A DNA stretch of 64,000 nucleotides. Source: Dehalococcoidia bacterium (GTDB lineage: Bacteria > Chloroflexota > Dehalococcoidia > Bin125). Under the pieces are notes generated by a model that searched no databases, was not told the origin of the DNA, and saw only the letters and a list, made by a program, of their open reading frames with translations. The translations under genes were made by a program, and so were the position numbers. Positions within the stretch are counted from its first letter, which is position 1, and each line of letters starts with the position of its first letter. Below, one piece after another: positions 1 to 64,000 of the stretch. The DNA lies in assembly GCA_965218115.1 (NCBI GenBank), contig OZ244584.1:2816771-2880770 (forward strand). Reading direction: 5' to 3'.

Positions 1-120
1 CGTGACCGTGGGCCCACCCGGCATGGCAGCCTCTCGTCGAGATTTTGGTGAGGATAGCAGGGGGCCGTCCCTATACTCGGGGGCAGTTCAACCCTCCGAT
101 TCGCCGACACGGGAGCCAGC

Positions 121-1041
121 ATGAGTTACGACTTCGTCCTCTACGAAACCAGCGCGCGCGTCGCCACGATCACGCTCAACCGCCCCGAGAAGCTCAACGC
201 GCTCTCGAACGAGCTGCGCGGCGAGCTGTTCCACGCGATGAAGACCGCGGAAGCCGACAACGCGATCGGCGTGGTGGTGGTCAAGGGCGCGGGCCGCGCC
301 TTCTCGGCCGGCTACGACCTGCAACCCTCACCCTCGGAGAGCGACTTCGTTAACGAGTGGACGCGCCTGCCCGACACCGGCACGACGCATCCGCAGCACT
401 ACGACTGGTCGCGCCACGCGGTGATGGGCAACTTCGTGATCTGGGAGCTGGCCAAGCCGGTGATCGCGCAGGTGCACGGCTACTGCCTGGCCGGCGCGAC
501 CGAGCTGGCCTCGGCCTGCGACCTGCGGATCATCGCCGAGGATTGCCAGGTCGGCTACCCACCGGTCCGCGCGATGGGCACGATGGACGCGATGTGGGCT
601 CCGTGGCACCTGCCGCAGGCCAAGGCGCGCGAGTTCGCCTACCTCGGCGACCCTCACACCGGCGCCGACATGTACCGCTGGGGCTGGGCCAACTACGCCC
701 TGCCGGCCGACGACCTGGACGAGTTCACCCAGGAGTTCGCGGCGCGCATGGGCCACATCGACAATCACCTGTTGATGTATTCAAAGCGCGCCGTCAACCG
801 CGCCTACGAGATTCAGGGCTACAAGACGGCGATGATCTCCGGCACCGATGTCGAGGCGATGAGCAAACACCGCCCCGAAGCCGGCGAGTGGGGCCGGCGC
901 GTGGCGGAGGACGGTCTCAAGGGCGCGCTCGAGTGGCGCGACGGGCCGTTCCGCGATTTCCGCGGCGCGCGCGCTAACGCCCCCCACGACCGAGCCCTCG
1001 CCACCGGCTCCGCAGCGCCCGCAAAGCCCAGCTGGGACTAA
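121..1041 (+). CDS. enoyl-CoA hydratase/isomerase (crotonase) family protein
   Basis: N-terminus 'TLNRPEKLNALS...VVVVKGAGRAFSAGYDL' is the classic crotonase fold signature; 306 aa; codon bias typical of the window. Confidence 0.9.
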   Translation: MSYDFVLYETSARVATITLNRPEKLNALSNELRGELFHAMKTAEADNAIGVVVVKGAGRAFSAGYDLQPSPSESDFVNEWTRLPDTGTTHPQHYDWSRHAVMGNFVIWELAKPVIAQVHGYCLAGATELASACDLRIIAEDCQVGYPPVRAMGTMDAMWAPWHLPQAKAREFAYLGDPHTGADMYRWGWANYALPADDLDEFTQEFAARMGHIDNHLLMYSKRAVNRAYEIQGYKTAMISGTDVEAMSKHRPEAGEWGRRVAEDGLKGALEWRDGPFRDFRGARANAPHDRALATGSAAPAKPSWD

Positions 1042-2184
1042 CTTCCCGCTCCATCGTTCCCTGTGCCCCCTTGAGCGGAGCTGCCGAACGCTGAGCGGGC
1101 GCCCGCCGCGCGTTCGGGCGCGTCGTCGTGTAGTAGTCAACCAGCGTGAAGCCGACCGTCGTGACCGGCACCGCCACGAACGCGCCGAGGATGCCCCACA
1201 GCGTGGCGCCGATCGCCACCGCCACCAGAATCACGGCGGGGTGCAGGGAGACCGCGCGGCCGACGATCAGCGGCGCGAGCAGGTTGCCCTCGAGCTGCTG
1301 CACCGCGAGGACGAGCACTCCCACCCCGATCGCCGCGCCGACCCCCTCGGCGGCGAGCGCGACCAGGACCGCGGCGACGCCCGCGAGGATCGCGCCGATG
1401 ATCGGGATGAACGCGCCGAAGAAGGTCAGCACGGCGAGTGGCAGCACGAACGGCACGCCGATGATCGCGAGACCGATGCCGATCAACACGGCGTCGACGA
1501 AGGCGACCGCCACGATGCCCCGGAAATAGCGGCCGAGCGTCGTCAGATCGCGTTGCTGATCGCCAGAAAGTCGCGCCGCTGTGTCCGACCCATGCGCCGC
1601 GCGATCGCCCGCTGCATCCGCTCGGCGTCCTTCACGATCAGGAACAGCAGGACGACCAGCAAGACCGCGCCGGCGACGACCTCGGCAAGCACGAGCACGC
1701 CGCTGAACAGACCGCCGGCCAGCGTGCCGGCGCTGCCACGGGCCTCCTCGACAATGTCGTCGATCGCCTCGTTGATGGTTTCGTCGGGCACGCCGAGTGT
1801 GGCGGCGACGCCGTCGCCCAGCTTTTCGAGGCCCTCCTCGATATCGAAGTTGAGCTCCTGGAAGTCCTCCACGAACGTCGCGGCCACGCCGCCCGCCACC
1901 GCCGCCAGCAGCAGCGCCGCGCCGCCGACCACGACGACCGCGGCCAGCGTGTTCGAGAGGCCGCGTCGGCGCAGCCAGCGCTTGGCCGGCAGCAGCGATG
2001 TCGCGAGGATGATCGCGGCCAGCACGGGCAGGAAGATCAACCGCAGCCGCGCCGCCGCCAGACCGAGCAGGATCAGGAAGCCGGCCACGACCAGCAGACG
2101 CCATGAGAGGTCGGAGAGGGAGCGCAGCCAGGATGGCGAGGTGGGTGTCATTCGCGCTCGGCTTCCGCTTCGTAGCCCGCACAT
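974..2184 (-). CDS. AI-2E family (PerM/YhhT-like) transporter, interrupted by a frameshift near 1545-1575
   Basis: N-terminal half (ORF 1543..2184, TM helices plus '...LIVKDAERMQRAIARRMGR') and C-terminal half (other frame, 974..~1600, 'LGRYFRGIVAVAFVDAVLIGIGLAIIGVPFVLPLAVLTFFGAFIPIIGAIL') together make a full AI-2E protein; the two halves are in different frames. Confidence 0.6.
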
Positions 2185-2363
2185 GCCATAACTGGTAGCG
2201 GAGGGTACTTGGCGAAGCGCGAATCGAGCCGATGGCGGCCACAGAGCAGAAACTCGCTGCCGCGGCGGTTGGCGAGGCTGCGCGCCCAGACGCAGGTGTT
2301 ACACAGGCCACGCTGCGCCCGCTCGGCGCGCTCGCGAATCGATTGATCGGGCGGGTTTGCCAT
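2148..2363 (-). CDS. small Cys-containing hypothetical protein (71 aa)
   Basis: ORF with 'CNTC...LLCGRH' putative metal-binding residues; overlaps the 5' end of the transporter gene; weak support. Confidence 0.3.
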   Translation of the reverse strand: MANPPDQSIRERAERAQRGLCNTCVWARSLANRRGSEFLLCGRHRLDSRFAKYPPLPVMACAGYEAEAERE

Positions 2364-2417
2364 TCCTAAGCTCTAGCATCATCAGCGGGCGCCGGTCGGC
2401 GCGTTGATAGGGGTCGT

Positions 2418-3176
2418 ATGCGTCTGACCGTGCTCGGCTCAGGCGCGGCGTGTCCGCCCGCCGGCGGCGTCTGCTCCGCCTATCTGATCGAAGAGCGCGG
2501 CGTCTGCATCCTGCTCGATTGCGGCCACGGCGCCGCGGCCGCGCTGCTCGAGCAGCGGCCCGACGCCGACATCGACCACATCATCATCTCGCACATGCAC
2601 GCCGACCACTTCATCGACGTGCTGCCGCTGCGCTTCCGGCTGACCCGCGAGATGACCGGCCTGCGCGACCGCCGCGTGCAGCTGCACTTGCCGCCCGGCG
2701 GGATCGCCGCCTTCGCTGGTGTGCTCCGGGCCGTGTGCTTCCCGCCTGATTTTCTCTCCAACACGTTCCAGGTCTGCGAATATGCAGCCGGCTCGGCGTT
2801 GGCGCTGGGCGACGGCGTGACGGCGATGTTCGCTGAGGGGCTGCACTACATCCCCAGTCACGCGGTGCGAATCGATGGCGAGCGTTCGCTCGTGTACACC
2901 GGCGACACCGCCCCGACTGCGGAAGTCGTCGAGCTCGCGCGCGGCGCCGACATTCTGCTCAGCGAGGCGACGCTGGACGAGCCGGAGGTCGGCCCGGAAC
3001 GCGGGCATCTGACGGCCGTTCAGGCGGCGGAGCTGGCCGCCGCCGCCGGGCTGGAACGCCTGATTCTGACCCACTTCTGGTTCGACACGGATCGCGACGC
3101 GGCGTGCGCGGAGGCGCGCGCCGGGTTTGCCGGTACGGTCACAGCCGCGTATGACGGAATGCAGGTCGAGTTTTAG
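2418..3176 (+). CDS. MBL-fold metallo-hydrolase
   Basis: 'ILLDCGHG...IIISHMHADHF' HxHxDH metallo-beta-lactamase motif; 252 aa. Confidence 0.85.
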   Translation: MRLTVLGSGAACPPAGGVCSAYLIEERGVCILLDCGHGAAAALLEQRPDADIDHIIISHMHADHFIDVLPLRFRLTREMTGLRDRRVQLHLPPGGIAAFAGVLRAVCFPPDFLSNTFQVCEYAAGSALALGDGVTAMFAEGLHYIPSHAVRIDGERSLVYTGDTAPTAEVVELARGADILLSEATLDEPEVGPERGHLTAVQAAELAAAAGLERLILTHFWFDTDRDAACAEARAGFAGTVTAAYDGMQVEF

Positions 3177-3217
3177 GCGCCCACCGGAACGCGGCCAGCG
3201 CAGGAGCGTCCGAGCTG

Positions 3218-4378
3218 ATGATTCGCCACCTCTGGAGCGGGCTCGCGGCGGTCGCTCTCGGACTGCTGATCGTCGCGCTCACCGCGTGCTCCTCGAGCGA
3301 TCCCCAACCCGGCCCCCCGCCCCCTGCGCAGCAAGCCCCACAGGCCCAGCAGACCCAACCAGCGCCCGTTGAGCCACAGTCCGGCGCCGAGCAGCCGGGA
3401 CAAGCCGAGCAGCGCGCCGCCGCGCAGACCGAGCCGCCGCGCCCGTCGCAACAGGTCGAGCCGCAGGCCGGCCAAGCTGATTCGCAGGAGCCTCAACAGC
3501 CTCAACAGGCACAGGCACAGGCACAGGCGGCGGCTGACGCTCAACAGTCGGCGCCTCGCGCGACCGACTTCCCCGAGGGCCTGCGGATCGTCTCGCTGTT
3601 CGGCGACCTCACTGAGATCATCTACGCGCTGGGCGCGGGCCATCTGGTGGTCGGACGCGACGCCAGCTCGATCTTCCCGCCCGAGGCCGAGCTGCTGCCC
3701 AACCTCGGGTTCACCCAGGCGCTCTCGGCCGAGGGCGTGCTCGCGCTCGAGCCAACGCTCGTGATCGGCAACCAGACGGCGGGGCCGTCCGACGTGCTCG
3801 AGCAGATTCGCGACGCTGGCGTTGAGGTGGTGATCATCGACAGCCCCTCGACCTTCGACGCGATGGGCCTGAAGATCCGCGCGGTTGGCGTCGCGCTGGG
3901 CATCGAGCAACGGGCCGAAGCGTTCGCCGCAGCGGCCGAAGTTCGGCTCGATGCGGTGCTCGCGGACGTGGCGGCGCGCAATCCCGAGGGCGATGCGCGG
4001 CCTTCGGTACTCTTTATCTACGTGCGTCGCGGTGGTCTGCAGCTGGTCGCCGGCGAAGGCTCGGCGGCCGCAACGATCATCGAAGCGGCGGGCGGCACTG
4101 ATGCCGGGACGGCCGCCGGCGTGATCGGCTTCGTTCCACTCACGCCCGAAGCCGTCGTGGCGGCTGATCCGGAGGTCATTCTGGTGATGGATCGAGGCCT
4201 CGCGGCGATCGGCGGCGTGTCCGCGTTGCTGGAGATTCCCGGCGTCGCGCAGACCCGGGCGGGACGTAATCAGCGATTCGTCTCGATGGAGGACCTGTAT
4301 CTGCTCGGCTTCGGCCCGCGTTTGCCCGATGCGCTGCAAGACCTCGCAGCGCAGCTCCGCGCCGCGATGGAGGAGTAA
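3218..4378 (+). CDS. ABC transporter substrate-binding lipoprotein (iron-siderophore/hemin/B12 TroA-like class)
   Basis: Lipobox 'LTAC'; long Pro/Gln-rich linker; C-terminal domain typical of FecB/HmuT-type binding proteins; directly upstream of FecCD permease and ATPase. Confidence 0.8.
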   Translation: MIRHLWSGLAAVALGLLIVALTACSSSDPQPGPPPPAQQAPQAQQTQPAPVEPQSGAEQPGQAEQRAAAQTEPPRPSQQVEPQAGQADSQEPQQPQQAQAQAQAAADAQQSAPRATDFPEGLRIVSLFGDLTEIIYALGAGHLVVGRDASSIFPPEAELLPNLGFTQALSAEGVLALEPTLVIGNQTAGPSDVLEQIRDAGVEVVIIDSPSTFDAMGLKIRAVGVALGIEQRAEAFAAAAEVRLDAVLADVAARNPEGDARPSVLFIYVRRGGLQLVAGEGSAAATIIEAAGGTDAGTAAGVIGFVPLTPEAVVAADPEVILVMDRGLAAIGGVSALLEIPGVAQTRAGRNQRFVSMEDLYLLGFGPRLPDALQDLAAQLRAAMEE

Positions 4379-4404
4379 CGATCGCCTCGCGACCACTCAC
4401 TCAG

Positions 4405-5487
4405 ATGCTGGAGCGCCGCGCGCAGGCCGTGGCGGCCGTCTCAGCGCCGCCCACGCTCGTGCGGGCGAAGTCGCCGCTCGGCTGGGCCACGCTGATCGGC
4501 GGCGTGATCGCGCTGTTGGTCGCCAACCTCTCGATCGGCGCATTCGACATTGGCGCGGGCACGATCGTCGAGGTGTTGCTCTACAAGCTTGGGCTCGTCG
4601 CTCGCGGCGATTTCACGATCGCCGAGGAATCGGTGATCTCGGTGATCCGCTTGCCGCGCACGCTGATGGCGGCGGCGGTCGGCGCCGGGCTGGGCGTCTC
4701 GGGGGCGGCGCTGCAGGGCCTGTTCCGCAACCCGCTGGCCGAGCCGAGTCTGATCGGTGTCTCCAGCGGGGCCGCATTCGCGGCGGCGTTGGTGCTGGTG
4801 CTCGGCCTCACCGGAGCGTTCGCACTGCCGATGGGCGCATTTGCGGGCGGCCTGCTCGTGTCGCTGCTGATCTACGCCTTCGCGCGTCGCGGCGGCCGCA
4901 CCCAGATGGCCACGATGCTGCTGGCCGGGATCGCGATCAACGCCGCGCTCGGCGCCGCGATCAGCTTCCTCGTCTTTCTGGCCGACGACGCGGCGCTGCG
5001 CGACATCACCTTCTGGCTGCTCGGCAGCCTCTCCGGCTCCGTCTGGCGGCTGGTCGTGATCTGCGCACCGCTGATCGTCGGCGCGAGCATCGTGCTGATG
5101 CGCTATGGGGCAACGCTCAACCTGCTCAGCCTCGGCGACGCCGAGGCGCGCCATATGGGCCTGCGGGTGGAGCGTTCGCAGTTCGCGATCGTAACCGCGG
5201 CTGCACTGGCCACCGGGGCCGGAGTAGCGGTGGCGGGTATCGTGGGGTTCGTGGGGCTGGCTGCGCCGCACATCGTGCGGCTCGTGGTCGGGCCCGATCA
5301 TCGCCGCCTGTTGCCGGCCAGCGCGTTGGCCGGCGCGATCCTCGTGCTGGGCGCCGACATGTTCGCCCGCACGGTGGTCGCGCCCGCCGAGATGCCTGTG
5401 GGAATCGTGACCGCCGTGATCGGAACGCCGATGTTCCTGCTGCTGATCGACCGCTCGCGGCGTCGGCTTGAGCAGTCTGGCTGGTAG
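4405..5487 (+). CDS. FecCD-family ABC permease (iron/hemin/B12 import)
   Basis: Multi-TM protein with FecCD signature 'LLAGIAINAALGAAISFLVF...FWLLGSLSG'; 360 aa. Confidence 0.9.
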   Translation: MLERRAQAVAAVSAPPTLVRAKSPLGWATLIGGVIALLVANLSIGAFDIGAGTIVEVLLYKLGLVARGDFTIAEESVISVIRLPRTLMAAAVGAGLGVSGAALQGLFRNPLAEPSLIGVSSGAAFAAALVLVLGLTGAFALPMGAFAGGLLVSLLIYAFARRGGRTQMATMLLAGIAINAALGAAISFLVFLADDAALRDITFWLLGSLSGSVWRLVVICAPLIVGASIVLMRYGATLNLLSLGDAEARHMGLRVERSQFAIVTAAALATGAGVAVAGIVGFVGLAAPHIVRLVVGPDHRRLLPASALAGAILVLGADMFARTVVAPAEMPVGIVTAVIGTPMFLLLIDRSRRRLEQSGW

Positions 5488-5489
5488 CC

Positions 5490-6314
5490 ATGAGCGACAT
5501 ATCCCGCCAACCCTCTCACCCGGCGCTGCGCGCCGACTCGGTCGGCTTCTCGATCGATGGCGACGATCTGCTGCGCGACGTCAGCCTCGATATCCACGGC
5601 GGCGAGCTGGTCGCGGTCGTCGGACCCAACGGCGCGGGCAAGACGACGTTGCTGCGGCTGCTCGCCGGAGACGCCGCGCCGAGCAGCGGCGAGCTGTACC
5701 TCGACGCGCGCCCGATCGCCGACTACAGCCCGCGCGAGCTCGCGCGGCGACGCGCGGTGATGCCGCAGAGCAGCTATCTACCGTTCCTCTTCACCGCTCG
5801 CGAGGTCGTGCGCATGGGCCGCGCGCCCTGGGAGGGCGAGCGCGGCGAGCGCGAGCACGGCGCCGAACTGGCCGACCGCGTCATGGGCCTGACCGACACG
5901 CGCGAATACGCGCCGCGCGCCTATCCCACGCTGTCCGGCGGCGAGCAGTCGCGCGTCACCCTGGCCCGCGTGCTGGCGCAGGAGACGCCGATTCTGGTCG
6001 TCGACGAACCGACCGCGCATCTCGACCCGCGTCACCAGCATCTGGTGCTCGACCTGCTGCACGAACTCGCCTCGGAGGGGGCGGCGATCGTCGCCGTGCT
6101 GCACGACCTGAATCTGGCTGCGGCCTACGCCGATCGGGTGGCGCTGCTGCATCGCGGCGAGCTGGTCTGCTGCGCCCACCCCGACGAGGCGCTCGACCCT
6201 GCCGTGCTGAAGCCGGTCTTTGGCCTTGACTTCGTCTCACAGCGCCATCCCGACGCTGATCGCCCCGTGCTGATCCCGCTGCCAGGGCGCCTCGGCGCGC
6301 CGCCTCAGGATTGA
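5490..6314 (+). CDS. ABC transporter ATP-binding protein (HmuV/FecE-like)
   Basis: Walker A 'GPNGAGKTTL', signature 'LSGGEQSRV', Walker B 'ILVVDEPTAHLD'; start overlaps permease stop. Confidence 0.9.
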   Translation: MSDISRQPSHPALRADSVGFSIDGDDLLRDVSLDIHGGELVAVVGPNGAGKTTLLRLLAGDAAPSSGELYLDARPIADYSPRELARRRAVMPQSSYLPFLFTAREVVRMGRAPWEGERGEREHGAELADRVMGLTDTREYAPRAYPTLSGGEQSRVTLARVLAQETPILVVDEPTAHLDPRHQHLVLDLLHELASEGAAIVAVLHDLNLAAAYADRVALLHRGELVCCAHPDEALDPAVLKPVFGLDFVSQRHPDADRPVLIPLPGRLGAPPQD

Positions 6315-6455
6315 GCGCGCCGGTGCGTCAGCGGCATGTTGTCGACGCGTCGTCGGTGTGTCATGGGCGTCGCCCGCGGGCGATCGGCCGGACAAGGGCG
6401 GTTTTTCACCAATGAAGGTGATAAACTCCTGAAACACAGTAGAGGCGACCCGATG

Positions 6456-7091
6456 AGACCTCGCGATACCCGCTCCGTTCTGCTGCAGCACGTCGTCGAG
6501 ATGGGCGGCGCCACCGTCGCCGCACTCAGCGCCGCCGTCGGCATCTCCGATGCCACGGTGCGCCGCCACCTCGAGCGCCTCGAGGCCGACGGATTGCTCG
6601 AGATTGAAGCGCTGCGGCGCGGGCCGGGCCGGCCGTCCTACCTCTACCGCGCCACCAACACTGGCGTCAGCGCCGTGCGGGACCGCTCGGCGCTGCTGAC
6701 TGAACGTCTGCTGGCCGAGATGATTCGTCTGCGTGTCCCTCCCGCGGCGCTCTCCAACGCGCTGGCCAATCAGGTCGCCGACGCTCACCGCGCCGAAGTG
6801 CACGAGGGCAGCCTCGAAGAGCGCGTCGGCGATGTCGTCGACGCCTTGCGGCCCGAAGGCATCCTCGACAGTTGGGAGCGCGAGGCGGATGGCATCCACC
6901 TGGTCAACAACGCCTGCCCGTATCTGGGCGCGGCGACCACAAGCGATTGCGTGTGCGAGGCTGACCGCCTCGTGATCGAAAAGCTGCTCGGCGTCGAAGT
7001 CGAGCAGACCGGCCGCCTGGCCGGCGGCGACCCGGGCTGCGAGTACGTCGTGCCGCTGCACTTCGTCGAACCCGAACAGCAGGCGGTCTGA
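6456..7091 (+). CDS. sufR: SufR-like Fe-S cluster biogenesis transcriptional regulator (winged HTH plus C-terminal Cys cluster)
   Basis: wHTH 'ATVAALSAAVGISDATVRRHLERLEADGLL'; C-terminal Cys cluster 'CPYLG...CVCEADR...GCEY'; directly upstream of sufCBD; start chosen at ATG 6456 with a GAGG RBS (longer ORF begins 6336). Confidence 0.7.
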   Translation, partial: RPRDTRSVLLQHVVEMGGATVAALSAAVGISDATVRRHLERLEADGLLEIEALRRGPGRPSYLYRATNTGVSAVRDRSALLTERLLAEMIRLRVPPAALSNALANQVADAHRAEVHEGSLEERVGDVVDALRPEGILDSWEREADGIHLVNNACPYLGAATTSDCVCEADRLVIEKLLGVEVEQTGRLAGGDPGCEYVVPLHFVEPEQQAV

Positions 7092-7134
7092 TCTGCCCCT
7101 ACGTGACACACACCCTGAAAGGCGACGCGAGCGT

Positions 7135-7928
7135 ATGACAGCTCCGCTCTTCGAAATTGACGCGCTGCGAGTCTCGGTTGACGACATTCCGATCGTCAAA
7201 GACCTCTCGCTGACCCTGCGGGCCGGCGAAGTGCACGCGATCATGGGGCCCAACGGCTCCGGCAAAAGCACGCTCGCGAACACCCTCATGGGCCACCCGC
7301 GCTACACCGTCAACGGTGGCGATGTGCGGCTGCGCGGCGCGAGCATTCGCGACGTCGCGACCGACGAGCGGGCGCGCGCCGGCCTGTTCCTCGCCTTCCA
7401 GTATCCGACCGATGTGCCCGGCGTCTCGATGATCAACTTTCTGCGCCGCGCGATGAGCGCCCGGCGCGGTGAGGACATTCCCGTCCGCGAGTTCCGCCGG
7501 CGGCTCAATGAGGTGCTCGCGGAGCTACAGATCGATGAGCAGTTCGTGCGCCGCTACGTCAACGACGGTTTCTCGGGCGGCGAAAAGAAGCGGGCCGAGA
7601 TTCTGCAGCTCGGCCTGCTCCAGCCCGATGTCGCGGTCATGGACGAAACCGACTCCGGGCTCGATATCGACGCGCTGCGAATCGTTGCCGAGGGCATCAA
7701 CGCATTCCACTCCGAGCAGAACGCGATCCTGCTGATCACCCACTACCAGCGCATCCTGCACTATGTACAGCCCGACCACGTGCATGTGCTGATCGACGGT
7801 GCCATCGTCGAATCCGGCGACGCCAGTCTCGCCGAGCGGCTCGAAGCCGACGGCTACGAACCGTTCCAGGAACTCACCGGCCGTGCACGCGCCAACAGTG
7901 GCGCACGTCAGGAAGGCTTGGTCTCCGT

Positions 7929-7932
<4 letters not shown>
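7135..7932 (+). CDS. sufC: Fe-S cluster assembly ATPase SufC
   Basis: '[22 protein letters not shown]...', ABC signature and Walker B; 265 aa; ATGA overlap with sufB. Confidence 0.95.
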
Positions 7933-9332
<1,400 letters not shown>

Positions 9333-9400
9333 GCGATTGGCCCAAGCGACGCCGACCAGGCGCCCCGATTGCGGCGCCAGCCTTACGGAGCTGAACCTGC

Positions 9401-10759
9401 ATGAGTGAAGCCACGCTCACCCTTGCACCGACCGACGATCCGGCGCTCGCGCCGCTCGGCGACCGCGTTGACGCGATCAGCGCGGCGCTCGACGAACCCG
9501 GTTGGCTGCGCGACCGCCGCCACGCCGCGCTCCAGCACGCGCTCGCGACCCCTTGGCCCTCCGTCAAGGAAGAGACCTGGCGGCGCACCCCGGAGCGTCT
9601 GCCGCGCCGGCTCGAGCCCGCGCTGCCGACGGCCAGGAACGGTGCGATCGCCGCACATCTCTTCGCGCCGCAGGCGCGCACCGGCCTCCTGCACCACGCC
9701 GCGGGCCTGGCCGTTGACGCCACGCTGCGGGCCGACGCTGAGGCCTCGGGCGTGTTGCTGGCGCCGCTCTCGGAGGCGGCCCGCGAGCACCCTGATCTGG
9801 TCCAGCGCTGGCTGGGCACGACACACGCCGGGTCGTTCGACCGCTACGGCGCGCTCGGCGCAGCGCTCTGGACGCAGGGCGTGTTCTGTTACATCCCGCC
9901 CCGGCTGCAGCTCCACCAGTCGCTGTTTCACCTCACCGCGCAGGCCGCCGACGCCTCAGACCTCTGGTCCTACACGCTGATCGCCGCCGACCGTGAGAGC
10001 GCTGCCTCCTTCGTCGAAGCCGGCGCCGGGCCGTCCGACGCGCGGGGCGACGGCGCCCGTGCACCGTTCATCCACAGCCTGATCGAGATCGTCGCCGCCG
10101 ACGCGGCGCAGCTCACGTTCGACACCGTCCAGCGCTGGAGCCCCAACACGGCCGCGCTGACCACCGCCGTCGGCGCGGTCGGGCGCGATGCCACGATCCA
10201 GTACAACACTGTCTCGATCGGCGCGGATGTCGACAAGCAGCGGATCGACATGGAGCTCGGTCAGCCGGGCGGCCATGCCGACCTCCACGGCGTCTTCGTC
10301 GGGCGTGGCCACCAGCACATCGAGCACATCACCAGGCAGCACCACAGCGGCGTCGGCGCGACCAGTGACCTGCTCGTTCGCGGCGTGCTCACCGACGAGT
10401 CGCACGCCGTGCAATACGGCGTGATCCAGATCGAGCCGGAGGGCCAGAAGACCGCCGCGTTCCAGACCATGCGCAACCTGCTGCTCGACGCGGGCGCGGG
10501 CGCAGACCCCATTCCGGTGCTCGAGATCGAGGCCGACGACGTCAAGTGCTCGCACGCCGCGGCCGTCGGGCCGGTCAGCCCCGAGCAGCTCTTCTACCTC
10601 GCGTCGCGCGGGATCCCGCCGGCGATCGCCGAGCGCATGGTCGTGCGCGGCTTCCTCGCCGAGATCATCGACGGCATCGCCGACGAGCACCTGCGCGAGG
10701 TGATCGACGAGCTGATCGAAGAGCAGCTACAGATTCCCCATACGGAGGTGCGCGAATGA
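9401..10759 (+). CDS. sufD: Fe-S cluster assembly protein SufD
   Basis: 452 aa SufB/SufD-family paralog downstream of sufB; C-terminal 'FYLASRGIPPAIAERMVVRGF'. Confidence 0.9.
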   Translation: MSEATLTLAPTDDPALAPLGDRVDAISAALDEPGWLRDRRHAALQHALATPWPSVKEETWRRTPERLPRRLEPALPTARNGAIAAHLFAPQARTGLLHHAAGLAVDATLRADAEASGVLLAPLSEAAREHPDLVQRWLGTTHAGSFDRYGALGAALWTQGVFCYIPPRLQLHQSLFHLTAQAADASDLWSYTLIAADRESAASFVEAGAGPSDARGDGARAPFIHSLIEIVAADAAQLTFDTVQRWSPNTAALTTAVGAVGRDATIQYNTVSIGADVDKQRIDMELGQPGGHADLHGVFVGRGHQHIEHITRQHHSGVGATSDLLVRGVLTDESHAVQYGVIQIEPEGQKTAAFQTMRNLLLDAGAGADPIPVLEIEADDVKCSHAAAVGPVSPEQLFYLASRGIPPAIAERMVVRGFLAEIIDGIADEHLREVIDELIEEQLQIPHTEVRE

Positions 10760-11073
10760 CCACCCATCAGCTCGGTCCGATCGATGATCTGCCCGCCGGC
10801 ACGGCGCGCGTCGTCGAGTGCGGGGGCCACAGCATCGCGCTCTGCCGCGTCGATTCGGGTGAGGTCTATGCGATCGAGAATCGCTGCACGCACGACGATG
10901 GCCCGCTCGGCGAAGGCGACCTCGAGGGCGTGATGCTCGAATGCCCGCGCCACGGCGCGCTGTTCGATGTCACTACCGGCGACGCGAAGACGCTGCCGGC
11001 TGTCGGTCGCGTCAGCTGCTACACGGTCTCGGTGGTCGAGGGCGAGCTGCAGCTCGAGGTGGACGCTTCGTGA
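10756..11073 (+). CDS. Rieske (2Fe-2S) ferredoxin-like protein
   Basis: 'CTHDDGPL...CPRHGALF' Rieske CXH...CXXH motifs; ATGA overlap with sufD stop, GTGA overlap with sufS start. Confidence 0.85.
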   Translation: MTTHQLGPIDDLPAGTARVVECGGHSIALCRVDSGEVYAIENRCTHDDGPLGEGDLEGVMLECPRHGALFDVTTGDAKTLPAVGRVSCYTVSVVEGELQLEVDAS

Positions 11074-12311
11074 CCGCGGCCGTGCTCGACATCGCGGCGA
11101 TTCGCGCCGACTTCCCGATCCTCTCGCGCCAGGTGCACGGGCGTCCGCTGGTCTATCTGGACAACGCCGCGACCACGCAGAAGCCGCGGCAGGTGATCGA
11201 CTCGCTCGTCGACTACTACTCCAACACCAACGCGAACATTCATCGCGGCCTGCACACGCTCGCCGAGGAGGCGACCGCCGCCTACGAGCTGACGCGCCGG
11301 AAGACCGCCGAATTCATCGGCGCGGCCAGCCCGCGCGAGGTCGTCTTCACGCGCAACACGACCGAATCACTCAACCTGCTCGCCTACACGCTTGGGGCGC
11401 GCCTGCGCCCCGGCGACGAGATCATCCTCTCGGCGCTTGAGCACCACTCCAACCTCGTGCCCTGGCAGCTCGTCACGCAGCGCAGCGGCGCGCGCCTCCG
11501 CTTCATCGAACTCGATGCGGATGGCGAATTCGACCTCGACCAGGCCCGCACGCTGTTCAACCAGCGCACGCGGATCGTCTCGATCGCCCACATGTCGAAC
11601 GTGCTGGGCACGATCGCTCCGGTCGCCGAGCTGTCCGAGATGGCGCACGCGGTCGACGCGACGATGATCATCGACGCCGCGCAGAGCGTCCCCCACCTGC
11701 CGCTCGACGTCGCGTCGCTGGGCGCCGACTTCGCAGCGTTCTCCGCACACAAGATGCTCGGCCCCACCGGGGTCGGCGTGCTCTGGGGCCGCCAGCAGCT
11801 GCTGGCCGACCTCGACCCCTTCCTCGGCGGCGGCGAGATGATCAGCGTCGTCAACCGCGAAGAGTCGAGCTGGGCGGCGCTGCCGCACAAGTTCGAGGCC
11901 GGCACGCCCAACATCGCCGATGTGGTCGCCTTCGGCGCGGCGCTTGACTACCTCTCCGGCCTGGGCATGCAGACGGTGCGTGACCACGACCACGCGCTGA
12001 CCGCCTACGCCATGGATCGCCTCTCGGCGATCGAGGGCCTCGAGATCTACGGTCCACCCGACGCCGAGCGGCGCGGCGCCGTCGTGGCGTTCAACTACGC
12101 TGACATTCACGCGCACGATGTCGCTACCATTCTCGACCGCGGCGGCGTCGCGGTGCGTGCGGGCCACCACTGCGCTCAGCCGCTGATGCGCTCGCTCGCC
12201 GTGCCCGCCACGGCCCGTGCGTCGTTCTACATCTACAACGAGATGTTCGAGATCGACGCGCTGGTTGACGGCCTGCGTGAGGCCGGCGAACGCTTCGGAC
12301 TGTCCGTCTAG
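11070..12311 (+). CDS. sufS: cysteine desulfurase SufS
   Basis: Class V aminotransferase, group II cysteine desulfurase blocks ('YLDNAATTQKP', 'SAHKMLGPTGVGVLWG', 'RAGHHCAQPL'); GTG start at 11070. Confidence 0.9.
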   Translation: MTAAVLDIAAIRADFPILSRQVHGRPLVYLDNAATTQKPRQVIDSLVDYYSNTNANIHRGLHTLAEEATAAYELTRRKTAEFIGAASPREVVFTRNTTESLNLLAYTLGARLRPGDEIILSALEHHSNLVPWQLVTQRSGARLRFIELDADGEFDLDQARTLFNQRTRIVSIAHMSNVLGTIAPVAELSEMAHAVDATMIIDAAQSVPHLPLDVASLGADFAAFSAHKMLGPTGVGVLWGRQQLLADLDPFLGGGEMISVVNREESSWAALPHKFEAGTPNIADVVAFGAALDYLSGLGMQTVRDHDHALTAYAMDRLSAIEGLEIYGPPDAERRGAVVAFNYADIHAHDVATILDRGGVAVRAGHHCAQPLMRSLAVPATARASFYIYNEMFEIDALVDGLREAGERFGLSV

Positions 12312-12337
12312 CGCCAACCCGAGGGAGGCGAGCCACG

Positions 12338-12853
12338 GTGTCCAGCCGAGAATCCAGCAACCCGATCGATCTCGACGACCTCTACCGCGACGTGATCCTC
12401 GATCACTACCGGCAGCCGCGAAATCGTGGCCTGCTGGAGGCGGCCTCGGTCGCCGCCGAGGGCTTCAATCCCTCCTGCGGCGACGAGATTCAGCTCTCGA
12501 TGATGGTCGACGACGAGACAGTCGCTGAGGTCCGCTTCGGCGGCTCCGGCTGCTCGATCAGCCAGAGCAGCGCCTCGATGCTCACCGAAGCCCTGGCCGG
12601 GCGCTCGCTCGACGACGCGCGCGAACTGTCCGGCCACGTGCAGGCGATGCTGACCACCGATGGCTACGACCTCGACGCCGTCGACATCGGCGACCTCGAG
12701 GCGCTCAGCGGCGTCGCGCGCTTTCCGGTGCGGATCAAGTGCGGTCTGCTGGCCTGGAAGGTGCTCGACCAGGCGCTGGCGCAAGCCAACGGCGAAGAGA
12801 TCGACGCCGACACCGATATCCCCACGCGCGTCACGACCAACGGCGTCGGCTAA
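12338..12853 (+). CDS. sufU: SUF system NifU-like scaffold SufU
   Basis: 'NPSCGDEIQL...GSGCSISQSSASML...IKCGLLAW' three conserved Cys of SufU/IscU-like. Confidence 0.9.
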   Translation: MSSRESSNPIDLDDLYRDVILDHYRQPRNRGLLEAASVAAEGFNPSCGDEIQLSMMVDDETVAEVRFGGSGCSISQSSASMLTEALAGRSLDDARELSGHVQAMLTTDGYDLDAVDIGDLEALSGVARFPVRIKCGLLAWKVLDQALAQANGEEIDADTDIPTRVTTNGVG

Positions 12854-12900
12854 CCGCCGCCCAGACCCGCTTAGCCCTGCGTACCAAGGAGACGAATCCC

Positions 12901-13206
12901 ATGGCCAACGAACAGCAAGTCCTCGACGCCTTGAGGACCGTCTTCGACCCCGAGATCGGGATCAACATCGTCGATCTCGGCCTGATCTACGGGGTCGAGA
13001 GCCCCTCGGAGCACGCGGTCAAGATCAACTTCACGCTGACCTCGCCGGCCTGCCCGGTGGGTCCGATGATCATGGCCCAGATCGAACAGGCGGCCTCCAC
13101 GGTCGAGGGCGTTGAAGAGGTCGAGACCGAGATCATCTTCAGCCCGCCCTGGGACCCGCGCGAGATGGCCTCCGACGAAGCCAAGTTCGAGCTGGGCATC
13201 TACTAG
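12901..13206 (+). CDS. DUF59 (SufT/MIP18-like) Fe-S assembly protein
   Basis: 'VFDPEIGINIVDLGLIY...FTLTSPACP' DUF59 signature; strong RBS 'AAGGAG'; last gene of suf operon. Confidence 0.8.
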   Translation: MANEQQVLDALRTVFDPEIGINIVDLGLIYGVESPSEHAVKINFTLTSPACPVGPMIMAQIEQAASTVEGVEEVETEIIFSPPWDPREMASDEAKFELGIY

Positions 13207-13264
13207 CCGCCCGCCTCGCGCAGCCCGCTCCCGCCGCACTCCCCCGCGTCGGGCGCTGCGCGAG

Positions 13265-14545
13265 TCAGTCGCCGATCGTCTCGCGCTCGCGCGGCGTCAG
13301 GTGCTGCACGGCTCTGCGCGCGACCAGCTCAACGGCCGCCGGGGCCACGAGCCGCCGCGATGGGATGCGCGGGTTCGGCAGGAAGTGCGCCAGCGTGAAG
13401 AACGCCATCGATGCGACCAGCGCGCCGATGAAGATCTGGAGCAACAGCTCATAGCCGCCCGTTGAGTCGTAGATGTATCCGCCGATGTAGGGCGCGACGA
13501 CTTGGCCGATCGTCTCGACCATGAACATCGTGCCCATGATCGCCCCGAAGTGAGCCAGCCCGAAGACACGCGGCAGAATCAGCGGCTCCAGTACCGGGCC
13601 GCCGGCTGAACCGACCAACCAGCAGAGGATGAACAAACCGATGCCCAGCCACGAACCACCGGTCAACAGCAGCGCGAGGAAGCCGCCGACCAGGAACACC
13701 GCCAGCACCACGGACGCCGCTTCGACACTCGGAATCCGCTCCGCCAGGTAGCCGAAGGTCGGTCGGCTGATCGCACCGCCCAGGCCGCCGCCCATCATCA
13801 GCCACGAGATCGTGTCGCGCGGGATGCCGTAGGCTTCGTAGACCGGCGTGCCGTTCACCATCCATCCGAACATGCCGAAGAAGAAGCACATGAAGGCCAT
13901 CGCAATGACCCAGAAATTGGGCGTGCGAAGCGCCTGACCAACCGTCAGGCCCGCGAGCGCGCGGTGAGCCTGTGCGCGCGTGGGCGCCCGCTCGCCGTCG
14001 ACCTCCAGGCCCATGTCGCTCGGGCGGTTGCGCACGACGAACATGCCGATCGGGAGGAACACCACCGCCAGCGCGAACGCAGCGAAGATGAACGAGAATC
14101 GCCAGCCGACGTTGTCGATCAGCTGCTGCATCACGAAGAACAGGATCACGCCGAGCGAGAAACCCGTCGCCATGATCCCGACCGCGCGGCCCCGTTTGCG
14201 GTCGAACCAGTTTGAGATCAGCACCTGAAACGGGATGTAGAACATGAAGCTGCGGAAAAAGGCGTTGATCGACTGGTAGAGGTACCACTGCCAGAGCGTC
14301 TCGGTGGTCGCCAGCAGCAGGTAGCTGGCGACGGTTAGCACGGTCCCCGCGACGATCGCGAATCGCACTCCGCGCCGGTCGACGAGCTTGCCGGCGAGTG
14401 GTGAGGCGATTCCGCTGATCGCGAGCGAGATCGAGAATCCGATCTGCAGACCCGAACGAGACCAGCCGAACTCTTCCTCAAGCGGAGTGACGTAGAGGCC
14501 GAGCGCCCAAAACGAGACGCCGGCGGCGACGGCCATGCACACCAC
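13265..14545 (-). CDS. MFS transporter (oxalate/formate antiporter-like)
   Basis: 426 aa, 12 predicted TM helices, MFS loop motifs ('GKLVDRRGVR'). Confidence 0.85.
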   Translation of the reverse strand: MVCMAVAAGVSFWALGLYVTPLEEEFGWSRSGLQIGFSISLAISGIASPLAGKLVDRRGVRFAIVAGTVLTVASYLLLATTETLWQWYLYQSINAFFRSFMFYIPFQVLISNWFDRKRGRAVGIMATGFSLGVILFFVMQQLIDNVGWRFSFIFAAFALAVVFLPIGMFVVRNRPSDMGLEVDGERAPTRAQAHRALAGLTVGQALRTPNFWVIAMAFMCFFFGMFGWMVNGTPVYEAYGIPRDTISWLMMGGGLGGAISRPTFGYLAERIPSVEAASVVLAVFLVGGFLALLLTGGSWLGIGLFILCWLVGSAGGPVLEPLILPRVFGLAHFGAIMGTMFMVETIGQVVAPYIGGYIYDSTGGYELLLQIFIGALVASMAFFTLAHFLPNPRIPSRRLVAPAAVELVARRAVQHLTPRERETIGD

Positions 14546-14792
14546 AGCGGCGATCAGCAGCCACCAGCCGTAGAAGATGCGTCCCCGCCGGGCGGGCGCC
14601 GGATTTGCCGAGAGGGCGATAGCTGCGACCTTCGCGGGCGGCCCGGATCAGCCGCCGGGCTCGATCGTCATGTGATGTCGAACAGAGTCTACGACCGCCC
14701 CTCGACCGTGTCTCACACCTCTGTGCCTGGTGGAACGTATCGGGCAGCCGTGCGGAGCACCCGGCGAGCAAGCAGGCGGCCGGAGCGCCTGG

Positions 14793-16076
14793 CTAGTCGC
14801 CGGTCGCCTCGCCGACCCCACTCTCGTGCGGCAGCAGGTGTTGGGCCGCCCGCCGCGCCACCAGGTCGACCGCTCCGGCCAGCGCCGCCCGCGGCGACGG
14901 GATGCGAGGGTTGGGAATGTAGTGCGCCAGCGTGAACATCAGCATCGCCGCCGCGAGCGCCCCGATCAGCGCCAGCAGGTACAGGTCGTAGCTCTCTGTG
15001 GCGTCGTAGATTGCGCCGCTGGCCACGGGGACGAGGAACTGTCCGATCGTGTCGAGCATGAACATCGTGCCCATGATCGCCCCAAGATGCTTGAGCCCGA
15101 ACACGCGCGGCAGGATCAGCGCCTCCAGAATCGGTCCACCGGCCGATCCGACCATCCAGCACGCCATGAACAGGCCGACCCCGAGCCACGAGCCGCCTGT
15201 GATCAGCAAGACCGCCATCCCCAGCGCCAGCACCCCGGCCAACACCACAGCGCCCAGCTCGATGCTCGGCAACCGCTCCGCGAGATAGCCGAAGGTTGGC
15301 CGGCTGATCAGCCCGCAGGCGCCCTGGCCCAGCACGAGTACCCCAATCGCCTCACGACTGATTCCGAACGATTCGTAGACCGGTACGCCGTTGAGGATCC
15401 AGCCGAACTGGCCGAAGAAGATCGCCACGAACGCGAGCGCGATCACCCAGAAGTTGATCGTTTTGAGCGTCTCCCGAACGGTCAGGCCGGCCTGTACGTC
15501 GGCGCCCGCCGTGTTGGTCAGCGGCGTGGGATCCCCGTCAGGGTGGAGGCCCATCTGGGCGGGGTGGTCGCGCACCACGAAGAGCGCCACCGGCAGAAAG
15601 GTGGCACCCAGGACCACCGCCGCGAAGATGAACGACATCTCCCAGCTCACGTTGTCGATGATCTGCTGCATCACCGGCACCAACACCACCCCGCCGGAGA
15701 ACCCCATCGCGAGGATTCCCACCGCGCGGCCACGCTTGCGCACGAACCAGCGCGACATCAGCACCTGGAACGGGATATAGAACATGAAGCCGCGGAAAAA
15801 CGCGTTGATCGAGAAGTACAGGTACCACTCAACGATCGACGATGTCGTCGCCAGCAGCACAAATGACGCGCAGGTCAGCGCCGTGCCGAAGATGATCGCG
15901 AAGCGGGGACCCTTGCGGTCGATCACCCTGCCGGCCAGCGGCGAGGCCAGTCCCGAGACCAGCAACGACACGGCAATGCCGGTTTGCAGCAACACCCGCG
16001 ACCAGCCGAACTCCTCCTCCAGCGGCGTTACATAGAGGCCGATCGACCAGAACGCGGTGCCGGTGATCGCCACCAT
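14793..16076 (-). CDS. MFS transporter, tandem paralog of 13265..14545
   Basis: 427 aa; roughly 60% identical to upstream MFS ('YVTPLEEEFGWSR', 'FMFYIPFQVL', 'ILPRVFGL'). Confidence 0.85.
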   Translation of the reverse strand: MVAITGTAFWSIGLYVTPLEEEFGWSRVLLQTGIAVSLLVSGLASPLAGRVIDRKGPRFAIIFGTALTCASFVLLATTSSIVEWYLYFSINAFFRGFMFYIPFQVLMSRWFVRKRGRAVGILAMGFSGGVVLVPVMQQIIDNVSWEMSFIFAAVVLGATFLPVALFVVRDHPAQMGLHPDGDPTPLTNTAGADVQAGLTVRETLKTINFWVIALAFVAIFFGQFGWILNGVPVYESFGISREAIGVLVLGQGACGLISRPTFGYLAERLPSIELGAVVLAGVLALGMAVLLITGGSWLGVGLFMACWMVGSAGGPILEALILPRVFGLKHLGAIMGTMFMLDTIGQFLVPVASGAIYDATESYDLYLLALIGALAAAMLMFTLAHYIPNPRIPSPRAALAGAVDLVARRAAQHLLPHESGVGEATGD

Positions 16077-16254
16077 GCAGACGACGGACCCAATCAGGAT
16101 CCACCAGCCGTAGAAGATGCGTCCCCGCTGGGCGGGCTGAGAATCGGTCAGGAGGGAGATGGCCGAGCACCTCGCGGGCGGCTGGCGCGTCGCCGCCGCG
16201 ATGCAGCGTCAATCGTCATCGCCCAAGTCTACGACCGCGGAATGGGCGCGCGAC

Positions 16255-16977
16255 TTAGCCCATCGCCATCTGCGGCACGACGACAGGCGCCGCCGCCTCG
16301 ATCGTCTGGCTTTCCACCGCCACGAAGCCGGTGATCGCATGGTGAGAGCGCAGCTGCAGCCAGGCGCTGCTGCGCTCGCCGCCCGCGTAGCTGATGTTCG
16401 CCCGACGGTCCATCCAGGCCTCGCTCACGACGTGCGTCGCCGGGACCTCCTGCGCAGCCGGACCGTCATCGCCGGGCTGCACGACCAGCAACGGGTCGTA
16501 GCGCACGACCCCGACGGCCGCCGCGTTGGTCAGCACCGAACTGACCGTGACCGTGAATCCCTCTGAGACGTGGATCGTGGAGTTCACGGCGTCGTCGCTG
16601 CGCTCGAATTCGATCTCGCCCAGCGACGGGAGGTAGTTCCAGTGCGACGCGATCGCGTCGCGCGCCGCCTCCGAGTTCACGACTGAAGCGACCACGTACA
16701 AGACCGGCAGCATCCCGGCGCGGCAGCCCAGCGCCAGCACCGCCTCGCGGTATGGGCCGACCGGCGAATCGGCGCGGTCGACCACGGTCAGCTTGGCGTA
16801 GGGCGGCGCGTAGCGGGTCACGATGTCGGGCAGGTGCTGACGCGCCTGCGGCACGCGCACCTCGAAGGTGACTTGCTGCACCACGGCGGCGCTGATCTCC
16901 CAGGGTGGTAGCGGAGCATCGGTCTCACCGCCGACGGCGGCGATCGTGGCGCTATCGAGCAGGCCGGTCTCAGGCAT
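16255..16977 (-). CDS. acetoacetate decarboxylase (ADC)-like family protein
   Basis: 240 aa, composition and length consistent with ADC fold; functional call tentative. Confidence 0.45.
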   Translation of the reverse strand: MPETGLLDSATIAAVGGETDAPLPPWEISAAVVQQVTFEVRVPQARQHLPDIVTRYAPPYAKLTVVDRADSPVGPYREAVLALGCRAGMLPVLYVVASVVNSEAARDAIASHWNYLPSLGEIEFERSDDAVNSTIHVSEGFTVTVSSVLTNAAAVGVVRYDPLLVVQPGDDGPAAQEVPATHVVSEAWMDRRANISYAGGERSSAWLQLRSHHAITGFVAVESQTIEAAAPVVVPQMAMG

Positions 16978-16998
16978 CGATCGTCCCTTTCGTCGGCG

Positions 16999-17859
16999 TC
17001 AGACAGGCGCCGCGTTGCAGAAGCCGAGCCCCCACGCGCCGGCTCCCAGCAGACCGCCCACGGTGGGTCCGAGTTCGGTCACGTGAAGTTCGTCGCAGGG
17101 CAGCTTGGCCTCCGCCTTGGCGCGCAGCCGCTCGGCGGCGTCCGGCGCCTGGGCGTGCGTGACGACCACGATCGAGGCGGCGTCGCCGAGCACGGCGGCG
17201 GCGCGCTCGATCAGCGCGTCCTCCGCGGCCTCGGCGTGGTCCTCGAGGCTGACCGCCTTGATCCGGTCGCGCGCGCGGAACACCGGCACGCCGAAGTCGA
17301 GCTGGCCGATCCCGCTGGCCGATTCAACCGCAGATAGCTCCCCGGCCCGCTCCAGCGTGTCGACGTTGGGCGCGAGCATGAAGATGTCGGCGCTCGGCGT
17401 GACGGCGTCCAGCGCTGCCACCACGTCGTCGCCGCTGGCGCCGCTCGCCGCGACTCGGGCCAGTGCGATCGTGATCGCTGCGTAGCAGGCGGTCGAACGC
17501 GGCGTCTGGTGCACACGCGCCTTGAATTCGTGAAAGTGCTCGACTTGGCGCTGCGCGAACTCCGCCGTCTCGAACGACGGGCTCGACGTGCCAAAGGCCT
17601 GGCAGAGGCAGACGATCCCATCGTCGACGCCGGCGCCGGCTTGCTTGAAGACGGTCTCCCAGTCGGCCTCCGCGACGCCGCTCAGGGTGAGGCGGTCGCC
17701 GGCGGCGACCGCGGCGTAGAAATCGGTCGCGCTCTGCTCGCCCTGACGATGGTGGCTCGCGCCGAGCGAGTAGCCGATCGGAGCGGCGCGTAGCCCGCGC
17801 GCTTCAAGCAGCGACGCCGGCAGATCAGCCGACGAGTCACAGACGATCGCGACTGTCAT
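16999..17859 (-). CDS. DegV-family (fatty-acid-binding) protein
   Basis: N-terminus 'VAIVCDSSADLP' matches DegV 'IA.VTDS.ADLP' pattern; 286 aa. Confidence 0.6.
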   Translation of the reverse strand: MTVAIVCDSSADLPASLLEARGLRAAPIGYSLGASHHRQGEQSATDFYAAVAAGDRLTLSGVAEADWETVFKQAGAGVDDGIVCLCQAFGTSSPSFETAEFAQRQVEHFHEFKARVHQTPRSTACYAAITIALARVAASGASGDDVVAALDAVTPSADIFMLAPNVDTLERAGELSAVESASGIGQLDFGVPVFRARDRIKAVSLEDHAEAAEDALIERAAAVLGDAASIVVVTHAQAPDAAERLRAKAEAKLPCDELHVTELGPTVGGLLGAGAWGLGFCNAAPV

Positions 17860-18020
17860 GGCGTCTCCTCTCCCTCAGAACGGCGCCCAACTGGCTTCGC
17901 GACAACGCATGCCAGCGCGGCGCGGCGAATGCTAGCATCCGCCAACGGCGTATATCGCGAGCGGTCAATCCGGGCAACAGCGACTCCGCGGCAGCTCCGC
18001 CGAGAGCATCGAGGCAATCC

Positions 18021-19175
18021 ATGAAGTTCGGCATCTTCTATGAGCACTCCGTGCAGCGCCCCTGGACGGACATCTCCGAGTGGCGCGCCTACCACCAGGC
18101 GCTGGAGCAGATCTGCCTGGCCGACGAGCTCGGCTTCGACCAGGTCTGGGAGGTCGAGCACCACTTCCTCGAGGAGTACAGCCACTCCTCGGCCCCCGAG
18201 GTCTTCCTCTCCGCGGCCGCCGCGATGACGCAGAACATCCACGTCTGCCAGGGCATCGCACTCTGCCTGCCTGGAGTCAACCACCCCGCCCGGATCGCCG
18301 AGCGCGCCGCGGCGCTGGACATCATCGCCTCCGGGCGGTTCGAGTTCGGTACCGGCCGCGCTGCCACCTGGACCGAGCTGGGCGGCTTCCAGGTCGAGCC
18401 CGACGACACCAAGGACATGTGGGACGAGGTGATCCGCGCCATCCCGCACATGTGGACCAACGAGATCGCGGGCTGGCAGGGCAAGTACTTCTCGATGCCC
18501 GAGCGCGCCGTGCTGCCCAAGCCGGTGCAGCACCCGCACCCGCCGATGTGGGTCGCCGTCTCGAGCCCTGAAACCGCGATCCAGGCCGCCGAGCGCGGCA
18601 TGGGCCTGCTTGGCGTCTCGATCGGCACGCCCGACCAATACGCCCAGCGCATCGCCGACTACCGCCGCGTGATCCAAAACGCCGACCCGGTCGGCAAGTT
18701 CGTGAACAACTGCGTCAACGGCGTCGGCTGGATGTACTGCGGCGAATCGGACGAGGAAGCGACGGCGCTCGGCGGCGCCGGCGCCGCCGCGTTCATGAAC
18801 GCCGCCGCCCACCTGGTCGGGGTCGGCAACATCTACCCCTCGCCGGCCTACAGCTCGCAGGCCAGTGCGATCCAGCTGCGCGACCGTCCCGGCGACGTGA
18901 TCAACCCGCTCCAGCAGGGCACCCCGATCGGCTCGCCGGAGACCGTGATCAGCGCGCTGCGCGAGTGGGAAGAGGTTGGTGTTGACCGCATGGTCTTCCT
19001 GATCAACTTCGACCAGGTCGTGCCGCACGAGAAGATCCTCGCATCGCTGCGCCGCTTCGCCGCCGAGGTGATGCCGGCCTTCGAAGAGCCCGAGCGCCCG
19101 TCTCTGACGACCCTGCCCAACTTCGACGGCGTCGAGGAGATCGGTCTGCTCGCCGCCGCGGGCGGCGGCGCCTAA
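18021..19175 (+). CDS. LLM-class (luciferase-like) flavin/F420-dependent oxidoreductase
   Basis: 'MKFGIFYEH...LADELGFDQVWEVEHHF' LLM TIM-barrel signature; 384 aa. Confidence 0.9.
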   Translation: MKFGIFYEHSVQRPWTDISEWRAYHQALEQICLADELGFDQVWEVEHHFLEEYSHSSAPEVFLSAAAAMTQNIHVCQGIALCLPGVNHPARIAERAAALDIIASGRFEFGTGRAATWTELGGFQVEPDDTKDMWDEVIRAIPHMWTNEIAGWQGKYFSMPERAVLPKPVQHPHPPMWVAVSSPETAIQAAERGMGLLGVSIGTPDQYAQRIADYRRVIQNADPVGKFVNNCVNGVGWMYCGESDEEATALGGAGAAAFMNAAAHLVGVGNIYPSPAYSSQASAIQLRDRPGDVINPLQQGTPIGSPETVISALREWEEVGVDRMVFLINFDQVVPHEKILASLRRFAAEVMPAFEEPERPSLTTLPNFDGVEEIGLLAAAGGGA

Positions 19176-19198
19176 CCCGACATCGCTCCCGACTCGTC

Positions 19199-19313
19199 AG
19201 GGGCAGCCCTCGCGGCTGCCGTTCCCCAGCGGACGAATCGCAGCGTCTGTCTCGCGAACGCGTAAGGGGCAGCCACCACGGCTGCCTCTGCAGGTTCGCA
19301 GACAGATTCTGCG
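19199..19313 (+). terminator. nested GC-rich hairpins, putative terminator or regulatory structure downstream of the LLM gene
   Basis: GGCAGCC-N5-GGCTGCC hairpins at 19202..19220 and 19268..19286; the second is embedded in a roughly 20-bp imperfect inverted repeat (19244..19265 / 19293..19313). Confidence 0.4.
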
Positions 19314-19369
19314 GCGTGTCAAATTGGCTGGGATCGCGACCACACGGAGCCAATGGGGAGACGATCGAG

Positions 19370-19440
19370 ATGACGACGGCCAACTACTGACAGCGCACGC
19401 GACGGCGGCGGGTGAGCCGGCGCGCCCTCCTGCGCCCCCA
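19370..19440 (+). pseudogene. 5' remnant of a family-5 substrate-binding-protein paralog (RBS, ATG, Tat-like 'RRALL'), premature TGA, truncated by repeat array and IS
   Basis: 19325..19440 aligns with 23350..23470 (promoter/leader plus first ~25 codons of the 23396 gene); TGG to TGA at codon 7. Confidence 0.5.
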
Positions 19441-19530
19441 CCGTCGTCCCTACACCTCCCTCCATCACCCCCGCGCCCCCTCCGTCATCCCTGCACCCCC
19501 CCTCTATCACCCCTGCACCCCCCCCCATCA
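19440..19530. repeat. left remnant of the tandem repeat array, separated from the rest by the IS insertion
   Basis: 'ccatcacccc(c/t)gc(a/g)cccc...ctccgtcatccctgc' motifs matching units on the right side of the IS. Confidence 0.6.
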
Positions 19531-21335
19531 GAGCCTGTCTCAGAAGTCGAGGCGACGCTTAGGGTGAACGGTGCGGGCGGCCAGTGGGGCGGCCGGCGTG
19601 GTAGCGGGCTGGGAGGCTGAAGATGCCGTGGCGAGCGATGACGCGCGAGCAGGGCTGGATGTTGCCGCCCTCGCTCGATGAGCTGCTGGCGGACGACCAT
19701 CCCGCGCGGGTGGTGGCGGCCTTCGTGGACGGGCTGTCGGCGGCGGACTGGGCGGGGCTGGGCGTCGACCTCGGCGGGCAGGCGCTGGGCGGGCCGGCCT
19801 ATCACCCCCGCGCGCTGCTGAGCATCTGGCTCTACGGCTTCATGAGCGGGACGCGCTCCTCGCGGCGGCTGGAGGCGGCCTGCCGCGAGCAACTGCCGAT
19901 GCTCTGGCTGAGCGGCTCGCAACAGCCCGATCACAACACGCTCTGGCGCTTCTACAAGCAGCACCGCGAGCGGATGCGCGGGCTGCTGCAGCTGACGGTC
20001 CGCACGGCAGTGCGGCTGAACCTGGTCGATTGGGCCGTGCAGGCGGTGGACGGGACCAAAGTGGCGGGCGCCGCGGCGCCGCAGCGGACGCTCGACGCGG
20101 AGCAGCTGGAGCGGCTGCTGCAGCGCACCGAGCGCGCGATCGTGGAGCTGGAAGCGCAGAACGAAGCGGGCGAGGGCGCGGCGGCGCCGCGGCTGCCGGC
20201 GCAGCTGCAGGCAGCCAAGCGGCTGCGCGAGCAGGTCGAGGCGGCGCGTCGGGAGCTCCTGGAGTCGGACCGCCGGCATACCAACCTGACCGATCCGCAA
20301 GCGCGCCTGCTGCGCGGCCGCGACGGCTGGCTGACCGGCTACAACGCGCAGGCGATGGCGGCGCCGCTGCGGGGCGGCGATCCAGCAGATAGCGACGGGG
20401 CCGCTGCGGGCGGGGGCGGCGCGCTGGACGAGCGGCCGAACGGCGCGGCTGACGCAGATCACGGTCAGCCGGGCGACGCGCTGCAGCCGGGCGGCTCGAG
20501 CGGGGGCATGCTGCTGCTGGCCGCGGAGGTCAGCCAGGATCCGGCCGACACGGCGCAGCTGTTGCCACTGATCGAAGCGGCTGAGGCGAGCGGCGGCGGC
20601 CGCCGCGCCGCGCTGACCGTGGCCGACGCCGGCTACTTCGCGGCCGCCAACCTGAGCGCCTGCGCGGCCCGCGGGGCAGCCGTGGTGATCCCCGAACCAC
20701 GCGCGCCGAGCAACCCCGACTACCACTACAGCCAGTTTCATTACGAGCCCGCAGCGGACTGCTACCGCTGTCCCGCAGGCCAGCCGCTGCAGTTCCGCGG
20801 CCTACAGCGGCGGCGCCGCCGCACGCCGGCCCGCGTCTACGCCGCCAAGCCGGCGGTCTGCCGCGCCTGCCCCGCGTTCGGACGCTGCACGAGCAGCCCG
20901 CGCGGTCGCCAGATCAAGGTCTCGATCCACGCCCAGGCGCTGCAGGCGCACCGCGGCTGGATGCAGACGGAGGCGGCCCGGCAGGCCTTGCGAAGCCGCC
21001 AGGGGCTGATCGAACCGGTCTTCGGGATCATCAAGGAGCAACAGGCCGGGCGCCGCTTCCTGCTGCGCGGGTTGGCCGCGGTCAGCGCCGAGTGGTCGTT
21101 GCTGGCGGTCGCGTTCAACCTGCGGATGCTGAGCCGGCGCTGGCCGCACCGCCGCGCAGGCGGCCCGCCGCAGCGCGGCCGCCGCAGCGCTGCGCCGCCC
21201 GGCCGCCGCCACCGGCCACGCACACCCGCTCCAGCCGCTCGCCGCACAACTCGCTGCTGCCGACACCGCCCGCGCCCCCGCCGGTTCGCTCCCAGACACC
21301 GCTCACACCCCCAGCCGCCCTCCTGAGACAGGCTC
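19531..21335 (+). mobile_element. IS1182-family insertion sequence (about 1.8 kb) with 13-bp terminal inverted repeats
   Basis: IRs GAGCCTGTCTCAG (19531..19543) and CTGAGACAGGCTC (21323..21335); flanking CATCA on both sides (possible 5-bp target-site duplication); inserted inside a tandem repeat array. Confidence 0.75.
19623..21326 (+). CDS. IS1182-family (IS5-like DDE) transposase
   Basis: N-terminal InsH-like domain ('RALLSIWLYGFMSGTRSSRRLE'), DDE_Tnp_1 core ('LTVADAGYF'), Cys-rich C-terminal region 'CYRCPAGQ...CRACP..GRC' typical of IS1182 transposases. Confidence 0.85.
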   Translation: MPWRAMTREQGWMLPPSLDELLADDHPARVVAAFVDGLSAADWAGLGVDLGGQALGGPAYHPRALLSIWLYGFMSGTRSSRRLEAACREQLPMLWLSGSQQPDHNTLWRFYKQHRERMRGLLQLTVRTAVRLNLVDWAVQAVDGTKVAGAAAPQRTLDAEQLERLLQRTERAIVELEAQNEAGEGAAAPRLPAQLQAAKRLREQVEAARRELLESDRRHTNLTDPQARLLRGRDGWLTGYNAQAMAAPLRGGDPADSDGAAAGGGGALDERPNGAADADHGQPGDALQPGGSSGGMLLLAAEVSQDPADTAQLLPLIEAAEASGGGRRAALTVADAGYFAAANLSACAARGAAVVIPEPRAPSNPDYHYSQFHYEPAADCYRCPAGQPLQFRGLQRRRRRTPARVYAAKPAVCRACPAFGRCTSSPRGRQIKVSIHAQALQAHRGWMQTEAARQALRSRQGLIEPVFGIIKEQQAGRRFLLRGLAAVSAEWSLLAVAFNLRMLSRRWPHRRAGGPPQRGRRSAAPPGRRHRPRTPAPAARRTTRCCRHRPRPRRFAPRHRSHPQPPS

Positions 21336-22150
21336 CATCACCCCTGCGCCCCCCTCCGTCATTCCTGCGCAGGCAGGAATCCATGCGACCACCATCCCAG
21401 CAACCACGCCCCGGACTTTCCGACGGCCCTCCAATCCCTCAATCGCCGCACTCCCTCCTCGTTGCAGCGAAACCCGCCCCACTTCCGTAGCGCCGTCCCG
21501 CTGGTGCCTCCGAGATCTCCATCACACAACGGCCACCCCCCCTCCGCCATCCCCTGCGCCCCCCTCCGCCATCCCCCGCGCCCCCCTCCGTCATCCCTGC
21601 GCCCCCCTCCGTCATTCCTGCGCAGGCAGGAATCCATGCGACCACCATCCCATCAACCACGCCCCGGACTTTCCGACGGCCCTCCAATCCCTCAATCGCC
21701 GCGCCTCCGCCCCGTTGCCGTGGAACCCGCCGACCCTCATCCCTGCGCCCCCTCCGCCATCCCCCGCGCCCCCCTCCGCCATCCCCTGCGCCCCTCCATC
21801 ATTCCTGCGCAGGCAGGAATCCATGCGACCACCATCCCATCAACCGCGCCCGAACCCCCCGACGGCCCTCCGATCCCTCAATCGCCGCACTCCCTCCTCG
21901 TTGCAGCGAAACCCGCCCCACTTCCGTAGCGCCGTCCCGCTGGTGCCTCCGAGATCTCCATCACACAACGGCCACCCCCCCTCCGCCATCCCCCGCTCCC
22001 CCCCTCCGTCATTCCTGCGCAGGCAGGAATCCATGCGACCACCATCGCATCAACCACGCCCAGACCTTCCGACGGCCCTCCAATCCCACAATCGCCGCAC
22101 TCCCTCTCGTTGCAGTGGAACCCGCCGGCCCTCACCTCCCCCTCTACCGG
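21336..22150. repeat. tandem array of four 190-250 bp units, each carrying the perfect hairpin ATTCCTGC-GCAG-GCAGGAAT
   Basis: Hairpin at 21361..21380, 21614..21633, 21801..21820, 22010..22029; units share 'gtcattcctgcgcaggcaggaatccatgcgaccaccatcccatcaaccacgcc...'; produces spurious Pro-rich ORFs on both strands ('MDSCLRRNDGG...' ×3). Confidence 0.8.
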
Positions 22151-22230
22151 AGCGCCACGACCCCTCCCACTTGACAACTCCCCCGCCACTCGGTCTAATG
22201 CCCCCAACAGATTAGTACGGACGTTCTCAC

Positions 22231-23022
22231 ATGCACATCCCGCCCCAGCGCCGCACCCGCATCCTCGAAGCCCATCGCCTCCGCCGCCGTGGTCGCTCAC
22301 TCCGCAACATCGCCGAGCAACTCAATGTCTCGCCCGCCACCATCCACGCCGACCTCCAGTTGCTCGAATCCAACTGGCCCGACATCGCGTCCCCCACCGC
22401 GCAGGACGCGCTGCTCGAACAGCTCACACGCCTTCGCGCCCTCGCCGACCAGCTCACGACCGACGGTCCGCTCGCCCCCCTGACCCGCCTGGGCTATGAC
22501 GACAACGGCCGCCACGTCACCCTGCTCGATCGCTTCGTCACCCAACATCCCCAGCTCATCACCGACCTCCATCGCATCCACTACCACGCCATCGCCGCCG
22601 TCGCCCGCGAGCTCCGCCTCACCGCCGACCGAATCCTCACCCCCGCACGCGCCGAGGACGCCGCCACCGCCGACATCGATCCCACCGACGCCGCCCACGA
22701 AGCCTTCCCCGAACCTGGCGAGCAACAAACTCCCATCCCGGAACAACCCGTCGCCACCCCTCAGACGCCCCCCGAGCCCGCTCCGGCGGCAGCCCAATCG
22801 ATCACCCCAACCGATCCACACCAAACCTCGCTGAACGGATCCGATCACCCGGCCCCCATCCCACCAGATACAGAGCCCGCGCCGCCCAGCGAGGAAGCCG
22901 AATTTCTCAGCAAACTGATCACAGACACCCCCGACGAACACCAGGAACTCCTCAAAGAGCTGGAAGCCGAACTCGCCGAACTCGGCCACCTCCCCGCCAT
23001 CCCAGTCCCCATCCCCCAATGA
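22231..23022 (+). CDS. hypothetical HTH (LuxR/sigma-70 region-4-like) protein with Pro-rich C-terminus
   Basis: 'RRRGRSLRNIAEQLNVSPATIHADLQLL' HTH; strongly C-ending codon usage (CTC/CCC/ACC/GCC) distinct from neighbouring core genes; lies between repeat array and a MITE. Confidence 0.5.
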   Translation: MHIPPQRRTRILEAHRLRRRGRSLRNIAEQLNVSPATIHADLQLLESNWPDIASPTAQDALLEQLTRLRALADQLTTDGPLAPLTRLGYDDNGRHVTLLDRFVTQHPQLITDLHRIHYHAIAAVARELRLTADRILTPARAEDAATADIDPTDAAHEAFPEPGEQQTPIPEQPVATPQTPPEPAPAAAQSITPTDPHQTSLNGSDHPAPIPPDTEPAPPSEEAEFLSKLITDTPDEHQELLKELEAELAELGHLPAIPVPIPQ

Positions 23023-23108
23023 CCACCCCCGTCGACCCCGATCCCCTGCTGCCCCCCGCTGACCACATTGAGTGGTCAGCGGAATCCCGCTCTCAATGGC
23101 TCTCCCCG

Positions 23109-23286
23109 AGGAGACCTGCGCGTAATCTCCATTTCCCCTCTCCCCCCGCTCGGCGGGGGGAGATGCCGCAGGCAGAGGGGGGCTCCAGGCGCGCCCTCAC
23201 CGAATAGCGGAGGCTCCCCACAGTCACTTCGTGACACCGCCACCGGCAGGGAAGGTCGGAGCAGTGCGACTTACGCGCAGGTCTCC
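23109..23286. repeat. MITE-like element, copy A (178 bp, 16-bp perfect TIRs GGAGACCTGCGCGTAA)
   Basis: TIRs at 23109..23124 and 23271..23286; internal 11-bp-stem hairpin CTCTCCCCCCGC-N-GCGGGGGGAGAT and GTCAC-TTC-GTGAC palindrome. Confidence 0.8.
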
Positions 23287-23395
23287 ACCGGTCGGGTGAA
23301 TCATGACCTCGGTCGCCTCATCGCGGACCGATATCGCCGGGTTGACACGCTGGTTGGGATCGCGACCACACATAGCCAAGAGGGAGACGATTGAA

Positions 23396-25123
23396 GTGAC
23401 GACGGTCAACTACTGGCAGCGAATGCGACGGCAGCGAGTGACTCGGCGTGCCCTCCTCCAGGCCTCGGGCCGCGCCGCAACGCCAGTACGGCGGCAACTA
23501 TTCCATTTACGCTGCGCCCGGCTGGGACCACTTCGACCCGCACCGCGCCAACTTCGCCCATCCCTTCCTCGTCTTCAACGACACGATGGGCCGGCTGATC
23601 CAGGTTGACGACAATCGCGGCCCGATTCTGGCCGCCGACATCGCCTCGCTGCCGGAAATCCCCGACGACGAGACGTACATCTTCAGCTTCGATCAGGGCG
23701 CGCGTTTCTGGGACCGCTATCCCACCGAGGGCGGGCGCATGTTCACTGCGGAAGACGCCGCGTCAACATCAATCGGCAGATCGCCGGCGTCGACGCCAAC
23801 GGCGAGCCCGACGCGCTGTTCTGGCGCGCCTCGGTCTACCAGGAGACGGCGTCGGTCGACGTACCCGACGAGCAGACGCTGGTGCTGAAGACTGATGGGC
23901 CCAACGCGACCTGTCTCGAAACGACGCACATGGGCTACTCGTTCCTCACCTTGCCCGAGGCGATCCAAGTTTGGGACCTGCGCTGGCGCGATGAGAACAC
24001 CAACGTCGAACTGGTCTCAGGGACCGGACCGTTCATTCCGACCGAGTTTGATCCCGACCTGCGCCTGCAACTCGAGCGCAGCCCGGACTATTGGAAGTCG
24101 CTCGACGGCCAGCAAATGCCATTCTTCGACAGCATCACCCGGGTCATCCTCACCGACCAGGTGGCCGTCGAGACCGCCTACCGTACCGGCCAGCTCGACA
24201 GCGTCTCCCTGAACGCCGTGCAGATCGAGGCGATCGAGGCCGACTTCCCGGACCATGTGCGCTTCGACCGCGGCGTCGTCCTGCCGCTGGCGATGCGCTT
24301 CAACTTCAACACCGAGTGGGACCAGAACCCCTGGCTCGACCGCCGCATTCCGTATGCCTTCCACCTCGCCATGGACCGCGACAACATCATCGACTTCGTC
24401 TACCTGGGCAAAGGCAAGCCCTCCGCCATCCAGCAGCTCAACTGGTACCACGGCTGGGCCATGCCCGACGACGAGATGCGACAATTGCCCGGCTACAAGC
24501 CGGACAAGACTGAGGACATCGCCGAGGCCCGCAAGTTGCTCGGCGCGGCCGGCGTCGAATCGGGTACCGAGTTCTCGCTGATCAACGCCGACATCTTCGA
24601 AGGTCTCTACCCGGGCTCGTCGGAGCTCTACAGCAACATGTTCGGCAACGCCCTCGACCTCGAGATCAAGATCGCGATCGAGCCGTACTCCGCAATCTTC
24701 CAGCAGCTCGCCGAAGGCAAGTTCCCCGGACACATGCCGATCTGGGTCGGCGGCGGCGCCGGCGACCCCACCGGCGAGTGGAACAACCGGCTCGTCTTCG
24801 GCGCCTCCGGCAACAACGAGCGCTACAACTTCCAACCCGTCGAAGACATCGTCAAGCGAATGAAGGTCACCCTCGACGCCAACGCACGGCGCGAGATGGC
24901 GCGCGAGGTCTCCTGGATCCTGCTCGGCGAAGATGAGCAATACGGCCTTGACCGCTTCGCCGCCTTCTCCGTGATGGGCAACGGCATCGAGACCTCGATT
25001 TACTGGCCCTACCTCAACGTGCCCGAACGCTCCCTGGGGGTCTGGGAGCGCGAGGGCTGGCACTGGCGCAAGGAGTTCTGGCACGACAGCTCCCACCCCG
25101 ACTACCCCGGCGACCGCGCCTAG
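23396..25123 (+). pseudogene. ABC transporter substrate-binding protein, family 5 (Opp/Dpp-like), Tat-like signal; disrupted by two frameshifts (near 23455-23475 and 23757-23762)
   Basis: GTG start with RBS; 'RRALLQASG' Tat-like motif; three consecutive frames (ORFs 23303, 23448, 23882) each carry contiguous family-5 substrate-binding-protein homology. Confidence 0.7.
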
Positions 25124-25293
25124 CCGCCTCGGCGCCCCCACGGGCAGGTGGGCGGCCGCAGGCCTGAGGGGCTCTGCGGCCAGCGCCGAATCCCCCACCT
25201 CGTAGCCCGGCCTGGGTGGCCCAGTTGCTACGCAGTGCTGGCGCGTCGCCGATCCGTCGGTATTCTGAGGCCACCACTGACGGGGGACGCCGA

Positions 25294-25878
25294 ATGGTTC
25301 AAGCCACCCAGACCGAATTTCGCCAGCACATCGAGGAGCGCTACCCGCGCCCCGCGTCCCTGCGCGATGGACACGGAGTGACGCTGCGCCTGATGCGGCC
25401 CGGTGACTCCAGCACGATCCTCGACTTCGCCCGCAGCCTCCCGGCCGCCGATCTGCTCTTCCTGCGTCGCGATGTGACGCAGGAAGCGGCGGTGGCCGAA
25501 TGGATCCGCGAGATCGAGGCCGGCAGCACCTACACCGTGCTCGGCTTCGACGGCGACGAGCTGCTCGGCGAGGGCGACCTGCATTACAGCGCCGCCGACT
25601 GGACGCGGCACCTCGGCGAGATTCGCCTGCTGCTCTCGCCCAAGGCGCGCGGCCGCGGCCTCGGCCGCATCCTGGCTGAGGAGATCTATGCGATCGCTCA
25701 GCTGCTGCGGCTCCAGCTGCTGACGGCGCGCATGGTGCTTGATCAGGCTGCCGCGCAGACCGTGTTCCGGCGGCTCGGCTTCCAGCGCGAGGCCGTGCTC
25801 TGGGATTACGTGATCGACGCCGACGGCAAGACCCATGACCTGCTGATCGCCACGCGCCGCCTGCAGAATCCTCGCTAG
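25294..25878 (+). CDS. GNAT-family N-acetyltransferase
   Basis: 'LRLMRPGDSSTILDF...RGRGLGRILAEEI' acetyl-CoA binding R-x-x-G-x-G/A motif; start at internal ATG 25294 of longer ORF. Confidence 0.65.
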   Translation: MVQATQTEFRQHIEERYPRPASLRDGHGVTLRLMRPGDSSTILDFARSLPAADLLFLRRDVTQEAAVAEWIREIEAGSTYTVLGFDGDELLGEGDLHYSAADWTRHLGEIRLLLSPKARGRGLGRILAEEIYAIAQLLRLQLLTARMVLDQAAAQTVFRRLGFQREAVLWDYVIDADGKTHDLLIATRRLQNPR

Positions 25879-25938
25879 CCATACCAGGAGAGCTCCGAAC
25901 AACCCGGATCCGCTCTCCTCTCGCTCCCACTCTCCCCC

Positions 25939-26116
25939 CGGAGACCTGCGCGTAATCTCCATTTCCCCTCTCCCCCCGCGGAGCGGGGGGAGATGCCGCA
26001 GGCAGAGGGGGGCTCCAGGCGCGCCCTCACCAGATAGCGGAAGCTCCCCACCGTCACTTCGTGGCACCGCCAGCGGCAGGGAGGGTCGGAGCGGTGGGAT
26101 TTACGCGCAGGTCTCC
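25939..26116. repeat. MITE-like element, copy B (178 bp, same TIRs as copy A, about 93% identical)
   Basis: TIRs 25939..25954 and 26101..26116; hairpin loop differs from copy A (gctcggc vs gcggagc) while stem conserved. Confidence 0.8.
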
Positions 26117-26175
26117 GGAGGGAGAGGGGAGCGTGCTCGCGCGCGGATTTCTTCAGCAGCTTGTGAGTTGAGCCG

Positions 26176-27369
26176 CTACTCCGCCAGACCGAACTGACGA
26201 TTGAGCGCCGCGTGGCGCGCTGGGTCGAGTTCGCGCTGCGACAGGTCGGCGTAGGACTCGGCGTAGCGCCAGGCGCGGAACAGCCAGTTGCTGTTCATCC
26301 CGAGCTGGCGAGTCGTGAACGGCGAAATCCACTCCCACACGACCAGCCCGCTGCGATTCACCTCAAACATGCGGCCTGACGCCCCCTCGGTGATCAGCGT
26401 GTTGCCGTTGGGCAGCCGCGCCGCGCCCGAGATGTGGGCACTGAAGAACTGCTCGCGCGGTTCGCCCTGCCAGGTCCAGACGATCTCATTGTTCTCCGGG
26501 TTGACCTCGATCACGCGCGAGTAGGGCAGGTCGAGCGTTCGGTGCATGCCGTTGTCGAAGATCATCACGTTGCCCGAGGGCTGCGCGGTCGCGTGGTGCT
26601 GATGCGAGATCTCGGGCCAGCCAAACTCCCATGCCAGCGATGCGTCAGCGCCGTTCTCGCCGCGGTCCACCCGCCCAACCAGCGAGATGCTGCGCGCGGA
26701 GAAGAGGATGCCGCCGTCCGCGGTCACGTCAATACTGTTGGCGTGCGACCACTCCCAGCGCCGCTCGAACGGGCAGATGGAGTGGCGGCGCGGATTCAGC
26801 AGCTTCCAGAGCTGGATCCGGTCGACCTCTGCCCCGTCGGCGTCGAGCTCGACGATGTCGTCGCCGATCATCCAGTCCGGCGTATAGCGCCGCGCGACGC
26901 GCTGCCCGCCGCGAACCTGGCGCGCCAGCTCCTCGTCGATCGGCGTCCACTCCAGGATCACAGTGTGGCCGTTGGCCATGCGCTGGAAGTCGTGATGGAA
27001 CGCGGGGTTCTCAACCACCGACAGCTCCTGACCGTCCCAGTCGAGCTCGCGCAGCGATGTGCCGCCGCCGCCCAGCTGCCGATAGAGCTGGGGCGGGTCG
27101 GGTGGTTTGACTTCGAAGCGCGAAACCGGGGGTCGGGGGACCTCCGGGCCGGGCAGATCCCCGCACAGCGCGAGCAGATTGCCGTTCGGCAGCAGCTCGA
27201 CGTTGAAGCCGACGCAGCCCTGAAAATCCCAGCGGTGCACGGCGCGGCCCTGCATATCGAGCAGCAGCGCGAACTCTCCGCCGGCAGGCGCGATCAGCGT
27301 GTAGCCGCGCGACGCGCGTGCCTGGTCATAGTGGGTCAATCCCACGGGACGATGGATTGGCCAGCCCAT
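26176..27369 (-). CDS. arylsulfotransferase (ASST)-family beta-propeller protein
   Basis: Repeated 'PNGN(L/T)L', 'DGGILFS', 'VVWEW' blocks typical of Arylsulfotran_2-type proteins; 397 aa. Confidence 0.55.
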   Translation of the reverse strand: MGWPIHRPVGLTHYDQARASRGYTLIAPAGGEFALLLDMQGRAVHRWDFQGCVGFNVELLPNGNLLALCGDLPGPEVPRPPVSRFEVKPPDPPQLYRQLGGGGTSLRELDWDGQELSVVENPAFHHDFQRMANGHTVILEWTPIDEELARQVRGGQRVARRYTPDWMIGDDIVELDADGAEVDRIQLWKLLNPRRHSICPFERRWEWSHANSIDVTADGGILFSARSISLVGRVDRGENGADASLAWEFGWPEISHQHHATAQPSGNVMIFDNGMHRTLDLPYSRVIEVNPENNEIVWTWQGEPREQFFSAHISGAARLPNGNTLITEGASGRMFEVNRSGLVVWEWISPFTTRQLGMNSNWLFRAWRYAESYADLSQRELDPARHAALNRQFGLAE

Positions 27370-27387
27370 GCAATCCTCCAGATTCGT

Positions 27388-28479
27388 TCAGGCGGGGACG
27401 GCGGCGATGCGCGGCAGCACTTCGGCTGCGACCCGCTCGCATTCTTCGAGATGGGGAAACCCGGAGAGGATGAACTCCTCGAAGCCGAGTGAGGCGTAGG
27501 CCTCGAGCTCCGCGGCGACCTGCTCGGGCGTGCCGACGATCGCGGTGCCGAGATTGACGCGCACGCGCGAGATGCCGTTCCAGAGCCGCTCGCCGAGCCG
27601 GTCATCCTCGACGCGCCGGGCCTGCACGGCGGCGCCCACCATCTGCGTGCCGCGCACCGATGCGGCGCGTTGGGCGAGCACGTCGGGATGGGCCTCGGAG
27701 AGCAGTTCGCGCGCCGCGTCCCAGGCTTCGGCCTCGCTATCGCGCACGACCAGGTGCGTGCGCAGGCCGAAGCGCGGTTCGCGGCCCGCGGCGAGGTACG
27801 CGGCGCGGGCGCGCTCGAGTAGCGCCGCCATCTCGTCTCGCGGCTGAATCCAGCAGAGCAGCAGATCGCCGCGCCGGCCCGAGAGCCGCAGCGCGGCGTC
27901 CGACGCGCCGCCGAGATACCAGGCGGGCACGGGCGGATCCGGCCTCGGCGCGACGATCGCCTGGCGCAGCTGCACGCTCGCGCCGTCGTAGTCGAGCGGT
28001 CCGCCGTCGCGCCAGAGGCGATTGCAGGCGTCGATGAACTCGTCGGCATGGGCATAGCGGTCGTCGTGCGAGCGCGTCGCGCCGATCCGCTCGTTGTCGC
28101 CCTGAATTCCACCGGGCACGATGTTGATGTCGACGCGCCCGCCCGAGATTTCGTGCAGGGTCGCGGCTTGCTGGGCGAACAGCCCCGGCGAGATGCTGCC
28201 GGGCCGCACGGCGATCAGCAGGCGGATCCGCTCGGTCGACGCGAGCAACGCCGTGGCGCTGGTCCAGGTCTCGGCCAGCGGCGCCGACTGCTCGAACAAA
28301 CCGTTCGAGAAGCGCGTTGGGATCAGCAGCGAGTAGAAGCCCAGCCGCTCGGCGGTCTGTACGACCGAGCGGAGGTAGTCAAACGTCGGCGGACGCTCGG
28401 CCCGCAGCGTGCCAATGCGCGCCCCGTCGCCGTCGATCGGCACGAACCACGAGAACCGAGGCGTGCCACGATCAGCCAT
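27388..28479 (-). CDS. LLM-class flavin-dependent oxidoreductase (alkanesulfonate-monooxygenase-like)
   Basis: 'FSWFVPIDGDG...LLIPTRFSNG' LLM signature; start at internal ATG (MADRG) because upstream frame is low-complexity and overlaps the hydrolase gene. Confidence 0.8.
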   Translation of the reverse strand: MADRGTPRFSWFVPIDGDGARIGTLRAERPPTFDYLRSVVQTAERLGFYSLLIPTRFSNGLFEQSAPLAETWTSATALLASTERIRLLIAVRPGSISPGLFAQQAATLHEISGGRVDINIVPGGIQGDNERIGATRSHDDRYAHADEFIDACNRLWRDGGPLDYDGASVQLRQAIVAPRPDPPVPAWYLGGASDAALRLSGRRGDLLLCWIQPRDEMAALLERARAAYLAAGREPRFGLRTHLVVRDSEAEAWDAARELLSEAHPDVLAQRAASVRGTQMVGAAVQARRVEDDRLGERLWNGISRVRVNLGTAIVGTPEQVAAELEAYASLGFEEFILSGFPHLEECERVAAEVLPRIAAVPA

Positions 28480-28516
28480 GCCGCGCAGGGTAGCCCGCGC
28501 GCGCGGCGGCGCAGCA

Positions 28517-29395
28517 TCAGTCGGCGAGGAAGGACTCGACGGCGTCGAGGAATGTCTCGAGCTGATCGTGGTGGACCCAGTGGCCGGCGTTCTCGACGCC
28601 GATGAGCTGGGCCTGGGGGAAGGAGTTGGTTCGCTCGTCGCCGTGCGGGTCGCCGGCGCTTTCGAGACCGTTGACCAGCAGCGCGGGCATCCGCACGCGA
28701 TTCCAGATCTCTTCGGCGTCGGTCTCGTTGAACGGGTAGGGCGAGGAGGAGCGCGCGTAGTTGTCGAACTTCCAGGCGAACGTGCCGTCTTCGTTCTGGT
28801 TGACGGCGTGCGTGGTGAGGTGCAGCGCCTGCTCATTGGAGAGCCGAGGGTTGGCCGCGCGCATGCGCGCGATCGCGTCCTCGAGCGAGGCGTAGCGGTG
28901 CGGCAGGCGGCCGGCGAATCCGCGCGTGCTCTCGATCCACGATGACATGCGCTGGTCAGCGGGGCGCTCGGAGTGTGCGTCGATCTCGCGCCGCGAGGGG
29001 CTGAGTCCCTCAACGGCGATCAGGCGCGCGACGTTCTCGGGGTAGATGCCGGCATACTCGAGGCAGATGCGGCCGCCGAGCGAGTGCCCGAGCAGAGTGA
29101 CCGGCGCGAGGTCCTGCTGGCGGACCAGGTGGGCGAGGTCGTAGACGTAGTCGATCATCGCGTAGCCCGAACCGATCACCCACTGCGAGTCGCCGTGGCC
29201 GCGCAGGTCCGGGGCGATCACGTGGTAGCGGTCGCGCAGCGCCAGGGCCACCCAGTCCCACGAGCGGCAGTGGTCGCGTCCGCCGTGCACGAGGATCAGC
29301 GGCGGCGCGTCGGGGTTGCCCCAGTCGACGTAGTGCAGGCGCAGGCGCTGCGAAAAGTAGGTGTGCGAGGCGGGGTAGTCGTTCAGCTCAGGCAT
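28517..29395 (-). CDS. alpha/beta-fold hydrolase
   Basis: 'LILVHGGRDHCRSW...LLGHSLGGRI' nucleophile elbow GHSLGG. Confidence 0.85.
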   Translation of the reverse strand: MPELNDYPASHTYFSQRLRLHYVDWGNPDAPPLILVHGGRDHCRSWDWVALALRDRYHVIAPDLRGHGDSQWVIGSGYAMIDYVYDLAHLVRQQDLAPVTLLGHSLGGRICLEYAGIYPENVARLIAVEGLSPSRREIDAHSERPADQRMSSWIESTRGFAGRLPHRYASLEDAIARMRAANPRLSNEQALHLTTHAVNQNEDGTFAWKFDNYARSSSPYPFNETDAEEIWNRVRMPALLVNGLESAGDPHGDERTNSFPQAQLIGVENAGHWVHHDQLETFLDAVESFLAD

Positions 29396-29431
29396 GCGGG
29401 GAGCGTATCCGACGATCGGGAATGCGCTAGG

Positions 29432-29661
29432 AAAGCTCTGAACAAGCCGGATCCGCTCTCCCCCCCGCTGACCACATTGAGTGGTCAGCGGAATCCGGAT
29501 CTCCTCTCCCCCCGCTCTGCGGGGGGAGATGTCCCGTAGGGACAGAGGGGGGCCCGATCCTGTCCGACCAGATACAGCGACGGCAGTGAGTCGGAACCGC
29601 AGCCCCCCTCTGCCTGCGGCCTCTCCCCCCGCAAAGCGGGGGGAGAGTTGTTCAGAGCTTT
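29432..29661. repeat. MITE-like element, copy C (230 bp, 14-bp TIRs AAAGCTCTGAACAA; two CTCCCCCCGC...GCGGGGGGAG hairpins plus GCTGACCAC-ATTGA-GTGGTCAGC hairpin)
   Basis: TIRs 29432..29445 and 29648..29661; shares modules with copies A/B/D. Confidence 0.7.
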
Positions 29662-29713
29662 ACTGGCGAGGCGGGAGGGGCGCATCGCGGGGGCATATCC
29701 CAGGCAGGGGGGC

Positions 29714-30829
29714 TCAGGAGAGCGCCAGATTATTGCGGTGCACGACCTCGCTGCCGAAGTCATAGCCCAGCGTGGACTCGATCTTGGTTGAGCTCTGGCC
29801 GCGGATCCGCTCGATGTCGGTGGCGGAGTAGTTGCTCAGGCCGACGCCGATCTGCGCGCCTTCGGGATCGTGCAGGGCGACGATGTCGCCGCGCTCGAAG
29901 CGGCCGTGGACGGCGACGATGCCGGCGGGCAGGAGGCTGCGGCCCTGTGCGCCGATCGCGCGGGCCGCGCCGGCGTCGAGCACGAGCGCGCCGCCCTCGC
30001 CGAGGCCGGCAAGCAGCCAGCGCTTGCGGCTCTCACGGACGCTGGCGGCGGCCGGCACGCAGGTCCCGATCTGCTCGCCGCGGGCGATCCGCACGATCGC
30101 GTCGGGCTCGCGTCCGTTGGCGATCACGACCGTGGTGCCGCTCGAGGCGGCGAGTTGTGCGGCTTCGAGCTTGGCACGCATGCCGCCGCGGCTGCGTTCC
30201 CCGACCGCGCCGGCGATCGCGAGCATCTCGCTGGGGCGCGGCAGGTCTCGGAGCAGCGTGGCGTCGGCGTGGATGCGTGGGTCGCGGTCGTAGACGCCGT
30301 CGACATCGCTGAGCAAGATCAGCAGGTCGGCGTCGATCAGGTTGGCGACGAGCGCGGAGAGCGCGTCGTTTTCGCCGAACGAGCCGCCGCGCAGCTCTTC
30401 GTCCGCGACGACATCGTTCTCATTGATGATCGGCACCACGCCGAAGCGGAGCAGGCGCAGCAGGGTGTTGCGGACGTTGAGATAGCCGAGCCGCTCGGCG
30501 ACATCGGCACGGGTGATCAGCGCTTGCGCGGCGGTCAGATCGTGGCGCTGGAGGAGCTGGTCGTAGCGCTCCACGAGATGGGCCTGGCCGATCGCGGCGA
30601 GGGCCTGGCGCTGGCCGATGCTGGTCTGGTCGCTGCGCGCGCCGACGCGGGCGCGTCCGGCGGCGACGGCGCCGCTGGTGACGATCGCGACCTCGGCGGA
30701 GTCGGCGCGCAGCTCGGCGATCTGGCGCACGAGGTCTTCGAGCACCAGCGTGTCGAGCCGATCACCGCCGGCGGTGAGCAGATTCGTGCCGAACTTCGCG
30801 ATCACCCGCTGCGGGCGTGGTGCCGTCAC
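29714..30829 (-). CDS. proB: glutamate 5-kinase
   Basis: 'VIAKFGTNLLT...VAIVTSGAVAAG' amino-acid kinase domain plus C-terminal PUA; 371 aa. Confidence 0.9.
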   Translation of the reverse strand: MTAPRPQRVIAKFGTNLLTAGGDRLDTLVLEDLVRQIAELRADSAEVAIVTSGAVAAGRARVGARSDQTSIGQRQALAAIGQAHLVERYDQLLQRHDLTAAQALITRADVAERLGYLNVRNTLLRLLRFGVVPIINENDVVADEELRGGSFGENDALSALVANLIDADLLILLSDVDGVYDRDPRIHADATLLRDLPRPSEMLAIAGAVGERSRGGMRAKLEAAQLAASSGTTVVIANGREPDAIVRIARGEQIGTCVPAAASVRESRKRWLLAGLGEGGALVLDAGAARAIGAQGRSLLPAGIVAVHGRFERGDIVALHDPEGAQIGVGLSNYSATDIERIRGQSSTKIESTLGYDFGSEVVHRNNLALS

Positions 30830-30897
30830 GGTCGGTCTCCCTGGGCACTGCGGCGGGGCTTGGGCGCAGTCGCGTTGCGGTGCCGCATAATCACACT

Positions 30898-31986
30898 ATG
30901 CACGTTGACGTTCAGCATTGGTTGCGATGGTGGGGCCTGCATGTGACGTGGGCGTTGCATGACGCACGGACGCTGACGAAACGGACGGTCGCGGAGTTCT
31001 TCGACGATCACTGCACGCAGCTCGCGGCATCGATGTCCTATTACATCCTCTTCTCGATCTTCCCACTCGCGATCCTTCTGGTCTCGATCGCAGGTCTCAT
31101 TCTGACCGACGATGCGCTGCGCGAGCAGGTTGTTGATGCGTTGCTGGAGGCGCTGCCGGTCTCGTCGGGGGCGGCGCGCGAGGACCTCGAGTCGTTGATC
31201 GACCCGATCGCGCAAGGTCGTTCGGCGGTCGGGTTGCTCTCGATTCTGGGCTTGCTGTGGGGCGCATCGGGGATGATGGGGGCGCTGCGCTTCTCGCTCA
31301 ACACCGCCTGGGATCACGAGTATCGACGTCCGTTCGTGCGCGGCAAGCTGGTCGACTTCGGGCTGGTACTCGGCGTCGGCGGGCTGCTGGCGCTGTCGAT
31401 CGGGGCGACGTTGCTGCTGCAGGTCGCCCGCAACGTGAGCGGCGACATCGCGGATGCGCTCGGGCCGTTCGGACCCGGCGCCGGCGGGTTGGTGACCGTG
31501 ATCGCGCTGCTGGCGCCGTTCCTGCTCACCACGACGACCTTTGTGCTGGTGTTCACCGTGGTGCCCAGCGTGCGCGTGCGGAAGCGCGACGCGCTGGCCG
31601 GGGCGCTGCTCTCGGCTGTGCTCTTCGAGCTGCTCAAGAACGGGTTCGCCTGGTATCTGAGCAACTTCTCGAACTACGACGCGGTCTACGGATCGCTGGG
31701 CGCGACGATCGCGCTGCTGTTCTTCATCTACCTCAGCGCGTGCGTGATGCTGTTGGGCGCGGAACTCGCGGCCGAGTGGCCGCGGGTGCTGCACGGGCAC
31801 TACGACGCCGAGCTCGATTCGGTCACCGGCGGTCGCACGGGACCGTGGTATCAGCGCGCGCTGCTGGCGGCGACGGGACTGGTGTTGGAGGAAGACGACA
31901 CGCCGGAGGCGACGCCGGATCTGGAGGCGAGCGCGGCGCGCCAGGATCGTCGTGCGGCGGAGCGGGGCAAGCGGCTGAAACGGTAG
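30898..31986 (+). CDS. YihY/BrkB-family inner-membrane protein
   Basis: 'AASMSYYILFSIFPLAILLVSI' YihY signature, 6 TM; start moved to ATG 30898 to avoid overlap with proB. Confidence 0.8.
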   Translation: MHVDVQHWLRWWGLHVTWALHDARTLTKRTVAEFFDDHCTQLAASMSYYILFSIFPLAILLVSIAGLILTDDALREQVVDALLEALPVSSGAAREDLESLIDPIAQGRSAVGLLSILGLLWGASGMMGALRFSLNTAWDHEYRRPFVRGKLVDFGLVLGVGGLLALSIGATLLLQVARNVSGDIADALGPFGPGAGGLVTVIALLAPFLLTTTTFVLVFTVVPSVRVRKRDALAGALLSAVLFELLKNGFAWYLSNFSNYDAVYGSLGATIALLFFIYLSACVMLLGAELAAEWPRVLHGHYDAELDSVTGGRTGPWYQRALLAATGLVLEEDDTPEATPDLEASAARQDRRAAERGKRLKR

Positions 31987-31988
31987 GC

Positions 31989-32170
31989 AAGCTCTAAATG
32001 ACTCTCCCCCCGCTTTGCGGGGGGAGATGCCGAAGGCAGAGGGGGGCTGCGGTCCCGACTCACCGGCGTGGCTGTATCTGGCGAAGCGGGGACGCCCCCC
32101 TCTGTCACTCCGTGACATCTCCCCCCGCAGAGCGGGGGGAGATTGGGTCCGACTTGCTCAGAGGATTCCT
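31989..32170. repeat. MITE-like element, copy D (degenerate ends; two poly-C/poly-G hairpins and GTCAC-TCC-GTGAC)
   Basis: 32012..32038 and 32117..32143 hairpins; same modules as copy A. Confidence 0.6.
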
Positions 32171-32193
32171 GGACGCCCCGCAACCGGGACGGA

Positions 32194-35100
32194 TCAGGCG
32201 CGGTCCAGTGAGAACTGGAGCTGTGCGCCCTCGATGCTGGCCGAGGCTTGGTGGGTGCGCTCGTTGGCGCTGAAGGCGATGTCGGTCGCGAGCGTCTCGG
32301 CGGCGATCAGGTCTTCGAACGTTGCGAGGGCGGCGCCCAACTCCTCGTCGCCCGTGGCGAGCGTGAGGGCGATGCGGTCGACGGGATCGAGTCCGCTGTC
32401 ACGGCGGAGATTTTGGATGCGGTGAATGACCTCGCGCGCGAGGCCTTCCTGGGCGAGCGACTCGCTGACATCGGTGTCGAGCGAGACGCTGCAGACCTCG
32501 TCTTCAGCGCTGGCAGCCGCCGAGTCGCCGCCCGTTTCGCTCTCGATCAGCAGGTCGTCGGGGCCGAGCGCGATGCCCTCGATCTCGACGGTCTGACCGG
32601 CCTCGACAGCCTGAGCGATGTGCGAGGCGAGCTCGGCTGGCAGCGACGTGAGCGCGCCGCGCAGCCCGGGCAGTTGCGGGCCGAGGCGGGGGCCGAGCAC
32701 GCGCAGGTTCGGCTTGATCGTGTAGCGGCGCGAGCTTGAGCCGGCCTCGGCGAGGCTGACGCGTTTGACGTTGAGTTCGTCGGCGATCGTGCCGGCGTGG
32801 CGCTGGACGGTTGCGGCGTCGGCGGCGCTGCGGACGGCGACGCTGACGGCCGCGAGCGGCTGGCGGACCCGAATCCCGGCCGAGCTACGGGCCGCCCGTC
32901 CCAGCGAGGCGACGCGTTGGACGAGGGCCATCTCGTCGTTCAGCGCGTGGTCGATTTGGTCGGCGTCGGCAGTCGGCCAGTCGGCCAGATGCACGGACTC
33001 GGCGGCGTTCTGGTCGTGCTCGGCGACTAGGTTGCGCCACATCTCCTCGGCGAGGTACGGCGTCAGCGGCGCGAGCAGCCGCGCCAGTGTCGTGAGCACG
33101 GTGTGCAGCGTCTCGTAGGCGGACCTCTTGGCGACGAGATCGGCGGCTGCGCCGGTCCGGGCAGAGGACCAGAAGCGACGGCGGCTGCGGCGCACGTACC
33201 AATTGCTGAGCACGTCGACAAAGCGTTCGAGCGCGCGGGCGGCCGCGGTGGCGTCGTAGTCGTCGAGCGCGGCGGTCTCACGCTCGACCAGCTCGTTGAG
33301 CTCGCTGAGGATCCAGCGGTCGAGGTCAAGCCTGGGCGTCGGCGGGTCGCTCGATGGCCGCCAGCCGTCGATGTTGGCGTAGGTGACGAAGAACGCGTAG
33401 GTGTTCCAGAGCGTGTGCAGGAAGCGCCGCTGGGCCTCGCCGACGAGGCGCTCGGAGAAGCGGCGCGGATTGCCGGCGGGTGAGGCGACGTAGCAGTACC
33501 AGCGCAGCGCGTCCGCGCCGTGGGCGTCGAGCACCGACCAGGGGTCAACCACGTTGCCGCGCGACTTGCTCATCTTCTCGCCCTGCTCGTCGAGGATGTG
33601 CCCGAGCGAGATGACGTGCCGGAAGGAGGTCGGCACCGGGACGGCCGCGGCGCTGTGCAGCAGCACGGCCTCGGCGTGCAGCGAGTAAAACCAGCCGCGC
33701 GTCTGGTCGACGGCCTCGCAGATGAAGTCGGCGGGGAAGCGCTCGTCGAACGTCGCCTGGTTCTCGAAGGGATAGTGCCACTGGGCGTAGGGCATCGCGC
33801 CGCTGTCGAACCAGGCATCGGCGACTTCGGGGATGCGTGTGGCGGTCCCGCCGCAGCTCTCGCACTTGACCAGCACGTCATCAACGACGGGGCGGTGCGG
33901 GTCGCTGAGGTCGGGCGGCCAGCTGGCGTCGTTGTTGGCGTCGTGGTCGAGCGCGCGGTTGCGCAGCTCGTCGAAGGAGCCGACGCAGCTGGTGTCGCCG
34001 CACTCCTGGCAGCGCCAGATCGGCAGCGGAGTGCCCCAATAGCGCTCGCGGCTGACGGCCCAGTCGACGTTGTTCGAGAGCCAGTCGCCGTAACGGCCGT
34101 GGCGGATGTGCTCGGGATGCCACTGGATCAGGTGCTCGTTGCTGTCTTCGAGCGCGCCGCGCAGCCGGCTGGTGGCGATGTACCAGGAGGGCTTGGCGTA
34201 GTAGAGCAGCGGGGTGTCGCAGCGCCAGCAGAACGGGTAGGTGTGGCTGATCGTCTCGCGGCGCGGCAACATGCCGCGCTCGGCGAGGTCGGACATGATC
34301 TCCTCGTCGGCGTCCTTGACCCATTTGCCCACGAACGACGGGCCGAGCGAGGGATCGCCGCTGATGATCCCGCGCAGGTCGACGGGCTGGCGAAAGAGCA
34401 GGTCGCGATCACGGCCGAGCAGGTAGTCGTCCTCGCCGAAGCCGGGCGCGATGTGGACGATCCCGGTGCCGTCCTCCATCGAGACGAAGCCGGCGGTGAC
34501 GACGCGTCGAGCGGGCAGTTCGCCCTCGCATTCGACCAGGCGTGGGCCGTCGAAGCGCCAGGTCGGGTTGCCCCATGCGTCAGGGTCGTAAAGGCCCTCG
34601 TAGGTCACATCTTCGAGCTCGGCGCCGCTCACGCGGGCGACGACGCGTGCGCCGTCGGCGATCTCGACGCCGTCAAGCGCTTGCTCGACGAGGCGCTCGG
34701 CGAAGAGCAGGCGGTCGCCGTTGGCGAGTTCGACCGCTGCGTAGCTCTCATCGGCGGCGACGGCCAGACCGCTGTTGGCGGGCAGGGTCCACGGCGTGGT
34801 GGTCCAGGCCAGGAAGTCGGTGACGCCGTCGTGCCGGAGTGCCGTGGGCAGCGAGTCGTTGTGGGCGCGGAAGCGGATCCAGATGCTGGGGTCAACGGTG
34901 TTTTCTTCGTAACCCTGCGCGACCTCGTGGCTGGAGAGCGACGTTTCGCAACGCGGGCAGTGCGGCGTGGTGCGGCGGGCTTCGTAGATCAGGCCCTGGT
35001 CCCAGAGGGTCTTGATGATCCACCAGCACGACTCGATGTACTCGGGCGTGTAGGTGCGGTAGGCGTCGCTCATGTCGATCCAGAAGGCGACGCGATCGGT

Positions 35101-35523
35101 CATGTCCTCCCACTGCTCGACGTAGCGCATCACGGATTCGCGGCACTGGCGATTGAACTCGGCGATCCCGTAGTCCTCGATCTCGGCCTTCGAGCGCAGG
35201 CCCAGCGCGCGCTCGACCTCGAGCTCGACGGGCAGGCCGTGGGTATCCCAGCCGCCCTTGCGGGGCACGCGCATGCCGCGCATCGTCTGGTAGCGGGGGA
35301 ACAGGTCCTTGAAGACGCGCGAGAGCACGTGGTGCACGCCGGGCGCTCCGTTCGCGGTGGGCGGGCCTTCGAAGAAGGAGAAGATCCTGTCGGCGGGGCG
35401 CTCTTCGATGCTGCGACGGAAGATCTCGCGCTCGCGCCAGAAGTCGCGGACGCGCGCCTCCAGCTCGGCGTGTGGGAGCATCGTGCCGACCGGCCGGAAT
35501 GGACCCGTGGCGACCTCAGTCAT
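32194..35523 (-). CDS. ileS: isoleucyl-tRNA synthetase (type 2, 1109 aa)
   Basis: Class I aaRS HIGH-like 'PPTANGAPGVHH', 'KMSKS', editing CP1 domain; length and N-terminus match type-2 IleS. Confidence 0.95.
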   Translation of the reverse strand: MTEVATGPFRPVGTMLPHAELEARVRDFWREREIFRRSIEERPADRIFSFFEGPPTANGAPGVHHVLSRVFKDLFPRYQTMRGMRVPRKGGWDTHGLPVELEVERALGLRSKAEIEDYGIAEFNRQCRESVMRYVEQWEDMTDRVAFWIDMSDAYRTYTPEYIESCWWIIKTLWDQGLIYEARRTTPHCPRCETSLSSHEVAQGYEENTVDPSIWIRFRAHNDSLPTALRHDGVTDFLAWTTTPWTLPANSGLAVAADESYAAVELANGDRLLFAERLVEQALDGVEIADGARVVARVSGAELEDVTYEGLYDPDAWGNPTWRFDGPRLVECEGELPARRVVTAGFVSMEDGTGIVHIAPGFGEDDYLLGRDRDLLFRQPVDLRGIISGDPSLGPSFVGKWVKDADEEIMSDLAERGMLPRRETISHTYPFCWRCDTPLLYYAKPSWYIATSRLRGALEDSNEHLIQWHPEHIRHGRYGDWLSNNVDWAVSRERYWGTPLPIWRCQECGDTSCVGSFDELRNRALDHDANNDASWPPDLSDPHRPVVDDVLVKCESCGGTATRIPEVADAWFDSGAMPYAQWHYPFENQATFDERFPADFICEAVDQTRGWFYSLHAEAVLLHSAAAVPVPTSFRHVISLGHILDEQGEKMSKSRGNVVDPWSVLDAHGADALRWYCYVASPAGNPRRFSERLVGEAQRRFLHTLWNTYAFFVTYANIDGWRPSSDPPTPRLDLDRWILSELNELVERETAALDDYDATAAARALERFVDVLSNWYVRRSRRRFWSSARTGAAADLVAKRSAYETLHTVLTTLARLLAPLTPYLAEEMWRNLVAEHDQNAAESVHLADWPTADADQIDHALNDEMALVQRVASLGRAARSSAGIRVRQPLAAVSVAVRSAADAATVQRHAGTIADELNVKRVSLAEAGSSSRRYTIKPNLRVLGPRLGPQLPGLRGALTSLPAELASHIAQAVEAGQTVEIEGIALGPDDLLIESETGGDSAAASAEDEVCSVSLDTDVSESLAQEGLAREVIHRIQNLRRDSGLDPVDRIALTLATGDEELGAALATFEDLIAAETLATDIAFSANERTHQASASIEGAQLQFSLDRA

Positions 35524-35845
35524 CGCTCGGCTCCTCCGTTTCGGCGGGCGGCGCCGTGTCGGGCACCCGCTCGGCGATGATCAAGTCAGCCAGCTCGCAG
35601 ATCAGCGCGCGAGTCTCGCCGTCGAGCTCGGCATCCATGCGGTCAACCATGAAGCGGACGTAGGCGCGCGCCTGCCGGCCGGAGGTCACTTCGTCGGCGA
35701 CGAGGGCTTCGTCAACCAGCCCCTGAGCGACGCTGCCGGGGTCCTGGCGAATCTCGCGGACGCGTTCAGCGACTTCGCGTTGTTGTGGGCTGGGTCGGCG
35801 TAGCAGGCGTGCGAGGCGACCGCGGTCGTCTTCCGGCTCCGGCAT
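35516..35845 (-). CDS. small acidic hypothetical protein (109 aa) co-transcribed upstream of ileS
   Basis: ORF overlapping ileS start by 8 nt; host-like codon usage; no recognisable domain. Confidence 0.45.
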   Translation of the reverse strand: MPEPEDDRGRLARLLRRPSPQQREVAERVREIRQDPGSVAQGLVDEALVADEVTSGRQARAYVRFMVDRMDAELDGETRALICELADLIIAERVPDTAPPAETEEPSDD

Positions 35846-35867
35846 CTGCGCTCCGTGGGGGTCTGGA

Positions 35868-36341
35868 TCAGGCGCGGCTGCGTTCGCTGTCGGGAATTTC
35901 GGCGCCCGGCTTGGGCGGAATCAGACCGTTGCGCAGGTCCTGGTTGATGCCGTCGACGTGGCAGGGCCGCTGGCCCCAGCGATTCTGCATTTCGTCCATC
36001 TGATAGCCGAGCGTCATGATCCGCTTCACCGTCGAGCAAAAGACGGGCCGGTCGCCGCGCGGCAGGAAGGGCACTTCGATCATGTCGCCGCACATCGCGC
36101 AGGCGGCGGGATGCATCTGTCGCGGCGTGCGGCCGCCGAACGAGGCGGCGCCGCCGTAGCGGACGTAGCCCGAGGATGATTCGAGCGTGGTACGCGCGCT
36201 CTTGCGCGCGGTGCGGCAGTCGGGGCAGCGCACGGGGTCGTTCTGCAGCCCCTTGCTGGCGTAGAACTCCTGCTCGCCGGCGGTGAAGATGAAATCTCGC
36301 CCGCAGTCGCGGCAGAGAATTGACCGATCCTGCATCGCCAT
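35868..36341 (-). CDS. duplicated zinc-ribbon (zf-trcl-like) protein
   Basis: 'CRDCGRDFIFTAGEQEFYASKGLQNDPVRCPDCR' matches zf-trcl pattern C-x2-C-G-x2-F-x-FT-x-GEQ-x-F...RC-x2-CR; second degenerate ribbon 'CAMCG...RPVFCSTV'. Confidence 0.6.
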   Translation of the reverse strand: MAMQDRSILCRDCGRDFIFTAGEQEFYASKGLQNDPVRCPDCRTARKSARTTLESSSGYVRYGGAASFGGRTPRQMHPAACAMCGDMIEVPFLPRGDRPVFCSTVKRIMTLGYQMDEMQNRWGQRPCHVDGINQDLRNGLIPPKPGAEIPDSERSRA

Positions 36342-36447
36342 CGTGTACCCCTCTGGTGGCCGCTAAGCCGTGCGTAAGCCGTCCGTGAGCCGTCGCTGAG
36401 CGATCATCGTGAATCCCGGCCCGCATTCGACGATATCAGAGCGTCAC

Positions 36448-38136
36448 TCAGCCGCGAACGCGCGCGAGCGCCTGTTCGACGCGTGCGAACAGAGCGGACG
36501 CCTCGTGGTGGCGCAGGATCAGGCAGACCGCGCCGTAGATCACCGCGCCGCTGACCGAGCAGGCGAGCATCGCGAACCAGGAATCGGCCCCGAAGCGTGG
36601 GTCGGCCCCGAGCAGCTCGAGCAGCACGAACACGACCTGGGCCATCACCGCGGAGGCGAGCAGGGTCTTGAAGATCGAGCCGAACAGGGCTCGCGACCAG
36701 AGCCTGCCATCGAGCCGCAGGTTGAGCAGCACGAACAGCAGCAGCGCCTCGCCGATCGTGGCGATCGAGAGCGCGAGCGCCAGCCCGCGCAGCTCAAGCG
36801 CATCGACCAGCGCGGCGGCGAGGATCAGGTTGGCGAGCATCGAGCTGATCGCCAGCGCGACGGGCGTGCGCGTGTCGCCGAGCACGTAGAAGCCGCGCGA
36901 GAGGATTTCGATCGCGGCGTGGGCGAAGAGGGCGATCGAATAGAAGAGCAGCGCCTCGCTGACCAGCTGGGTGGCGGCCGAGTCGAAGGCGCCGTGCTCG
37001 AGCAGCGTCTTGACGATCGTGTCACGCAGCATCAGCATCCCGACGCTCGCGGGGATGCTGAGGAAGAGCGTGAAGCGCAGCACCTGGCTGACCATCCGCT
37101 CCACGGCCTCCTTGCCGCCGGTGGCCGCGCGCTCGGCGAGCGTGGGGAAGATCGCGGTGGCCAGCGACATGCCGAACAGGCCGACGGGGAACATCAGGAT
37201 CAGCCAGGCGAAGTTGAGCGCGGAGATTGAGGAGTCGCCCACGAGCGAGCCGAAGAAGGTGAGCGCGATCAGGTTGATCTGGGCGGCCGCGAGGCCGAGC
37301 ATCCGCGGGCCCATCAGCCGCAGCACCTCGCGGACGGCCGGCTCGCGGAGGCTCAGCGAGGGGCGCAGGCGCGCGCCGACGGCGGAGAGGGCCGGCAGCT
37401 GGATCAGCAGGTGCGCGCCCGTTCCGGCGATCACGCCGATCGCGAGCGCCTCGACGCCGAAGCGCTCCGGCAGCAGCAGCGCGCCGAGGATGATCCCAAG
37501 GTTGTAGAGCATCGGCGCGATGCCGGGCAGCAGGAAATGCCGCCGGGCGTGGAGCATTCCGGTGATCATGCCCGAGATCGCAAACAGGATCGGCGAGATC
37601 AGCAGGACGCGGGTGAGGAAGATCGCGTCGTTGAGCGCCTCCTCCTGCACGCCGCTGTCTTCGCCGAGGCCGGGCGCGAGCGCGGGCACGATCAGGTCGG
37701 CGAACATGAAGAACAGCACCGCGAGTGCGATCGTGCCGATCAGCACCCAGTTGAGCACGATGCTTGCGAGACGCCAGGCGGCCCAGTCGCCGCGGTCGTT
37801 GAGCACCCGCGCGAAGACGGGGATGAAGGCGGCGGCCAGCGTCGCGCCGGCGAGCAGCTGAAACACGAGGTCGGGCAGCCGCATCGCGACCCAGAAGGCG
37901 TCGAGTTCGACGGTCGCGCCGTACTGGTCGGCGATCACCACCGCGCGGGCCGCGCCGAGCAGACGACTACCGAGGAAGGCGAAGCCGAGCAGCACGGCAG
38001 CGCCGGCGACGCCGACCGACGGCCCGAGCAGCAGGTCGCGCAGGCTCGGTCGGCGACCGGACGGCGGCGAGATCGTCGGCGTAGCGATTGGCCTGGCTCC
38101 CCCACGGTCACGCACGCCGCACGCCGCGTGAGCCAC
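36448..38136 (-). CDS. murJ: lipid II flippase MurJ (MviN)
   Basis: 14-TM protein; N-terminal 'LGSRLLGAARAVVIADQYGAT.ELDAFWVAMRLPDLVFQ' matches MurJ consensus; true start may lie about 60-90 nt downstream of 38136. Confidence 0.85.
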   Translation of the reverse strand: MAHAACGVRDRGGARPIATPTISPPSGRRPSLRDLLLGPSVGVAGAAVLLGFAFLGSRLLGAARAVVIADQYGATVELDAFWVAMRLPDLVFQLLAGATLAAAFIPVFARVLNDRGDWAAWRLASIVLNWVLIGTIALAVLFFMFADLIVPALAPGLGEDSGVQEEALNDAIFLTRVLLISPILFAISGMITGMLHARRHFLLPGIAPMLYNLGIILGALLLPERFGVEALAIGVIAGTGAHLLIQLPALSAVGARLRPSLSLREPAVREVLRLMGPRMLGLAAAQINLIALTFFGSLVGDSSISALNFAWLILMFPVGLFGMSLATAIFPTLAERAATGGKEAVERMVSQVLRFTLFLSIPASVGMLMLRDTIVKTLLEHGAFDSAATQLVSEALLFYSIALFAHAAIEILSRGFYVLGDTRTPVALAISSMLANLILAAALVDALELRGLALALSIATIGEALLLFVLLNLRLDGRLWSRALFGSIFKTLLASAVMAQVVFVLLELLGADPRFGADSWFAMLACSVSGAVIYGAVCLILRHHEASALFARVEQALARVRG

Positions 38137-38267
38137 GCGCGCGAGGCGCCCGGCGCCGCACGGCTGAACGCGCTCGGCGGCTCGGCCACTGTGGCACGCC
38201 CGGCGCGGAGCCGTTGGACACTCCCCAGAGTCGTGTTTACGATAGCTGTGGTTCGAGGAGGAACGCC

Positions 38268-38609
38268 GTGCCGAATAAGGCCGCCGCCATCAAGTATCTA
38301 CGCGCCTCGCAGCGGCGCCGCATGCGCAACAAGCCGGTGCGGACGTACGCCCGCACGACCGTGCGCGCCGCGCTGGAGGCGATCGACGACGCATCCGACA
38401 CGCTGGAGAGCGCCGACTGGGGCGACGCCGAAGCGCGCATCCGCGACGCGGTCAGCGCGCTTGACCGAGCAGCGCAGAAGGGCGTGATCCACGCCAACAC
38501 GGCCGCGCGCCGCAAGTCGCGGCTGCTGCGTCAGTTCCATCACGCCCGCAACCCCGACGCCCCGTCCAACCCGCGCGTCCCCAGCCCCGTACCCGCCAAG
38601 GTTCCTTAG
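38268..38609 (+). CDS. rpsT: 30S ribosomal protein S20 with Pro-rich C-terminal extension
   Basis: GTG start 5 nt after 'GAGGAGGAA'; 'KAAAIKYLRASQRRRMRNK...AAQKGVIHANTAARRKSRL' S20 signature. Confidence 0.85.
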   Translation: MPNKAAAIKYLRASQRRRMRNKPVRTYARTTVRAALEAIDDASDTLESADWGDAEARIRDAVSALDRAAQKGVIHANTAARRKSRLLRQFHHARNPDAPSNPRVPSPVPAKVP

Positions 38610-39016
38610 CCGGCGGGCGGCCTGTTGATCTGAACAATCTCCAGTGGGATTGTCGCCACCGCACTCCCGTCGAATGCGATGCGAAACTCGTGGGATCCCC
38701 AACGATTGAATTGAAGGTCATTGAGCTCCAAGACGAATCTTGCGCCTCCACGCGGGGCTTCTTCGGGGTCAGTCAGAGGAAATCGTTGTGCAACGGCCGG
38801 CACGGCATCGTGACCGTCAGCGTCAACGATGCGAAGCTCCATGTCGTGTTCGCCTACCTCATCGCGCCCGTATGAGATTCCCAACACCAAGCTGAGTCTT
38901 GGGTGGCGCAGCGGGATCTGAGTCATTCCAAGCACGTTGATGCCGATCCCCAACGCGTGGAGTTTTCCACCCGACTCAACGGCAACGTCGCACAGGAATG
39001 CCAGCTGAATGTCCAC
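38606..39016 (-). CDS. hypothetical protein (136 aa)
   Basis: ORF in same orientation and immediately downstream of the DUF2283 gene; no recognised motif. Confidence 0.4.
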   Translation of the reverse strand: MDIQLAFLCDVAVESGGKLHALGIGINVLGMTQIPLRHPRLSLVLGISYGRDEVGEHDMELRIVDADGHDAVPAVAQRFPLTDPEEAPRGGARFVLELNDLQFNRWGSHEFRIAFDGSAVATIPLEIVQINRPPAG

Positions 39017-39033
39017 GGCTGACGTTCGCCCTT

Positions 39034-39459
39034 TCAGCTCAAGCGCTTAAGCACCCCGTCCACGTAGCGATAGGCGTCTGGCTTCGTAGCGGAGCGGTCG
39101 ACATCAGGGCCGCTGACGCCGATCAAGCCGTCCGCGATGAGCGTAGAGCCGCGCACGGTAGGGTAGATATTGTCAAGGGTGAACACCTTGAGCGTGTCGA
39201 TGTGGTCGACGGTGTTGATCTTCCCTCCGAATCCGTGTGCGAGGAGCACGGTTTGCAGTCGACGATTCTCCGGCAGGCCGTCCATGTCGATGCCGCCGGC
39301 GATCTGCAGAAACTCGACACCAACTACGTGACCTTGGCTGTCGTAGTCAACCATTCGGTAGTCGCCGAACTCACCCGTGGTGTGGATCGCAGCATCGCTG
39401 AGGCGGACATAGAGGATATCGCCCGCATCGTTGACATTCACTCGTTCGGCGTCGGCCAT
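39034..39459 (-). CDS. DUF2283-domain protein (putative antitoxin-like partner)
   Basis: 'DILYVRLSDAAIHTTGEFGDYRMVDYDSQGHVVGVEFL' matches DUF2283 core; start at internal ATG (MADAER) 22 nt after upstream gene stop. Confidence 0.6.
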   Translation of the reverse strand: MADAERVNVNDAGDILYVRLSDAAIHTTGEFGDYRMVDYDSQGHVVGVEFLQIAGGIDMDGLPENRRLQTVLLAHGFGGKINTVDHIDTLKVFTLDNIYPTVRGSTLIADGLIGVSGPDVDRSATKPDAYRYVDGVLKRLS

Positions 39460-39481
39460 GGGGCCCTCGATTCTCCGTGGT

Positions 39482-39715
39482 CTATTCGTTTCGCCATGCC
39501 GTGGTCGCGACGACGGGAGGGTTGGAATCCTTCCGAACGTAGACTTTACACACCCTGCCCTCAATGCTCCGTTCGTAGATTTCACAGGGAGGGTTTGGCG
39601 GCCTCGCAATCGCCGGTCGCACTCGGTCAGGGTCTTCGAGTGTCAGGCGGATGTTTGACTCTGTCACCCCTCGTGCGCGCATTTGCTCGCGGGCATGCGA
39701 TTCGTAGACGATCAT
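39482..39715 (-). CDS. DUF4258-domain protein (putative toxin-like partner)
   Basis: 'MIVYESHAREQMRARGVTESNIRLTLEDP' = DUF4258 'HA.ERM.ERGIT' pattern; 77 aa. Confidence 0.6.
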   Translation of the reverse strand: MIVYESHAREQMRARGVTESNIRLTLEDPDRVRPAIARPPNPPCEIYERSIEGRVCKVYVRKDSNPPVVATTAWRNE

Positions 39716-39819
39716 AGAGCGATCATGATGAATGCAGAACGTGCTGTGCGCGACCGCCTGCACAGCGCGAGGCGAACCGCCAAAGCGACAATTGTGAGGC
39801 GCGATAGGATGGCGGCATA

Positions 39820-40863
39820 ATGCGTGCCCTGATCTTTGAGCGGGCGGGGGAGATTCGCGTCGGCGAGGTTGCCGACCGCGCGCCGGCGGCGGGCGAGGCG
39901 CTGCTGGAGGTGCGGGCGGCCTCGGTCTGCGCCTCCGATCTGCGGGTCTATCGGGGCGAGAAATATGCAATGGCCGGGGTCGTGCCGGGGCACGAGTTCG
40001 CCGGCACGATCGTGGCCGTCGGAGATGGCGTGGAGACGGTCGAGCTGGGCGCCGATGTGGCCGTCTACCCGATCATCTCCTGCGGCGGCTGCGCCTTCTG
40101 CCGGCGCGGGCTGCGCAACCGTTGCAGCAACCGCCAGACGCTGGGCTACGACCAGAACGGCGGCCTGGCCGAGCGGGTGCTGCTGCCGGCGGCGCTGGTC
40201 AGCCAGGGCCACGCGGTCGCGCTGGCGCCGGGAGCTGATTTCGAGCGCGCGGCGCTGACCGAGCCAACTGCGTGCGTGCTCAATTCGCTGGAGTCGTGCC
40301 GCTTTCGCGCGGGCGTCAGCGTCGCGATCATCGGCGCGGGCCCAATGGGGCTGCTGCATGTCGTGCTGGCGCGGGCGCTTGGGGCGGGAGCGATCGTGGT
40401 GGCGGAACCTGTCGAGTCGCGGCGTGCGGCGGCCGAAGCGGTCGGCGCGGATCTGGTCGTGGATGGACATCCCGACAGCCTCCGGGCGGCAGTCGATGAG
40501 GCGACGCGCGGCGAGGGCGCCGACATCGTGATCGTCTCCGTCGGGCTCGATGGGCTCACGGAGATGGCGTTGAACGTGGCCGGGCGGCAGAGCTCGGTCA
40601 ACCTGTTTGCCGGCTTCCCGCCGGAGTCATCGGCGCTGGTCGACGTCAACGCCCTGCACTACCAGGAGGTCTCGCTGACCGGGACGCAGAACGCGACGCC
40701 CGACCAGTTTCGGCGCACCGCCGCGATGATTCCCAGCCTCGACGGGCTGAACCGGATCGTGTCGCACCGCTTCGCCCTGAGCGAGGCGACGCTGGCGTAT
40801 GAGTCGCGCCAGGACCCGTCGGTGCTGAAGACGGCGGTGCTGCCGGACGACCGCCTCGGATGA
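39820..40863 (+). CDS. zinc-dependent alcohol/threonine dehydrogenase (MDR family)
   Basis: 'CASDLRVYRGE...GHEFAG' catalytic Zn site, structural Zn 'CGGCAFCRRGLRNRC', Rossmann 'IIGAGPMGLL'. Confidence 0.9.
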   Translation: MRALIFERAGEIRVGEVADRAPAAGEALLEVRAASVCASDLRVYRGEKYAMAGVVPGHEFAGTIVAVGDGVETVELGADVAVYPIISCGGCAFCRRGLRNRCSNRQTLGYDQNGGLAERVLLPAALVSQGHAVALAPGADFERAALTEPTACVLNSLESCRFRAGVSVAIIGAGPMGLLHVVLARALGAGAIVVAEPVESRRAAAEAVGADLVVDGHPDSLRAAVDEATRGEGADIVIVSVGLDGLTEMALNVAGRQSSVNLFAGFPPESSALVDVNALHYQEVSLTGTQNATPDQFRRTAAMIPSLDGLNRIVSHRFALSEATLAYESRQDPSVLKTAVLPDDRLG

Positions 40864-41618
40864 CTACGCCCGACTCCTACGATCTGCTCGGGATCGGGCC
40901 GGCGCTGCGCGACGCGCGGATTCGCCGCGGCCGCTCGCTGAACCAGGCGCACCAGGCGACCCGCATCCAGCGCGCGTATCTCGAGGCGTTGGAGCAGGAG
41001 AACTGGGCCGCGCTGCCGGCGGCGCCGTTTGCGCGGGGTTTTTTGGCCTCCTACGCCGAGTACCTGGGCCTCGACAGCGGGCCACTGCTCGATCGCTTCC
41101 CGCTCGCGGCAACGGGGCCGGGCGAGGGGCTCGCGCGGCACACCGACGCTCCGACGACCGATCAGCGGACGCTGGCGCGCACCGCGGACGATCGGATGGA
41201 GCGGCCGGGTGTACATCTGGGGCCGTGGCTCGCGGCCGCGGTGGTGGTGCTGGTCGTGATCGCCGGCGTGGTCGCGGTGATCACGCTGCGCGACCCGGTG
41301 ATCGCGCCTGAGCCGGCGCGTACCGTGCCGGGCATCCCGTCTCAAGGTGGCGACATCGAGGCGGCAGCTGAAGCGGTGATCAACCGTCCCGAGATCAGCC
41401 GCGACCCGTTGCCCGACCTGCGGCCCTACAGCGCTCGGGAGGCGATCAACTATGTGCAAAACACCGGCGCGCCGTACGTGCTGATTCGGGTCCACGATGA
41501 CACGCCGGCGGGCACGGTGATCGAGCAGACGCCGCCGGGCGGCGAGCAGATTCCCTCCGATGGCTCGGTCACGCTCGTGATCAGCAGCGGCCCGCGCGTC
41601 CAGGCCGCGGGCGGCTGA
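40860..41618 (+). CDS. RodZ-like HTH membrane protein with C-terminal PASTA domain
   Basis: N-terminal Xre/RodZ HTH ('LNQAHQATRIQRAYLEALEQ'), one TM, C-terminal 'LPDLRPYSAREAINYVQNTGAPYVLIRVHDDTPAGTVIEQTPPGGEQIPSDGSVTLVIS' PASTA-like. Confidence 0.7.
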   Translation: MTTPDSYDLLGIGPALRDARIRRGRSLNQAHQATRIQRAYLEALEQENWAALPAAPFARGFLASYAEYLGLDSGPLLDRFPLAATGPGEGLARHTDAPTTDQRTLARTADDRMERPGVHLGPWLAAAVVVLVVIAGVVAVITLRDPVIAPEPARTVPGIPSQGGDIEAAAEAVINRPEISRDPLPDLRPYSAREAINYVQNTGAPYVLIRVHDDTPAGTVIEQTPPGGEQIPSDGSVTLVISSGPRVQAAGG

Positions 41619-42934
41619 TGCGCTACCACATCGTCACGCTGGGCTGCCCCAAGAACACGACCGACTCGGCTCGGATTTCGCGCTCGCTCGAGGCGGCGGG
41701 GCATCGCTCGACCGCGCAGCGCGCTGACGCCGACCTGGTCGTGCTGAACACCTGTGGGTTCATTGACGACGCGAAGGCCGAGTCGGCCCAGGCCGCAGCA
41801 CTGCTGGCAGAGGAGCGAAGCGGCGCTCAGCGCCTGTTCGTGGCGGGCTGCTGGTCGGAGATCGAGCGCGAGCGCGTGTCGTCGGTGGTGGGCGTGGACG
41901 AGATCTTCGGGATCGAGGCGTGGGACGAGATCAGCAGCGCAGCCGGCCAGACCGACGTCACCGCCGAGCGAGACATCCCGACCGGCGGCGTCGGACAGGC
42001 GGGGCAACCGTCGGCCTATCTGAAGATCTCGGACGGCTGCGCGCGACCCTGCACCTTCTGCAACATCCCGCAGATCAAGGGTCGGCAGTTTCGCTCGGCG
42101 ACGCCCGATGAGCTGGTCGCGGAAGCGCGCGAGCTGACCGATCGCGGCGCGCGCGAGCTGGTGCTGGTCGCGCAGGACAGCACGTCGTACGGCTCGGAGT
42201 GGGGCGATCCGCACGGCCTGGCGCGGCTGCTCGAGCGTCTGGCGACGGAGGTCCCGGCGGCGCGCTGGCTACGGCTGATGTACGCCTACCCGGGCTTCGT
42301 CACGCCGAGCCTGGTCGAGACGATGGCCTCAATCCCACAGGTCTGCCACTACCTCGACATCCCGCTGCAGCACGGCAGCCCCGATGTGTTGCGGCGGATG
42401 AAGCGTCCACACAACATGCAGATGGTGCGTGAGACGCTGGAGCGGCTGCGCGTGGCGATGCCGGACATCGCGATCCGGACGACGTTCATCGTGGGCTTCC
42501 CCGGCGAGACGAAGCGGGAGTTCCAGGAGCTGCTCGATTTCTGTCGCGAGGCGCGATTCGATCGCGCCGGCGCGTTCACCTATTCGCCGCAGGCGGGAAC
42601 ACCGGCGGCCGATCTGGGCGCGCAGCTCTCGGAGCGCACGAAGCAGCGTCGCTACCGACGCTTGATGACGGTGCTGGGTGAGATCGCCGCCGAGCGCAGC
42701 GAGGAACAGGTCGGTCGCGAGCTGGAGCTGCTGGTCGAATCGGAGCCGGGCCAGACGACCGAGGACGGTGATCCGATCTTCGCCGGGCGAAGCTATCGGG
42801 AGGCGCCGGAGGTTGATGGGCTGGTCTTCTGCGACGGGTTGGCGTCGCCGGGGTCAATGCCGATCGTGCGGGTGACACAGGCGTTGGGCCACGACCTGTG
42901 GGCGACGCCGGTTGCGGGCGAGCACCTCCGCTAA
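41618..42934 (+). CDS. rimO: ribosomal protein S12 methylthiotransferase RimO (MiaB-like radical SAM)
   Basis: MTTase N-domain 'IVTLGCPKNTTDS', radical SAM 'CARPCTFCNIP', C-terminal TRAM; 438 aa. Confidence 0.85.
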   Translation: MRYHIVTLGCPKNTTDSARISRSLEAAGHRSTAQRADADLVVLNTCGFIDDAKAESAQAAALLAEERSGAQRLFVAGCWSEIERERVSSVVGVDEIFGIEAWDEISSAAGQTDVTAERDIPTGGVGQAGQPSAYLKISDGCARPCTFCNIPQIKGRQFRSATPDELVAEARELTDRGARELVLVAQDSTSYGSEWGDPHGLARLLERLATEVPAARWLRLMYAYPGFVTPSLVETMASIPQVCHYLDIPLQHGSPDVLRRMKRPHNMQMVRETLERLRVAMPDIAIRTTFIVGFPGETKREFQELLDFCREARFDRAGAFTYSPQAGTPAADLGAQLSERTKQRRYRRLMTVLGEIAAERSEEQVGRELELLVESEPGQTTEDGDPIFAGRSYREAPEVDGLVFCDGLASPGSMPIVRVTQALGHDLWATPVAGEHLR

Positions 42935-43227
42935 AGGTGGATGGTTTCGGTCTCGACGGTTGAGACATGGGCGTCGATGCTGAGCTCCTCGATGAAGCTG
43001 ATCGCGTGCTGGAGCGTGGCGTGGCTGCGCGCTTCGGCGTTGGACACGGTGACGAGGCTGAGCGTGGCGGTCGTGGGGTCGTCGAGCTCGCCGACTTCGG
43101 CGACGGCGACGTTGAACTTGTTGCGAACGCGGTCGCGGACGCGGCGCACGACCGCGCGCTTGTCTTTCAGCGAGGCCGACTCAAACATCGTCAGCTCGAG
43201 GCGCAGGGTGCAGATCACCGCGGGCAT
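42931..43227 (-). CDS. DUF503-family protein (YlxP-like)
   Basis: 'CTLRLELTMFESASLKDKRAVVRRVRDRVRNKFNVAVAEV' DUF503 signature; 98 aa. Confidence 0.8.
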   Translation of the reverse strand: MPAVICTLRLELTMFESASLKDKRAVVRRVRDRVRNKFNVAVAEVGELDDPTTATLSLVTVSNAEARSHATLQHAISFIEELSIDAHVSTVETETIHL

Positions 43228-43233
43228 GGGCGG

Positions 43234-43884
43234 TTAGTCGGCCGCTTCGTCGGCGTCTTCGAGCGGCAGGATCGCTTGCTGGGCGGGCGCCGGAAGGTCG
43301 CCCAGCGGCGGCAGCTCGGCGAGCGCGCCGAGGCCGAAGTGGTCGAGGAAGCGCGCGGTCACGCCCCAGAGCAGCGGTTGGCCGGGCGTTTCGAGCCGGC
43401 CGACGGGCTGGACCAGGTCGCGCGAGCGCAGCGTGCGCAGCGACGCGCCCGCGCCGACGCCGCGCACGCGCTCGATCGACGAGCGGGTCACGGGCTGGTG
43501 GTAGGCGATCACGGCCAGCGTCTCGAGCGCGGCCTTGGAGAGCCGATTGGGCGTCTCGAGACCGAGCAGCGCTTCGACCCACGGCGCGGCCTCGGGGGCG
43601 CTGACCAGCGCGATCGTCGCCCCGTGACGGCGCAGCCGGATGCCGCGCGATTCGTCCACCGAGATCTGGTCGAGGGCCTGCTCGACAGCGTCGGGAGCGA
43701 CGCCGGTGACGCGCGCGAGCATCTGGACCGTGGGCGGCTCCTCGGCGACGAGCAGCAGGCTTTCGAGCACCATCGGCAGGTTCTCGGGCCGCGGCGCGGC
43801 CTGATCGGTGTCGCGCGCTGGTTCGCGCACTGGCTCGCGAGCCGCGTCGTACTGGGTCTCGGCGACGAGCGTGGCCTCGGTCAT
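43234..43884 (-). CDS. scpB: segregation and condensation protein B
   Basis: 'LESLLLVAEEPPTVQMLARVTG...NRLSKAALETLAVIAYHQPVTRSSIERVRGV' tandem wHTH ScpB; start ATG 43884 overlaps mtaB stop (ATGA). Confidence 0.85.
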   Translation of the reverse strand: MTEATLVAETQYDAAREPVREPARDTDQAAPRPENLPMVLESLLLVAEEPPTVQMLARVTGVAPDAVEQALDQISVDESRGIRLRRHGATIALVSAPEAAPWVEALLGLETPNRLSKAALETLAVIAYHQPVTRSSIERVRGVGAGASLRTLRSRDLVQPVGRLETPGQPLLWGVTARFLDHFGLGALAELPPLGDLPAPAQQAILPLEDADEAAD

Positions 43885-45206
43885 CGCAGCTCCAGCTCTC
43901 CGATTGCCGACGGCGTTTCTGCGTCGTCGCTGAGGCCGACGATGCGCGTCGCCACGAGCTGGTTGATCGGCGGCGACGACGCGTGGTTCCACTCTGACAC
44001 GACGGGCACGTAGGTGTCGGTCAGGCCGTGCAGGGTCGATCCGATCGAGGATTCGAAGAGCACGGTGTGGATCTCGCCCACGATCCGCTCGCGGAAGCGT
44101 CGGGCCTGCGCCGCCGCGAGGTCGCGCAGCGCACGCGAGCGCCGGCGCTTGGTCTGGGGCGGCACATCGTCGTCGAGCAGCGCGGCGCTGGTGCGCGGGC
44201 GGGGCGAGTAGGGGAACACGTGCATGTCGGCGAACTCGGCCCGTCGGCAGATCTCGAGCGTGTGCTCGAAGTCGGATTCGGTTTCGCCCGGGAAGCCAAC
44301 GATCACGTCGGTCGTGATCGCCGCGCCGGAGACGGTGGCGCGGATCAGCTCGAGCGCATGCAGGAACGCGTCGGCGTCGTAGCGGCGGCGCATCTTCGCG
44401 AGCACGGCGTCGCTGCCCGATTGCAGGGCGAGGTGGAAGTGCCGGCAGAGCCGCGCGTCCTCCCAGCAGGCCAGCAGCTCGGGAGTGATGTCCTGAGGCT
44501 GGATTGAGGAGTAGCGCAGGCGCGGGACATCGGTCTCGGCGAGCAGCGACTGGAGCAGTCGGGCGGCGTTCGCGCCGTCGTCGCGGTCGCGTCCGTAGGC
44601 GCCGGGCTGGGTGCCGGTCAGCACGATCTCCTGCACGCCTTCGGCGGCGCGCTCCGCGGCCTGGCTGACGATCGCGTCGATCGGCACGGCGCGCTCTCGG
44701 CCGCGCACGTGGGGCACGATGCAGAAGGCGCAGACATCGTCGCAGCCCTCCTGAATCTTGATCAAGGCTCGCGTCCGGCCGCTGGAGCTGGCCGCGCCGG
44801 CTGGACCGCGACCATTCGCGTCGCCCAGGGCGCCCAGCGCGCGCAGGACAGCGCTCGCGGCGGTCGCCTTCTCCGCGTTGCGGACGACTACGTCTGCTCC
44901 GACCTCGGTGATCAGGGTGTCGCCGGCGTGTTCGGCGTAGCAGCCGGTCACGATCACCGGGGCGTTGGGCGAGAGCCGCTTGGCGACGCGGATCAGGCGG
45001 CGGGCTTTGCGGTCGGCCACGTGGGTGACGCTGCAGGTGTTGATCAACCACGCATCGGCGGCGGTCGGGCGGTCGACGGTGACGCAACCTGCGGCCTGCA
45101 GCTCGCGCGCGGCGGCCTGCGTTTCGGCCTGGTTGAGCTTGCAGCCGAGCGTGAGCGTGGCCACCAGCGGCGGGCGTTGGCGATCGCGTGCCGCATCACG
45201 TTCCAT
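43881..45206 (-). CDS. mtaB: tRNA methylthiotransferase MtaB-like radical SAM enzyme
   Basis: 'LTLGCKLNQAE', radical SAM 'GCDDVCAFCIVP', C-terminal TRAM-like; start chosen at MERD (45206). Confidence 0.8.
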   Translation of the reverse strand: MERDAARDRQRPPLVATLTLGCKLNQAETQAAARELQAAGCVTVDRPTAADAWLINTCSVTHVADRKARRLIRVAKRLSPNAPVIVTGCYAEHAGDTLITEVGADVVVRNAEKATAASAVLRALGALGDANGRGPAGAASSSGRTRALIKIQEGCDDVCAFCIVPHVRGRERAVPIDAIVSQAAERAAEGVQEIVLTGTQPGAYGRDRDDGANAARLLQSLLAETDVPRLRYSSIQPQDITPELLACWEDARLCRHFHLALQSGSDAVLAKMRRRYDADAFLHALELIRATVSGAAITTDVIVGFPGETESDFEHTLEICRRAEFADMHVFPYSPRPRTSAALLDDDVPPQTKRRRSRALRDLAAAQARRFRERIVGEIHTVLFESSIGSTLHGLTDTYVPVVSEWNHASSPPINQLVATRIVGLSDDAETPSAIGELELR

Positions 45207-45281
45207 CACGTGCTCCCTGGCGGCTACCATAGCCACGAGCGGGCCGCGCGAGCAGCGCCGGGCCTGCGAAGGAGCGGCGCG

Positions 45282-45404
45282 ATGGTTGAAGTTGGACTCG
45301 CCATTCTGTTCATCGCGATTCTGCTGGCGGCCGACCGCCGGCGCTACGAGCGCTTCGGGGAGCGGATGCGGGAAGTGGTCGACTGGCTGGACCGCCCCGA
45401 GTAG
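45282..45404 (+). CDS. small single-TM protein (40 aa)
   Basis: ATG 7 nt after strong RBS 'GAAGGAG'; 'MVEVGLAILFIAILLAADRRRYERFG...' hydrophobic helix then charged tail. Confidence 0.35.
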   Translation: MVEVGLAILFIAILLAADRRRYERFGERMREVVDWLDRPE

Positions 45405-45809
45405 TTTCACTTGGGCCCTGGGCTTGCACTCGTCCCTCGCCCCGTTCTGTTGCGCACTTCGCTTGCATGCGTAGCACGAGCGTTCTATGCTCGCGTCAGA
45501 GGCGCCCGACCCTGATCACTAAGCAGGGAGGTGCAGGATGGCGCACCCCACGTTGACCCGCGGAATCCAGTTGGCCTTCGCCGTGAACGCCCGTAATGCG
45601 TACGCCAGTGAGACGCTCACGCCGCATCGCCCGTGTCCCGTCTGCGCCGGCCCCACTGCGCGCGTTGGCCGACATCTCGCCTGCGCGCTGTGCGGTTATG
45701 GGACCAAAGAGCGTCCGCGCGGCCGAGCGCCGCGCCGCCGCCGCTGAGCCTCACTGTCCAGCTGCCACCGAGGCCTCCCCAAGTGGGTCGGTCGGATTAC
45801 GATGGCACG

Positions 45810-45986
45810 ATGAACGCCGGCTATGTGTTCTTGGGCGTGATTCTGATCCTCTCCCTGCTCTGGGTGGGGGGCTACATCAAGGTCGGCGGGGTGCTGTCGC
45901 TCTACCGTCGGATCCGGCTGGCCGCCCTGCTCGCGGTGGTGGCGCTGATCGCGATCGCGGCGACGCGCATCTTCGGACTCGCCTGA
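45810..45986 (+). CDS. small two-TM membrane protein (58 aa)
   Basis: 'MNAGYVFLGVILILSLLWVGGYIKVGGVLSLYRRIRLAALLAVVALIAIAA'; weak RBS. Confidence 0.3.
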   Translation: MNAGYVFLGVILILSLLWVGGYIKVGGVLSLYRRIRLAALLAVVALIAIAATRIFGLA

Positions 45987-46004
45987 GCCGGCGGACGGTC
46001 GCCG

Positions 46005-47129
46005 ATGCGCATCCTGATCGCCCCGCAGGAGTTCAAGGGCAGCCTGACGGCGGTCGAGGCGGCTGACTGCTTCGCCGCGGCGGCGCAGGAGGTGTTGCCA
46101 GACGCGGAGATCGACCTCGCGCCGATCGCGGACGGCGGGCCGGGGACGGTGCAGGCGATCGTGCGGGCGGCTCGCGGGCGCACATCGATCGCGCGGGTGG
46201 CCGGTCCGCTCGGCTCGCCGGTCGATGCGCACTGGGGGCGAATCGACGACGGCCGGACGGCGGTGATCGAGATGGCTGCAGCCGCGGGCCTGACGCTGCT
46301 CGAGCCCGCGCAGCTCGATCCGCGCCGCGCTGCGACGCATGGCGTGGGGGAGCTGATCGTCCACGCGCTGGATGCGCACGCGGAGCGGATTCTGATCGGC
46401 GTCGGCGGCAGCGCCACGAACGACGGCGGCGCCGGCGCCGCGGTGGCGCTCGGCGTGCGGATGGTCGATGACGATGGTCACACGCTCGCGCCCGGCGGCG
46501 CGGCGCTGGCAGGCCTCGCGCGGATCGATGCGTCGGCGCTCGACGCGCGGCTGCTGACGACCGAGATCGACGTGCTCTGCGACGTGCAGAATCCACTGCT
46601 GGGTCCGGATGGCGCGAGCGCGGTGTACGGGCCGCAGAAGGGCGCCGACGCGGTGGCGGTCGCCGAGCTCGATCGCGCGCTGGCCAACTACGCGGGGATT
46701 CTGGAGCGAGACGTGGGCGTCAGCGTCGCTGAGCTGCCCGGCGCGGGCGCCGCGGGCGGATTGCCGGCGACGCTGGTCGCGTTCTGCGGCGCTCGCCTGG
46801 TCTCCGGCTTCGATGCGGTGGCCCGCGCGATCGGTCTGGCCGAGCGGATCGCCTCGGCGGATGTCGTGCTCACGGGCGAGGGCCGGCTCGACACGCAGTC
46901 GGCGTGGGGCAAGTCGGTCGCCGGCGTGGCCGCGCTGGCGGGCGCCGCGGGCACGCCCTGCATCGCCGTCTGCGGGCTGATCGAGGGCGACGCGGAGCTG
47001 CCAGGTCTGACCGGCCGCGAGCAGTCGACGCCCGCGGGCATGTCCGTCGAGCAGGCGATGGCTCGCGCGCAAGAGCTGGTCGCAGCCGCGGTGCGACGCT
47101 CGCTGCGGCGCTACTCGAACGGGGCGTAG
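46005..47129 (+). CDS. glycerate kinase
   Basis: 'MRILIAPQEFKGSLTAVEAADC...APIADGGPGT' glycerate kinase family I signature; 374 aa. Confidence 0.9.
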   Translation: MRILIAPQEFKGSLTAVEAADCFAAAAQEVLPDAEIDLAPIADGGPGTVQAIVRAARGRTSIARVAGPLGSPVDAHWGRIDDGRTAVIEMAAAAGLTLLEPAQLDPRRAATHGVGELIVHALDAHAERILIGVGGSATNDGGAGAAVALGVRMVDDDGHTLAPGGAALAGLARIDASALDARLLTTEIDVLCDVQNPLLGPDGASAVYGPQKGADAVAVAELDRALANYAGILERDVGVSVAELPGAGAAGGLPATLVAFCGARLVSGFDAVARAIGLAERIASADVVLTGEGRLDTQSAWGKSVAGVAALAGAAGTPCIAVCGLIEGDAELPGLTGREQSTPAGMSVEQAMARAQELVAAAVRRSLRRYSNGA

Positions 47130-47533
47130 CGGGAGTGACGGTCGATTTCGATGTGGGCGTCCTGATGGCCGGCGATGCCGATCTCGTCGAGCCGGTCGTC
47201 GTCGATCCCGAAGTGATGGGCGACTTCGTGCAGTACCGTCTCGCGGACCTGCTCCACGACCTCCCGCTCGGAGCGGCAGATCGACTCGATCGACTCCTGA
47301 TAGATGAAGATGCGATCAGGCAGGACCTCGCCGTAGCTGCCGCGGACGGTCAGCGGGCGGCCGCTGTAGAGGCCGAGCAGCGTGTCGCGGGAGCTCAGGC
47401 CGACCATCGCGAGCTCGCCGGGCTCGGGACGGTTGCGCACGATGATCACCACGTTGTCCATGCGATCGGCGAGCACGTCGGGAATTTCGTCGAGCGCGCG
47501 GGCGACGAGCCGCCGGAAGCGAGAGCGTTGCAT
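47111..47533 (-). CDS. zincin-like metallopeptidase-family protein (DUF1025/Zincin_1)
   Basis: 'VLHEVAHHFGIDDDRLDEI' HExxH motif; about 140 aa. Confidence 0.7.
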   Translation of the reverse strand: MQRSRFRRLVARALDEIPDVLADRMDNVVIIVRNRPEPGELAMVGLSSRDTLLGLYSGRPLTVRGSYGEVLPDRIFIYQESIESICRSEREVVEQVRETVLHEVAHHFGIDDDRLDEIGIAGHQDAHIEIDRHSRYAPFE

Positions 47534-47537
47534 CGGC

Positions 47538-49925
47538 TCACGGTACCGCTCCGGTAAGGATCGCGCCCTCGAGCACGCGGCGGGCGATCGGGCCGGCGTC
47601 GTCGGCGCCCGACTTGCCGTCGTCGAGCACCACGACGACGACCAGCCGCGGGTCATCGAAGTTGGCCCAGGCGGCGAACCAGGCGTGGGTGAAGAAGGGA
47701 CCGATCGGTTCGGGCTCGGGCTCCTCCTCGTCCTCTGCGCCGTCCTGTTGTGTCTCGTCCTCCTGCGTCGCCTCTTGCTGGGCCTGCTCTTCCTCGTCGA
47801 CGGTGGCGATCGTCTCGGCGTCGATCACCTGATCCTCGGCGGTGCCCGACTTGCCGGCGACGCGCAGGACGCTGCCGTGGAATGCGCCCCAGCCCGTGCC
47901 GAACGGCTGAGAGACGACGCTGCGCAGGGAGGCCTTGAGCTGGCTGAGGGTCTCCGCGGAGGTCGGGATCACGCTGATCGCGCGTCGCTCGATCAGCTGC
48001 GGCGGCGCGTCGGGCGGCTCGATCGACTGCACGATCACCGGCGTCGAGACGACCCCGGTCATGGCGATCGCGGCATAGGCGTTGGCCATCTGCATGACCG
48101 TGACAGCGACGAAGCCCTGCCCGATGCTCATGTTCAGCGTGTCACCGGTGTACCAGGGCTCGTTCAGCGTGCTCTGCTTCCAGCTGGGCGAGGGATTGAC
48201 GCCGGACTCCTCGGCGAGCCCCACGATCCCTGTCGGCGCGCCGAACCCGAAGCCGGCCGCGACAGCAGGCAGGATCCGCTCGTCGAGCCGGTCGAGCTGC
48301 AGGGCCAGCTCGTAGAAGACGGTGTTGCACGATTCCGCGAGCGCGCGCGCGAGCGTGATGTAGCCCTGGTCGGTGTCCTTCCAGTTGCGTAGCGGTTCGT
48401 CGCCGACGCCCATCCACTGGGTCGCGCAATCGAGCCGGTCGGTGATCTCGAAGTCGCCCTCTTCCAGCGCCGCCGCGAGCGTGATCGCCTTGAACGTCGA
48501 GCCGGGCGCGTAGACCTGTTCGAGGGCGCGGTTGATGAAGGGCTGGCGCTCGTCGCTGAAGTAGAGGTCGACCTCTTCCTGGGTGAAGCCGTCGACGATC
48601 GCATTGGGATCGATCCGCGGGTAGGAGGCCATCGCCAGCACCTGCCCATTGCGCGGGTCGAGCGCGACGACGGCGCCCGGTTGCTCGCCCAGCGCCGCCT
48701 CGGCGAGCAACTGGACGCGGATATCGATGCTGAGGCGCACATCGCTGCCGGCCACCGGCGCTCGCGAGATGATCTCGCGGATGGGCCGGCCGGCGCCGTC
48801 GAGAATTGCCAGCGAACCGCCGCGGCGGCCGGCCAGCGCGCCCTCGAAGAAGTGCTCGATGCCGTCGCGGCCGACCATGTCGCTGGCGCGGTAGCCCTCA
48901 ACGAAGCGCGCCTCGAGCTCTTCCGGATTGATCTCCTGGAGATAGCCGACGACATGCGCGGCGAGTTCGCCGTGGGGATACCAGCGACGCGTCTCACGGC
49001 GCACGAGGATGCCCTCGCCGGAGAGCTGTTCGTACTCCTGGATCAGGTCGTTCGGCGTGCCGATCGGCAGCTCGGCGACCGGCACGAACTGGTAGCTGGG
49101 CACATCCTGGTAGATCAGCGAACGGACGACCGACTCCTTCATCCCCAGTCGGTTGACGAAGAAATCGATGATCAAGTCCTCATCGCTGACGGCGTCCCAG
49201 TAGACGCCGACGATCGCGACCTCGGCGGCGCCGGCGAGGACCTCGCCGCTGCGGTCCAGAATGCGGCCCCGCGCGGGCCGCTCGATCAGCGCGCGGATCA
49301 GGTAGCCCTCGGGCGCGAGCCCGTCGAAGATCAGCCCCGGCGACCAGTTGACGACCCAGTGCGGCTGGCGCAGGACCGGGACGAAGACGATCTCCTCGAT
49401 TTCGCCGAAGTAGGTGGTCTGATAGCGCAGGATCACCTCAAACGCGGGCGCATTGACGTCTTCGACGGGGACGATCTCCCAGCTGAAGCCGCGGATCGTG
49501 GCCTCGGCCCAGATATCGCGGTAGCGCTGCGCGAAGCGCTCCGCGTCGTAGCGCTCCTTGCCTTCCACCGAGATCGTCGTCCAGGCTTCGAACAGTTTGT
49601 CGGTGGCGAGCAGGTGAAAGAAGCGCTGCACGGCCTCAAGCGCGCTCTCGGGCGCGACGCTGAGGTCTTCGAGCTGTTCCGCCGGAGGGGTTGCAACGCG
49701 CCCGTCGGACTGCGGTTGCTGGGTCGCCGCCTGCGACTCTGCGGCTTGCTGTTCAGGCTCGATCGCCTCGGGGAAGTACTCCGAGAGGTCGCGCTCCGAC
49801 TCGCCGCCGAAGATGCAGCCGCCCAGCGCGAGCGCGAGGATGGTGGTGACAAGTAAGACCGCGCACCGCGTCATCATCGCAGCCGGCATCCGCATCGCCT
49901 GCCTGCACCCGTCGCCCGTGTCCAC
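47538..49925 (-). CDS. class B penicillin-binding protein (transpeptidase) with NTF2-like N-terminal domain and acidic C-terminal tail
   Basis: 'STFKAITLAAALE' (SxxK), 'SIGQG' variant of SxN, 'KSGTAE' (KTG); N-terminal lipoprotein-like signal and MecA_N-like domain. Confidence 0.85.
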   Translation of the reverse strand: MDTGDGCRQAMRMPAAMMTRCAVLLVTTILALALGGCIFGGESERDLSEYFPEAIEPEQQAAESQAATQQPQSDGRVATPPAEQLEDLSVAPESALEAVQRFFHLLATDKLFEAWTTISVEGKERYDAERFAQRYRDIWAEATIRGFSWEIVPVEDVNAPAFEVILRYQTTYFGEIEEIVFVPVLRQPHWVVNWSPGLIFDGLAPEGYLIRALIERPARGRILDRSGEVLAGAAEVAIVGVYWDAVSDEDLIIDFFVNRLGMKESVVRSLIYQDVPSYQFVPVAELPIGTPNDLIQEYEQLSGEGILVRRETRRWYPHGELAAHVVGYLQEINPEELEARFVEGYRASDMVGRDGIEHFFEGALAGRRGGSLAILDGAGRPIREIISRAPVAGSDVRLSIDIRVQLLAEAALGEQPGAVVALDPRNGQVLAMASYPRIDPNAIVDGFTQEEVDLYFSDERQPFINRALEQVYAPGSTFKAITLAAALEEGDFEITDRLDCATQWMGVGDEPLRNWKDTDQGYITLARALAESCNTVFYELALQLDRLDERILPAVAAGFGFGAPTGIVGLAEESGVNPSPSWKQSTLNEPWYTGDTLNMSIGQGFVAVTVMQMANAYAAIAMTGVVSTPVIVQSIEPPDAPPQLIERRAISVIPTSAETLSQLKASLRSVVSQPFGTGWGAFHGSVLRVAGKSGTAEDQVIDAETIATVDEEEQAQQEATQEDETQQDGAEDEEEPEPEPIGPFFTHAWFAAWANFDDPRLVVVVVLDDGKSGADDAGPIARRVLEGAILTGAVP

Positions 49926-50096
49926 CGTACCCCGCGCGGCAGGCGGAGGGTAGCTGGGGCGGGGACGCCCCCGGTCGCTGCGCGACAGCGCTCCCGCGTC
50001 GCGGACGAGGGAGCAGTGCGGTTAGACTGCGTTGCACGGATTTGAGCGCGAAATCGCGGGCCGGGCTGCCGGACGCGTGTCTGAGAGGGTGATCAC

Positions 50097-51272
50097 ATGG
50101 ACTACCGCGAGGACCAGGAAATCGTTGCGTTTCGCGACGAAGTCAAGAGCTTCATCACTGACAACCTGCCCGACGACTGGGGCAAGGGCTCCTCGGGCGA
50201 GGGCTACGACGATTACGTCTTCCCGATCACCCGGGCGTTCCAGAGCGAGATGGCGAAGCGCCGCTGGCTGACGCTGGCCTGGCCGAAGGAGCATGGCGGG
50301 CTCGACGCGCCGCACTCGCAGCAGATGGTGATGGCCGAAGAGATGGCCTACCACCGAGCGCCGGGCGGCGGCGGCAACATGGGCGTCCAGTGGGTCGGCC
50401 CATCGTTGATGCTCTACGGGACCGACGCGCAGAAGGATGAGCACCTGGCGCGGATCGTCGACGCGGAGTCCTGGTGGTGCACGCTCTACTCGGAGCCCGG
50501 CTCGGGCAGCGACCTGGCCTCGCTGCAGACGCGCGCCGTCGCCGACGGCGACGACTACGTGATCAACGGGCAGAAAATCTGGACCTCCGGCGCGCACGTC
50601 TCCGACTGGGGCTGGCTGGCCGCGCGCACCGACCCCGATGCGCCCAAGCACAAGGGCATCACGATGTTCATGCTGCGCATGGACACGCCCGGCATCACCG
50701 TCCGCCCGCTGATCAACATGGCCGAGGGACACGGCTTCAACGAGGTCTTCTTCGAGGACGTGCGGATTCCCAAGTCGAACGTGGTCGGCGAGACGAACCG
50801 CGGCTGGTATCACCTGGCCGTCGCGCTCGACTTCGAGCGGTCCGGCATCGGCGCCTTCGCGGGCGGCCGGCGCACCGTCGAGGAGATCACCGATTTCGCC
50901 CGCGACAACCGCCACCTGCTCGACGAGCGCCCGGCGGCGCGCTACGAGCTCGCCGAGCGCGCGATCGAGGTTGAGGTCGGCACCTACATGGCCTACCGGA
51001 TCGCCTACATGCAGGAGCATGGCGTCGTCGCGAACCACGAGGCGTCGATGTCCAAGCTGTTCGGCTCCGAGCTGGGCCAGCGGATCGCCAAGACCGGTAT
51101 GGAGCTGCTCGGCCTGCGCGGCAACGTCTGGAGCGATGGCCCCTACGCAGCGCTGCAGGGTCGCCTCAGCCGCAGCTATGTGAGCGCCGTTTCGGGCACG
51201 ATCGCTGCCGGCACGAGCGAGATTCAGCGCAACATCATCGCGACCCGCGGGCTCGGCCTACCGCGCGGCTAA
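50097..51272 (+). CDS. acyl-CoA dehydrogenase
   Basis: ACAD N/M/C domains ('CTLYSEPGSGSDLASL', 'GQKIWTSGA', C-terminal 'GTSEIQRNII'). Confidence 0.9.
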   Translation: MDYREDQEIVAFRDEVKSFITDNLPDDWGKGSSGEGYDDYVFPITRAFQSEMAKRRWLTLAWPKEHGGLDAPHSQQMVMAEEMAYHRAPGGGGNMGVQWVGPSLMLYGTDAQKDEHLARIVDAESWWCTLYSEPGSGSDLASLQTRAVADGDDYVINGQKIWTSGAHVSDWGWLAARTDPDAPKHKGITMFMLRMDTPGITVRPLINMAEGHGFNEVFFEDVRIPKSNVVGETNRGWYHLAVALDFERSGIGAFAGGRRTVEEITDFARDNRHLLDERPAARYELAERAIEVEVGTYMAYRIAYMQEHGVVANHEASMSKLFGSELGQRIAKTGMELLGLRGNVWSDGPYAALQGRLSRSYVSAVSGTIAAGTSEIQRNIIATRGLGLPRG

Positions 51273-51470
51273 CGACCGGCCATCCCTTCCTGGCCCCTCG
51301 CGGAGCGGCCGGAAGGAAGCTCAGCACGCCAGCTGCCCCCTGAGCGGGTCGGCCGCGTCTCTTGCCGCCTCCGAAGCGGGCGCGGTCTGAGCCGCGTACC
51401 CTAGCTACCCATAAGTCGTGGGTGAGTGCGGAATGTGCGACCTGCGCGTGATGTTCGAAGGCTGGTTGAC

Positions 51471-53288
51471 ATGTCGCAGCGCATCCCCATCTCCACCCCC
51501 TGGCTCACCGTTCTGGTCTTGATCGCGCTGACGGCGGCGGCATTTGTTCCGGTCTCCGGCGCGGCCGCGCAGACAGCCGAGGGGTGTGGGGAGCTGCTCG
51601 AGGTCTATCGCGCGGCGGCGGAACAAGAGAGAGACTTCTTCGACGACGACGTGTTCGACGATGACGTGTGGGACGTTGCTGAAGAGCAGGCGGACGCGCA
51701 AGCGGAGGGGGATGCACTTCCAGCCGTCGGTGGAGCTGACGAATCGTCCGCGCCGCCGCAGGACCTGGGCGAGCGCTCGGAGACCGGGACCAACATCCAG
51801 GTCGCGGGCGTCGATGAGTCGGACCTCGTCAAGACCAACGGCTCGGAGATCTTCATCGTCACGGAGGACGCGCTGTTCGTGGTGACGCTGACCGACTCCG
51901 CGCCCGAGCTGGCGACGACGTTCGTCTTCGAAAGCGCGAGTGACCTCCCGCGAGCCAGGCCGCACGAGACGCTGCTCGCGGGCGACAAGCTGTTCGTCTT
52001 CCGCACCGTGCGCTACGGAGCCGAGAGCTTCAAGCAGGGTGGGACGCAGGTGCTGGAGATCGATGTCAGCGAGCCAAGCGCCCCGCGCCTGCTGCGCACG
52101 CTTGAGACATACGGCGCCTTCGTGACGGCCCGACTCGTCGGCGCGAGCGTGCGACTGGTGGTGACGCACGACGGAATCGGGAGCTCGGTCGTCGGCCGCT
52201 ACAGCCGCGACGGCTTCAAGCGGAGCGTGGCCGCCGCCACCCTTGCGACCTGGCTGCCGCTCTACACGGTCAACGACTACACCAGCCTGATCAACCGCTG
52301 GACCGACGGCTCGCTCGTGGAATGCGACCGCGTCGTGACGCCGGCTGACGTGTACAGCGCAGAGACGACGGTGGTCTTGGCGTTCGATGCGGAGCGCGGG
52401 CTGGGCGAGTGGGACGCGGCCGGAGTGGTCGGCGCAGCGTCGGCCGTCTACGCCTCGCGCGATTCGCTGTATGTCGCGCTTCCCAGACTGTTCAACCACA
52501 CGCAGATTCATCGCTGGGATTTCTCCGCCGAAGGTTCGCCGACCTATCGGGGCGCCGCCGAGGTCAACGGCCATCTGATCAACCAGTTCGCGATGAGTGA
52601 GTTCGATGGCCACCTGCGCGTCGCGAGCACTCGCTTCGATCGTGTCGGTTCGAGCAGCGAGCTGACCGTGTTCACGGTTGGAGATGACGCGCTGCAGCAG
52701 CTGGCGTCGCTGCGGGGGCTGGGGCCGAACGAGCAGATCTACGCCGTGCGCTTCCTCGGCGACCGCGCCTACGTCGTGACGTTCCGCCAGATCGATCCGC
52801 TGTTCATCATCGACCTCTCGGATCCGGCGGAGCCGCGCGTGGCCGGCGAGCTGAAGATCCCGGGCTTCTCGGCCTATCTGCATCCGCTGGGCGATGGGCT
52901 GCTGCTGGGCGTCGGTCAGGACGCCGACCCGCGCACGGGTCGCCCGCTCGGCCCGCAGGTGACGCTGTTTGACGTCTCGGATCCTGCCGCGCCGACGAGC
53001 CTCGGGCGCGTCGCGCTGCCCAGCGCATCGACCAGTCCCACGTTCGAGCACCGCGGGTTCACCTACCACGAGGGCCGAGCGTTCATCCCGGCCGGCTACG
53101 AGGCCGAATTGTTCGCCGTGCGGGTCAGCCGCGAGGGCCTGACGGTGGAGGAGCAGATTCGCGGGATGGCCTCAGTGCTGCGAACGCTGCCGCTAGGCGC
53201 TCAGTTGCACCTCATCGAGCAGGGCTGGATCGAGACCCATGATCTGGAAACCCTCGAGCGACAGGGCGGCCTCGAACTCACCCCATAG
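51471..53288 (+). CDS. secreted beta-propeller-domain protein
   Basis: Signal peptide; acidic linker; repeated 'E-S-D-L-V-K-T-N-G' and 'Y-A-V-R-F' type propeller blades; 605 aa. Confidence 0.7.
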   Translation: MSQRIPISTPWLTVLVLIALTAAAFVPVSGAAAQTAEGCGELLEVYRAAAEQERDFFDDDVFDDDVWDVAEEQADAQAEGDALPAVGGADESSAPPQDLGERSETGTNIQVAGVDESDLVKTNGSEIFIVTEDALFVVTLTDSAPELATTFVFESASDLPRARPHETLLAGDKLFVFRTVRYGAESFKQGGTQVLEIDVSEPSAPRLLRTLETYGAFVTARLVGASVRLVVTHDGIGSSVVGRYSRDGFKRSVAAATLATWLPLYTVNDYTSLINRWTDGSLVECDRVVTPADVYSAETTVVLAFDAERGLGEWDAAGVVGAASAVYASRDSLYVALPRLFNHTQIHRWDFSAEGSPTYRGAAEVNGHLINQFAMSEFDGHLRVASTRFDRVGSSSELTVFTVGDDALQQLASLRGLGPNEQIYAVRFLGDRAYVVTFRQIDPLFIIDLSDPAEPRVAGELKIPGFSAYLHPLGDGLLLGVGQDADPRTGRPLGPQVTLFDVSDPAAPTSLGRVALPSASTSPTFEHRGFTYHEGRAFIPAGYEAELFAVRVSREGLTVEEQIRGMASVLRTLPLGAQLHLIEQGWIETHDLETLERQGGLELTP

Positions 53289-53490
53289 GAGACCTGCGCG
53301 TAAGTCCCGCTGCTCCGACCTTCCCTGCCGGTGGCGGTGTCACGAAGTGACAGAGGGGGGCCTCCCCAACCCCCCCCCACCGACCACCCAATGTGCCCAG
53401 CGCAATCTCAAATCTCTCCCCCCTCGGGGGGAGATGTCACGCAGTGACAGAGGGGGGCCTCCCCGACCCCGCCCGCGGCGCAGGTTCCCC
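53288..53490. repeat. MITE-like element, copy E (inverted orientation relative to copy A; one end degenerate)
   Basis: Starts 'GGAGACCTGCGCGTAAG' at 53288; contains TCTCTCCCCCCTCGGGGGGAGATGTCAC-GCA-GTGACAGAGGGGGGCC. Confidence 0.7.
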
Positions 53491-53568
53491 AACCCACAGC
53501 CCCCAACGTCACCCCCACCACACTCCCCGCCCCCGCCACAGTACAGATGTTCTGCTACCATCCCCCAC

Positions 53569-53901
53569 ATGACCACCGCCCAACTCCTCACCTGGCTCCG
53601 CCAACGCCTCCCCCAGCTCGAACCGGGCCAGCTCCCCGATCCCGCGATCGACCTCGACGACACCCGCCGCACCGCCGCCGACCGCCTCGACCAACTCCGC
53701 GCCGCCGGCCGCCGCGCTCGCGGCCACCGCATCGAGCGCCCCCCACACCTCCGGGCGCTCCAACGCCCCGTCCGAATCATCGGGCTCACGCCCCCGCTCA
53801 ACTCCCCGCCGAATGTGCGCATCGCCAACGCCCGTGAGCACGGCCACCTCGCGCCCGGCATCGACCCCGACGGCGACGCTGTCTACTTGATCGCTCCATG
53901 A
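53569..53901 (+). CDS. hypothetical protein (110 aa), C-ending-codon-biased
   Basis: ATGA overlap with downstream ORF (translational coupling); codon usage dominated by CTC/CCC/ACC/GCC unlike core genes. Confidence 0.4.
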   Translation: MTTAQLLTWLRQRLPQLEPGQLPDPAIDLDDTRRTAADRLDQLRAAGRRARGHRIERPPHLRALQRPVRIIGLTPPLNSPPNVRIANAREHGHLAPGIDPDGDAVYLIAP

Positions 53902-54818
53902 CCACCACGCCCGAAACAGCCGATCCGCACGGACTCGACCTCGAACTGTCGCGTCTCACCAACGACGAGCAACAACAGCTCGCCGACCTGCTCCGCCGCG
54001 CCCAGCGTCCCCGGTCCCAACCGCTCACCGTCGAACCCGAGCCGCTCGATCCGGAGCCCGAACCGTGTTCCGACGACCAGGCCCTCGCGCAGCTCGACCA
54101 ACTCATCGAAGTCCTCCGCCCCGAGCTCGTGCCCGGCGACCCCTCTGACTTCGACCTCGACAGCGATGAACTCGTCAGTCACGCCGACGCCGTCGACTTC
54201 GCCCTCGGCACGATCACCGAAATCGCCGACCACGCCCCGTCCGACGGCCGCCGGCTGTCCGCCCTCAACGTGCTCGGTCGCATCCTCGGACCCGAGCACA
54301 TCCGCAACCGCCTGATCCGCCTCGCCAACACCACCAAATCCGACGCAACCCGTCTCAGCGCCGTCTACGTCCTCTCCCGCGGACTCGGCATCGTCGGCCC
54401 GATCGCCCCCCGCAAGCCCGAGGAGCCGCGGATCGAAATGATCAACATCTGGCCCGCTAGCGAACACGAGCTCGAAGAAATCCGTCAACGCGACGCCCAA
54501 ACCGAACTGCCAGATGCCACCCCCACCCAACCGCCAGCCCAGCTGCCAACCGCAGCCCGCCGAAACCCCCACCCAACCCCCCGCGACCCCCTCCCCCGCC
54601 TCCCCACTCCCACCATCCCCCGCCTCAAGCCCCCCTCCCCGATCGACCGCAACCCCCGTTCGCACATGCCGACGCCCAACCCACACGAACCCGCCCCATC
54701 CCTCGATCCCCCCACCAGCCCGCCCTCGACCTCCCCGCCCCGACGCCCCCGCCACATCGACGCACTCCCCAGCATCATCACCGCCGGCCCCGTCACCATC
54801 GTCAACGAACCTCCCTAA
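53898..54818 (+). CDS. hypothetical protein with HEAT/PBS-lyase-like repeats and Pro-rich C-terminus (306 aa)
   Basis: 'RRLSALNVLGRILGPEHIRNRLIRLANTTKSDATRLSAVYVLSRGLG' HEAT-like repeats; same atypical codon usage; immediately followed by a MITE fragment. Confidence 0.45.
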   Translation: MTTTPETADPHGLDLELSRLTNDEQQQLADLLRRAQRPRSQPLTVEPEPLDPEPEPCSDDQALAQLDQLIEVLRPELVPGDPSDFDLDSDELVSHADAVDFALGTITEIADHAPSDGRRLSALNVLGRILGPEHIRNRLIRLANTTKSDATRLSAVYVLSRGLGIVGPIAPRKPEEPRIEMINIWPASEHELEEIRQRDAQTELPDATPTQPPAQLPTAARRNPHPTPRDPLPRLPTPTIPRLKPPSPIDRNPRSHMPTPNPHEPAPSLDPPTSPPSTSPPRRPRHIDALPSIITAGPVTIVNEPP

Positions 54819-54825
54819 CCTCCCA

Positions 54826-54915
54826 TCTCTCCCCCCTCGGGGGGAGATGTCACGAAGTGACAGAGGGGGGCCTCCCGGCGCGCCCTCACCGGATAGCGGA
54901 AGCTCCCCACCGCTC
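54826..54915. repeat. MITE-like element, copy F (about 90-bp internal fragment without TIRs)
   Basis: 'tctctcccccctcggggggagatgtcacgaagtgacagaggggggcctcccggcgcgccctcaccggatagcggaagctcccc' matches copies A/B/E core. Confidence 0.65.
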
Positions 54916-55051
54916 ACCAGCTCTCCGCCACAGATCGTCTCCCGGCGGCGAGACGCTGGCAGCCCCCTCGTCACCGCAGCGCGACCGCCACCCTGAGTCG
55001 TCAGGGCCGCCCCATATACTCAGAAGGCAATTTCGGCATTGGGGGGTGACG

Positions 55052-57481
55052 ATGGCTGCGGTGTTCGACGGGGTTCGGGTGCTCGACCTGTCGAGCGGGC
55101 CGGTCGGCGGCGTCGCCACGATGATCCTGGGCGACTTCGGCGCGGAAGTGCTGAAGCTGGAGCGGCCCGGGGGCGACCCGCTGCGCTCGCTGACGGCGGC
55201 GCCGATGTGGCTGCGCGGCAAGCGCAGCGTCGAGGCGGACCTCACGACCTCGGATGGTCGGGCGCGGTTGCTCGAGCTTAGCGCCCAGGCGGATGTCGTG
55301 ATGACGACGTTCCGACCCTCCACGGTCGAGCGGCTGGGGGCCGGCTACGGCACGCTCGCGGCGGCCAATCCGCGACTGATCTATTGCTCAATCACCGGCT
55401 TCGGGCCGCGCGGGCCGTATGCCGAATACCCGGCATATGAGGGACTGGTCGCGGCCAAGTCGGGGCGGATGCAGGGCTTCACCGGCCAGCGGATGCGCGA
55501 GGGGCCGGGATTCGCCGCCGTCCCGATCGGCGGGCATGGGGCGTCGCAAGGGGCGGTGCACGGGATCGTCGCCGCGCTGATCGAGCGCGATCGCTGCGGG
55601 CGCGGGCAGATCGTCGAGACCTCGCTGCTGCAGGGGATGCTGCCGTTCGACCTCTTCCAGCTGCTGCTGACCCAGCTGCATGAGCGGCGGCCGGATGTCT
55701 ATCCGGAAGTCCTCAACTTCGGCGGCGGCATGCCGACGCTGAACTATCACCCGGTGATGACCGCGGACGGGCGCTGGATTCAGCTGGGCAACCTGCTCGA
55801 GCACCTCTTCTACGCCTTCATGGACGCGGCGGACCTGACCGAGCTGTTCGCCGAGGAGCAGTGGCAGGGCGGGCCGGCGGAGTGGACACCGGAGGCGCTC
55901 GAAGAGATGCGCGACCGGATCCTCGAGCGGATGCAGGAGCGCCCGGCGGAGCAGTGGATGGACATCTTCCGCGCCTCCGGCAATGTCGCCGCGGAGATCT
56001 TCACGCCGACCCACGACGCGGTGGCGAACCCTGAGATGCACGCCAACGGTGATGTTGTGACGATCGACGATCCGCAGCTCGGCGCCGTGCAGCAGTTGGG
56101 GCCGATCGCGCATCTGCGCGAGACGCCCGCGCAGATCGAACGGGGCGCGCCGGCCGTCGGCGACGCGAACGGATTCAGCTGGCCCGCGCGCAACGGCGCG
56201 CTGCCGGACAACGGAACCAAGCCCAGCGGGCGGCCGTTGGAGGGCTTCACGATCCTCGAATTCGCGACGATCATCGCGACGCCGATCGGCGTGTCGATGC
56301 TGGCCGACCTCGGCGCGCGAGTCATCAAGGTCGAGCCGATCGGCGGCGACCCGTTCCGCGGGATGGGCGCCGGTCCGCTGACCGGCCTGCTCGCCTCCAA
56401 GACCAACGCGGCCAAGGAGAGCATCTGCATCGATCTGAAGAACGAATCGGGGCAGGCGATCGTCGCCGAACTGATCGCCGGCGCCAACGCAGTCGTGCAC
56501 AACTACCGGCCCGGCGTGCCCGACCGGATCGGGATCGGCTGGGAGACGGCGCGCGCGATTCGGCCGGACATCGTCTGGGTCTCGGCCAACGGCTACGGGC
56601 CCGACGCGCCCGGCGCGAATCGTCCCTCGGCGCATCCGATCCCGGGCGCGGCGGTCGGCGGGGCGCTCTATCAGGCCGGCTCGGCGATGCCGCCGGCGGC
56701 CTGCGAGGGGCTGGAAGAGATTCGCGAGGCGTCGCGCCAGCTGATGCGCGCCAACGAGGCGAATCCCGACCCAAGCACGGGGGTGCTGGTCGCCTCAGCG
56801 ACGCTGCTGGGGCTCTACGCGCAGCAGCGCTACGGCGTGGGACAGCAGATTTTCGTCAACATGCTGACGGCCAACGCTTACACCAACGCCGACGATTTCA
56901 TCGGCTACGAGGGCAAGCAGCCGCGCCGTCAGGTGGACGGCGAGCTGTACGGGATCTCGGCGCTGTATCGGCTGTATCCCACGGAGCAGGGCTGGGTCTT
57001 TCTCGCGGCCCCGACTGATGCGGAGTGGGCTCGCTTCTGCGCGCACGCGCACCCGGAGCTCGCGGACGATCCGCGTTTCGGCAGCGTCGCGGCGCGCGAC
57101 GAGCATGACGCCGCTCTGGTGGACGTGCTGACCGATGTCTTCGCCACACGTCCCGCCGCGGAGTGGGAGGCGCTGCTGGGGCCGCAGCGCGTCGGCTGCG
57201 TGGTGGCCGACGCCGCGACGGCGGGGCAGTTCTTCGCGCACGATCCGCAGATGCTGGAGAACGATTTCGCTCCGCTCGCGCACCACCAGCGAATGGGCGA
57301 GATTCGCCGCTGGGGTCCCCTCACGCACATGGCCGGCCGTCGCGGCGACTACCGCCCCGGCGTACTCGCGGGCGCGGAGACGGACGCGATCCTGCGCGAG
57401 ATCGGCCGCAGCGACGACGAGATCGCCGAGCTCTGGTCGAACCGCGTGGTCTGGGCCGAGCCGGTCGAGATCCCCACCTAG
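55052..57481 (+). CDS. tandem-fused family III (CaiB/BaiF) CoA-transferase (two complete domains, 809 aa)
   Basis: Domain 1 'VRVLDLSSGPVGGVATMILGDFGAEVLKLERPGGDP', domain 2 'FTILEFATIIATPIGVSMLADLGARVIKVEPIGGDP'; start at ATG 55052 within longer ORF. Confidence 0.85.
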   Translation: MAAVFDGVRVLDLSSGPVGGVATMILGDFGAEVLKLERPGGDPLRSLTAAPMWLRGKRSVEADLTTSDGRARLLELSAQADVVMTTFRPSTVERLGAGYGTLAAANPRLIYCSITGFGPRGPYAEYPAYEGLVAAKSGRMQGFTGQRMREGPGFAAVPIGGHGASQGAVHGIVAALIERDRCGRGQIVETSLLQGMLPFDLFQLLLTQLHERRPDVYPEVLNFGGGMPTLNYHPVMTADGRWIQLGNLLEHLFYAFMDAADLTELFAEEQWQGGPAEWTPEALEEMRDRILERMQERPAEQWMDIFRASGNVAAEIFTPTHDAVANPEMHANGDVVTIDDPQLGAVQQLGPIAHLRETPAQIERGAPAVGDANGFSWPARNGALPDNGTKPSGRPLEGFTILEFATIIATPIGVSMLADLGARVIKVEPIGGDPFRGMGAGPLTGLLASKTNAAKESICIDLKNESGQAIVAELIAGANAVVHNYRPGVPDRIGIGWETARAIRPDIVWVSANGYGPDAPGANRPSAHPIPGAAVGGALYQAGSAMPPAACEGLEEIREASRQLMRANEANPDPSTGVLVASATLLGLYAQQRYGVGQQIFVNMLTANAYTNADDFIGYEGKQPRRQVDGELYGISALYRLYPTEQGWVFLAAPTDAEWARFCAHAHPELADDPRFGSVAARDEHDAALVDVLTDVFATRPAAEWEALLGPQRVGCVVADAATAGQFFAHDPQMLENDFAPLAHHQRMGEIRRWGPLTHMAGRRGDYRPGVLAGAETDAILREIGRSDDEIAELWSNRVVWAEPVEIPT

Positions 57482-57597
57482 CGCGCGCCGCCGGCCCGCG
57501 GAGCTCGGTCACCGGATAGCACTCGGGTCGCCCACGGTGCGCTGTTGGCTGCGCCTCAGCGGGTAATCTGTCAGCCACAGCGGACAGGACGACGACC

Positions 57598-58797
57598 ATG
57601 GGACTGCGCGGCGAGGCGGCAATCGTGGGGATTACCGAGTGGAAGCCCGAGCGGCGCACGATCGCGCCGCCGATCTTCACGCTCGAGCAGTGGGCGCGGC
57701 TGACCCGCGAGGCGCTCGACGACGCGGGCATTGATCCCGCTGACGTTGACGGGATCTGCGCCACCAACATCCGCGAATCGGACTCGTTCGTGCCCTCGAC
57801 GATTGCGGAGTACCTCGGCATGGAGGTCAACTTCGCGGAGGTCGTGGACCTCGGCGGGGCGAGCTGCGCGGCGATGGCCTGGCGCGCGGCGGCGGCGATC
57901 GAGCTGGGCATCGCCAACGTGGTGGTGATCGCAGCGCCCTCCTGGCCGTCGCCGCGGCCTCCGACGCCGGCCGCCGAGCCGGGCGGATGGCGCTTCGGCG
58001 CATCCAGCGCGAACTACGGCTCGCCGCAGGCAGAGTTCGACATTCCCTACGGCAACGTGGCGCAGAATTGCGGCTACGCGCAGATCGCGATGCGCTACGG
58101 GGCCGAGTATGGCTACGACCCCGAGGCGCTGGCGAAGATCGCGGTTGACCAGCGGGTCAGCGCGAATCACAACCCGCCGGCGGTCTTCCACGATGTGCCG
58201 ATCACGATCGAGGATGTGCTCAACTCGCCGATGATCTCCGATCCGCTGCACATGCTGGAGATCGTGATGCCCTGCTCGGGCGGTGCGGCGCTGGTCGTCG
58301 CCAACAAGGAGTTCGCGCAGCGCGGGCGCAACCGCCCGGTCTGGATCTCCGGCTTCGGCGAGCGGGTCCTGCACAAGACCCCGACCTACGCCAAAGACAT
58401 GCTGCAGACGCCGCTCGCGGCGGTCGCCGATTCGGCCTTCGAGATGTCCGGCCGGACGTGCGCGGATGTCGACCTGATCGACGTCTACGACTGCTACACG
58501 ATCACGGTGCTGATGACGATCGAAGACTCCGGCTTCTGCCCGCGGGGCGAGGGTCAGGCGTTCGTGCGGGAGCACGACTTGAGCTTCCGCGGCGACTTCC
58601 CCTGCAATCCCTACGGCGGGCAGTTGGGCTTCGGACAGGCCGGGCTGGCCGGCGGGATGTCGCACATCACCGACGCGACGCGTCAGCTGATGCGTCGGGC
58701 CGAGGACCATCAAGTCGCCGACGCGGACGTGGCGTTCGTCACGGGCAACGGCGGCCTGATGAGCGAGCAGGTCGCGCTGATTCTGGAGGGTGACTAG
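57598..58797 (+). CDS. thiolase-like protein (SCP-x/lipid-transfer-type, non-canonical thiolase)
   Basis: Thiolase fold with 'GASCAAMAW' and C-terminal 'NPYGGQLGFGQAGLAG'; overlaps the downstream DUF35 gene by 8 nt. Confidence 0.85.
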   Translation: MGLRGEAAIVGITEWKPERRTIAPPIFTLEQWARLTREALDDAGIDPADVDGICATNIRESDSFVPSTIAEYLGMEVNFAEVVDLGGASCAAMAWRAAAAIELGIANVVVIAAPSWPSPRPPTPAAEPGGWRFGASSANYGSPQAEFDIPYGNVAQNCGYAQIAMRYGAEYGYDPEALAKIAVDQRVSANHNPPAVFHDVPITIEDVLNSPMISDPLHMLEIVMPCSGGAALVVANKEFAQRGRNRPVWISGFGERVLHKTPTYAKDMLQTPLAAVADSAFEMSGRTCADVDLIDVYDCYTITVLMTIEDSGFCPRGEGQAFVREHDLSFRGDFPCNPYGGQLGFGQAGLAGGMSHITDATRQLMRRAEDHQVADADVAFVTGNGGLMSEQVALILEGD

Positions 58798-59212
58798 CGT
58801 GGCGGGCCCGCAGCGCCCGACACCGCTGCCGATCGCGCGGACGCAGCCCTTCTGGGACGGATTGCGCGAGCACCGCGTGCGGATTCAGTACTCGCCGTCG
58901 TCCGACCAGTGGGTCTTCTACCCGCGTTCGCACGCACCGCTGACGCTGGCGGATGATCTCGAATGGCGCGACATCGCGGGTACCGGCACGCTCTACACGT
59001 ACACGATCGCGCGACGACCGACGGCGGTGGAGTTCGCCGGCGATGAGCCGCAAATCATCGCGGTCGTGCAGCTCGACGAGGGTCCGCGGCTGACCACGAC
59101 GCTGGTCAACGTCGCGGAAGACGCGATCGCCGTTGGGATGCGCGTGCGGCCGGTCTTCGAGGATGTTGATCGGGAGACCACGCTGCTGCGCTACGAGCCG
59201 CAGTCCGGCTAG
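58790..59212 (+). CDS. DUF35 OB-fold protein (partner of thiolase-like protein)
   Basis: 'FWDGLREHRVRIQYS...GTGTLYTYTI...VVQLDEGPRL' DUF35 pattern (zinc ribbon degenerate). Confidence 0.8.
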   Translation: MTSVAGPQRPTPLPIARTQPFWDGLREHRVRIQYSPSSDQWVFYPRSHAPLTLADDLEWRDIAGTGTLYTYTIARRPTAVEFAGDEPQIIAVVQLDEGPRLTTTLVNVAEDAIAVGMRVRPVFEDVDRETTLLRYEPQSG

Positions 59213-59218
59213 CCCGTC

Positions 59219-60538
59219 GTGCGCCTCGCGCTGATCATCGTCGCCGTCGTGCTCTTGGCCGTTGGCTGTGGTGGCGACGCGGAGCGCGCTCCTCGCACGG
59301 TCGCGCCCGAGCCGGCCCAGGCTCAGCGCGAAGCCGGGCAGCAGTCAGCCACGGATCAGCCGCGGGCAACCGACGCGCCGACCGCTCCGGATCAGCCCGC
59401 CGCCGTTGAGCAGGGACGACCGCAGGAGTTGGTCGAAGCAGACGAGCCCGAACCTCAGCAGTCGGCGCCCGAACGCGCCGAACCGGTTGAGCAGCATCGC
59501 TTCATCGAGGCGCTAGAGGGGCGCACCTTCGAGCAACCAATCGAGCTGCTCGCCTGGCCGCAGGGCGGGCTGATGGTCGCCGAACAGCGCGGGAGCTTGA
59601 CGGTCTACGGCGAGGATGGCTCGATCCGCGGCCTGCTCGACCTCAGCGACCGCGTCAGGTTCGCCGGCGAGCGCGGCCTGCTCAGCGTCGCCGTCGACCC
59701 ACAGTTCGCCGAGCGGCCCTTCCTCTACATCTGGTATTCGCCGCGCAGCGCCGACCTCACGCGGCTGTCGCGCTTCTCGGTTGCGGACGGCGTCGCCGAT
59801 CGCGAATCGGAGCTGGTCATCCTCGAAGTCCGGCAGCCCTACGCCAACCACAACGGCGGCGCAGTCCGGTTCGGGCCCGACGGCATGCTGTATCTCGGCA
59901 TCGGCGATGGCGGAGCTGCCAACGATCCGCACGAGCACGGGCAGAATCGCGGGACGCTGCTGGGGACGATCATTCGGATCGACGTGAGCACTGCGTCGGC
60001 GCAGTATCGCTACGCCATCCCGGCCGACAATCCGTTCCTCGGCGTGCCCGGCGTGCGGCCCGAGATCTTCGCCTACGGCCTGCGCAATCCGTGGCGCATG
60101 GCCTTCGATCCCGACACCGGCGCCCTCTGGGTCGCCGACGTCGGTCAGAACCGCGTCGAGGAGGTGGGCATCGTCGAAGCGGGCACGAATCAGGGTTGGA
60201 ACGTCTTCGAGGGCGACGAGTGCTTCGGCCGCCAGTCGGACTGCGACGCGCTCGAGCACACCCCGCCGCTCGCGACCTACGGCCACGACCTCGGCTGCTC
60301 GGTCACCGGCGGCGTCGTCTACCGCGGCTCGGAGCTGCCCTGGCTGACGGGCGCCTACCTCTTCGCCGACTTCTGCACAGGCCGCGTCTGGGCGCTGCAG
60401 CGCGGCGAATCGGGCTGGGAAATCGCGCAACTCGAACAGCTCGACGCCCAGATCGCCTCCTTCGGCGTCGATCACGACGGCGAGGTCTACCTGCTGACGT
60501 TCGACGGACCGATCCTGCGACTGAGCCGCGCTGAGTAG
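59219..60538 (+). CDS. PQQ-dependent sugar (glucose/sorbosone) dehydrogenase-family lipoprotein
   Basis: Lipobox 'AVGCGG'; 'HNGGAVRFGPDGMLYLGIGDGG', 'FAYGLRNPWRMAFDPDTGALWVADVGQN' GSDH beta-propeller motifs. Confidence 0.8.
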   Translation: MRLALIIVAVVLLAVGCGGDAERAPRTVAPEPAQAQREAGQQSATDQPRATDAPTAPDQPAAVEQGRPQELVEADEPEPQQSAPERAEPVEQHRFIEALEGRTFEQPIELLAWPQGGLMVAEQRGSLTVYGEDGSIRGLLDLSDRVRFAGERGLLSVAVDPQFAERPFLYIWYSPRSADLTRLSRFSVADGVADRESELVILEVRQPYANHNGGAVRFGPDGMLYLGIGDGGAANDPHEHGQNRGTLLGTIIRIDVSTASAQYRYAIPADNPFLGVPGVRPEIFAYGLRNPWRMAFDPDTGALWVADVGQNRVEEVGIVEAGTNQGWNVFEGDECFGRQSDCDALEHTPPLATYGHDLGCSVTGGVVYRGSELPWLTGAYLFADFCTGRVWALQRGESGWEIAQLEQLDAQIASFGVDHDGEVYLLTFDGPILRLSRAE

Positions 60539-60685
60539 GCGTGCCGTTGCAACGGTCTCGTTCAGCAGGACTGACGGCGAGCCCGCAGAGGCGACGGCTG
60601 GTGTAGGAACGCCGATCGTGCCGCGTGGCGGCGACGGTAGAATGAGACCCACCCGACGAACGAAATACCACGGCAGGAGCCTCGG

Positions 60686-62185
60686 ATGGCCCAGTCCCGC
60701 GCTTTTGGAACCACGCCCGCACCGTCGATCCCCGAGGGGATGACCTGGCTGAATGCGGGACGCGATCTGACCATGGACGACCTGCGCGGGCGGCTGACGA
60801 TCCTGCATTTCTGGACTTACGCTTGAATCAACTGCTTGCACGTGCTTCCGCAGTTGCGGAGGCTTGAACGCCGCTACGCCGACGCCGTCCAGGTGGTCTC
60901 GGTCCATTCGCCCAAGTTCCCGACCGAGCGCGAGACCAAGAATCTGCGCCAGGCGGTGCTGCGGCTGCGTATCGAACATCCCGTCCTGAACGATGCCGAC
61001 TTCAAGTTCTGGCAGCAGTACGGCGCGCGGGCCTGGCCGACGATCTTCTTCGTCGACCCGCGCGGCAACGTGATCGGTCTGCACGAGGGCGAGCTGACCG
61101 AGGAGATGGTTGCGCCGCTGATCGATGGCTGGCTGGGCGAGTACGAGGCTGAGTCGCTGCTCAGCCGCCAACCGCTGGAGCTGACCCGCGAGACCGGCGC
61201 CGACAGCGCGCTCTCGTTTCCCGGCAAGCTGGCCTACGACGACGCGAGTGGCCGCCTGGTCGTTTCGGACTCAAACAACGACCGGATTCTGGTCGCCGAT
61301 CTCGATGGCAATGTCTCGCTCGTCGTCGGCGGCGCGGGCCACGGCTTCGACGACGGAACCGCGCAGACAGCGACGTTCAACCAGCCGCAGGGGGTCGCGA
61401 TCGACGGGAACACGATCTACGTGGCCGACAACGAGAACCACGCGATTCGTCGAATCGACCTGCCCTCGGGCGCAGTCACGACGATTGCCGGCACCGGCGA
61501 GCAGGCGCGCCAGATGCCCGCGGGCGCGCCCGCGACGATGACGCAGTTGAGTTCGCCCTGGGATGTCGCAGTTCACGACGGCGAACTGTTCATCGCGATG
61601 GCCGGAATTCACCAGCTCTGGTCGATGGACATCGAATCGGGCGCTTCCGCCACGGTCGGTCCCTGGGCCGGCAGCGGCCGCGAGGGGATCGTGGACGGTC
61701 CGCGACTACAGGCGGAGCTGGCGCAACCGAGCGGCCTCGCGGTGGGCGCGTCGGGGCTGGCGTTCGCCGACAGCGAATCCAGCGGCGCGCGCGAGGTGAG
61801 CTGGGATCCCGGCGGTCGCGTCGAGACGTTCATCGGCAACATCGGGAACCTGTTTCACTTCGGCGACGAGGACGGCGGCCGCGAGCTGGCCAAGCTCCAG
61901 CACCCGCTCGACGTCGCCTGGCTGGGCGACGAGCTGTACGTCGCCGACACGTTCAACCACAAGATCAAGCAGGTCTATCCGCGGATGCAGAGCGTCAAGA
62001 CGCTGCTCGGCGGGCTCGGCGATGCGCTGGGCTCATTCTCCGCGACTCGGCTCGATGAACCGGGCGGACTCTGCACCGGGCCGGCTCGGTCGTTGCTCGT
62101 GGCCGACACGAACAATCACCGGATCGTCCAGCTCGACATGGCCGGCGGCCGCTCCACCGAAATCCCCCTAAACCTCCCCAATTGA
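60686..62185 (+). CDS. thioredoxin-fold (TlpA/redoxin-like) plus NHL-repeat protein with in-frame TGA (60824..60826) at the first Cys of the redox motif; candidate selenoprotein (UxxC)
   Basis: ATG 60686 after 'AGGAG' RBS; frame 60686..60823 encodes 'LTILHFWTYA-[TGA]-INCLHVLP' = conserved redoxin 'FWTYxCINC' with TGA replacing Cys; same frame continues into the 60836..62185 ORF (redoxin remainder 'VSVHSPKFPTE...WPTIFFVDPRGN' plus 5-6 NHL repeats); hairpin 60830..60861 directly downstream of TGA. Confidence 0.65.
60830..60861 (+). promoter_or_regulatory. candidate bacterial SECIS-like stem-loop 4-36 nt downstream of the in-frame UGA
   Basis: AACUGC-[UUGCACGUGCUUCC]-GCAGUU (6-bp stem, G/U-containing apical region with internal GCACGUGC) and overlapping alternative UUCCGC-AGUU-GCGGAG. 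Confidence 0.45.
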
Positions 62186-62210
62186 GCCCGGATGACTGTC
62201 GGAGGCGACC

Positions 62211-63413
62211 ATGGCGCAAGCGGAACACACCGGTAGCAGGCGCGCACCGAGCGGGGCAGTGGAGGTCACGCCGAGCGTCATCGAGTGGGCAATCGCAGAA
62301 TCGGGCATGAATACCGCCGACCTGGCAGTGCGCGTCGGTGTTTCTGAGGCTGACGTGGAAGCCTGGACCCGCGGCGCGGCGAAGCCGAATCGGGGCGAAT
62401 TCACCAAGCTAGCCACGGCCTTGGCTCGGCCGACGGCCGTGTTCTTCCTGCCGACACCACCCGACGGGTCCGATATACCGCCGCAGTTCCGCACGTTCGG
62501 GCGAGCGCTAGACCCAACACTGGGCCCCAACGAGCTGCTGGCAATTCGCGAGGCTTCGCGACTTCAAAGCCTCGTCAGTTGGATCCTCAAGGATGAGGGT
62601 CATCGCTCCGAGATGCTTACGTCCCTGCCGAGCACGCCGATGGGTGATCCCATAGCTGACTTCGCGTCTGCGCTCCGCACGTGGCTGGGCGTGTCCATTG
62701 ATCAACAGCTCGGGTGGACAAGTCCCGCTGAGGCGTTCCGATCGTGGCGGTCCGCGCTGGAACGTAACGGCGTGATCGTCACGCAGCGCAGTTTCGGACG
62801 CGACAGCATTCGTGGCTTCTCTCTTGCAGACGAGTGGGCGCCGCTGATTGTGGTCAATCGCTCGGAGATCCCGCAGGCGCGATCGTTCACGCTGTTGCAC
62901 GAGCTGGCGCATCTCGCCTCCGAACCGGGTTCGGGCTGCGTGCTGCCATCGGACTACGACGGCGACGCCAAACACCGGGAGCGGTGGTGCGACCGCGTCG
63001 CCAGTCATGTCTTGGTGCCGCGCGATGTCGTCGATAGCGAGATCCGGGCGCTCGCCCGCGGTCAGTCGCTTACACCATTCGCGCTTGTCGAGAGGGCGGC
63101 CCGACGATTCAAAGTGAGCCTTCGCGCGGCGGCCGTGGCGCTGATGGATCGTGGGCACGCTCCGCCGAACACGTTTGCCGTCGTGAAGCAGCACGCGCCT
63201 GTCAGCGACTATCCGCCGCCACCCACAGACGCTGATCAGTTGGTTGGTCCGATGGAGACCACCGCGGTCAAGCGCCTGCGTGAGGTAGGTCCCCTGGCGC
63301 TTGAATCGCTGATCCGCGCGAGCAAACGCGATCGGATCACACTGCACGACGTGTTCGACTATCTCGACATCAACAGCATCGAGTTTGACGAGTTGCAGCG
63401 CGAGATGAACTGA
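62211..63413 (+). CDS. ImmA/IrrE-family (COG2856, M78) metallopeptidase with N-terminal XRE-type HTH
   Basis: HTH 'VIEWAIAESGMNTADLAVRVGVSEADVEAWTRG'; 'SFTLLHELAHL' HExxH zinc site; 400 aa. Confidence 0.85.
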   Translation: MAQAEHTGSRRAPSGAVEVTPSVIEWAIAESGMNTADLAVRVGVSEADVEAWTRGAAKPNRGEFTKLATALARPTAVFFLPTPPDGSDIPPQFRTFGRALDPTLGPNELLAIREASRLQSLVSWILKDEGHRSEMLTSLPSTPMGDPIADFASALRTWLGVSIDQQLGWTSPAEAFRSWRSALERNGVIVTQRSFGRDSIRGFSLADEWAPLIVVNRSEIPQARSFTLLHELAHLASEPGSGCVLPSDYDGDAKHRERWCDRVASHVLVPRDVVDSEIRALARGQSLTPFALVERAARRFKVSLRAAAVALMDRGHAPPNTFAVVKQHAPVSDYPPPPTDADQLVGPMETTAVKRLREVGPLALESLIRASKRDRITLHDVFDYLDINSIEFDELQREMN

Positions 63414-63426
63414 GCAATGCGGCCCC

Positions 63427-63921
63427 TTGTCTGACGTCTGGATCTTCGATACCTCTGCTTTGATCGACATCAAGCACGATGTCCCGGAGCGTTGGCATGC
63501 TGATCTCCTCGAGGAACTAACGGATCGAGTAGAGGACGGGACGCTTTGCTTTCCACGGCAGGTCACCGCCGAACTGACGGCTCGCGCTCGCGACGATTTT
63601 CTCGCGACCTGGGTGAAGCGCGTCAATCGCTCCGTGCGACACCACTACAGTCCGCCGGAATCGGCGCTACGGGAGGTGCTCCGCAGGCATCCCAAGCTCG
63701 CCGATCAGCGCAAGAAGCGGGATGACGCTGATCCGTTCGTGGTAGCGCAGGCACTGGCGATCAAACGCGAGGGCCTGACAGTGACGGTCGTCACGCGGGA
63801 CCTGATCGATCGACTACCGCATACGATCTCGATCGCGACTGCCTGCGACGATCTCAAGATCGACCACGTGCGGCTGATTAGGTTCCTCGACCAAATCGGA
63901 TTCGATCCATTCGCCGATTAG
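63427..63921 (+). CDS. DUF4411-family PIN-like protein
   Basis: 'VWIFDTSALIDIK...' N-terminal acidic PIN-like strand, 'DADPFVVAQALA' second acidic block; 164 aa; 13 nt downstream of ImmA/IrrE gene. Confidence 0.8.
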   Translation: MSDVWIFDTSALIDIKHDVPERWHADLLEELTDRVEDGTLCFPRQVTAELTARARDDFLATWVKRVNRSVRHHYSPPESALREVLRRHPKLADQRKKRDDADPFVVAQALAIKREGLTVTVVTRDLIDRLPHTISIATACDDLKIDHVRLIRFLDQIGFDPFAD

Positions 63922-64000
63922 GTCGTCGTGTCAGGCGCTGGTCGGCGCGACAACCAGCCGCCCATGATGGATGACGTGGGTCGGGGCGGTCAGGTGGCGG

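Follow-up and report, generated by a model that had tools for sequence, protein, structure and literature searches.

Six loci in a 64,000-nt stretch of Dehalococcoidia DNA, referred to below as the window, belong to a real and dispersed family of nested MITEs, recently mobile, whose core is a boxC-like hairpin unit. We consider it probable (at roughly 0.7) that all six represent copies, nested copies and fragments of non-coding MITEs, in which two TIR vehicles, designated O-type and T-type, carry a shared hairpin unit, are mobilised in trans and recombine. At least two TIR classes are involved, one with a 2-bp TA duplication and the other with a 3-bp duplication, and they are nested and recombined around the shared unit. 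Several properties by which MITEs are recognised were found: the elements possess TIRs and target-site duplications, are small, non-coding, multi-copy and dispersed, and show presence/absence polymorphism with intact empty sites. Elements of this kind are already known; the features that set the present variant apart are insertion that rebuilds a stop codon, targeting of the hairpins of other repeats by a MITE, and conservation across genomes.

The window is chromosomal, has a G+C content of 68.8% and carries housekeeping genes (IleRS, ProB, the Suf system, ABC transporters). A preliminary description of the same DNA had listed six copies of one MITE-like dispersed family. All six loci, named A to F here, were recovered at coordinates that proved exact or shifted by 1–3 nt, and the dispersed MITE-like character is upheld by the duplications, the empty sites, the dispersal and the presence of the same TIR elsewhere, but they do not form one family with one pair of ends. 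All copies are intergenic, as had been described; of the convergent settings mentioned there, only those of B and D were found, while A, C, E and F lie between tandem genes.

The T-type element is 177 bp long, is bounded by the TIR GGAGACCTGCGCGTAA, and is represented by copies A, B and E, with F as a fragment. Copy A occupies positions 23110–23286 of the forward strand (TIRs at 23110–23125 and 23271–23286). It contains the hairpin H at 23139–23163, the mini-hairpin GCC-GCA-GGC with a G-box at 23165–23183, and a degenerate inverted second unit with GTCAC-TTC-GTGAC at 23223–23235. Copy B (25940–26116, forward strand) is inserted in the hairpin of an O-type shell. Both copies measure 177 bp rather than the 178 bp given before; their perfect 16-bp TIRs were found as described, and their mutual identity, put at about 93%, was 92–93% in our measurement. 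Copy E (53288–53488, reverse strand; previously 53288–53490) is a variant inverted with respect to A. Its TIR at 53288–53303 is perfect, and the first G of this TIR also ends the TAG stop upstream; the far TIR, GCGGCGCAGGTTCC at 53475–53488, is degenerate. Its interior is composed of the right half of A in inverted orientation (94%), followed by two further units (53339–53361 and 53415–53458, reverse strand), each with a short hairpin C6-TC-G6, GTCAC-GNA-GTGAC and a G-box. Fragment F (54826–54915, forward strand) has no TIRs and consists of a short hairpin, GTCAC-GAA-GTGAC and a G-box, then A/B-type central sequence. The TIR GGAGACCTGCGCGTAA occurs at five exact sites in the window, among them the one that starts E, and none of 100 shuffles reached the seven matches found; the TIRs are well in excess of chance.

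The O-type, with the TIR GGAAAGCTCTGAACAAG and a TA duplication inside CTAG, comprises C, D and the shell around B. The left part of the shell (25887–25939, forward strand) consists of the TIR GGAGAGCTCCGAACAACCCGGATCC and the 5' hairpin arm CGCTCCCACTCTCCCCCC that holds the B insertion; in the right part (26117–26162, forward strand), the 3' hairpin arm is GGAGGGAGAGGGGAGCG and the right end, ...TTCTTCAGCAGCTT, is degenerate. Element C (29430–29660, no strand assigned; previously 29432–29661) is flanked by TA at 29428–29429 and 29661–29662. Its parts follow one another in the order TIR GGAAAGCTCTGAACAAG, accessory hairpin P, unit (H at 29505–29529, GTCCC-GTA-GGGAC, G-box), centre, inverted unit (C-box at 29602–29612, H at 29622–29646) and right TIR; the 14-bp inverted ends AAAGCTCTGAACAA reported for C were confirmed. 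Element D (31986–32169, likewise with no strand assigned; previously 31989–32170) is an inverted doublet similar to C in an inverted configuration. It is composed of H (32003–32027), a G-box (32037–32047), a 46-nt centre, a C-box (32094–32104), GTCAC-TCC-GTGAC and H (32118–32142). Its left flanking TA (31984–31985) lies within the TAG stop of the BrkB gene, and its right flank (32170–32171) is TG rather than TA.

These elements are built from a unit of about 45–50 nt in which an 11-bp C6/G6 hairpin (3-nt loop) is followed by a mini-hairpin of 3–5 bp, closed by a GNA triloop, and by the G-box CAGAGGGGGGC. When anchored on the G-box, the units of 105 related loci show the layout H (11 bp, 3-nt loop), T, mini-hairpin, AGAGGGGGGC. 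The sharing of modules among the copies, proposed earlier, was borne out by counts far above chance expectation: the hairpin TCTCCCCCCGC-NNN-GCGGGGGGAGA is present six times in exact form in the window (0.03 expected), GTCAC-NNN-GTGAC followed by AGAGGGGGGC six times (0.02 expected) and CAGAGGGGGGC nine times (0.04 expected). The hairpin pattern with a 4-nt loop had no match in the window, since the loop is 3 nt long. The stems of the mini-hairpin covary clearly (GCC/GGC in 98 cases, GTCAC/GTGAC in 39, GTCCC/GGGAC in 16, GTCGC/GCGAC in six and GCCCC/GGGGC in two), and among 163 units the mini-hairpin has a GNA loop in 159 (GAA 76, GCA 33, GGA 28, GTA 22); C-GNA-G is the motif of a hyper-stable single-strand-DNA mini-hairpin (PMC13037366). 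The loops of H are variable and are found as reverse-complement pairs (TCC/GGA, TCT/AGA, TTT/AAA), and one H in the related locus L106 carries a compensatory C>G/G>C change, TCTCCCCGCGC/GCGCGGGGAGA. The unit is single in F and in parts of E and forms inverted doublets in C, D and many copies in related loci, the inverted doublet folding into one long hairpin. Folded as single strands, the elements reached -104, -120 and -156 kcal/mol, far better than shuffled sequences (z of -4.6, -7.0 and -11.4). The elements measure 57–230 bp, and no ORF with a coding GC3 signature was detected inside them.

Indications of transposition come from the ends of the elements and from their target sites. The consensus of 27 O-type copies is a flanking C-TA followed by GGAAnS-CTCTGAACAAG-YCGGATCC and then H, with conserved ends of about 17–25 bp; the ends themselves read GGAAAGCTCTGAACAAG(Y)CGGATCC. 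Ten complete O-type elements of 57–406 bp were identified, seven of them with TA on both sides. TA being a palindrome, the case for a 2-bp duplication is made by the empty sites and by one complete copy among the ten whose flanks are a direct, non-palindromic TG...TG, which cannot belong to an inverted repeat. TA duplication with a preference for CTAG, as seen in the O-type, is the signature of the IS630 (IS630/Tc1-mariner) family (PMC2170065, and the work of Tenzen and Ohtsubo cited there). The O-type end GGAAAGCTCTGAACAAGTC also agrees at about 15 of 19 positions with the IS5 end GGAAGGTGCGAACAAGTC, as verified in E. coli K-12. Some IS5 subgroups (IS427/ISL2-type) make 2–3-bp duplications. 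An origin of the O-type from the IS5 family (IS427/ISL2-type) and one from IS630 are equally conceivable, and by analogy of behaviour the O-type is an IS630/IS5-style MITE. It starts with G or A, so that TA plus this base restores a TAG or TAA stop and the element comes to lie directly behind the gene.

The T-type follows another rule. Its insertion sites in the window, in the OZ253504 chromosome and in the LXNI01 metagenome contigs are mostly at the centre of a hairpin, between a left-hand C-run and a right-hand G-run. Perfect 3-bp direct repeats (TGA, CGC, CGA and AAA) flank 4 of 13 T-type copies, with about 0.2 expected by chance. With T standing for the element, the site in L003 reads ...GCCCCC TGA-T-TGA GGGGGAGA and that in L089 ...CTCCCCC CGC-T-CGC GGGGGAG; the flanks are CGA/CGA in L012, and L021 has partial matches. 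Inverted triplets (TCT/AGA, TTT/AAA) were seen at two copies. Copies A, B and E of the window have no 3-bp direct repeat, and the right flank of A has no G-run. Thus, a 3-bp duplication by the T-type is supported, although it is not universal. The perfect 16-bp TIR is found at five copies in OZ253504. In LXNI01 the same 16-bp end bounds elements of 191–199 bp with another interior, again in hairpin centres; the host hairpins are of the boxC type (CCCTCTCCC AAA-T-AAA GGGAGAGGG), and one T-ended element sits within a GTCCC-GNA-GGGAC mini-hairpin.

Five IS families are known to include members that insert into palindromic repeats (PMC1525189). The T-type, which occupies the middle of short palindromes and frequently has a 3-bp duplication, is comparable to IS1397, ISKpn1 and other insertion sequences specific for REP/BIME units (PMC1525189); insertion into the centre of a palindromic unit with a 3–4-bp duplication is a likeness of the T-type in behaviour only. 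Unlike these members of the IS3 family, the 177-bp T-type is non-autonomous and without coding capacity, its ends are GGAGACC...GGTCTCC and not TG...CA, the same 16-bp TIR bounds differing interiors in differing organisms, and the target is a C-run/G-run hairpin and not the enterobacterial palindromic unit. By analogy, the T-type behaves like a palindromic-repeat-targeting insertion sequence that is itself non-autonomous. It should be mentioned that the doublets were also considered as products of an element entering a hairpin loop and making a 3-bp duplication; this was rejected, as the two loops of a doublet differ (TTT/AGA, TCT/AAA).

Comparison with syntenic contigs, reached via ProB homologues, revealed both occupied and empty sites. 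Over a stretch exceeding 15 kb, L106 and the window share about 94% identity, and L113 and L114 are relatives at likewise about 94% nucleotide identity in which the sites of C and D are both empty. Element D (31986–32169) is precisely absent from L106, where the site reads cgcTAGcc and the convergent genes flanking D (IleRS and the BrkB-family gene) are 22 nt apart; it is absent from L113, L114 and L115 as well. Element C is missing from L106, L113, L114 and L019, its empty site reading gcgCTAGcg in L106. The reverse case is a doublet located in L106 between the SBP and GNAT genes and missing from the window. Site B was found in three states, namely a single unit in L113, an O-type doublet in L106, and in the window an O-type shell split by the T-type copy B. 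The left part of this shell is identical in L106, where the intact doublet follows, and the right part aligns to the right end of the L106 doublet. The more distant L019 (OZ242948) has no C and carries at site B five tandem degenerate 58-nt units and one canonical hairpin, and L005 contains a chimera of a T-type left end, a D interior and an O-type right end. In L115, a relative with 82% ProB identity, no module of the family was found in 21 kb.

A locus-specific origin of the repeats, which would have contradicted the idea of a dispersed family, is not what we observed, as the hairpin is spread over complete chromosomes of related MAGs. The exact hairpin was found in at least 105 tiles of 8 kb from a collection of species-representative genomes; among the matches listed, most belong to Dehalococcoidia/Chloroflexota MAGs, and several isolate names suggest that the carriers are sponge metagenome bins. 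At least 17 hairpin-bearing tiles are distributed over the 3.43-Mb OZ253504 chromosome, which also contains full T-type copies at sites not orthologous to those of the window. T-type copies of the window and of OZ253504 are 91–95.5% identical, that is, as alike as copies within one genome, whereas genes of that genome group are only about 70–76% identical to the window (L019, L032), which is not consistent with neutral vertical descent. This near-identity across genomes points to horizontal spread or to unusual constraint. The related chromosomes OZ250140 and OZ253504 are 93% identical to each other in L051/L070. Viral, phage and plasmid collections contained no informative copies.

The following scheme can be proposed. 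O-type elements would insert at TA, preferably inside CTAG, and duplicate TA, and those landing in a TAG would rebuild the stop codon. T-type elements would insert into the hairpin loops of other elements, often with a 3-bp duplication. Both types would be moved by DDE-type cut-and-paste transposases supplied in trans. Recombination through the shared hairpin unit would generate mosaics, single-hairpin deletion derivatives and chimeras. After insertion, the elements would become part of 3' untranslated regions, where an effect as RNA stabiliser or terminator may arise secondarily. In many respects the proposed elements resemble MITEs of the IS630/Tc1-mariner or IS5 families, such as Correia/NEMIS of Neisseria and RUP of pneumococcus, which are also small, non-coding and multi-copy, have TIRs and a TA duplication, and lie in intergenic regions near gene ends where they can in principle be co-transcribed. 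Unlike them, the window elements have as their interior a poly-C/poly-G hairpin unit that is also found TIR-less and in other phyla, rebuild the stop codon that they invade and serve a second MITE as landing pads. The locus is a clear example, at sequence level, of layered selfish DNA in one uncultured Chloroflexota lineage, composed of a stop-codon-sparing MITE class and a second class landing on its hairpins. Such elements would explain the repeats hugging gene ends, the assembly breaks and the spurious ORFs in MAGs of this group; they may be useful as strain-level markers and are a warning for gene callers on high-GC MAGs.

Searches for the full-length autonomous partner envisaged in the preliminary description gave no such element with either TIR; they covered about 1 Mb of tiles from related genomes, 120 stretches of metagenome DNA and collections of viral, phage and plasmid sequences. 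Where a gene has the hairpin on either side, its product is an ordinary enzyme or a small membrane protein and in no case a transposase. The window itself contains an insertion sequence at 19531–21335 with a 567-aa transposase at 19623–21326 (DUF772, DDE_Tnp_1_6, DDE_Tnp_1). It was rejected as a partner, as its ends GAGCCTGTCTCAG are unrelated and its duplication is 4–5 bp, and it is not the obvious mobiliser of the MITEs. A search for IS5 transposases gave one weak match, in L080, which was spurious and located in ordinary ion-channel / acyl-CoA synthetase genes. Long TIR pairs in the metagenome loci L119, L155 and L202 turned out to be chance 16-mers inside coding genes.

The hairpin unit has a counterpart in boxC of Escherichia coli, a 56-bp family of about 20–30 copies, listed with about 32 in PMC2267715. 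Both are composed of the same parts in the same order, boxC having the C/T-rich–G/A-rich hairpin CCCTCTCCC-N4-GGGAGAGGG, a short linker and the G-box GGGTGAGGGG, and both form intergenic inverted doublets. The window unit differs in its C6/G6 runs, in a linker formed by the GNA mini-hairpin and in CAGAGGGGGGC in place of GGGTGAGGGG. As a query we used a 37-mer which we take to be boxC-like. Of 5,426 E. coli genomes, 5,410 contain it, with a median of 18 occurrences each, and in the one E. coli spacer that was checked it forms an inverted doublet of hairpin plus GGGTGAGGGG. The window contains no boxC-type units and eight of its own type. Bridging forms were also revealed: the exact window hairpin is followed by GGGTAGGGTGAGGGGGG in Phenylobacterium, Dyella, Anaeromyxobacter and other MAGs, an acidobacterial copy has the window linker TGCCGAAGGC, and boxC-type hairpins host the T-type end in LXNI01. 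The likeness of the window unit to boxC may reflect homology or convergence, and the shared grammar is a lead on an old, unexplained repeat family. A bolder reading, which we regard as unlikely, is that the unit represents a cross-phylum boxC-like superfamily (Chloroflexota, Proteobacteria including E. coli, Acidobacteriota, Myxococcota) kept through its single-strand-DNA structure by a conserved enzyme such as a primase-like factor or a Y1 transposase of the TIRYT type. In that case, the T-type would be a horizontally spreading hyperparasite MITE whose transposase recognises hairpin loops in any host dialect. If this were true, the decades-old question of the nature of boxC would become testable.

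Some observations count against trans-mobilised MITEs: the prevailing GNA triloop (159/163) and the inverted doublets fit single-strand-DNA, REPIN-like biology better than double-strand cut-and-paste, and the very high conservation of the interior between distant genomes is neither needed for nor explained by trans-mobilisation. It can be asked whether the unit and its doublets are REPIN/REP-like, being copied via single-stranded DNA by a Y1 (HUH) transposase (RAYT/TIRYT type) whose one gene lies elsewhere in the genome, the forms with TIRs being secondary. The inverted doublets make one long hairpin, as in REPINs (PMC3116915); like REPINs, the elements are extragenic, occur as singlets, doublets and clusters, and are more conserved than neighbouring genes, long-term conservation across genomes being typical of REPIN populations. 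Covarying stems and the C-GNA-G loop, hyper-stable in single-strand DNA (PMC13037366), agree with such a mode. TIRs at RAYT-like TIRYT genes are reported to carry the motif GGGGWSAS (PMC3733652); the hairpin's 3' arm, GGGGAGAG, is compatible with this motif, and the combination of hairpin and G-box is also present in Proteobacteria, Acidobacteriota, Myxococcota and E. coli boxC. However, the units have no conserved GTAG or CGTC tag, GTAG being found only with the GTA triloop (22/163), and the complete elements possess TIRs and flanking target duplications, which are not made by Y1 transposition. A tblastn search with E. coli RayT gave no match in about 1 Mb of related sequence, a weak test since RAYTs are single-copy and the search covered about 1 Mb rather than whole genomes. 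We consider a REPIN-like origin unlikely, and trans-mobilised MITEs remain our preferred reading.

The position of the elements raises the question of a role in RNA. In the Chloroflexota loci, hairpins were found in 25 of 66 convergent, 43 of 256 tandem and 3 of 65 divergent spacers, and the single units are only moderately biased toward the direction of transcription (co-oriented in 36 of 51 tandem spacers, 36 vs 15). The hairpins might be host-selected 3'-end RNA elements kept as terminators or as barriers to 3'-5' exonucleases, so that their spread and conservation would reflect selection and not ongoing transposition. Besides the strong bias to gene 3' ends and the co-orientation, the extremely stable folds, the pairing kept by compensatory changes (TCTCCCCGCGC/GCGCGGGGAGA in L106, covarying mini-hairpin stems) and the conservation of the interior far above that of the flanking genes would be in agreement with this. 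Yet no U-tract (T-run) follows the element hairpins, and a canonical Rho-independent terminator was rejected for this reason; the five terminator-like sites in the 22–33 kb region all lie apart from the element hairpins. No Rfam family matched any part of the window at gathering thresholds, or the 29.4–32.25 kb part even at E<=1. Moreover, orthologous sites are empty in relatives with about 94% identity, the genes there being as close as 22 nt, both orientations are found, and GNA triloops are a stability motif of DNA more than of RNA (PMC13037366). A CTAG/TAG target combined with purifying selection would produce the 3'-end bias just as well. In a genome with 69% G+C, CTAG/TA is rare outside stop codons, so that this target and selection against promoter hits are enough to explain the placement. 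Thus, the simplest account of the position next to stop codons is insertion at CTAG/TA (TAG stop) together with this selection, and use as terminators is not required. A secondary role of the MITEs as RNA stabilisers or terminators in 3' untranslated regions is possible, whereas host selection as the cause of their spread seems to us decidedly improbable.

Spread without any transposase, solely by recombination, gene conversion and replication template-switching between short palindromes, is very improbable: it would account for the mosaic and chimeric copies, for the tandem arrays of degenerate units in L019 and for the reverse-complement loop pairs (TCC/GGA, TCT/AGA, TTT/AAA), which suggest loop flipping, but it leaves unexplained the defined termini of 16–17 bp, the flanking duplications, the CTAG-containing empty sites and the new copies at unrelated loci in several genomes. 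Among other candidates, integron attC sites were rejected on account of housekeeping neighbours in mixed orientations and the lack of an R'/R'' core, and CRISPR on account of irregular spacing. G-quadruplex switching was dropped, as four G-runs are present in the E. coli/proteobacterial units and not in the window units.

Two further modules, absent from the preliminary description, accompany the copies. The accessory hairpin P (GCTGACCAC-ATTGA-GTGGTCAGC) is located at 23058–23080 of the forward strand, just upstream of A; it has two exact copies in the window, with 0 expected, the second inside C at 29467. The outer module AGCTCYGAACAAsCCGGATCC lies at 25891 and 29434. As these modules are found beside and around the copies, A and B are embedded in larger mosaics, and the order O-P-T recurs in OZ253504.

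The exact 25-nt hairpin of the window was also revealed outside Chloroflexota, in Phenylobacterium terrae, Dyella, Anaeromyxobacter oryzae and in MAGs of proteobacteria and acidobacteria (loci L010, L013, L014, L018, L020, L023, L030, L036, L050, L072, L090, L093 and L096). At these loci it is followed by GGGTAGGGTGAGGGGGG, or preceded by it when in reverse complement; this is the hairpin and G-box grammar of the window, present in other phyla. A boxC-type inverted doublet, of the E. coli repeat family with the same order of parts, is located in the yijF-gldA spacer of E. coli K_EC180 (L111, 401-500) and is organized as CCCTCTCCC-TTTG-GGGAGAGGG-TTA-GGGTGAGGGG ... CCCTCACCCC-GA-CCCTCTCCC-TGAAA-GGGCGAGGG. 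Its G-rich half, G3-AGA-G3-TTA-G3-TGA-G4, is a textbook G-quadruplex motif and, speculatively, might compete with the hairpin.

The 16-bp TIR of the T-type MITEs bounds elements of 191-199 bp in the LXNI01 metagenome contigs (L116, L118, L144, L147, L168, L200), while their interior, with GTCCCCGC...GCGGGGAC hairpins, is wholly unlike that of the window copies. The finding of one TIR around different interiors implies that a single transposase family may serve several MITE families across different organisms.

At the locus orthologous to window site B, which carries T-type copy B, contig OZ242948 (L019, 7170-7400) has five degenerate units in tandem, each about 58 nt long (CTCGATTTCCCTCTTCCCCCGCTTCGCGAAGAGAGATCACGCAA), closed by one canonical hairpin and G-box unit; here the hairpin unit is amplified locally. 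Mini-hairpin loops, too, take up insertions, since a 22-nt insert (CCTGCCCCTGCGCAGGCAGGGG) was found in the loop of the GCC-GCA-GGC mini-hairpin of some units (L021, 3320-3345; L003, just after 7092). This insert has CCTGCGCAGGCAGG in common with a second repeat family of the window.

The second family, unrelated to the hairpin-unit MITEs, consists of arrays of units of about 22 nt (CCCCCCTCCGCCATCCCCTGCG) at 19432-19530 and 21336-22130, which form higher-order repeats of 187-253 bp and end in the hairpin TCATTCCTGC-GCAG-GCAGGAATCC (four exact copies). In the relative L115 the ProB-hydrolase spacer (11108-11667) is filled by CGTCAT units and a ATACCCGCG...CGCGGGTAT hairpin, a sequence-divergent analogue of this family. 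The window array is cut in two by an insertion sequence that is complete (1805 bp, 19531-21335) and has perfect 13-bp TIRs GAGCCTGTCTCAG and CATCA on either side. Its gene (19623-21326) encodes a 567-aa IS5/IS1182-like transposase with DUF772, DDE_Tnp_1_6 and DDE_Tnp_1 domains. A second copy, flanked by CTTG, is located in the related chromosome OZ253504 (L005, 3789-5685), in the middle of a GGGCAAC...GTTGCCC palindrome.

The arrays and the insertion sequence, together with an HTH-protein gene (22231-23022), the P hairpin (an accessory module) and T-type copy A, lie in a block of about 3.9 kb bracketed by a 120-bp direct repeat (19312-19431 and 23338-23457, 81% identical). In this repeat the 5' part of the SBP gene is duplicated, and with it the signal-like Arg-rich start (MTTANYWQRMRRQR...). 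L115 has no such block between its luciferase-like gene and its SBP gene, and the whole resembles a larger insertion event.

The preliminary description held that the elements generate spurious ORFs, and this is borne out by four window ORFs of 90-110 codons (23068-23394, 29481-29765, 29485-29763 and 31998-32273), all without the GC3 coding signature. In OZ253504 (L102, 2900-4500) hairpin elements follow each gene in a row of small paralogues, whose products of about 90 aa have a transmembrane segment at the C terminus. TACAAT is located about 8 nt upstream of each ATG, which suggests that the transcripts are leaderless. In the window, two MFS transporter genes (13286-14698 and 14823-16238) are tandem paralogues with DNA identity of about 70%.

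Follow-up and report, generated by a model that had tools for sequence, protein, structure and literature searches.

The window analysed here is a stretch of 64,000 nucleotides from a Dehalococcoidia bacterium, and the features described below lie on its forward strand unless stated otherwise. The reading frame that opens at ATG 60686-60688 reads ...LTILHFWTYA-TGA-INCLHVLPQL... and continues to a TGA stop at 62183-62185, with 46 sense codons between the ATG and the in-frame TGA (60824-60826). A Shine-Dalgarno-like AGGAG, read from the sequence at 60675-60679, lies upstream with a 6-nt spacer to ATG 60686, and together with the translation it agrees with the good ribosome-binding site and the redoxin N-terminus (...LTILHFWTYA) that a preliminary description of this DNA had noted. 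On inspection of the sequence, no comparable purine-rich or Shine-Dalgarno site was seen upstream of TTG 60836 or GTG 60842; the downstream open reading frame, which the same description had started at an ATG at 60836, in fact begins at this TTG. [quoted passage not shown]

The domain composition was examined on the read-through product. Pfam placed a thioredoxin-like (TlpA/redoxin-type) domain at residues 23-140 (approximately; 60752-61105), with matches to Thioredoxin_8 (PF13905), AhpC-TSA (PF00578) and Redoxin (PF08534), and an NHL-repeat beta-propeller at residues ~172-493 (61199-62164; PF01436, 3.4e-30, and PF25021), as expected of the redoxin-NHL protein recognized earlier from the letters alone. 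In a structure-sequence comparison the propeller-only chains 6g7w and 7djm matched residues 172-493. The UGA is codon 47 and the first position of a U-I-N-C motif, whose resolving cysteine is Cys50 (TGC, 60833-60835) according to the translation and the clade alignment; Cys50 is invariant in the 57 unique clade sequences (TGC in 31, TGT in 26). A candidate cis-proline, Pro118 (61037-61039), lies inside an A-W-P-T motif (W117, P118, T119) that shows no variation among the 20 sequences aligned. An N-terminal hydrophobic segment, a membrane anchor and a HAD domain are all absent from the 499-residue protein.

Comparison with known structures returned human NHLRC2 (PDB 6gc1, E = 1.3e-103, residues 12-487) and the lumenal domains of Arabidopsis SOQ1 (PDB 7djj, E = 1.4e-103), to which residues ~10-493 are homologous, with codon 47 aligned to ...fftyCCinC... 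of 6gc1. Judged by these alignments, the protein is beyond doubt a homologue of NHLRC2/SOQ1. Among structures of a thioredoxin-like domain standing alone, the nearest were the C-terminal domain of Mycobacterium tuberculosis DipZ (PDB 2hyx) and ResA/TlpA (E ~3e-19). The protein shares with the TlpA/ResA-like group the thioredoxin fold and the conserved cis-Pro, with UxxC standing in for the CxxC at the start of alpha-1, and its structural relatives are ResA, DipZ and StoA. The NCBIfam models for ResA, StoA and TlpA were matched only far under their cut-offs, and since these equivalog cut-offs were not reached, the protein is not one of the named enzymes. Where peroxiredoxins have the peroxidatic motif PxxxT/SxxC, the sequence shows T-Y-A-U and lacks the proline at -7; PF00578 (39.6 bits, cut-off 26) scored below PF13905. 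The name 'alkyl hydroperoxide reductase' carried by several truncated NCBI records probably reflects superfamily similarity only. Unknown_3 was considered and rejected as an assignment (a CxxC and three Cys are conserved in it, and the NHL domain is without these).

With the read-through product as tblastn query, over 50 genomes gave matches that cover residues 1-498 and span the TGA. The TGA allele is carried by the chromosome OZ250140.1, in a gene whose protein is 97% identical, and also by the chromosomes OZ253504.1 and OZ244908.1. The related loci that cover the motif number 78, each from a different species-representative genome (79 sequences with the window: 69 TGA and 10 Cys). Relatives with nothing but a sense codon, which the preliminary description had regarded as evidence against a selenoprotein, are not what was found: the motif codon is TGA in 68 of the 78 and TGC or TGT in the other ten. 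With the codon shared by 68 loci besides the window, no two of them from one species-representative genome, chance is excluded. The TGA loci come from Dehalococcoidia, Chloroflexia, Ktedonobacteria and one Longimicrobiales MAG, and the allele was also recovered in four metagenome contigs by a scan of metagenomes for the TGA-plus-SECIS pattern. It occurs in three contexts (A-U, C-U and G-U), the motifs of relatives being C-U-I-N-C, C-U-I-G-C or G-U-I-N-C and that of the window A-U-I-N-C. Full-length database homologues read FWTY-C-C-I-N-C where the window reads FWTY-A-TGA-I-N-C, i.e., the UGA aligns with the second Cys of CCINC, with both flanks conserved. The position of the TGA at the first Cys of the CxxC centre, as originally proposed, is thereby upheld, and the alignment with orthologues places TGC or TGT opposite the TGA in the ten Cys loci and in all full-length database homologues. 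In the 46 codons upstream of the TGA, residues are invariant and codons vary (Gly-12, Arg-11 and Arg-21 use four codons each); by this pattern the upstream segment is translated and under purifying selection at the protein level.

Downstream of the TGA, the centroid structure contains a hairpin at 60845-60862 (CUUCCGC-AGUU-GCGGAGG; 7-bp stem, 4-nt loop; -14.7 kcal/mol), which is a candidate for the core of a bacterial SECIS element. It begins 18 nt past the TGA, the distance from TGA to loop is 25 nt, and an eighth pair (60844/60863) is possible in the window and is not conserved. The published model of bacterial SECIS elements requires an apical loop of 3-9 nt, a stem of 4-16 bp with MFE <= -7.5 kcal/mol, a G at loop position 1 or 2 with G or U after it, and a UGA-to-loop spacing of 16-37 nt (PMC13188914); the hairpin, with its AGUU loop and 7-8-bp stem, satisfies all four constraints. 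Taken in full, the 71-nt region is no more stable than its shuffled versions (z = +0.65; the region is GC-rich), so stability alone is no evidence for the hairpin, and the evidence is comparative. Both sides have changed at four of the eight pairs (UA to CG or GC, CG to GC, GC to UA), 92% of cells pair in the hairpin register compared to 34-63% in slid registers, and the covariation score was reached by none of 500 shuffles. Codons +8 to +12 (CCG CAG TTG CGG AAG) do not differ among the 57 unique clade sequences, and of the seven among 90 conserved degenerate codons that lack synonymous variation, five make up this run (p~5e-5). The invariant run uses TTG and the adjacent Leu +7 is mostly CTT (46/57), both of which are infrequent choices for the region's remaining conserved Leu residues (mostly CTG or CTC). 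Local folding energy averages -13.2 kcal/mol for the 69 TGA genes versus -5.2 kcal/mol for the ten Cys genes; the hairpin is weak or absent in most Cys forms (two of them, L074 and L077, keep one), and in a Chloroflexia subgroup it is shifted by ~1.5 nt with a GUC or AGUUC loop. Rfam gave no match over the whole window at gathering thresholds, and a permissive search of 60780-60920 returned only a chance match to mir-238 (18 bits).

It weighs against the hairpin as a SECIS that the peptide L-P-Q-L-R-K accounts for part of its symmetry, as do the hairpins kept by L074 and L077 and the competing helix that can form.

The preliminary description had likewise placed a SECIS-type hairpin just after the TGA, near 60830-60861. 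A co-varying hairpin is indeed present there, but the functional candidate is another pairing. The helix meant earlier joins CAACUGC (60829-60835) to GCAGUUG (60850-60856), with a 14-nt loop starting 9 nt past the UGA; it exists (-7.8 kcal/mol) and is mutually exclusive with the stronger, co-varying hairpin at 60845-60862. It is pairable in 99.7% of cases, but has zero double changes and is indistinguishable from shuffles. We therefore rejected it as the SECIS element: its covariation is uninformative, and its loop size and spacing fall outside the bacterial model.

The Sec machinery was searched in the window and around the related loci. None of selA, selB, selD and tRNA-Sec was found within the 64-kb window or the 20-kb flanks of the Dehalococcoidia loci, and ARAGORN, applied to the window, 60 loci and the four metagenome loci, predicted no tRNA-Sec; there are also no sel genes near the TGA-plus-SECIS pattern on the four metagenome contigs. 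In tblastn searches of the window and all loci with E. coli SelA, SelB and SelD, the sole match was SelD in one locus (L071), where selD lies 22 nt upstream of the TGA-containing homologue. At its catalytic position this selD too carries an in-frame TGA, i.e., it is Sec-containing, and its downstream part is identical to P0121, named 'selenide, water dikinase' by JGI. The SelD of L071, used in turn as query, had at least 120 matches; those listed all fell on short contigs or on contigs that agree in length with none of the Dehalococcoidia chromosomes. The sponge MAG bin125 (MPNM), for which one SelA (COG1921) and one SelB (COG3276) have been tabulated (PMC5649159 Table S4), is the source of one of the TGA orthologues (L032). 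Of the ten bacteria richest in selenoproteins in BSepDB, two are Dehalococcoidia MAGs (49 and 46 genes; PMC13326102). A second TGA-interrupted gene was not seen in the window or the locus flanks. A codon-usage log-odds scan for such genes was not discriminating, and a GC3-based scan returned four in-frame TGAs of the window with coding-like sequence on both sides, including 60824. We discarded the other three: two are probable junctions of adjacent genes sharing one frame, and the fourth, which falls within the upstream gene but on the opposite strand, probably represents a shadow frame.

From the UGA-Cys alignment, the hairpin and the Sec usage of relatives, we take it as almost certain that codon 47 specifies an active-site selenocysteine. 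The absence of Sec genes from the window and the Dehalococcoidia flanks, and of a second TGA-interrupted gene from the window and the locus flanks, counts against it. It might be argued that the UGA is read through as another amino acid (Trp, Cys or Arg, by a near-cognate or suppressor tRNA, or by lineage-wide reassignment), given that Sec insertion is deduced from sequence. We consider this very improbable: Cys is the only residue aligned with the UGA, and this at a catalytic redox position, which is the signature of Sec, a SECIS-type hairpin lies at the canonical distance, and relatives possess selD, SelA and SelB. Moreover, TGA is not reassigned within the gene's own frame, as the gene itself terminates at TGA, and only the four in-frame TGAs of the window mentioned above have coding-like sequence on both sides.

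The way in which the gene is treated in databases leads to another explanation, in which the TGA is a genuine stop and the locus is either a pseudogene or expresses only the open reading frame from TTG 60836 or GTG 60842 to 62185, the thioredoxin-like domain being defective. Gene callers follow this reading in all 81 of the closest database entries: the best 81 database proteins begin just past the motif, at the equivalents of TTG 60836 or GTG 60842 or at a later codon, and no Sec machinery is visible within the window. An exact search with the window's own truncated product returned no record. Yet a nonsense codon would not be retained at one and the same place in 69 sequences of several classes, the 46 upstream codons would lose their protein-level selection, and the product would be without strand beta-1 and the entire redox motif. 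Furthermore, the Shine-Dalgarno site is missing before 60836 and 60842 and present (AGGAG) before 60686, and the covariation of the hairpin and the suppression of synonymous change would be left unexplained. This alternative appears slightly less probable still than read-through as another amino acid. A single base separates TGA from TGC or TGT, but a sequencing or assembly error is scarcely credible, with the identical TGA present in 68 independently assembled genomes and four metagenome contigs from short- and long-read projects.

Selenocysteine at codon 47 would turn the database entries into products of mis-annotation. The reading of the locus as a UxxC selenoprotein mis-called as a truncated open reading frame is supported by these comparisons, both in the truncation at the motif of all 81 best database proteins and in the loss of the redox motif: calls that start after the motif lose the complete U/CxxC along with strand beta-1. 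Truncation at this codon has cost at least 81 protein clusters of public collections their active site, and the gene is cut short in databases for dozens of uncultured Chloroflexota genomes. NCBIfam contains no model of the family by which the annotation pipeline could recover the truncated proteins.

In the mechanism that we propose, the UGA at 60824-60826 would be decoded as selenocysteine rather than as termination, with the hairpin at 60845-60862 and its G-U-containing tetraloop recruiting SelB-GTP-Sec-tRNA(Sec) to the ribosome. Sec47 and Cys50 may then alternate between a selenolate/thiol and a selenenylsulfide state. If NHLRC2 is a guide, the motif would face a cleft between its own domain and the propeller, the presumable site of the substrate, and the likely activity would be thiol-disulfide exchange or reduction of oxidised proteins, e.g., of methionine sulfoxide as reported for SOQ1. 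We infer actual Sec insertion, as well as cellular location, substrate and activity, from sequence and homology.

Sec/Cys pairs mark catalytic redox residues, and the second Cys of CCINC (Cys-90 in human NHLRC2) would accordingly be the catalytic nucleophile. Loss of NHLRC2 causes FINCA disease. The repeated Sec/Cys exchange at one position of CCINC would provide independent evolutionary evidence that NHLRC2/SOQ1 proteins are true redox enzymes which use this residue; if this is true, the redox function needs neither the first Cys of the motif nor the C-terminal domain. A two-domain bacterial version naturally activated by Sec could also be a convenient enzyme for finding substrates of NHLRC2. 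For marine and sponge-associated Dehalococcoidia, the protein would add one more gene to already large selenoproteomes.

In the literature searched, no mention of NHL or NHLRC2 together with Sec was found, and the string 'UINC' is absent from the part of the GOS selenoprotein datasets that was examined. We regard the chances as about even that Sec-containing NHLRC2/SOQ1 orthologues are an undescribed selenoprotein family in which the pairing marks the catalytic second Cys of CCINC; in the same balanced reading, the proposed family would be widespread among uncultured Dehalococcoidia from the sea and from sponges, with further members in Chloroflexia, Ktedonobacteria and Gemmatimonadota. Two generic catalogue entries (HEU0032618.1 and MGB1650493.1) possibly represent a Sec redoxin-NHL protein, which bears on the novelty of the family.

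The protein has the same domain order as NHLRC2/SOQ1, the thioredoxin-like domain followed by the NHL propeller, and x-C-I-N-C stands at the equivalent place. However, the CC(I/V)NC motif is literally absent and replaced by A-U-I-N-C, the first Cys being lost and the second being Sec. In NHLRC2 the motif is located where alpha-1 begins, facing the propeller cleft (PMC6107167). SOQ1 requires its motif cysteines, and methionine sulfoxide reductase activity has been reported for its lumenal domains (bioRxiv 10.1101/2024.11.01.621559); NHLRC2 was inactive in classical thioredoxin assays (PMC6107167; bioRxiv 10.1101/2024.11.01.621559). [quoted passage not shown] (PMC6107167) and proposed in SOQ1 to carry the Msr-type cysteines, is absent here, the protein stopping directly after the propeller at 499 aa, whereas Cys homologues of 630-680 aa have ~150 extra residues. 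In comparison with NHLRC2/SOQ1, the window protein is also without a HAD domain and a membrane anchor. DipZ, the motif of which is S-C-I-N-C (PMC6107167), and ResA/TlpA are periplasmic or extracytoplasmic Cys enzymes that have no propeller.

Compared to the consensus bacterial SECIS (bSECISearch model, with E. coli fdhF as archetype), the candidate element is likewise a stem-loop within the open reading frame, with G then U at loop positions 2-3, but neither a bulged nucleotide nor a conserved UGA-containing lower stem was detected. The known selenoproteins of thioredoxin- or TlpA-like fold (PMC1794560, PMC2398784, PMC13188914) also have Sec for the first Cys of CxxC, widespread Cys homologues and a SECIS in the coding sequence just past the UGA, and are routinely truncated by annotation; the protein described here differs from them in the six-bladed NHL propeller that is joined to this domain and in being an orthologue of NHLRC2/SOQ1.

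The frame opened by ATG 60686 (+), which is preceded by a Shine-Dalgarno-like AGGAG at 60675-60679, runs through 46 sense codons, the last of which read ...GRLTILHFWTYA, to an in-frame TGA at codon 47 (60824-60826), and continues unchanged as INCLHVLPQLRRLERRY... for 452 further codons to the terminator at 62183-62185, exactly as in the preliminary description. The start at ATG 60836 proposed there for the downstream part was incorrect, as the mechanical ORF opens with TTG 60836. Reassignment of TGA can be dismissed in this frame, since the gene itself terminates at TGA. Upstream of codon 47 the residues are constant and the codons vary: Gly-12, Arg-11 and Arg-21 never change, yet each is written with four codons. 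This stretch is therefore translated. Together with the conserved TGA, the Cys alignment and a SECIS candidate, described below, 60686-62185 is very probably a genuine selenoprotein gene of the UxxC type, mis-annotated as a truncated ORF. On the complementary strand, an ORF of 552 aa (59513-61171) overlaps both this gene and the one upstream; by its composition (GC1 0.86, GC3 0.69) it is a shadow frame in DNA of 69% GC, and it was rejected as a gene.

Similarity searches against 5.8 billion proteins were conducted with the read-through product. The 81 best matches (57-96% identity, 422-462 aa, uncultured Chloroflexota wherever the source was named) covered only 86-90% of the query, and in the alignment every one of these truncated proteins started at (M)HVLPQL, (M)LPQL or (M)RKL, directly past the motif; where NCBI records among them carried a name, it was alkyl hydroperoxide reductase. 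Full-length matches (94-99% coverage) appeared only at 53% identity or less and read DFWTY-C-C-I-N-C-MHVLP at the motif, so that the TGA corresponds to the second Cys of CC-I-N-C, i.e., to the first of the two CxxC cysteines, the position originally suggested. The DNA of 80 relatives was then fetched, one per species-representative genome; tblastn matched them over query residues 1-498, straight through the stop, and the motif was visible on translation in 78. The in-frame TGA lay precisely at the codon 47 equivalent in 68 of these loci, and TGC or TGT stood opposite it in the other 10, including Ktedonobacteria isolates (Tengunoibacter, Dictyobacter). The TGA contexts were FWTYA-U-INC in a large Dehalococcoidia clade, FWTYC-U-IGC (L060 and L062), FWTLC-U-INC or FWTFC-U-INC (L064, L065 and L072; two Ktedonobacteraceae MAGs and one labelled Chloroflexia), FWTYG-U-INC in Chloroflexia and one Longimicrobiales MAG, and FWTFG-U-INC (L070).

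Two mutually exclusive helices can form 3' of the UGA. The consensus bacterial SECIS has a loop of 3-9 nt, a stem of 4-16 bp, a spacing of 16-37 nt, a G within loop positions 1-2 usually followed by G or U, and a minimum free energy of -7.5 kcal/mol or lower (PMC13188914). Helix A, the hairpin named in the preliminary description (CAACUGC at 60829-60835 with GCAGUUG at 60850-60856, -7.8 kcal/mol), has a 14-nt loop beginning 9 nt past the UGA, outside this model in both loop size and spacing. Helix B (CUUCCGC-AGUU-GCGGAGG, 60845-60862, -14.7 kcal/mol, 4-nt loop, 25 nt from UGA to loop) agrees with four of four constraints; thus a SECIS-type hairpin does follow the TGA, but the relevant pairing is helix B. 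Among 45 distinct TGA-bearing sequences, 92% of helix B cells were paired (34-63% in slid registers), both sides had changed in four of the eight pairs (UA to CG or GC, CG to GC, GC to UA), and none of 500 shuffles matched its covariation score. Helix A was pairable in 99.7% of cells, yet its covariation was indistinguishable from that of shuffles, because its whole 3' arm is invariant and its 5' changes are nearly all synonymous exchanges of C and U, both of which can pair with G. It overlaps and excludes helix B, and might conceivably serve as an alternative conformer.

A synonymous-site analysis of 57 unique clade sequences, independent of any folding model, also pointed to the region of helix B. 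Codons +8 to +12 (CCG CAG TTG CGG AAG) were identical in all 57; only 7 of 90 conserved degenerate codons lacked synonymous variation, five of them in this run, and a run of at least five invariant codons had p of about 5e-5 in simulation. The codon of Leu +10 is always TTG and that of Leu +7 mostly CTT, two codons seldom used where Leu is otherwise conserved in this region. The 71-nt region folded no better than shuffled sequence (z = +0.65), and the case for a SECIS is therefore built on comparison rather than on energy. The presence of the hairpin tracks the TGA: mean local folding energy was -13.2 kcal/mol in 69 TGA sequences versus -5.2 kcal/mol in 10 Cys genes. In the two Cys genes with the strongest hairpins (L074 and L077, -10.4 and -8.9 kcal/mol, about 20-40 nt past the TGC/TGT), both from Ktedonobacteria with TGA-bearing relatives, the hairpin may be what is left of a SECIS after a recent change from Sec to Cys; PMC1794560 describes remnants of this kind. 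In the Chloroflexia group with G-U-I-N-C (L068, L069, L071, L079 and L080) the hairpin is shifted by about 1.5 nt, with loops GUC or AGUUC, e.g., GCCGGCG-GUC-CGCCGGC in L068 and its compensatory variant GCCUGCG/CGCAGGC in L071. Folding at the site is weak in L069 and L080 (-6.2 and -6.5 kcal/mol), where the SECIS may thus be atypical.

The weakest side of the case is the Sec machinery: the window contained no tRNA gene of any kind, no Rfam match and no SelA, SelB or SelD, and tRNA-Sec, SelA, SelB and SelD were not found in the flanks of the Dehalococcoidia loci. Relatives provide indirect evidence. The record MPNM01000003.1, which carries one TGA orthologue (L032), corresponds to bin125 in a study of Aplysina aerophoba, and for this bin Table S4 of that study lists one COG1921 (SelA) and one COG3276 (SelB) (PMC5649159). 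Two Dehalococcoidia MAGs rank among the top ten bacteria in BSepDB by selenoprotein genes, with 49 and 46 (PMC13326102). In L071, an in-frame TGA also occupies the catalytic position of selD (8915-9979; ...FCAG-U-ASKMGP...), the part of selD past this TGA being identical to a database protein named selenide, water dikinase by JGI, and the TGA-containing redoxin-NHL gene (10001-11491) starts 22 nt after the end of selD; this Chloroflexia MAG therefore has two selenoprotein genes back to back. The adjacency is absent in L079 and L080, both with full upstream flanks. A GC3-based scan of the window and flanks revealed no further TGA-interrupted gene. In-frame TGAs at 45984 (+) and 27390 (-) are coding-like on both sides, yet they look like junctions of adjacent same-frame genes and not Sec codons, because each is followed, a few codons on, by a new Met with fresh protein sequence; a match at 59347 (-), opposite the upstream GSDH gene, is probably a shadow frame.

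The neighbouring genes gave no functional lead. Synteny of the selenoprotein gene with the upstream glucose/sorbosone dehydrogenase-like gene (59219-60538), which ends in ...GPILRLS or ...GPILKL, recurs across many Dehalococcoidia loci (including the upstream flanks of L003-L005, L009, L020, L022 and others). Directly downstream lie an IrrE/Peptidase_M78-type protein (62211-63413) and, 14 nt past it, a DUF4411 protein (63427-63921), an arrangement resembling a toxin-antitoxin or defence-type pair.

Replacement of the first CxxC cysteine by Sec is a classic pattern in thioredoxin-fold proteins, and the gene is mechanistically ordinary. Selenoprotein catalogues hold the generic entries "Thiol-disulfide isomerase-like" (cd02966) and "Redoxin family protein" (PF08534, UxxC), either of which may already cover this protein. 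The searchable literature did not mention any selenoprotein fused to NHL repeats or of NHLRC2/SOQ1 type, "UINC" was absent from the searched part of the GOS datasets, and NCBIfam had no model for this redoxin-NHL family; there seem to be even odds that selenoproteins of the NHLRC2-type family have gone undescribed. The Sec/Cys pairing gives the gene some added value by marking the catalytic residue in a family to which a human disease protein belongs (NHLRC2, FINCA disease).

With Cys in place of the TGA, the read-through product matched thioredoxin-like/redoxin domains over residues 23-140 (PF13905, 6.6e-12; PF00578, 6e-10; PF08534, 6.5e-7) and NHL repeats (PF01436, 3.4e-30), as well as human NHLRC2 (6gc1, E = 1.3e-103, residues 12-487) and the lumenal domains of Arabidopsis SOQ1 (7djj, E = 1.4e-103). 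The NHLRC2 motif lies at the N-terminus of helix alpha-1, beside a conserved cis-Pro, facing the propeller cleft (PMC6107167); A-W-P-T is kept in the window protein, and Pro118 is invariant. Most likely, Sec47 and Cys50 would cycle between selenolate and selenenylsulfide, with the propeller holding the substrate. In SOQ1 the motif cysteines are required, and methionine sulfoxide reduction in the target has been reported for its lumenal domains (bioRxiv 10.1101/2024.11.01.621559). Compared with eukaryotic NHLRC2 and SOQ1, the window protein is without the hydrophobic N-terminal segment, which suggests a cytoplasmic location, and its motif is A-U-I-N-C.
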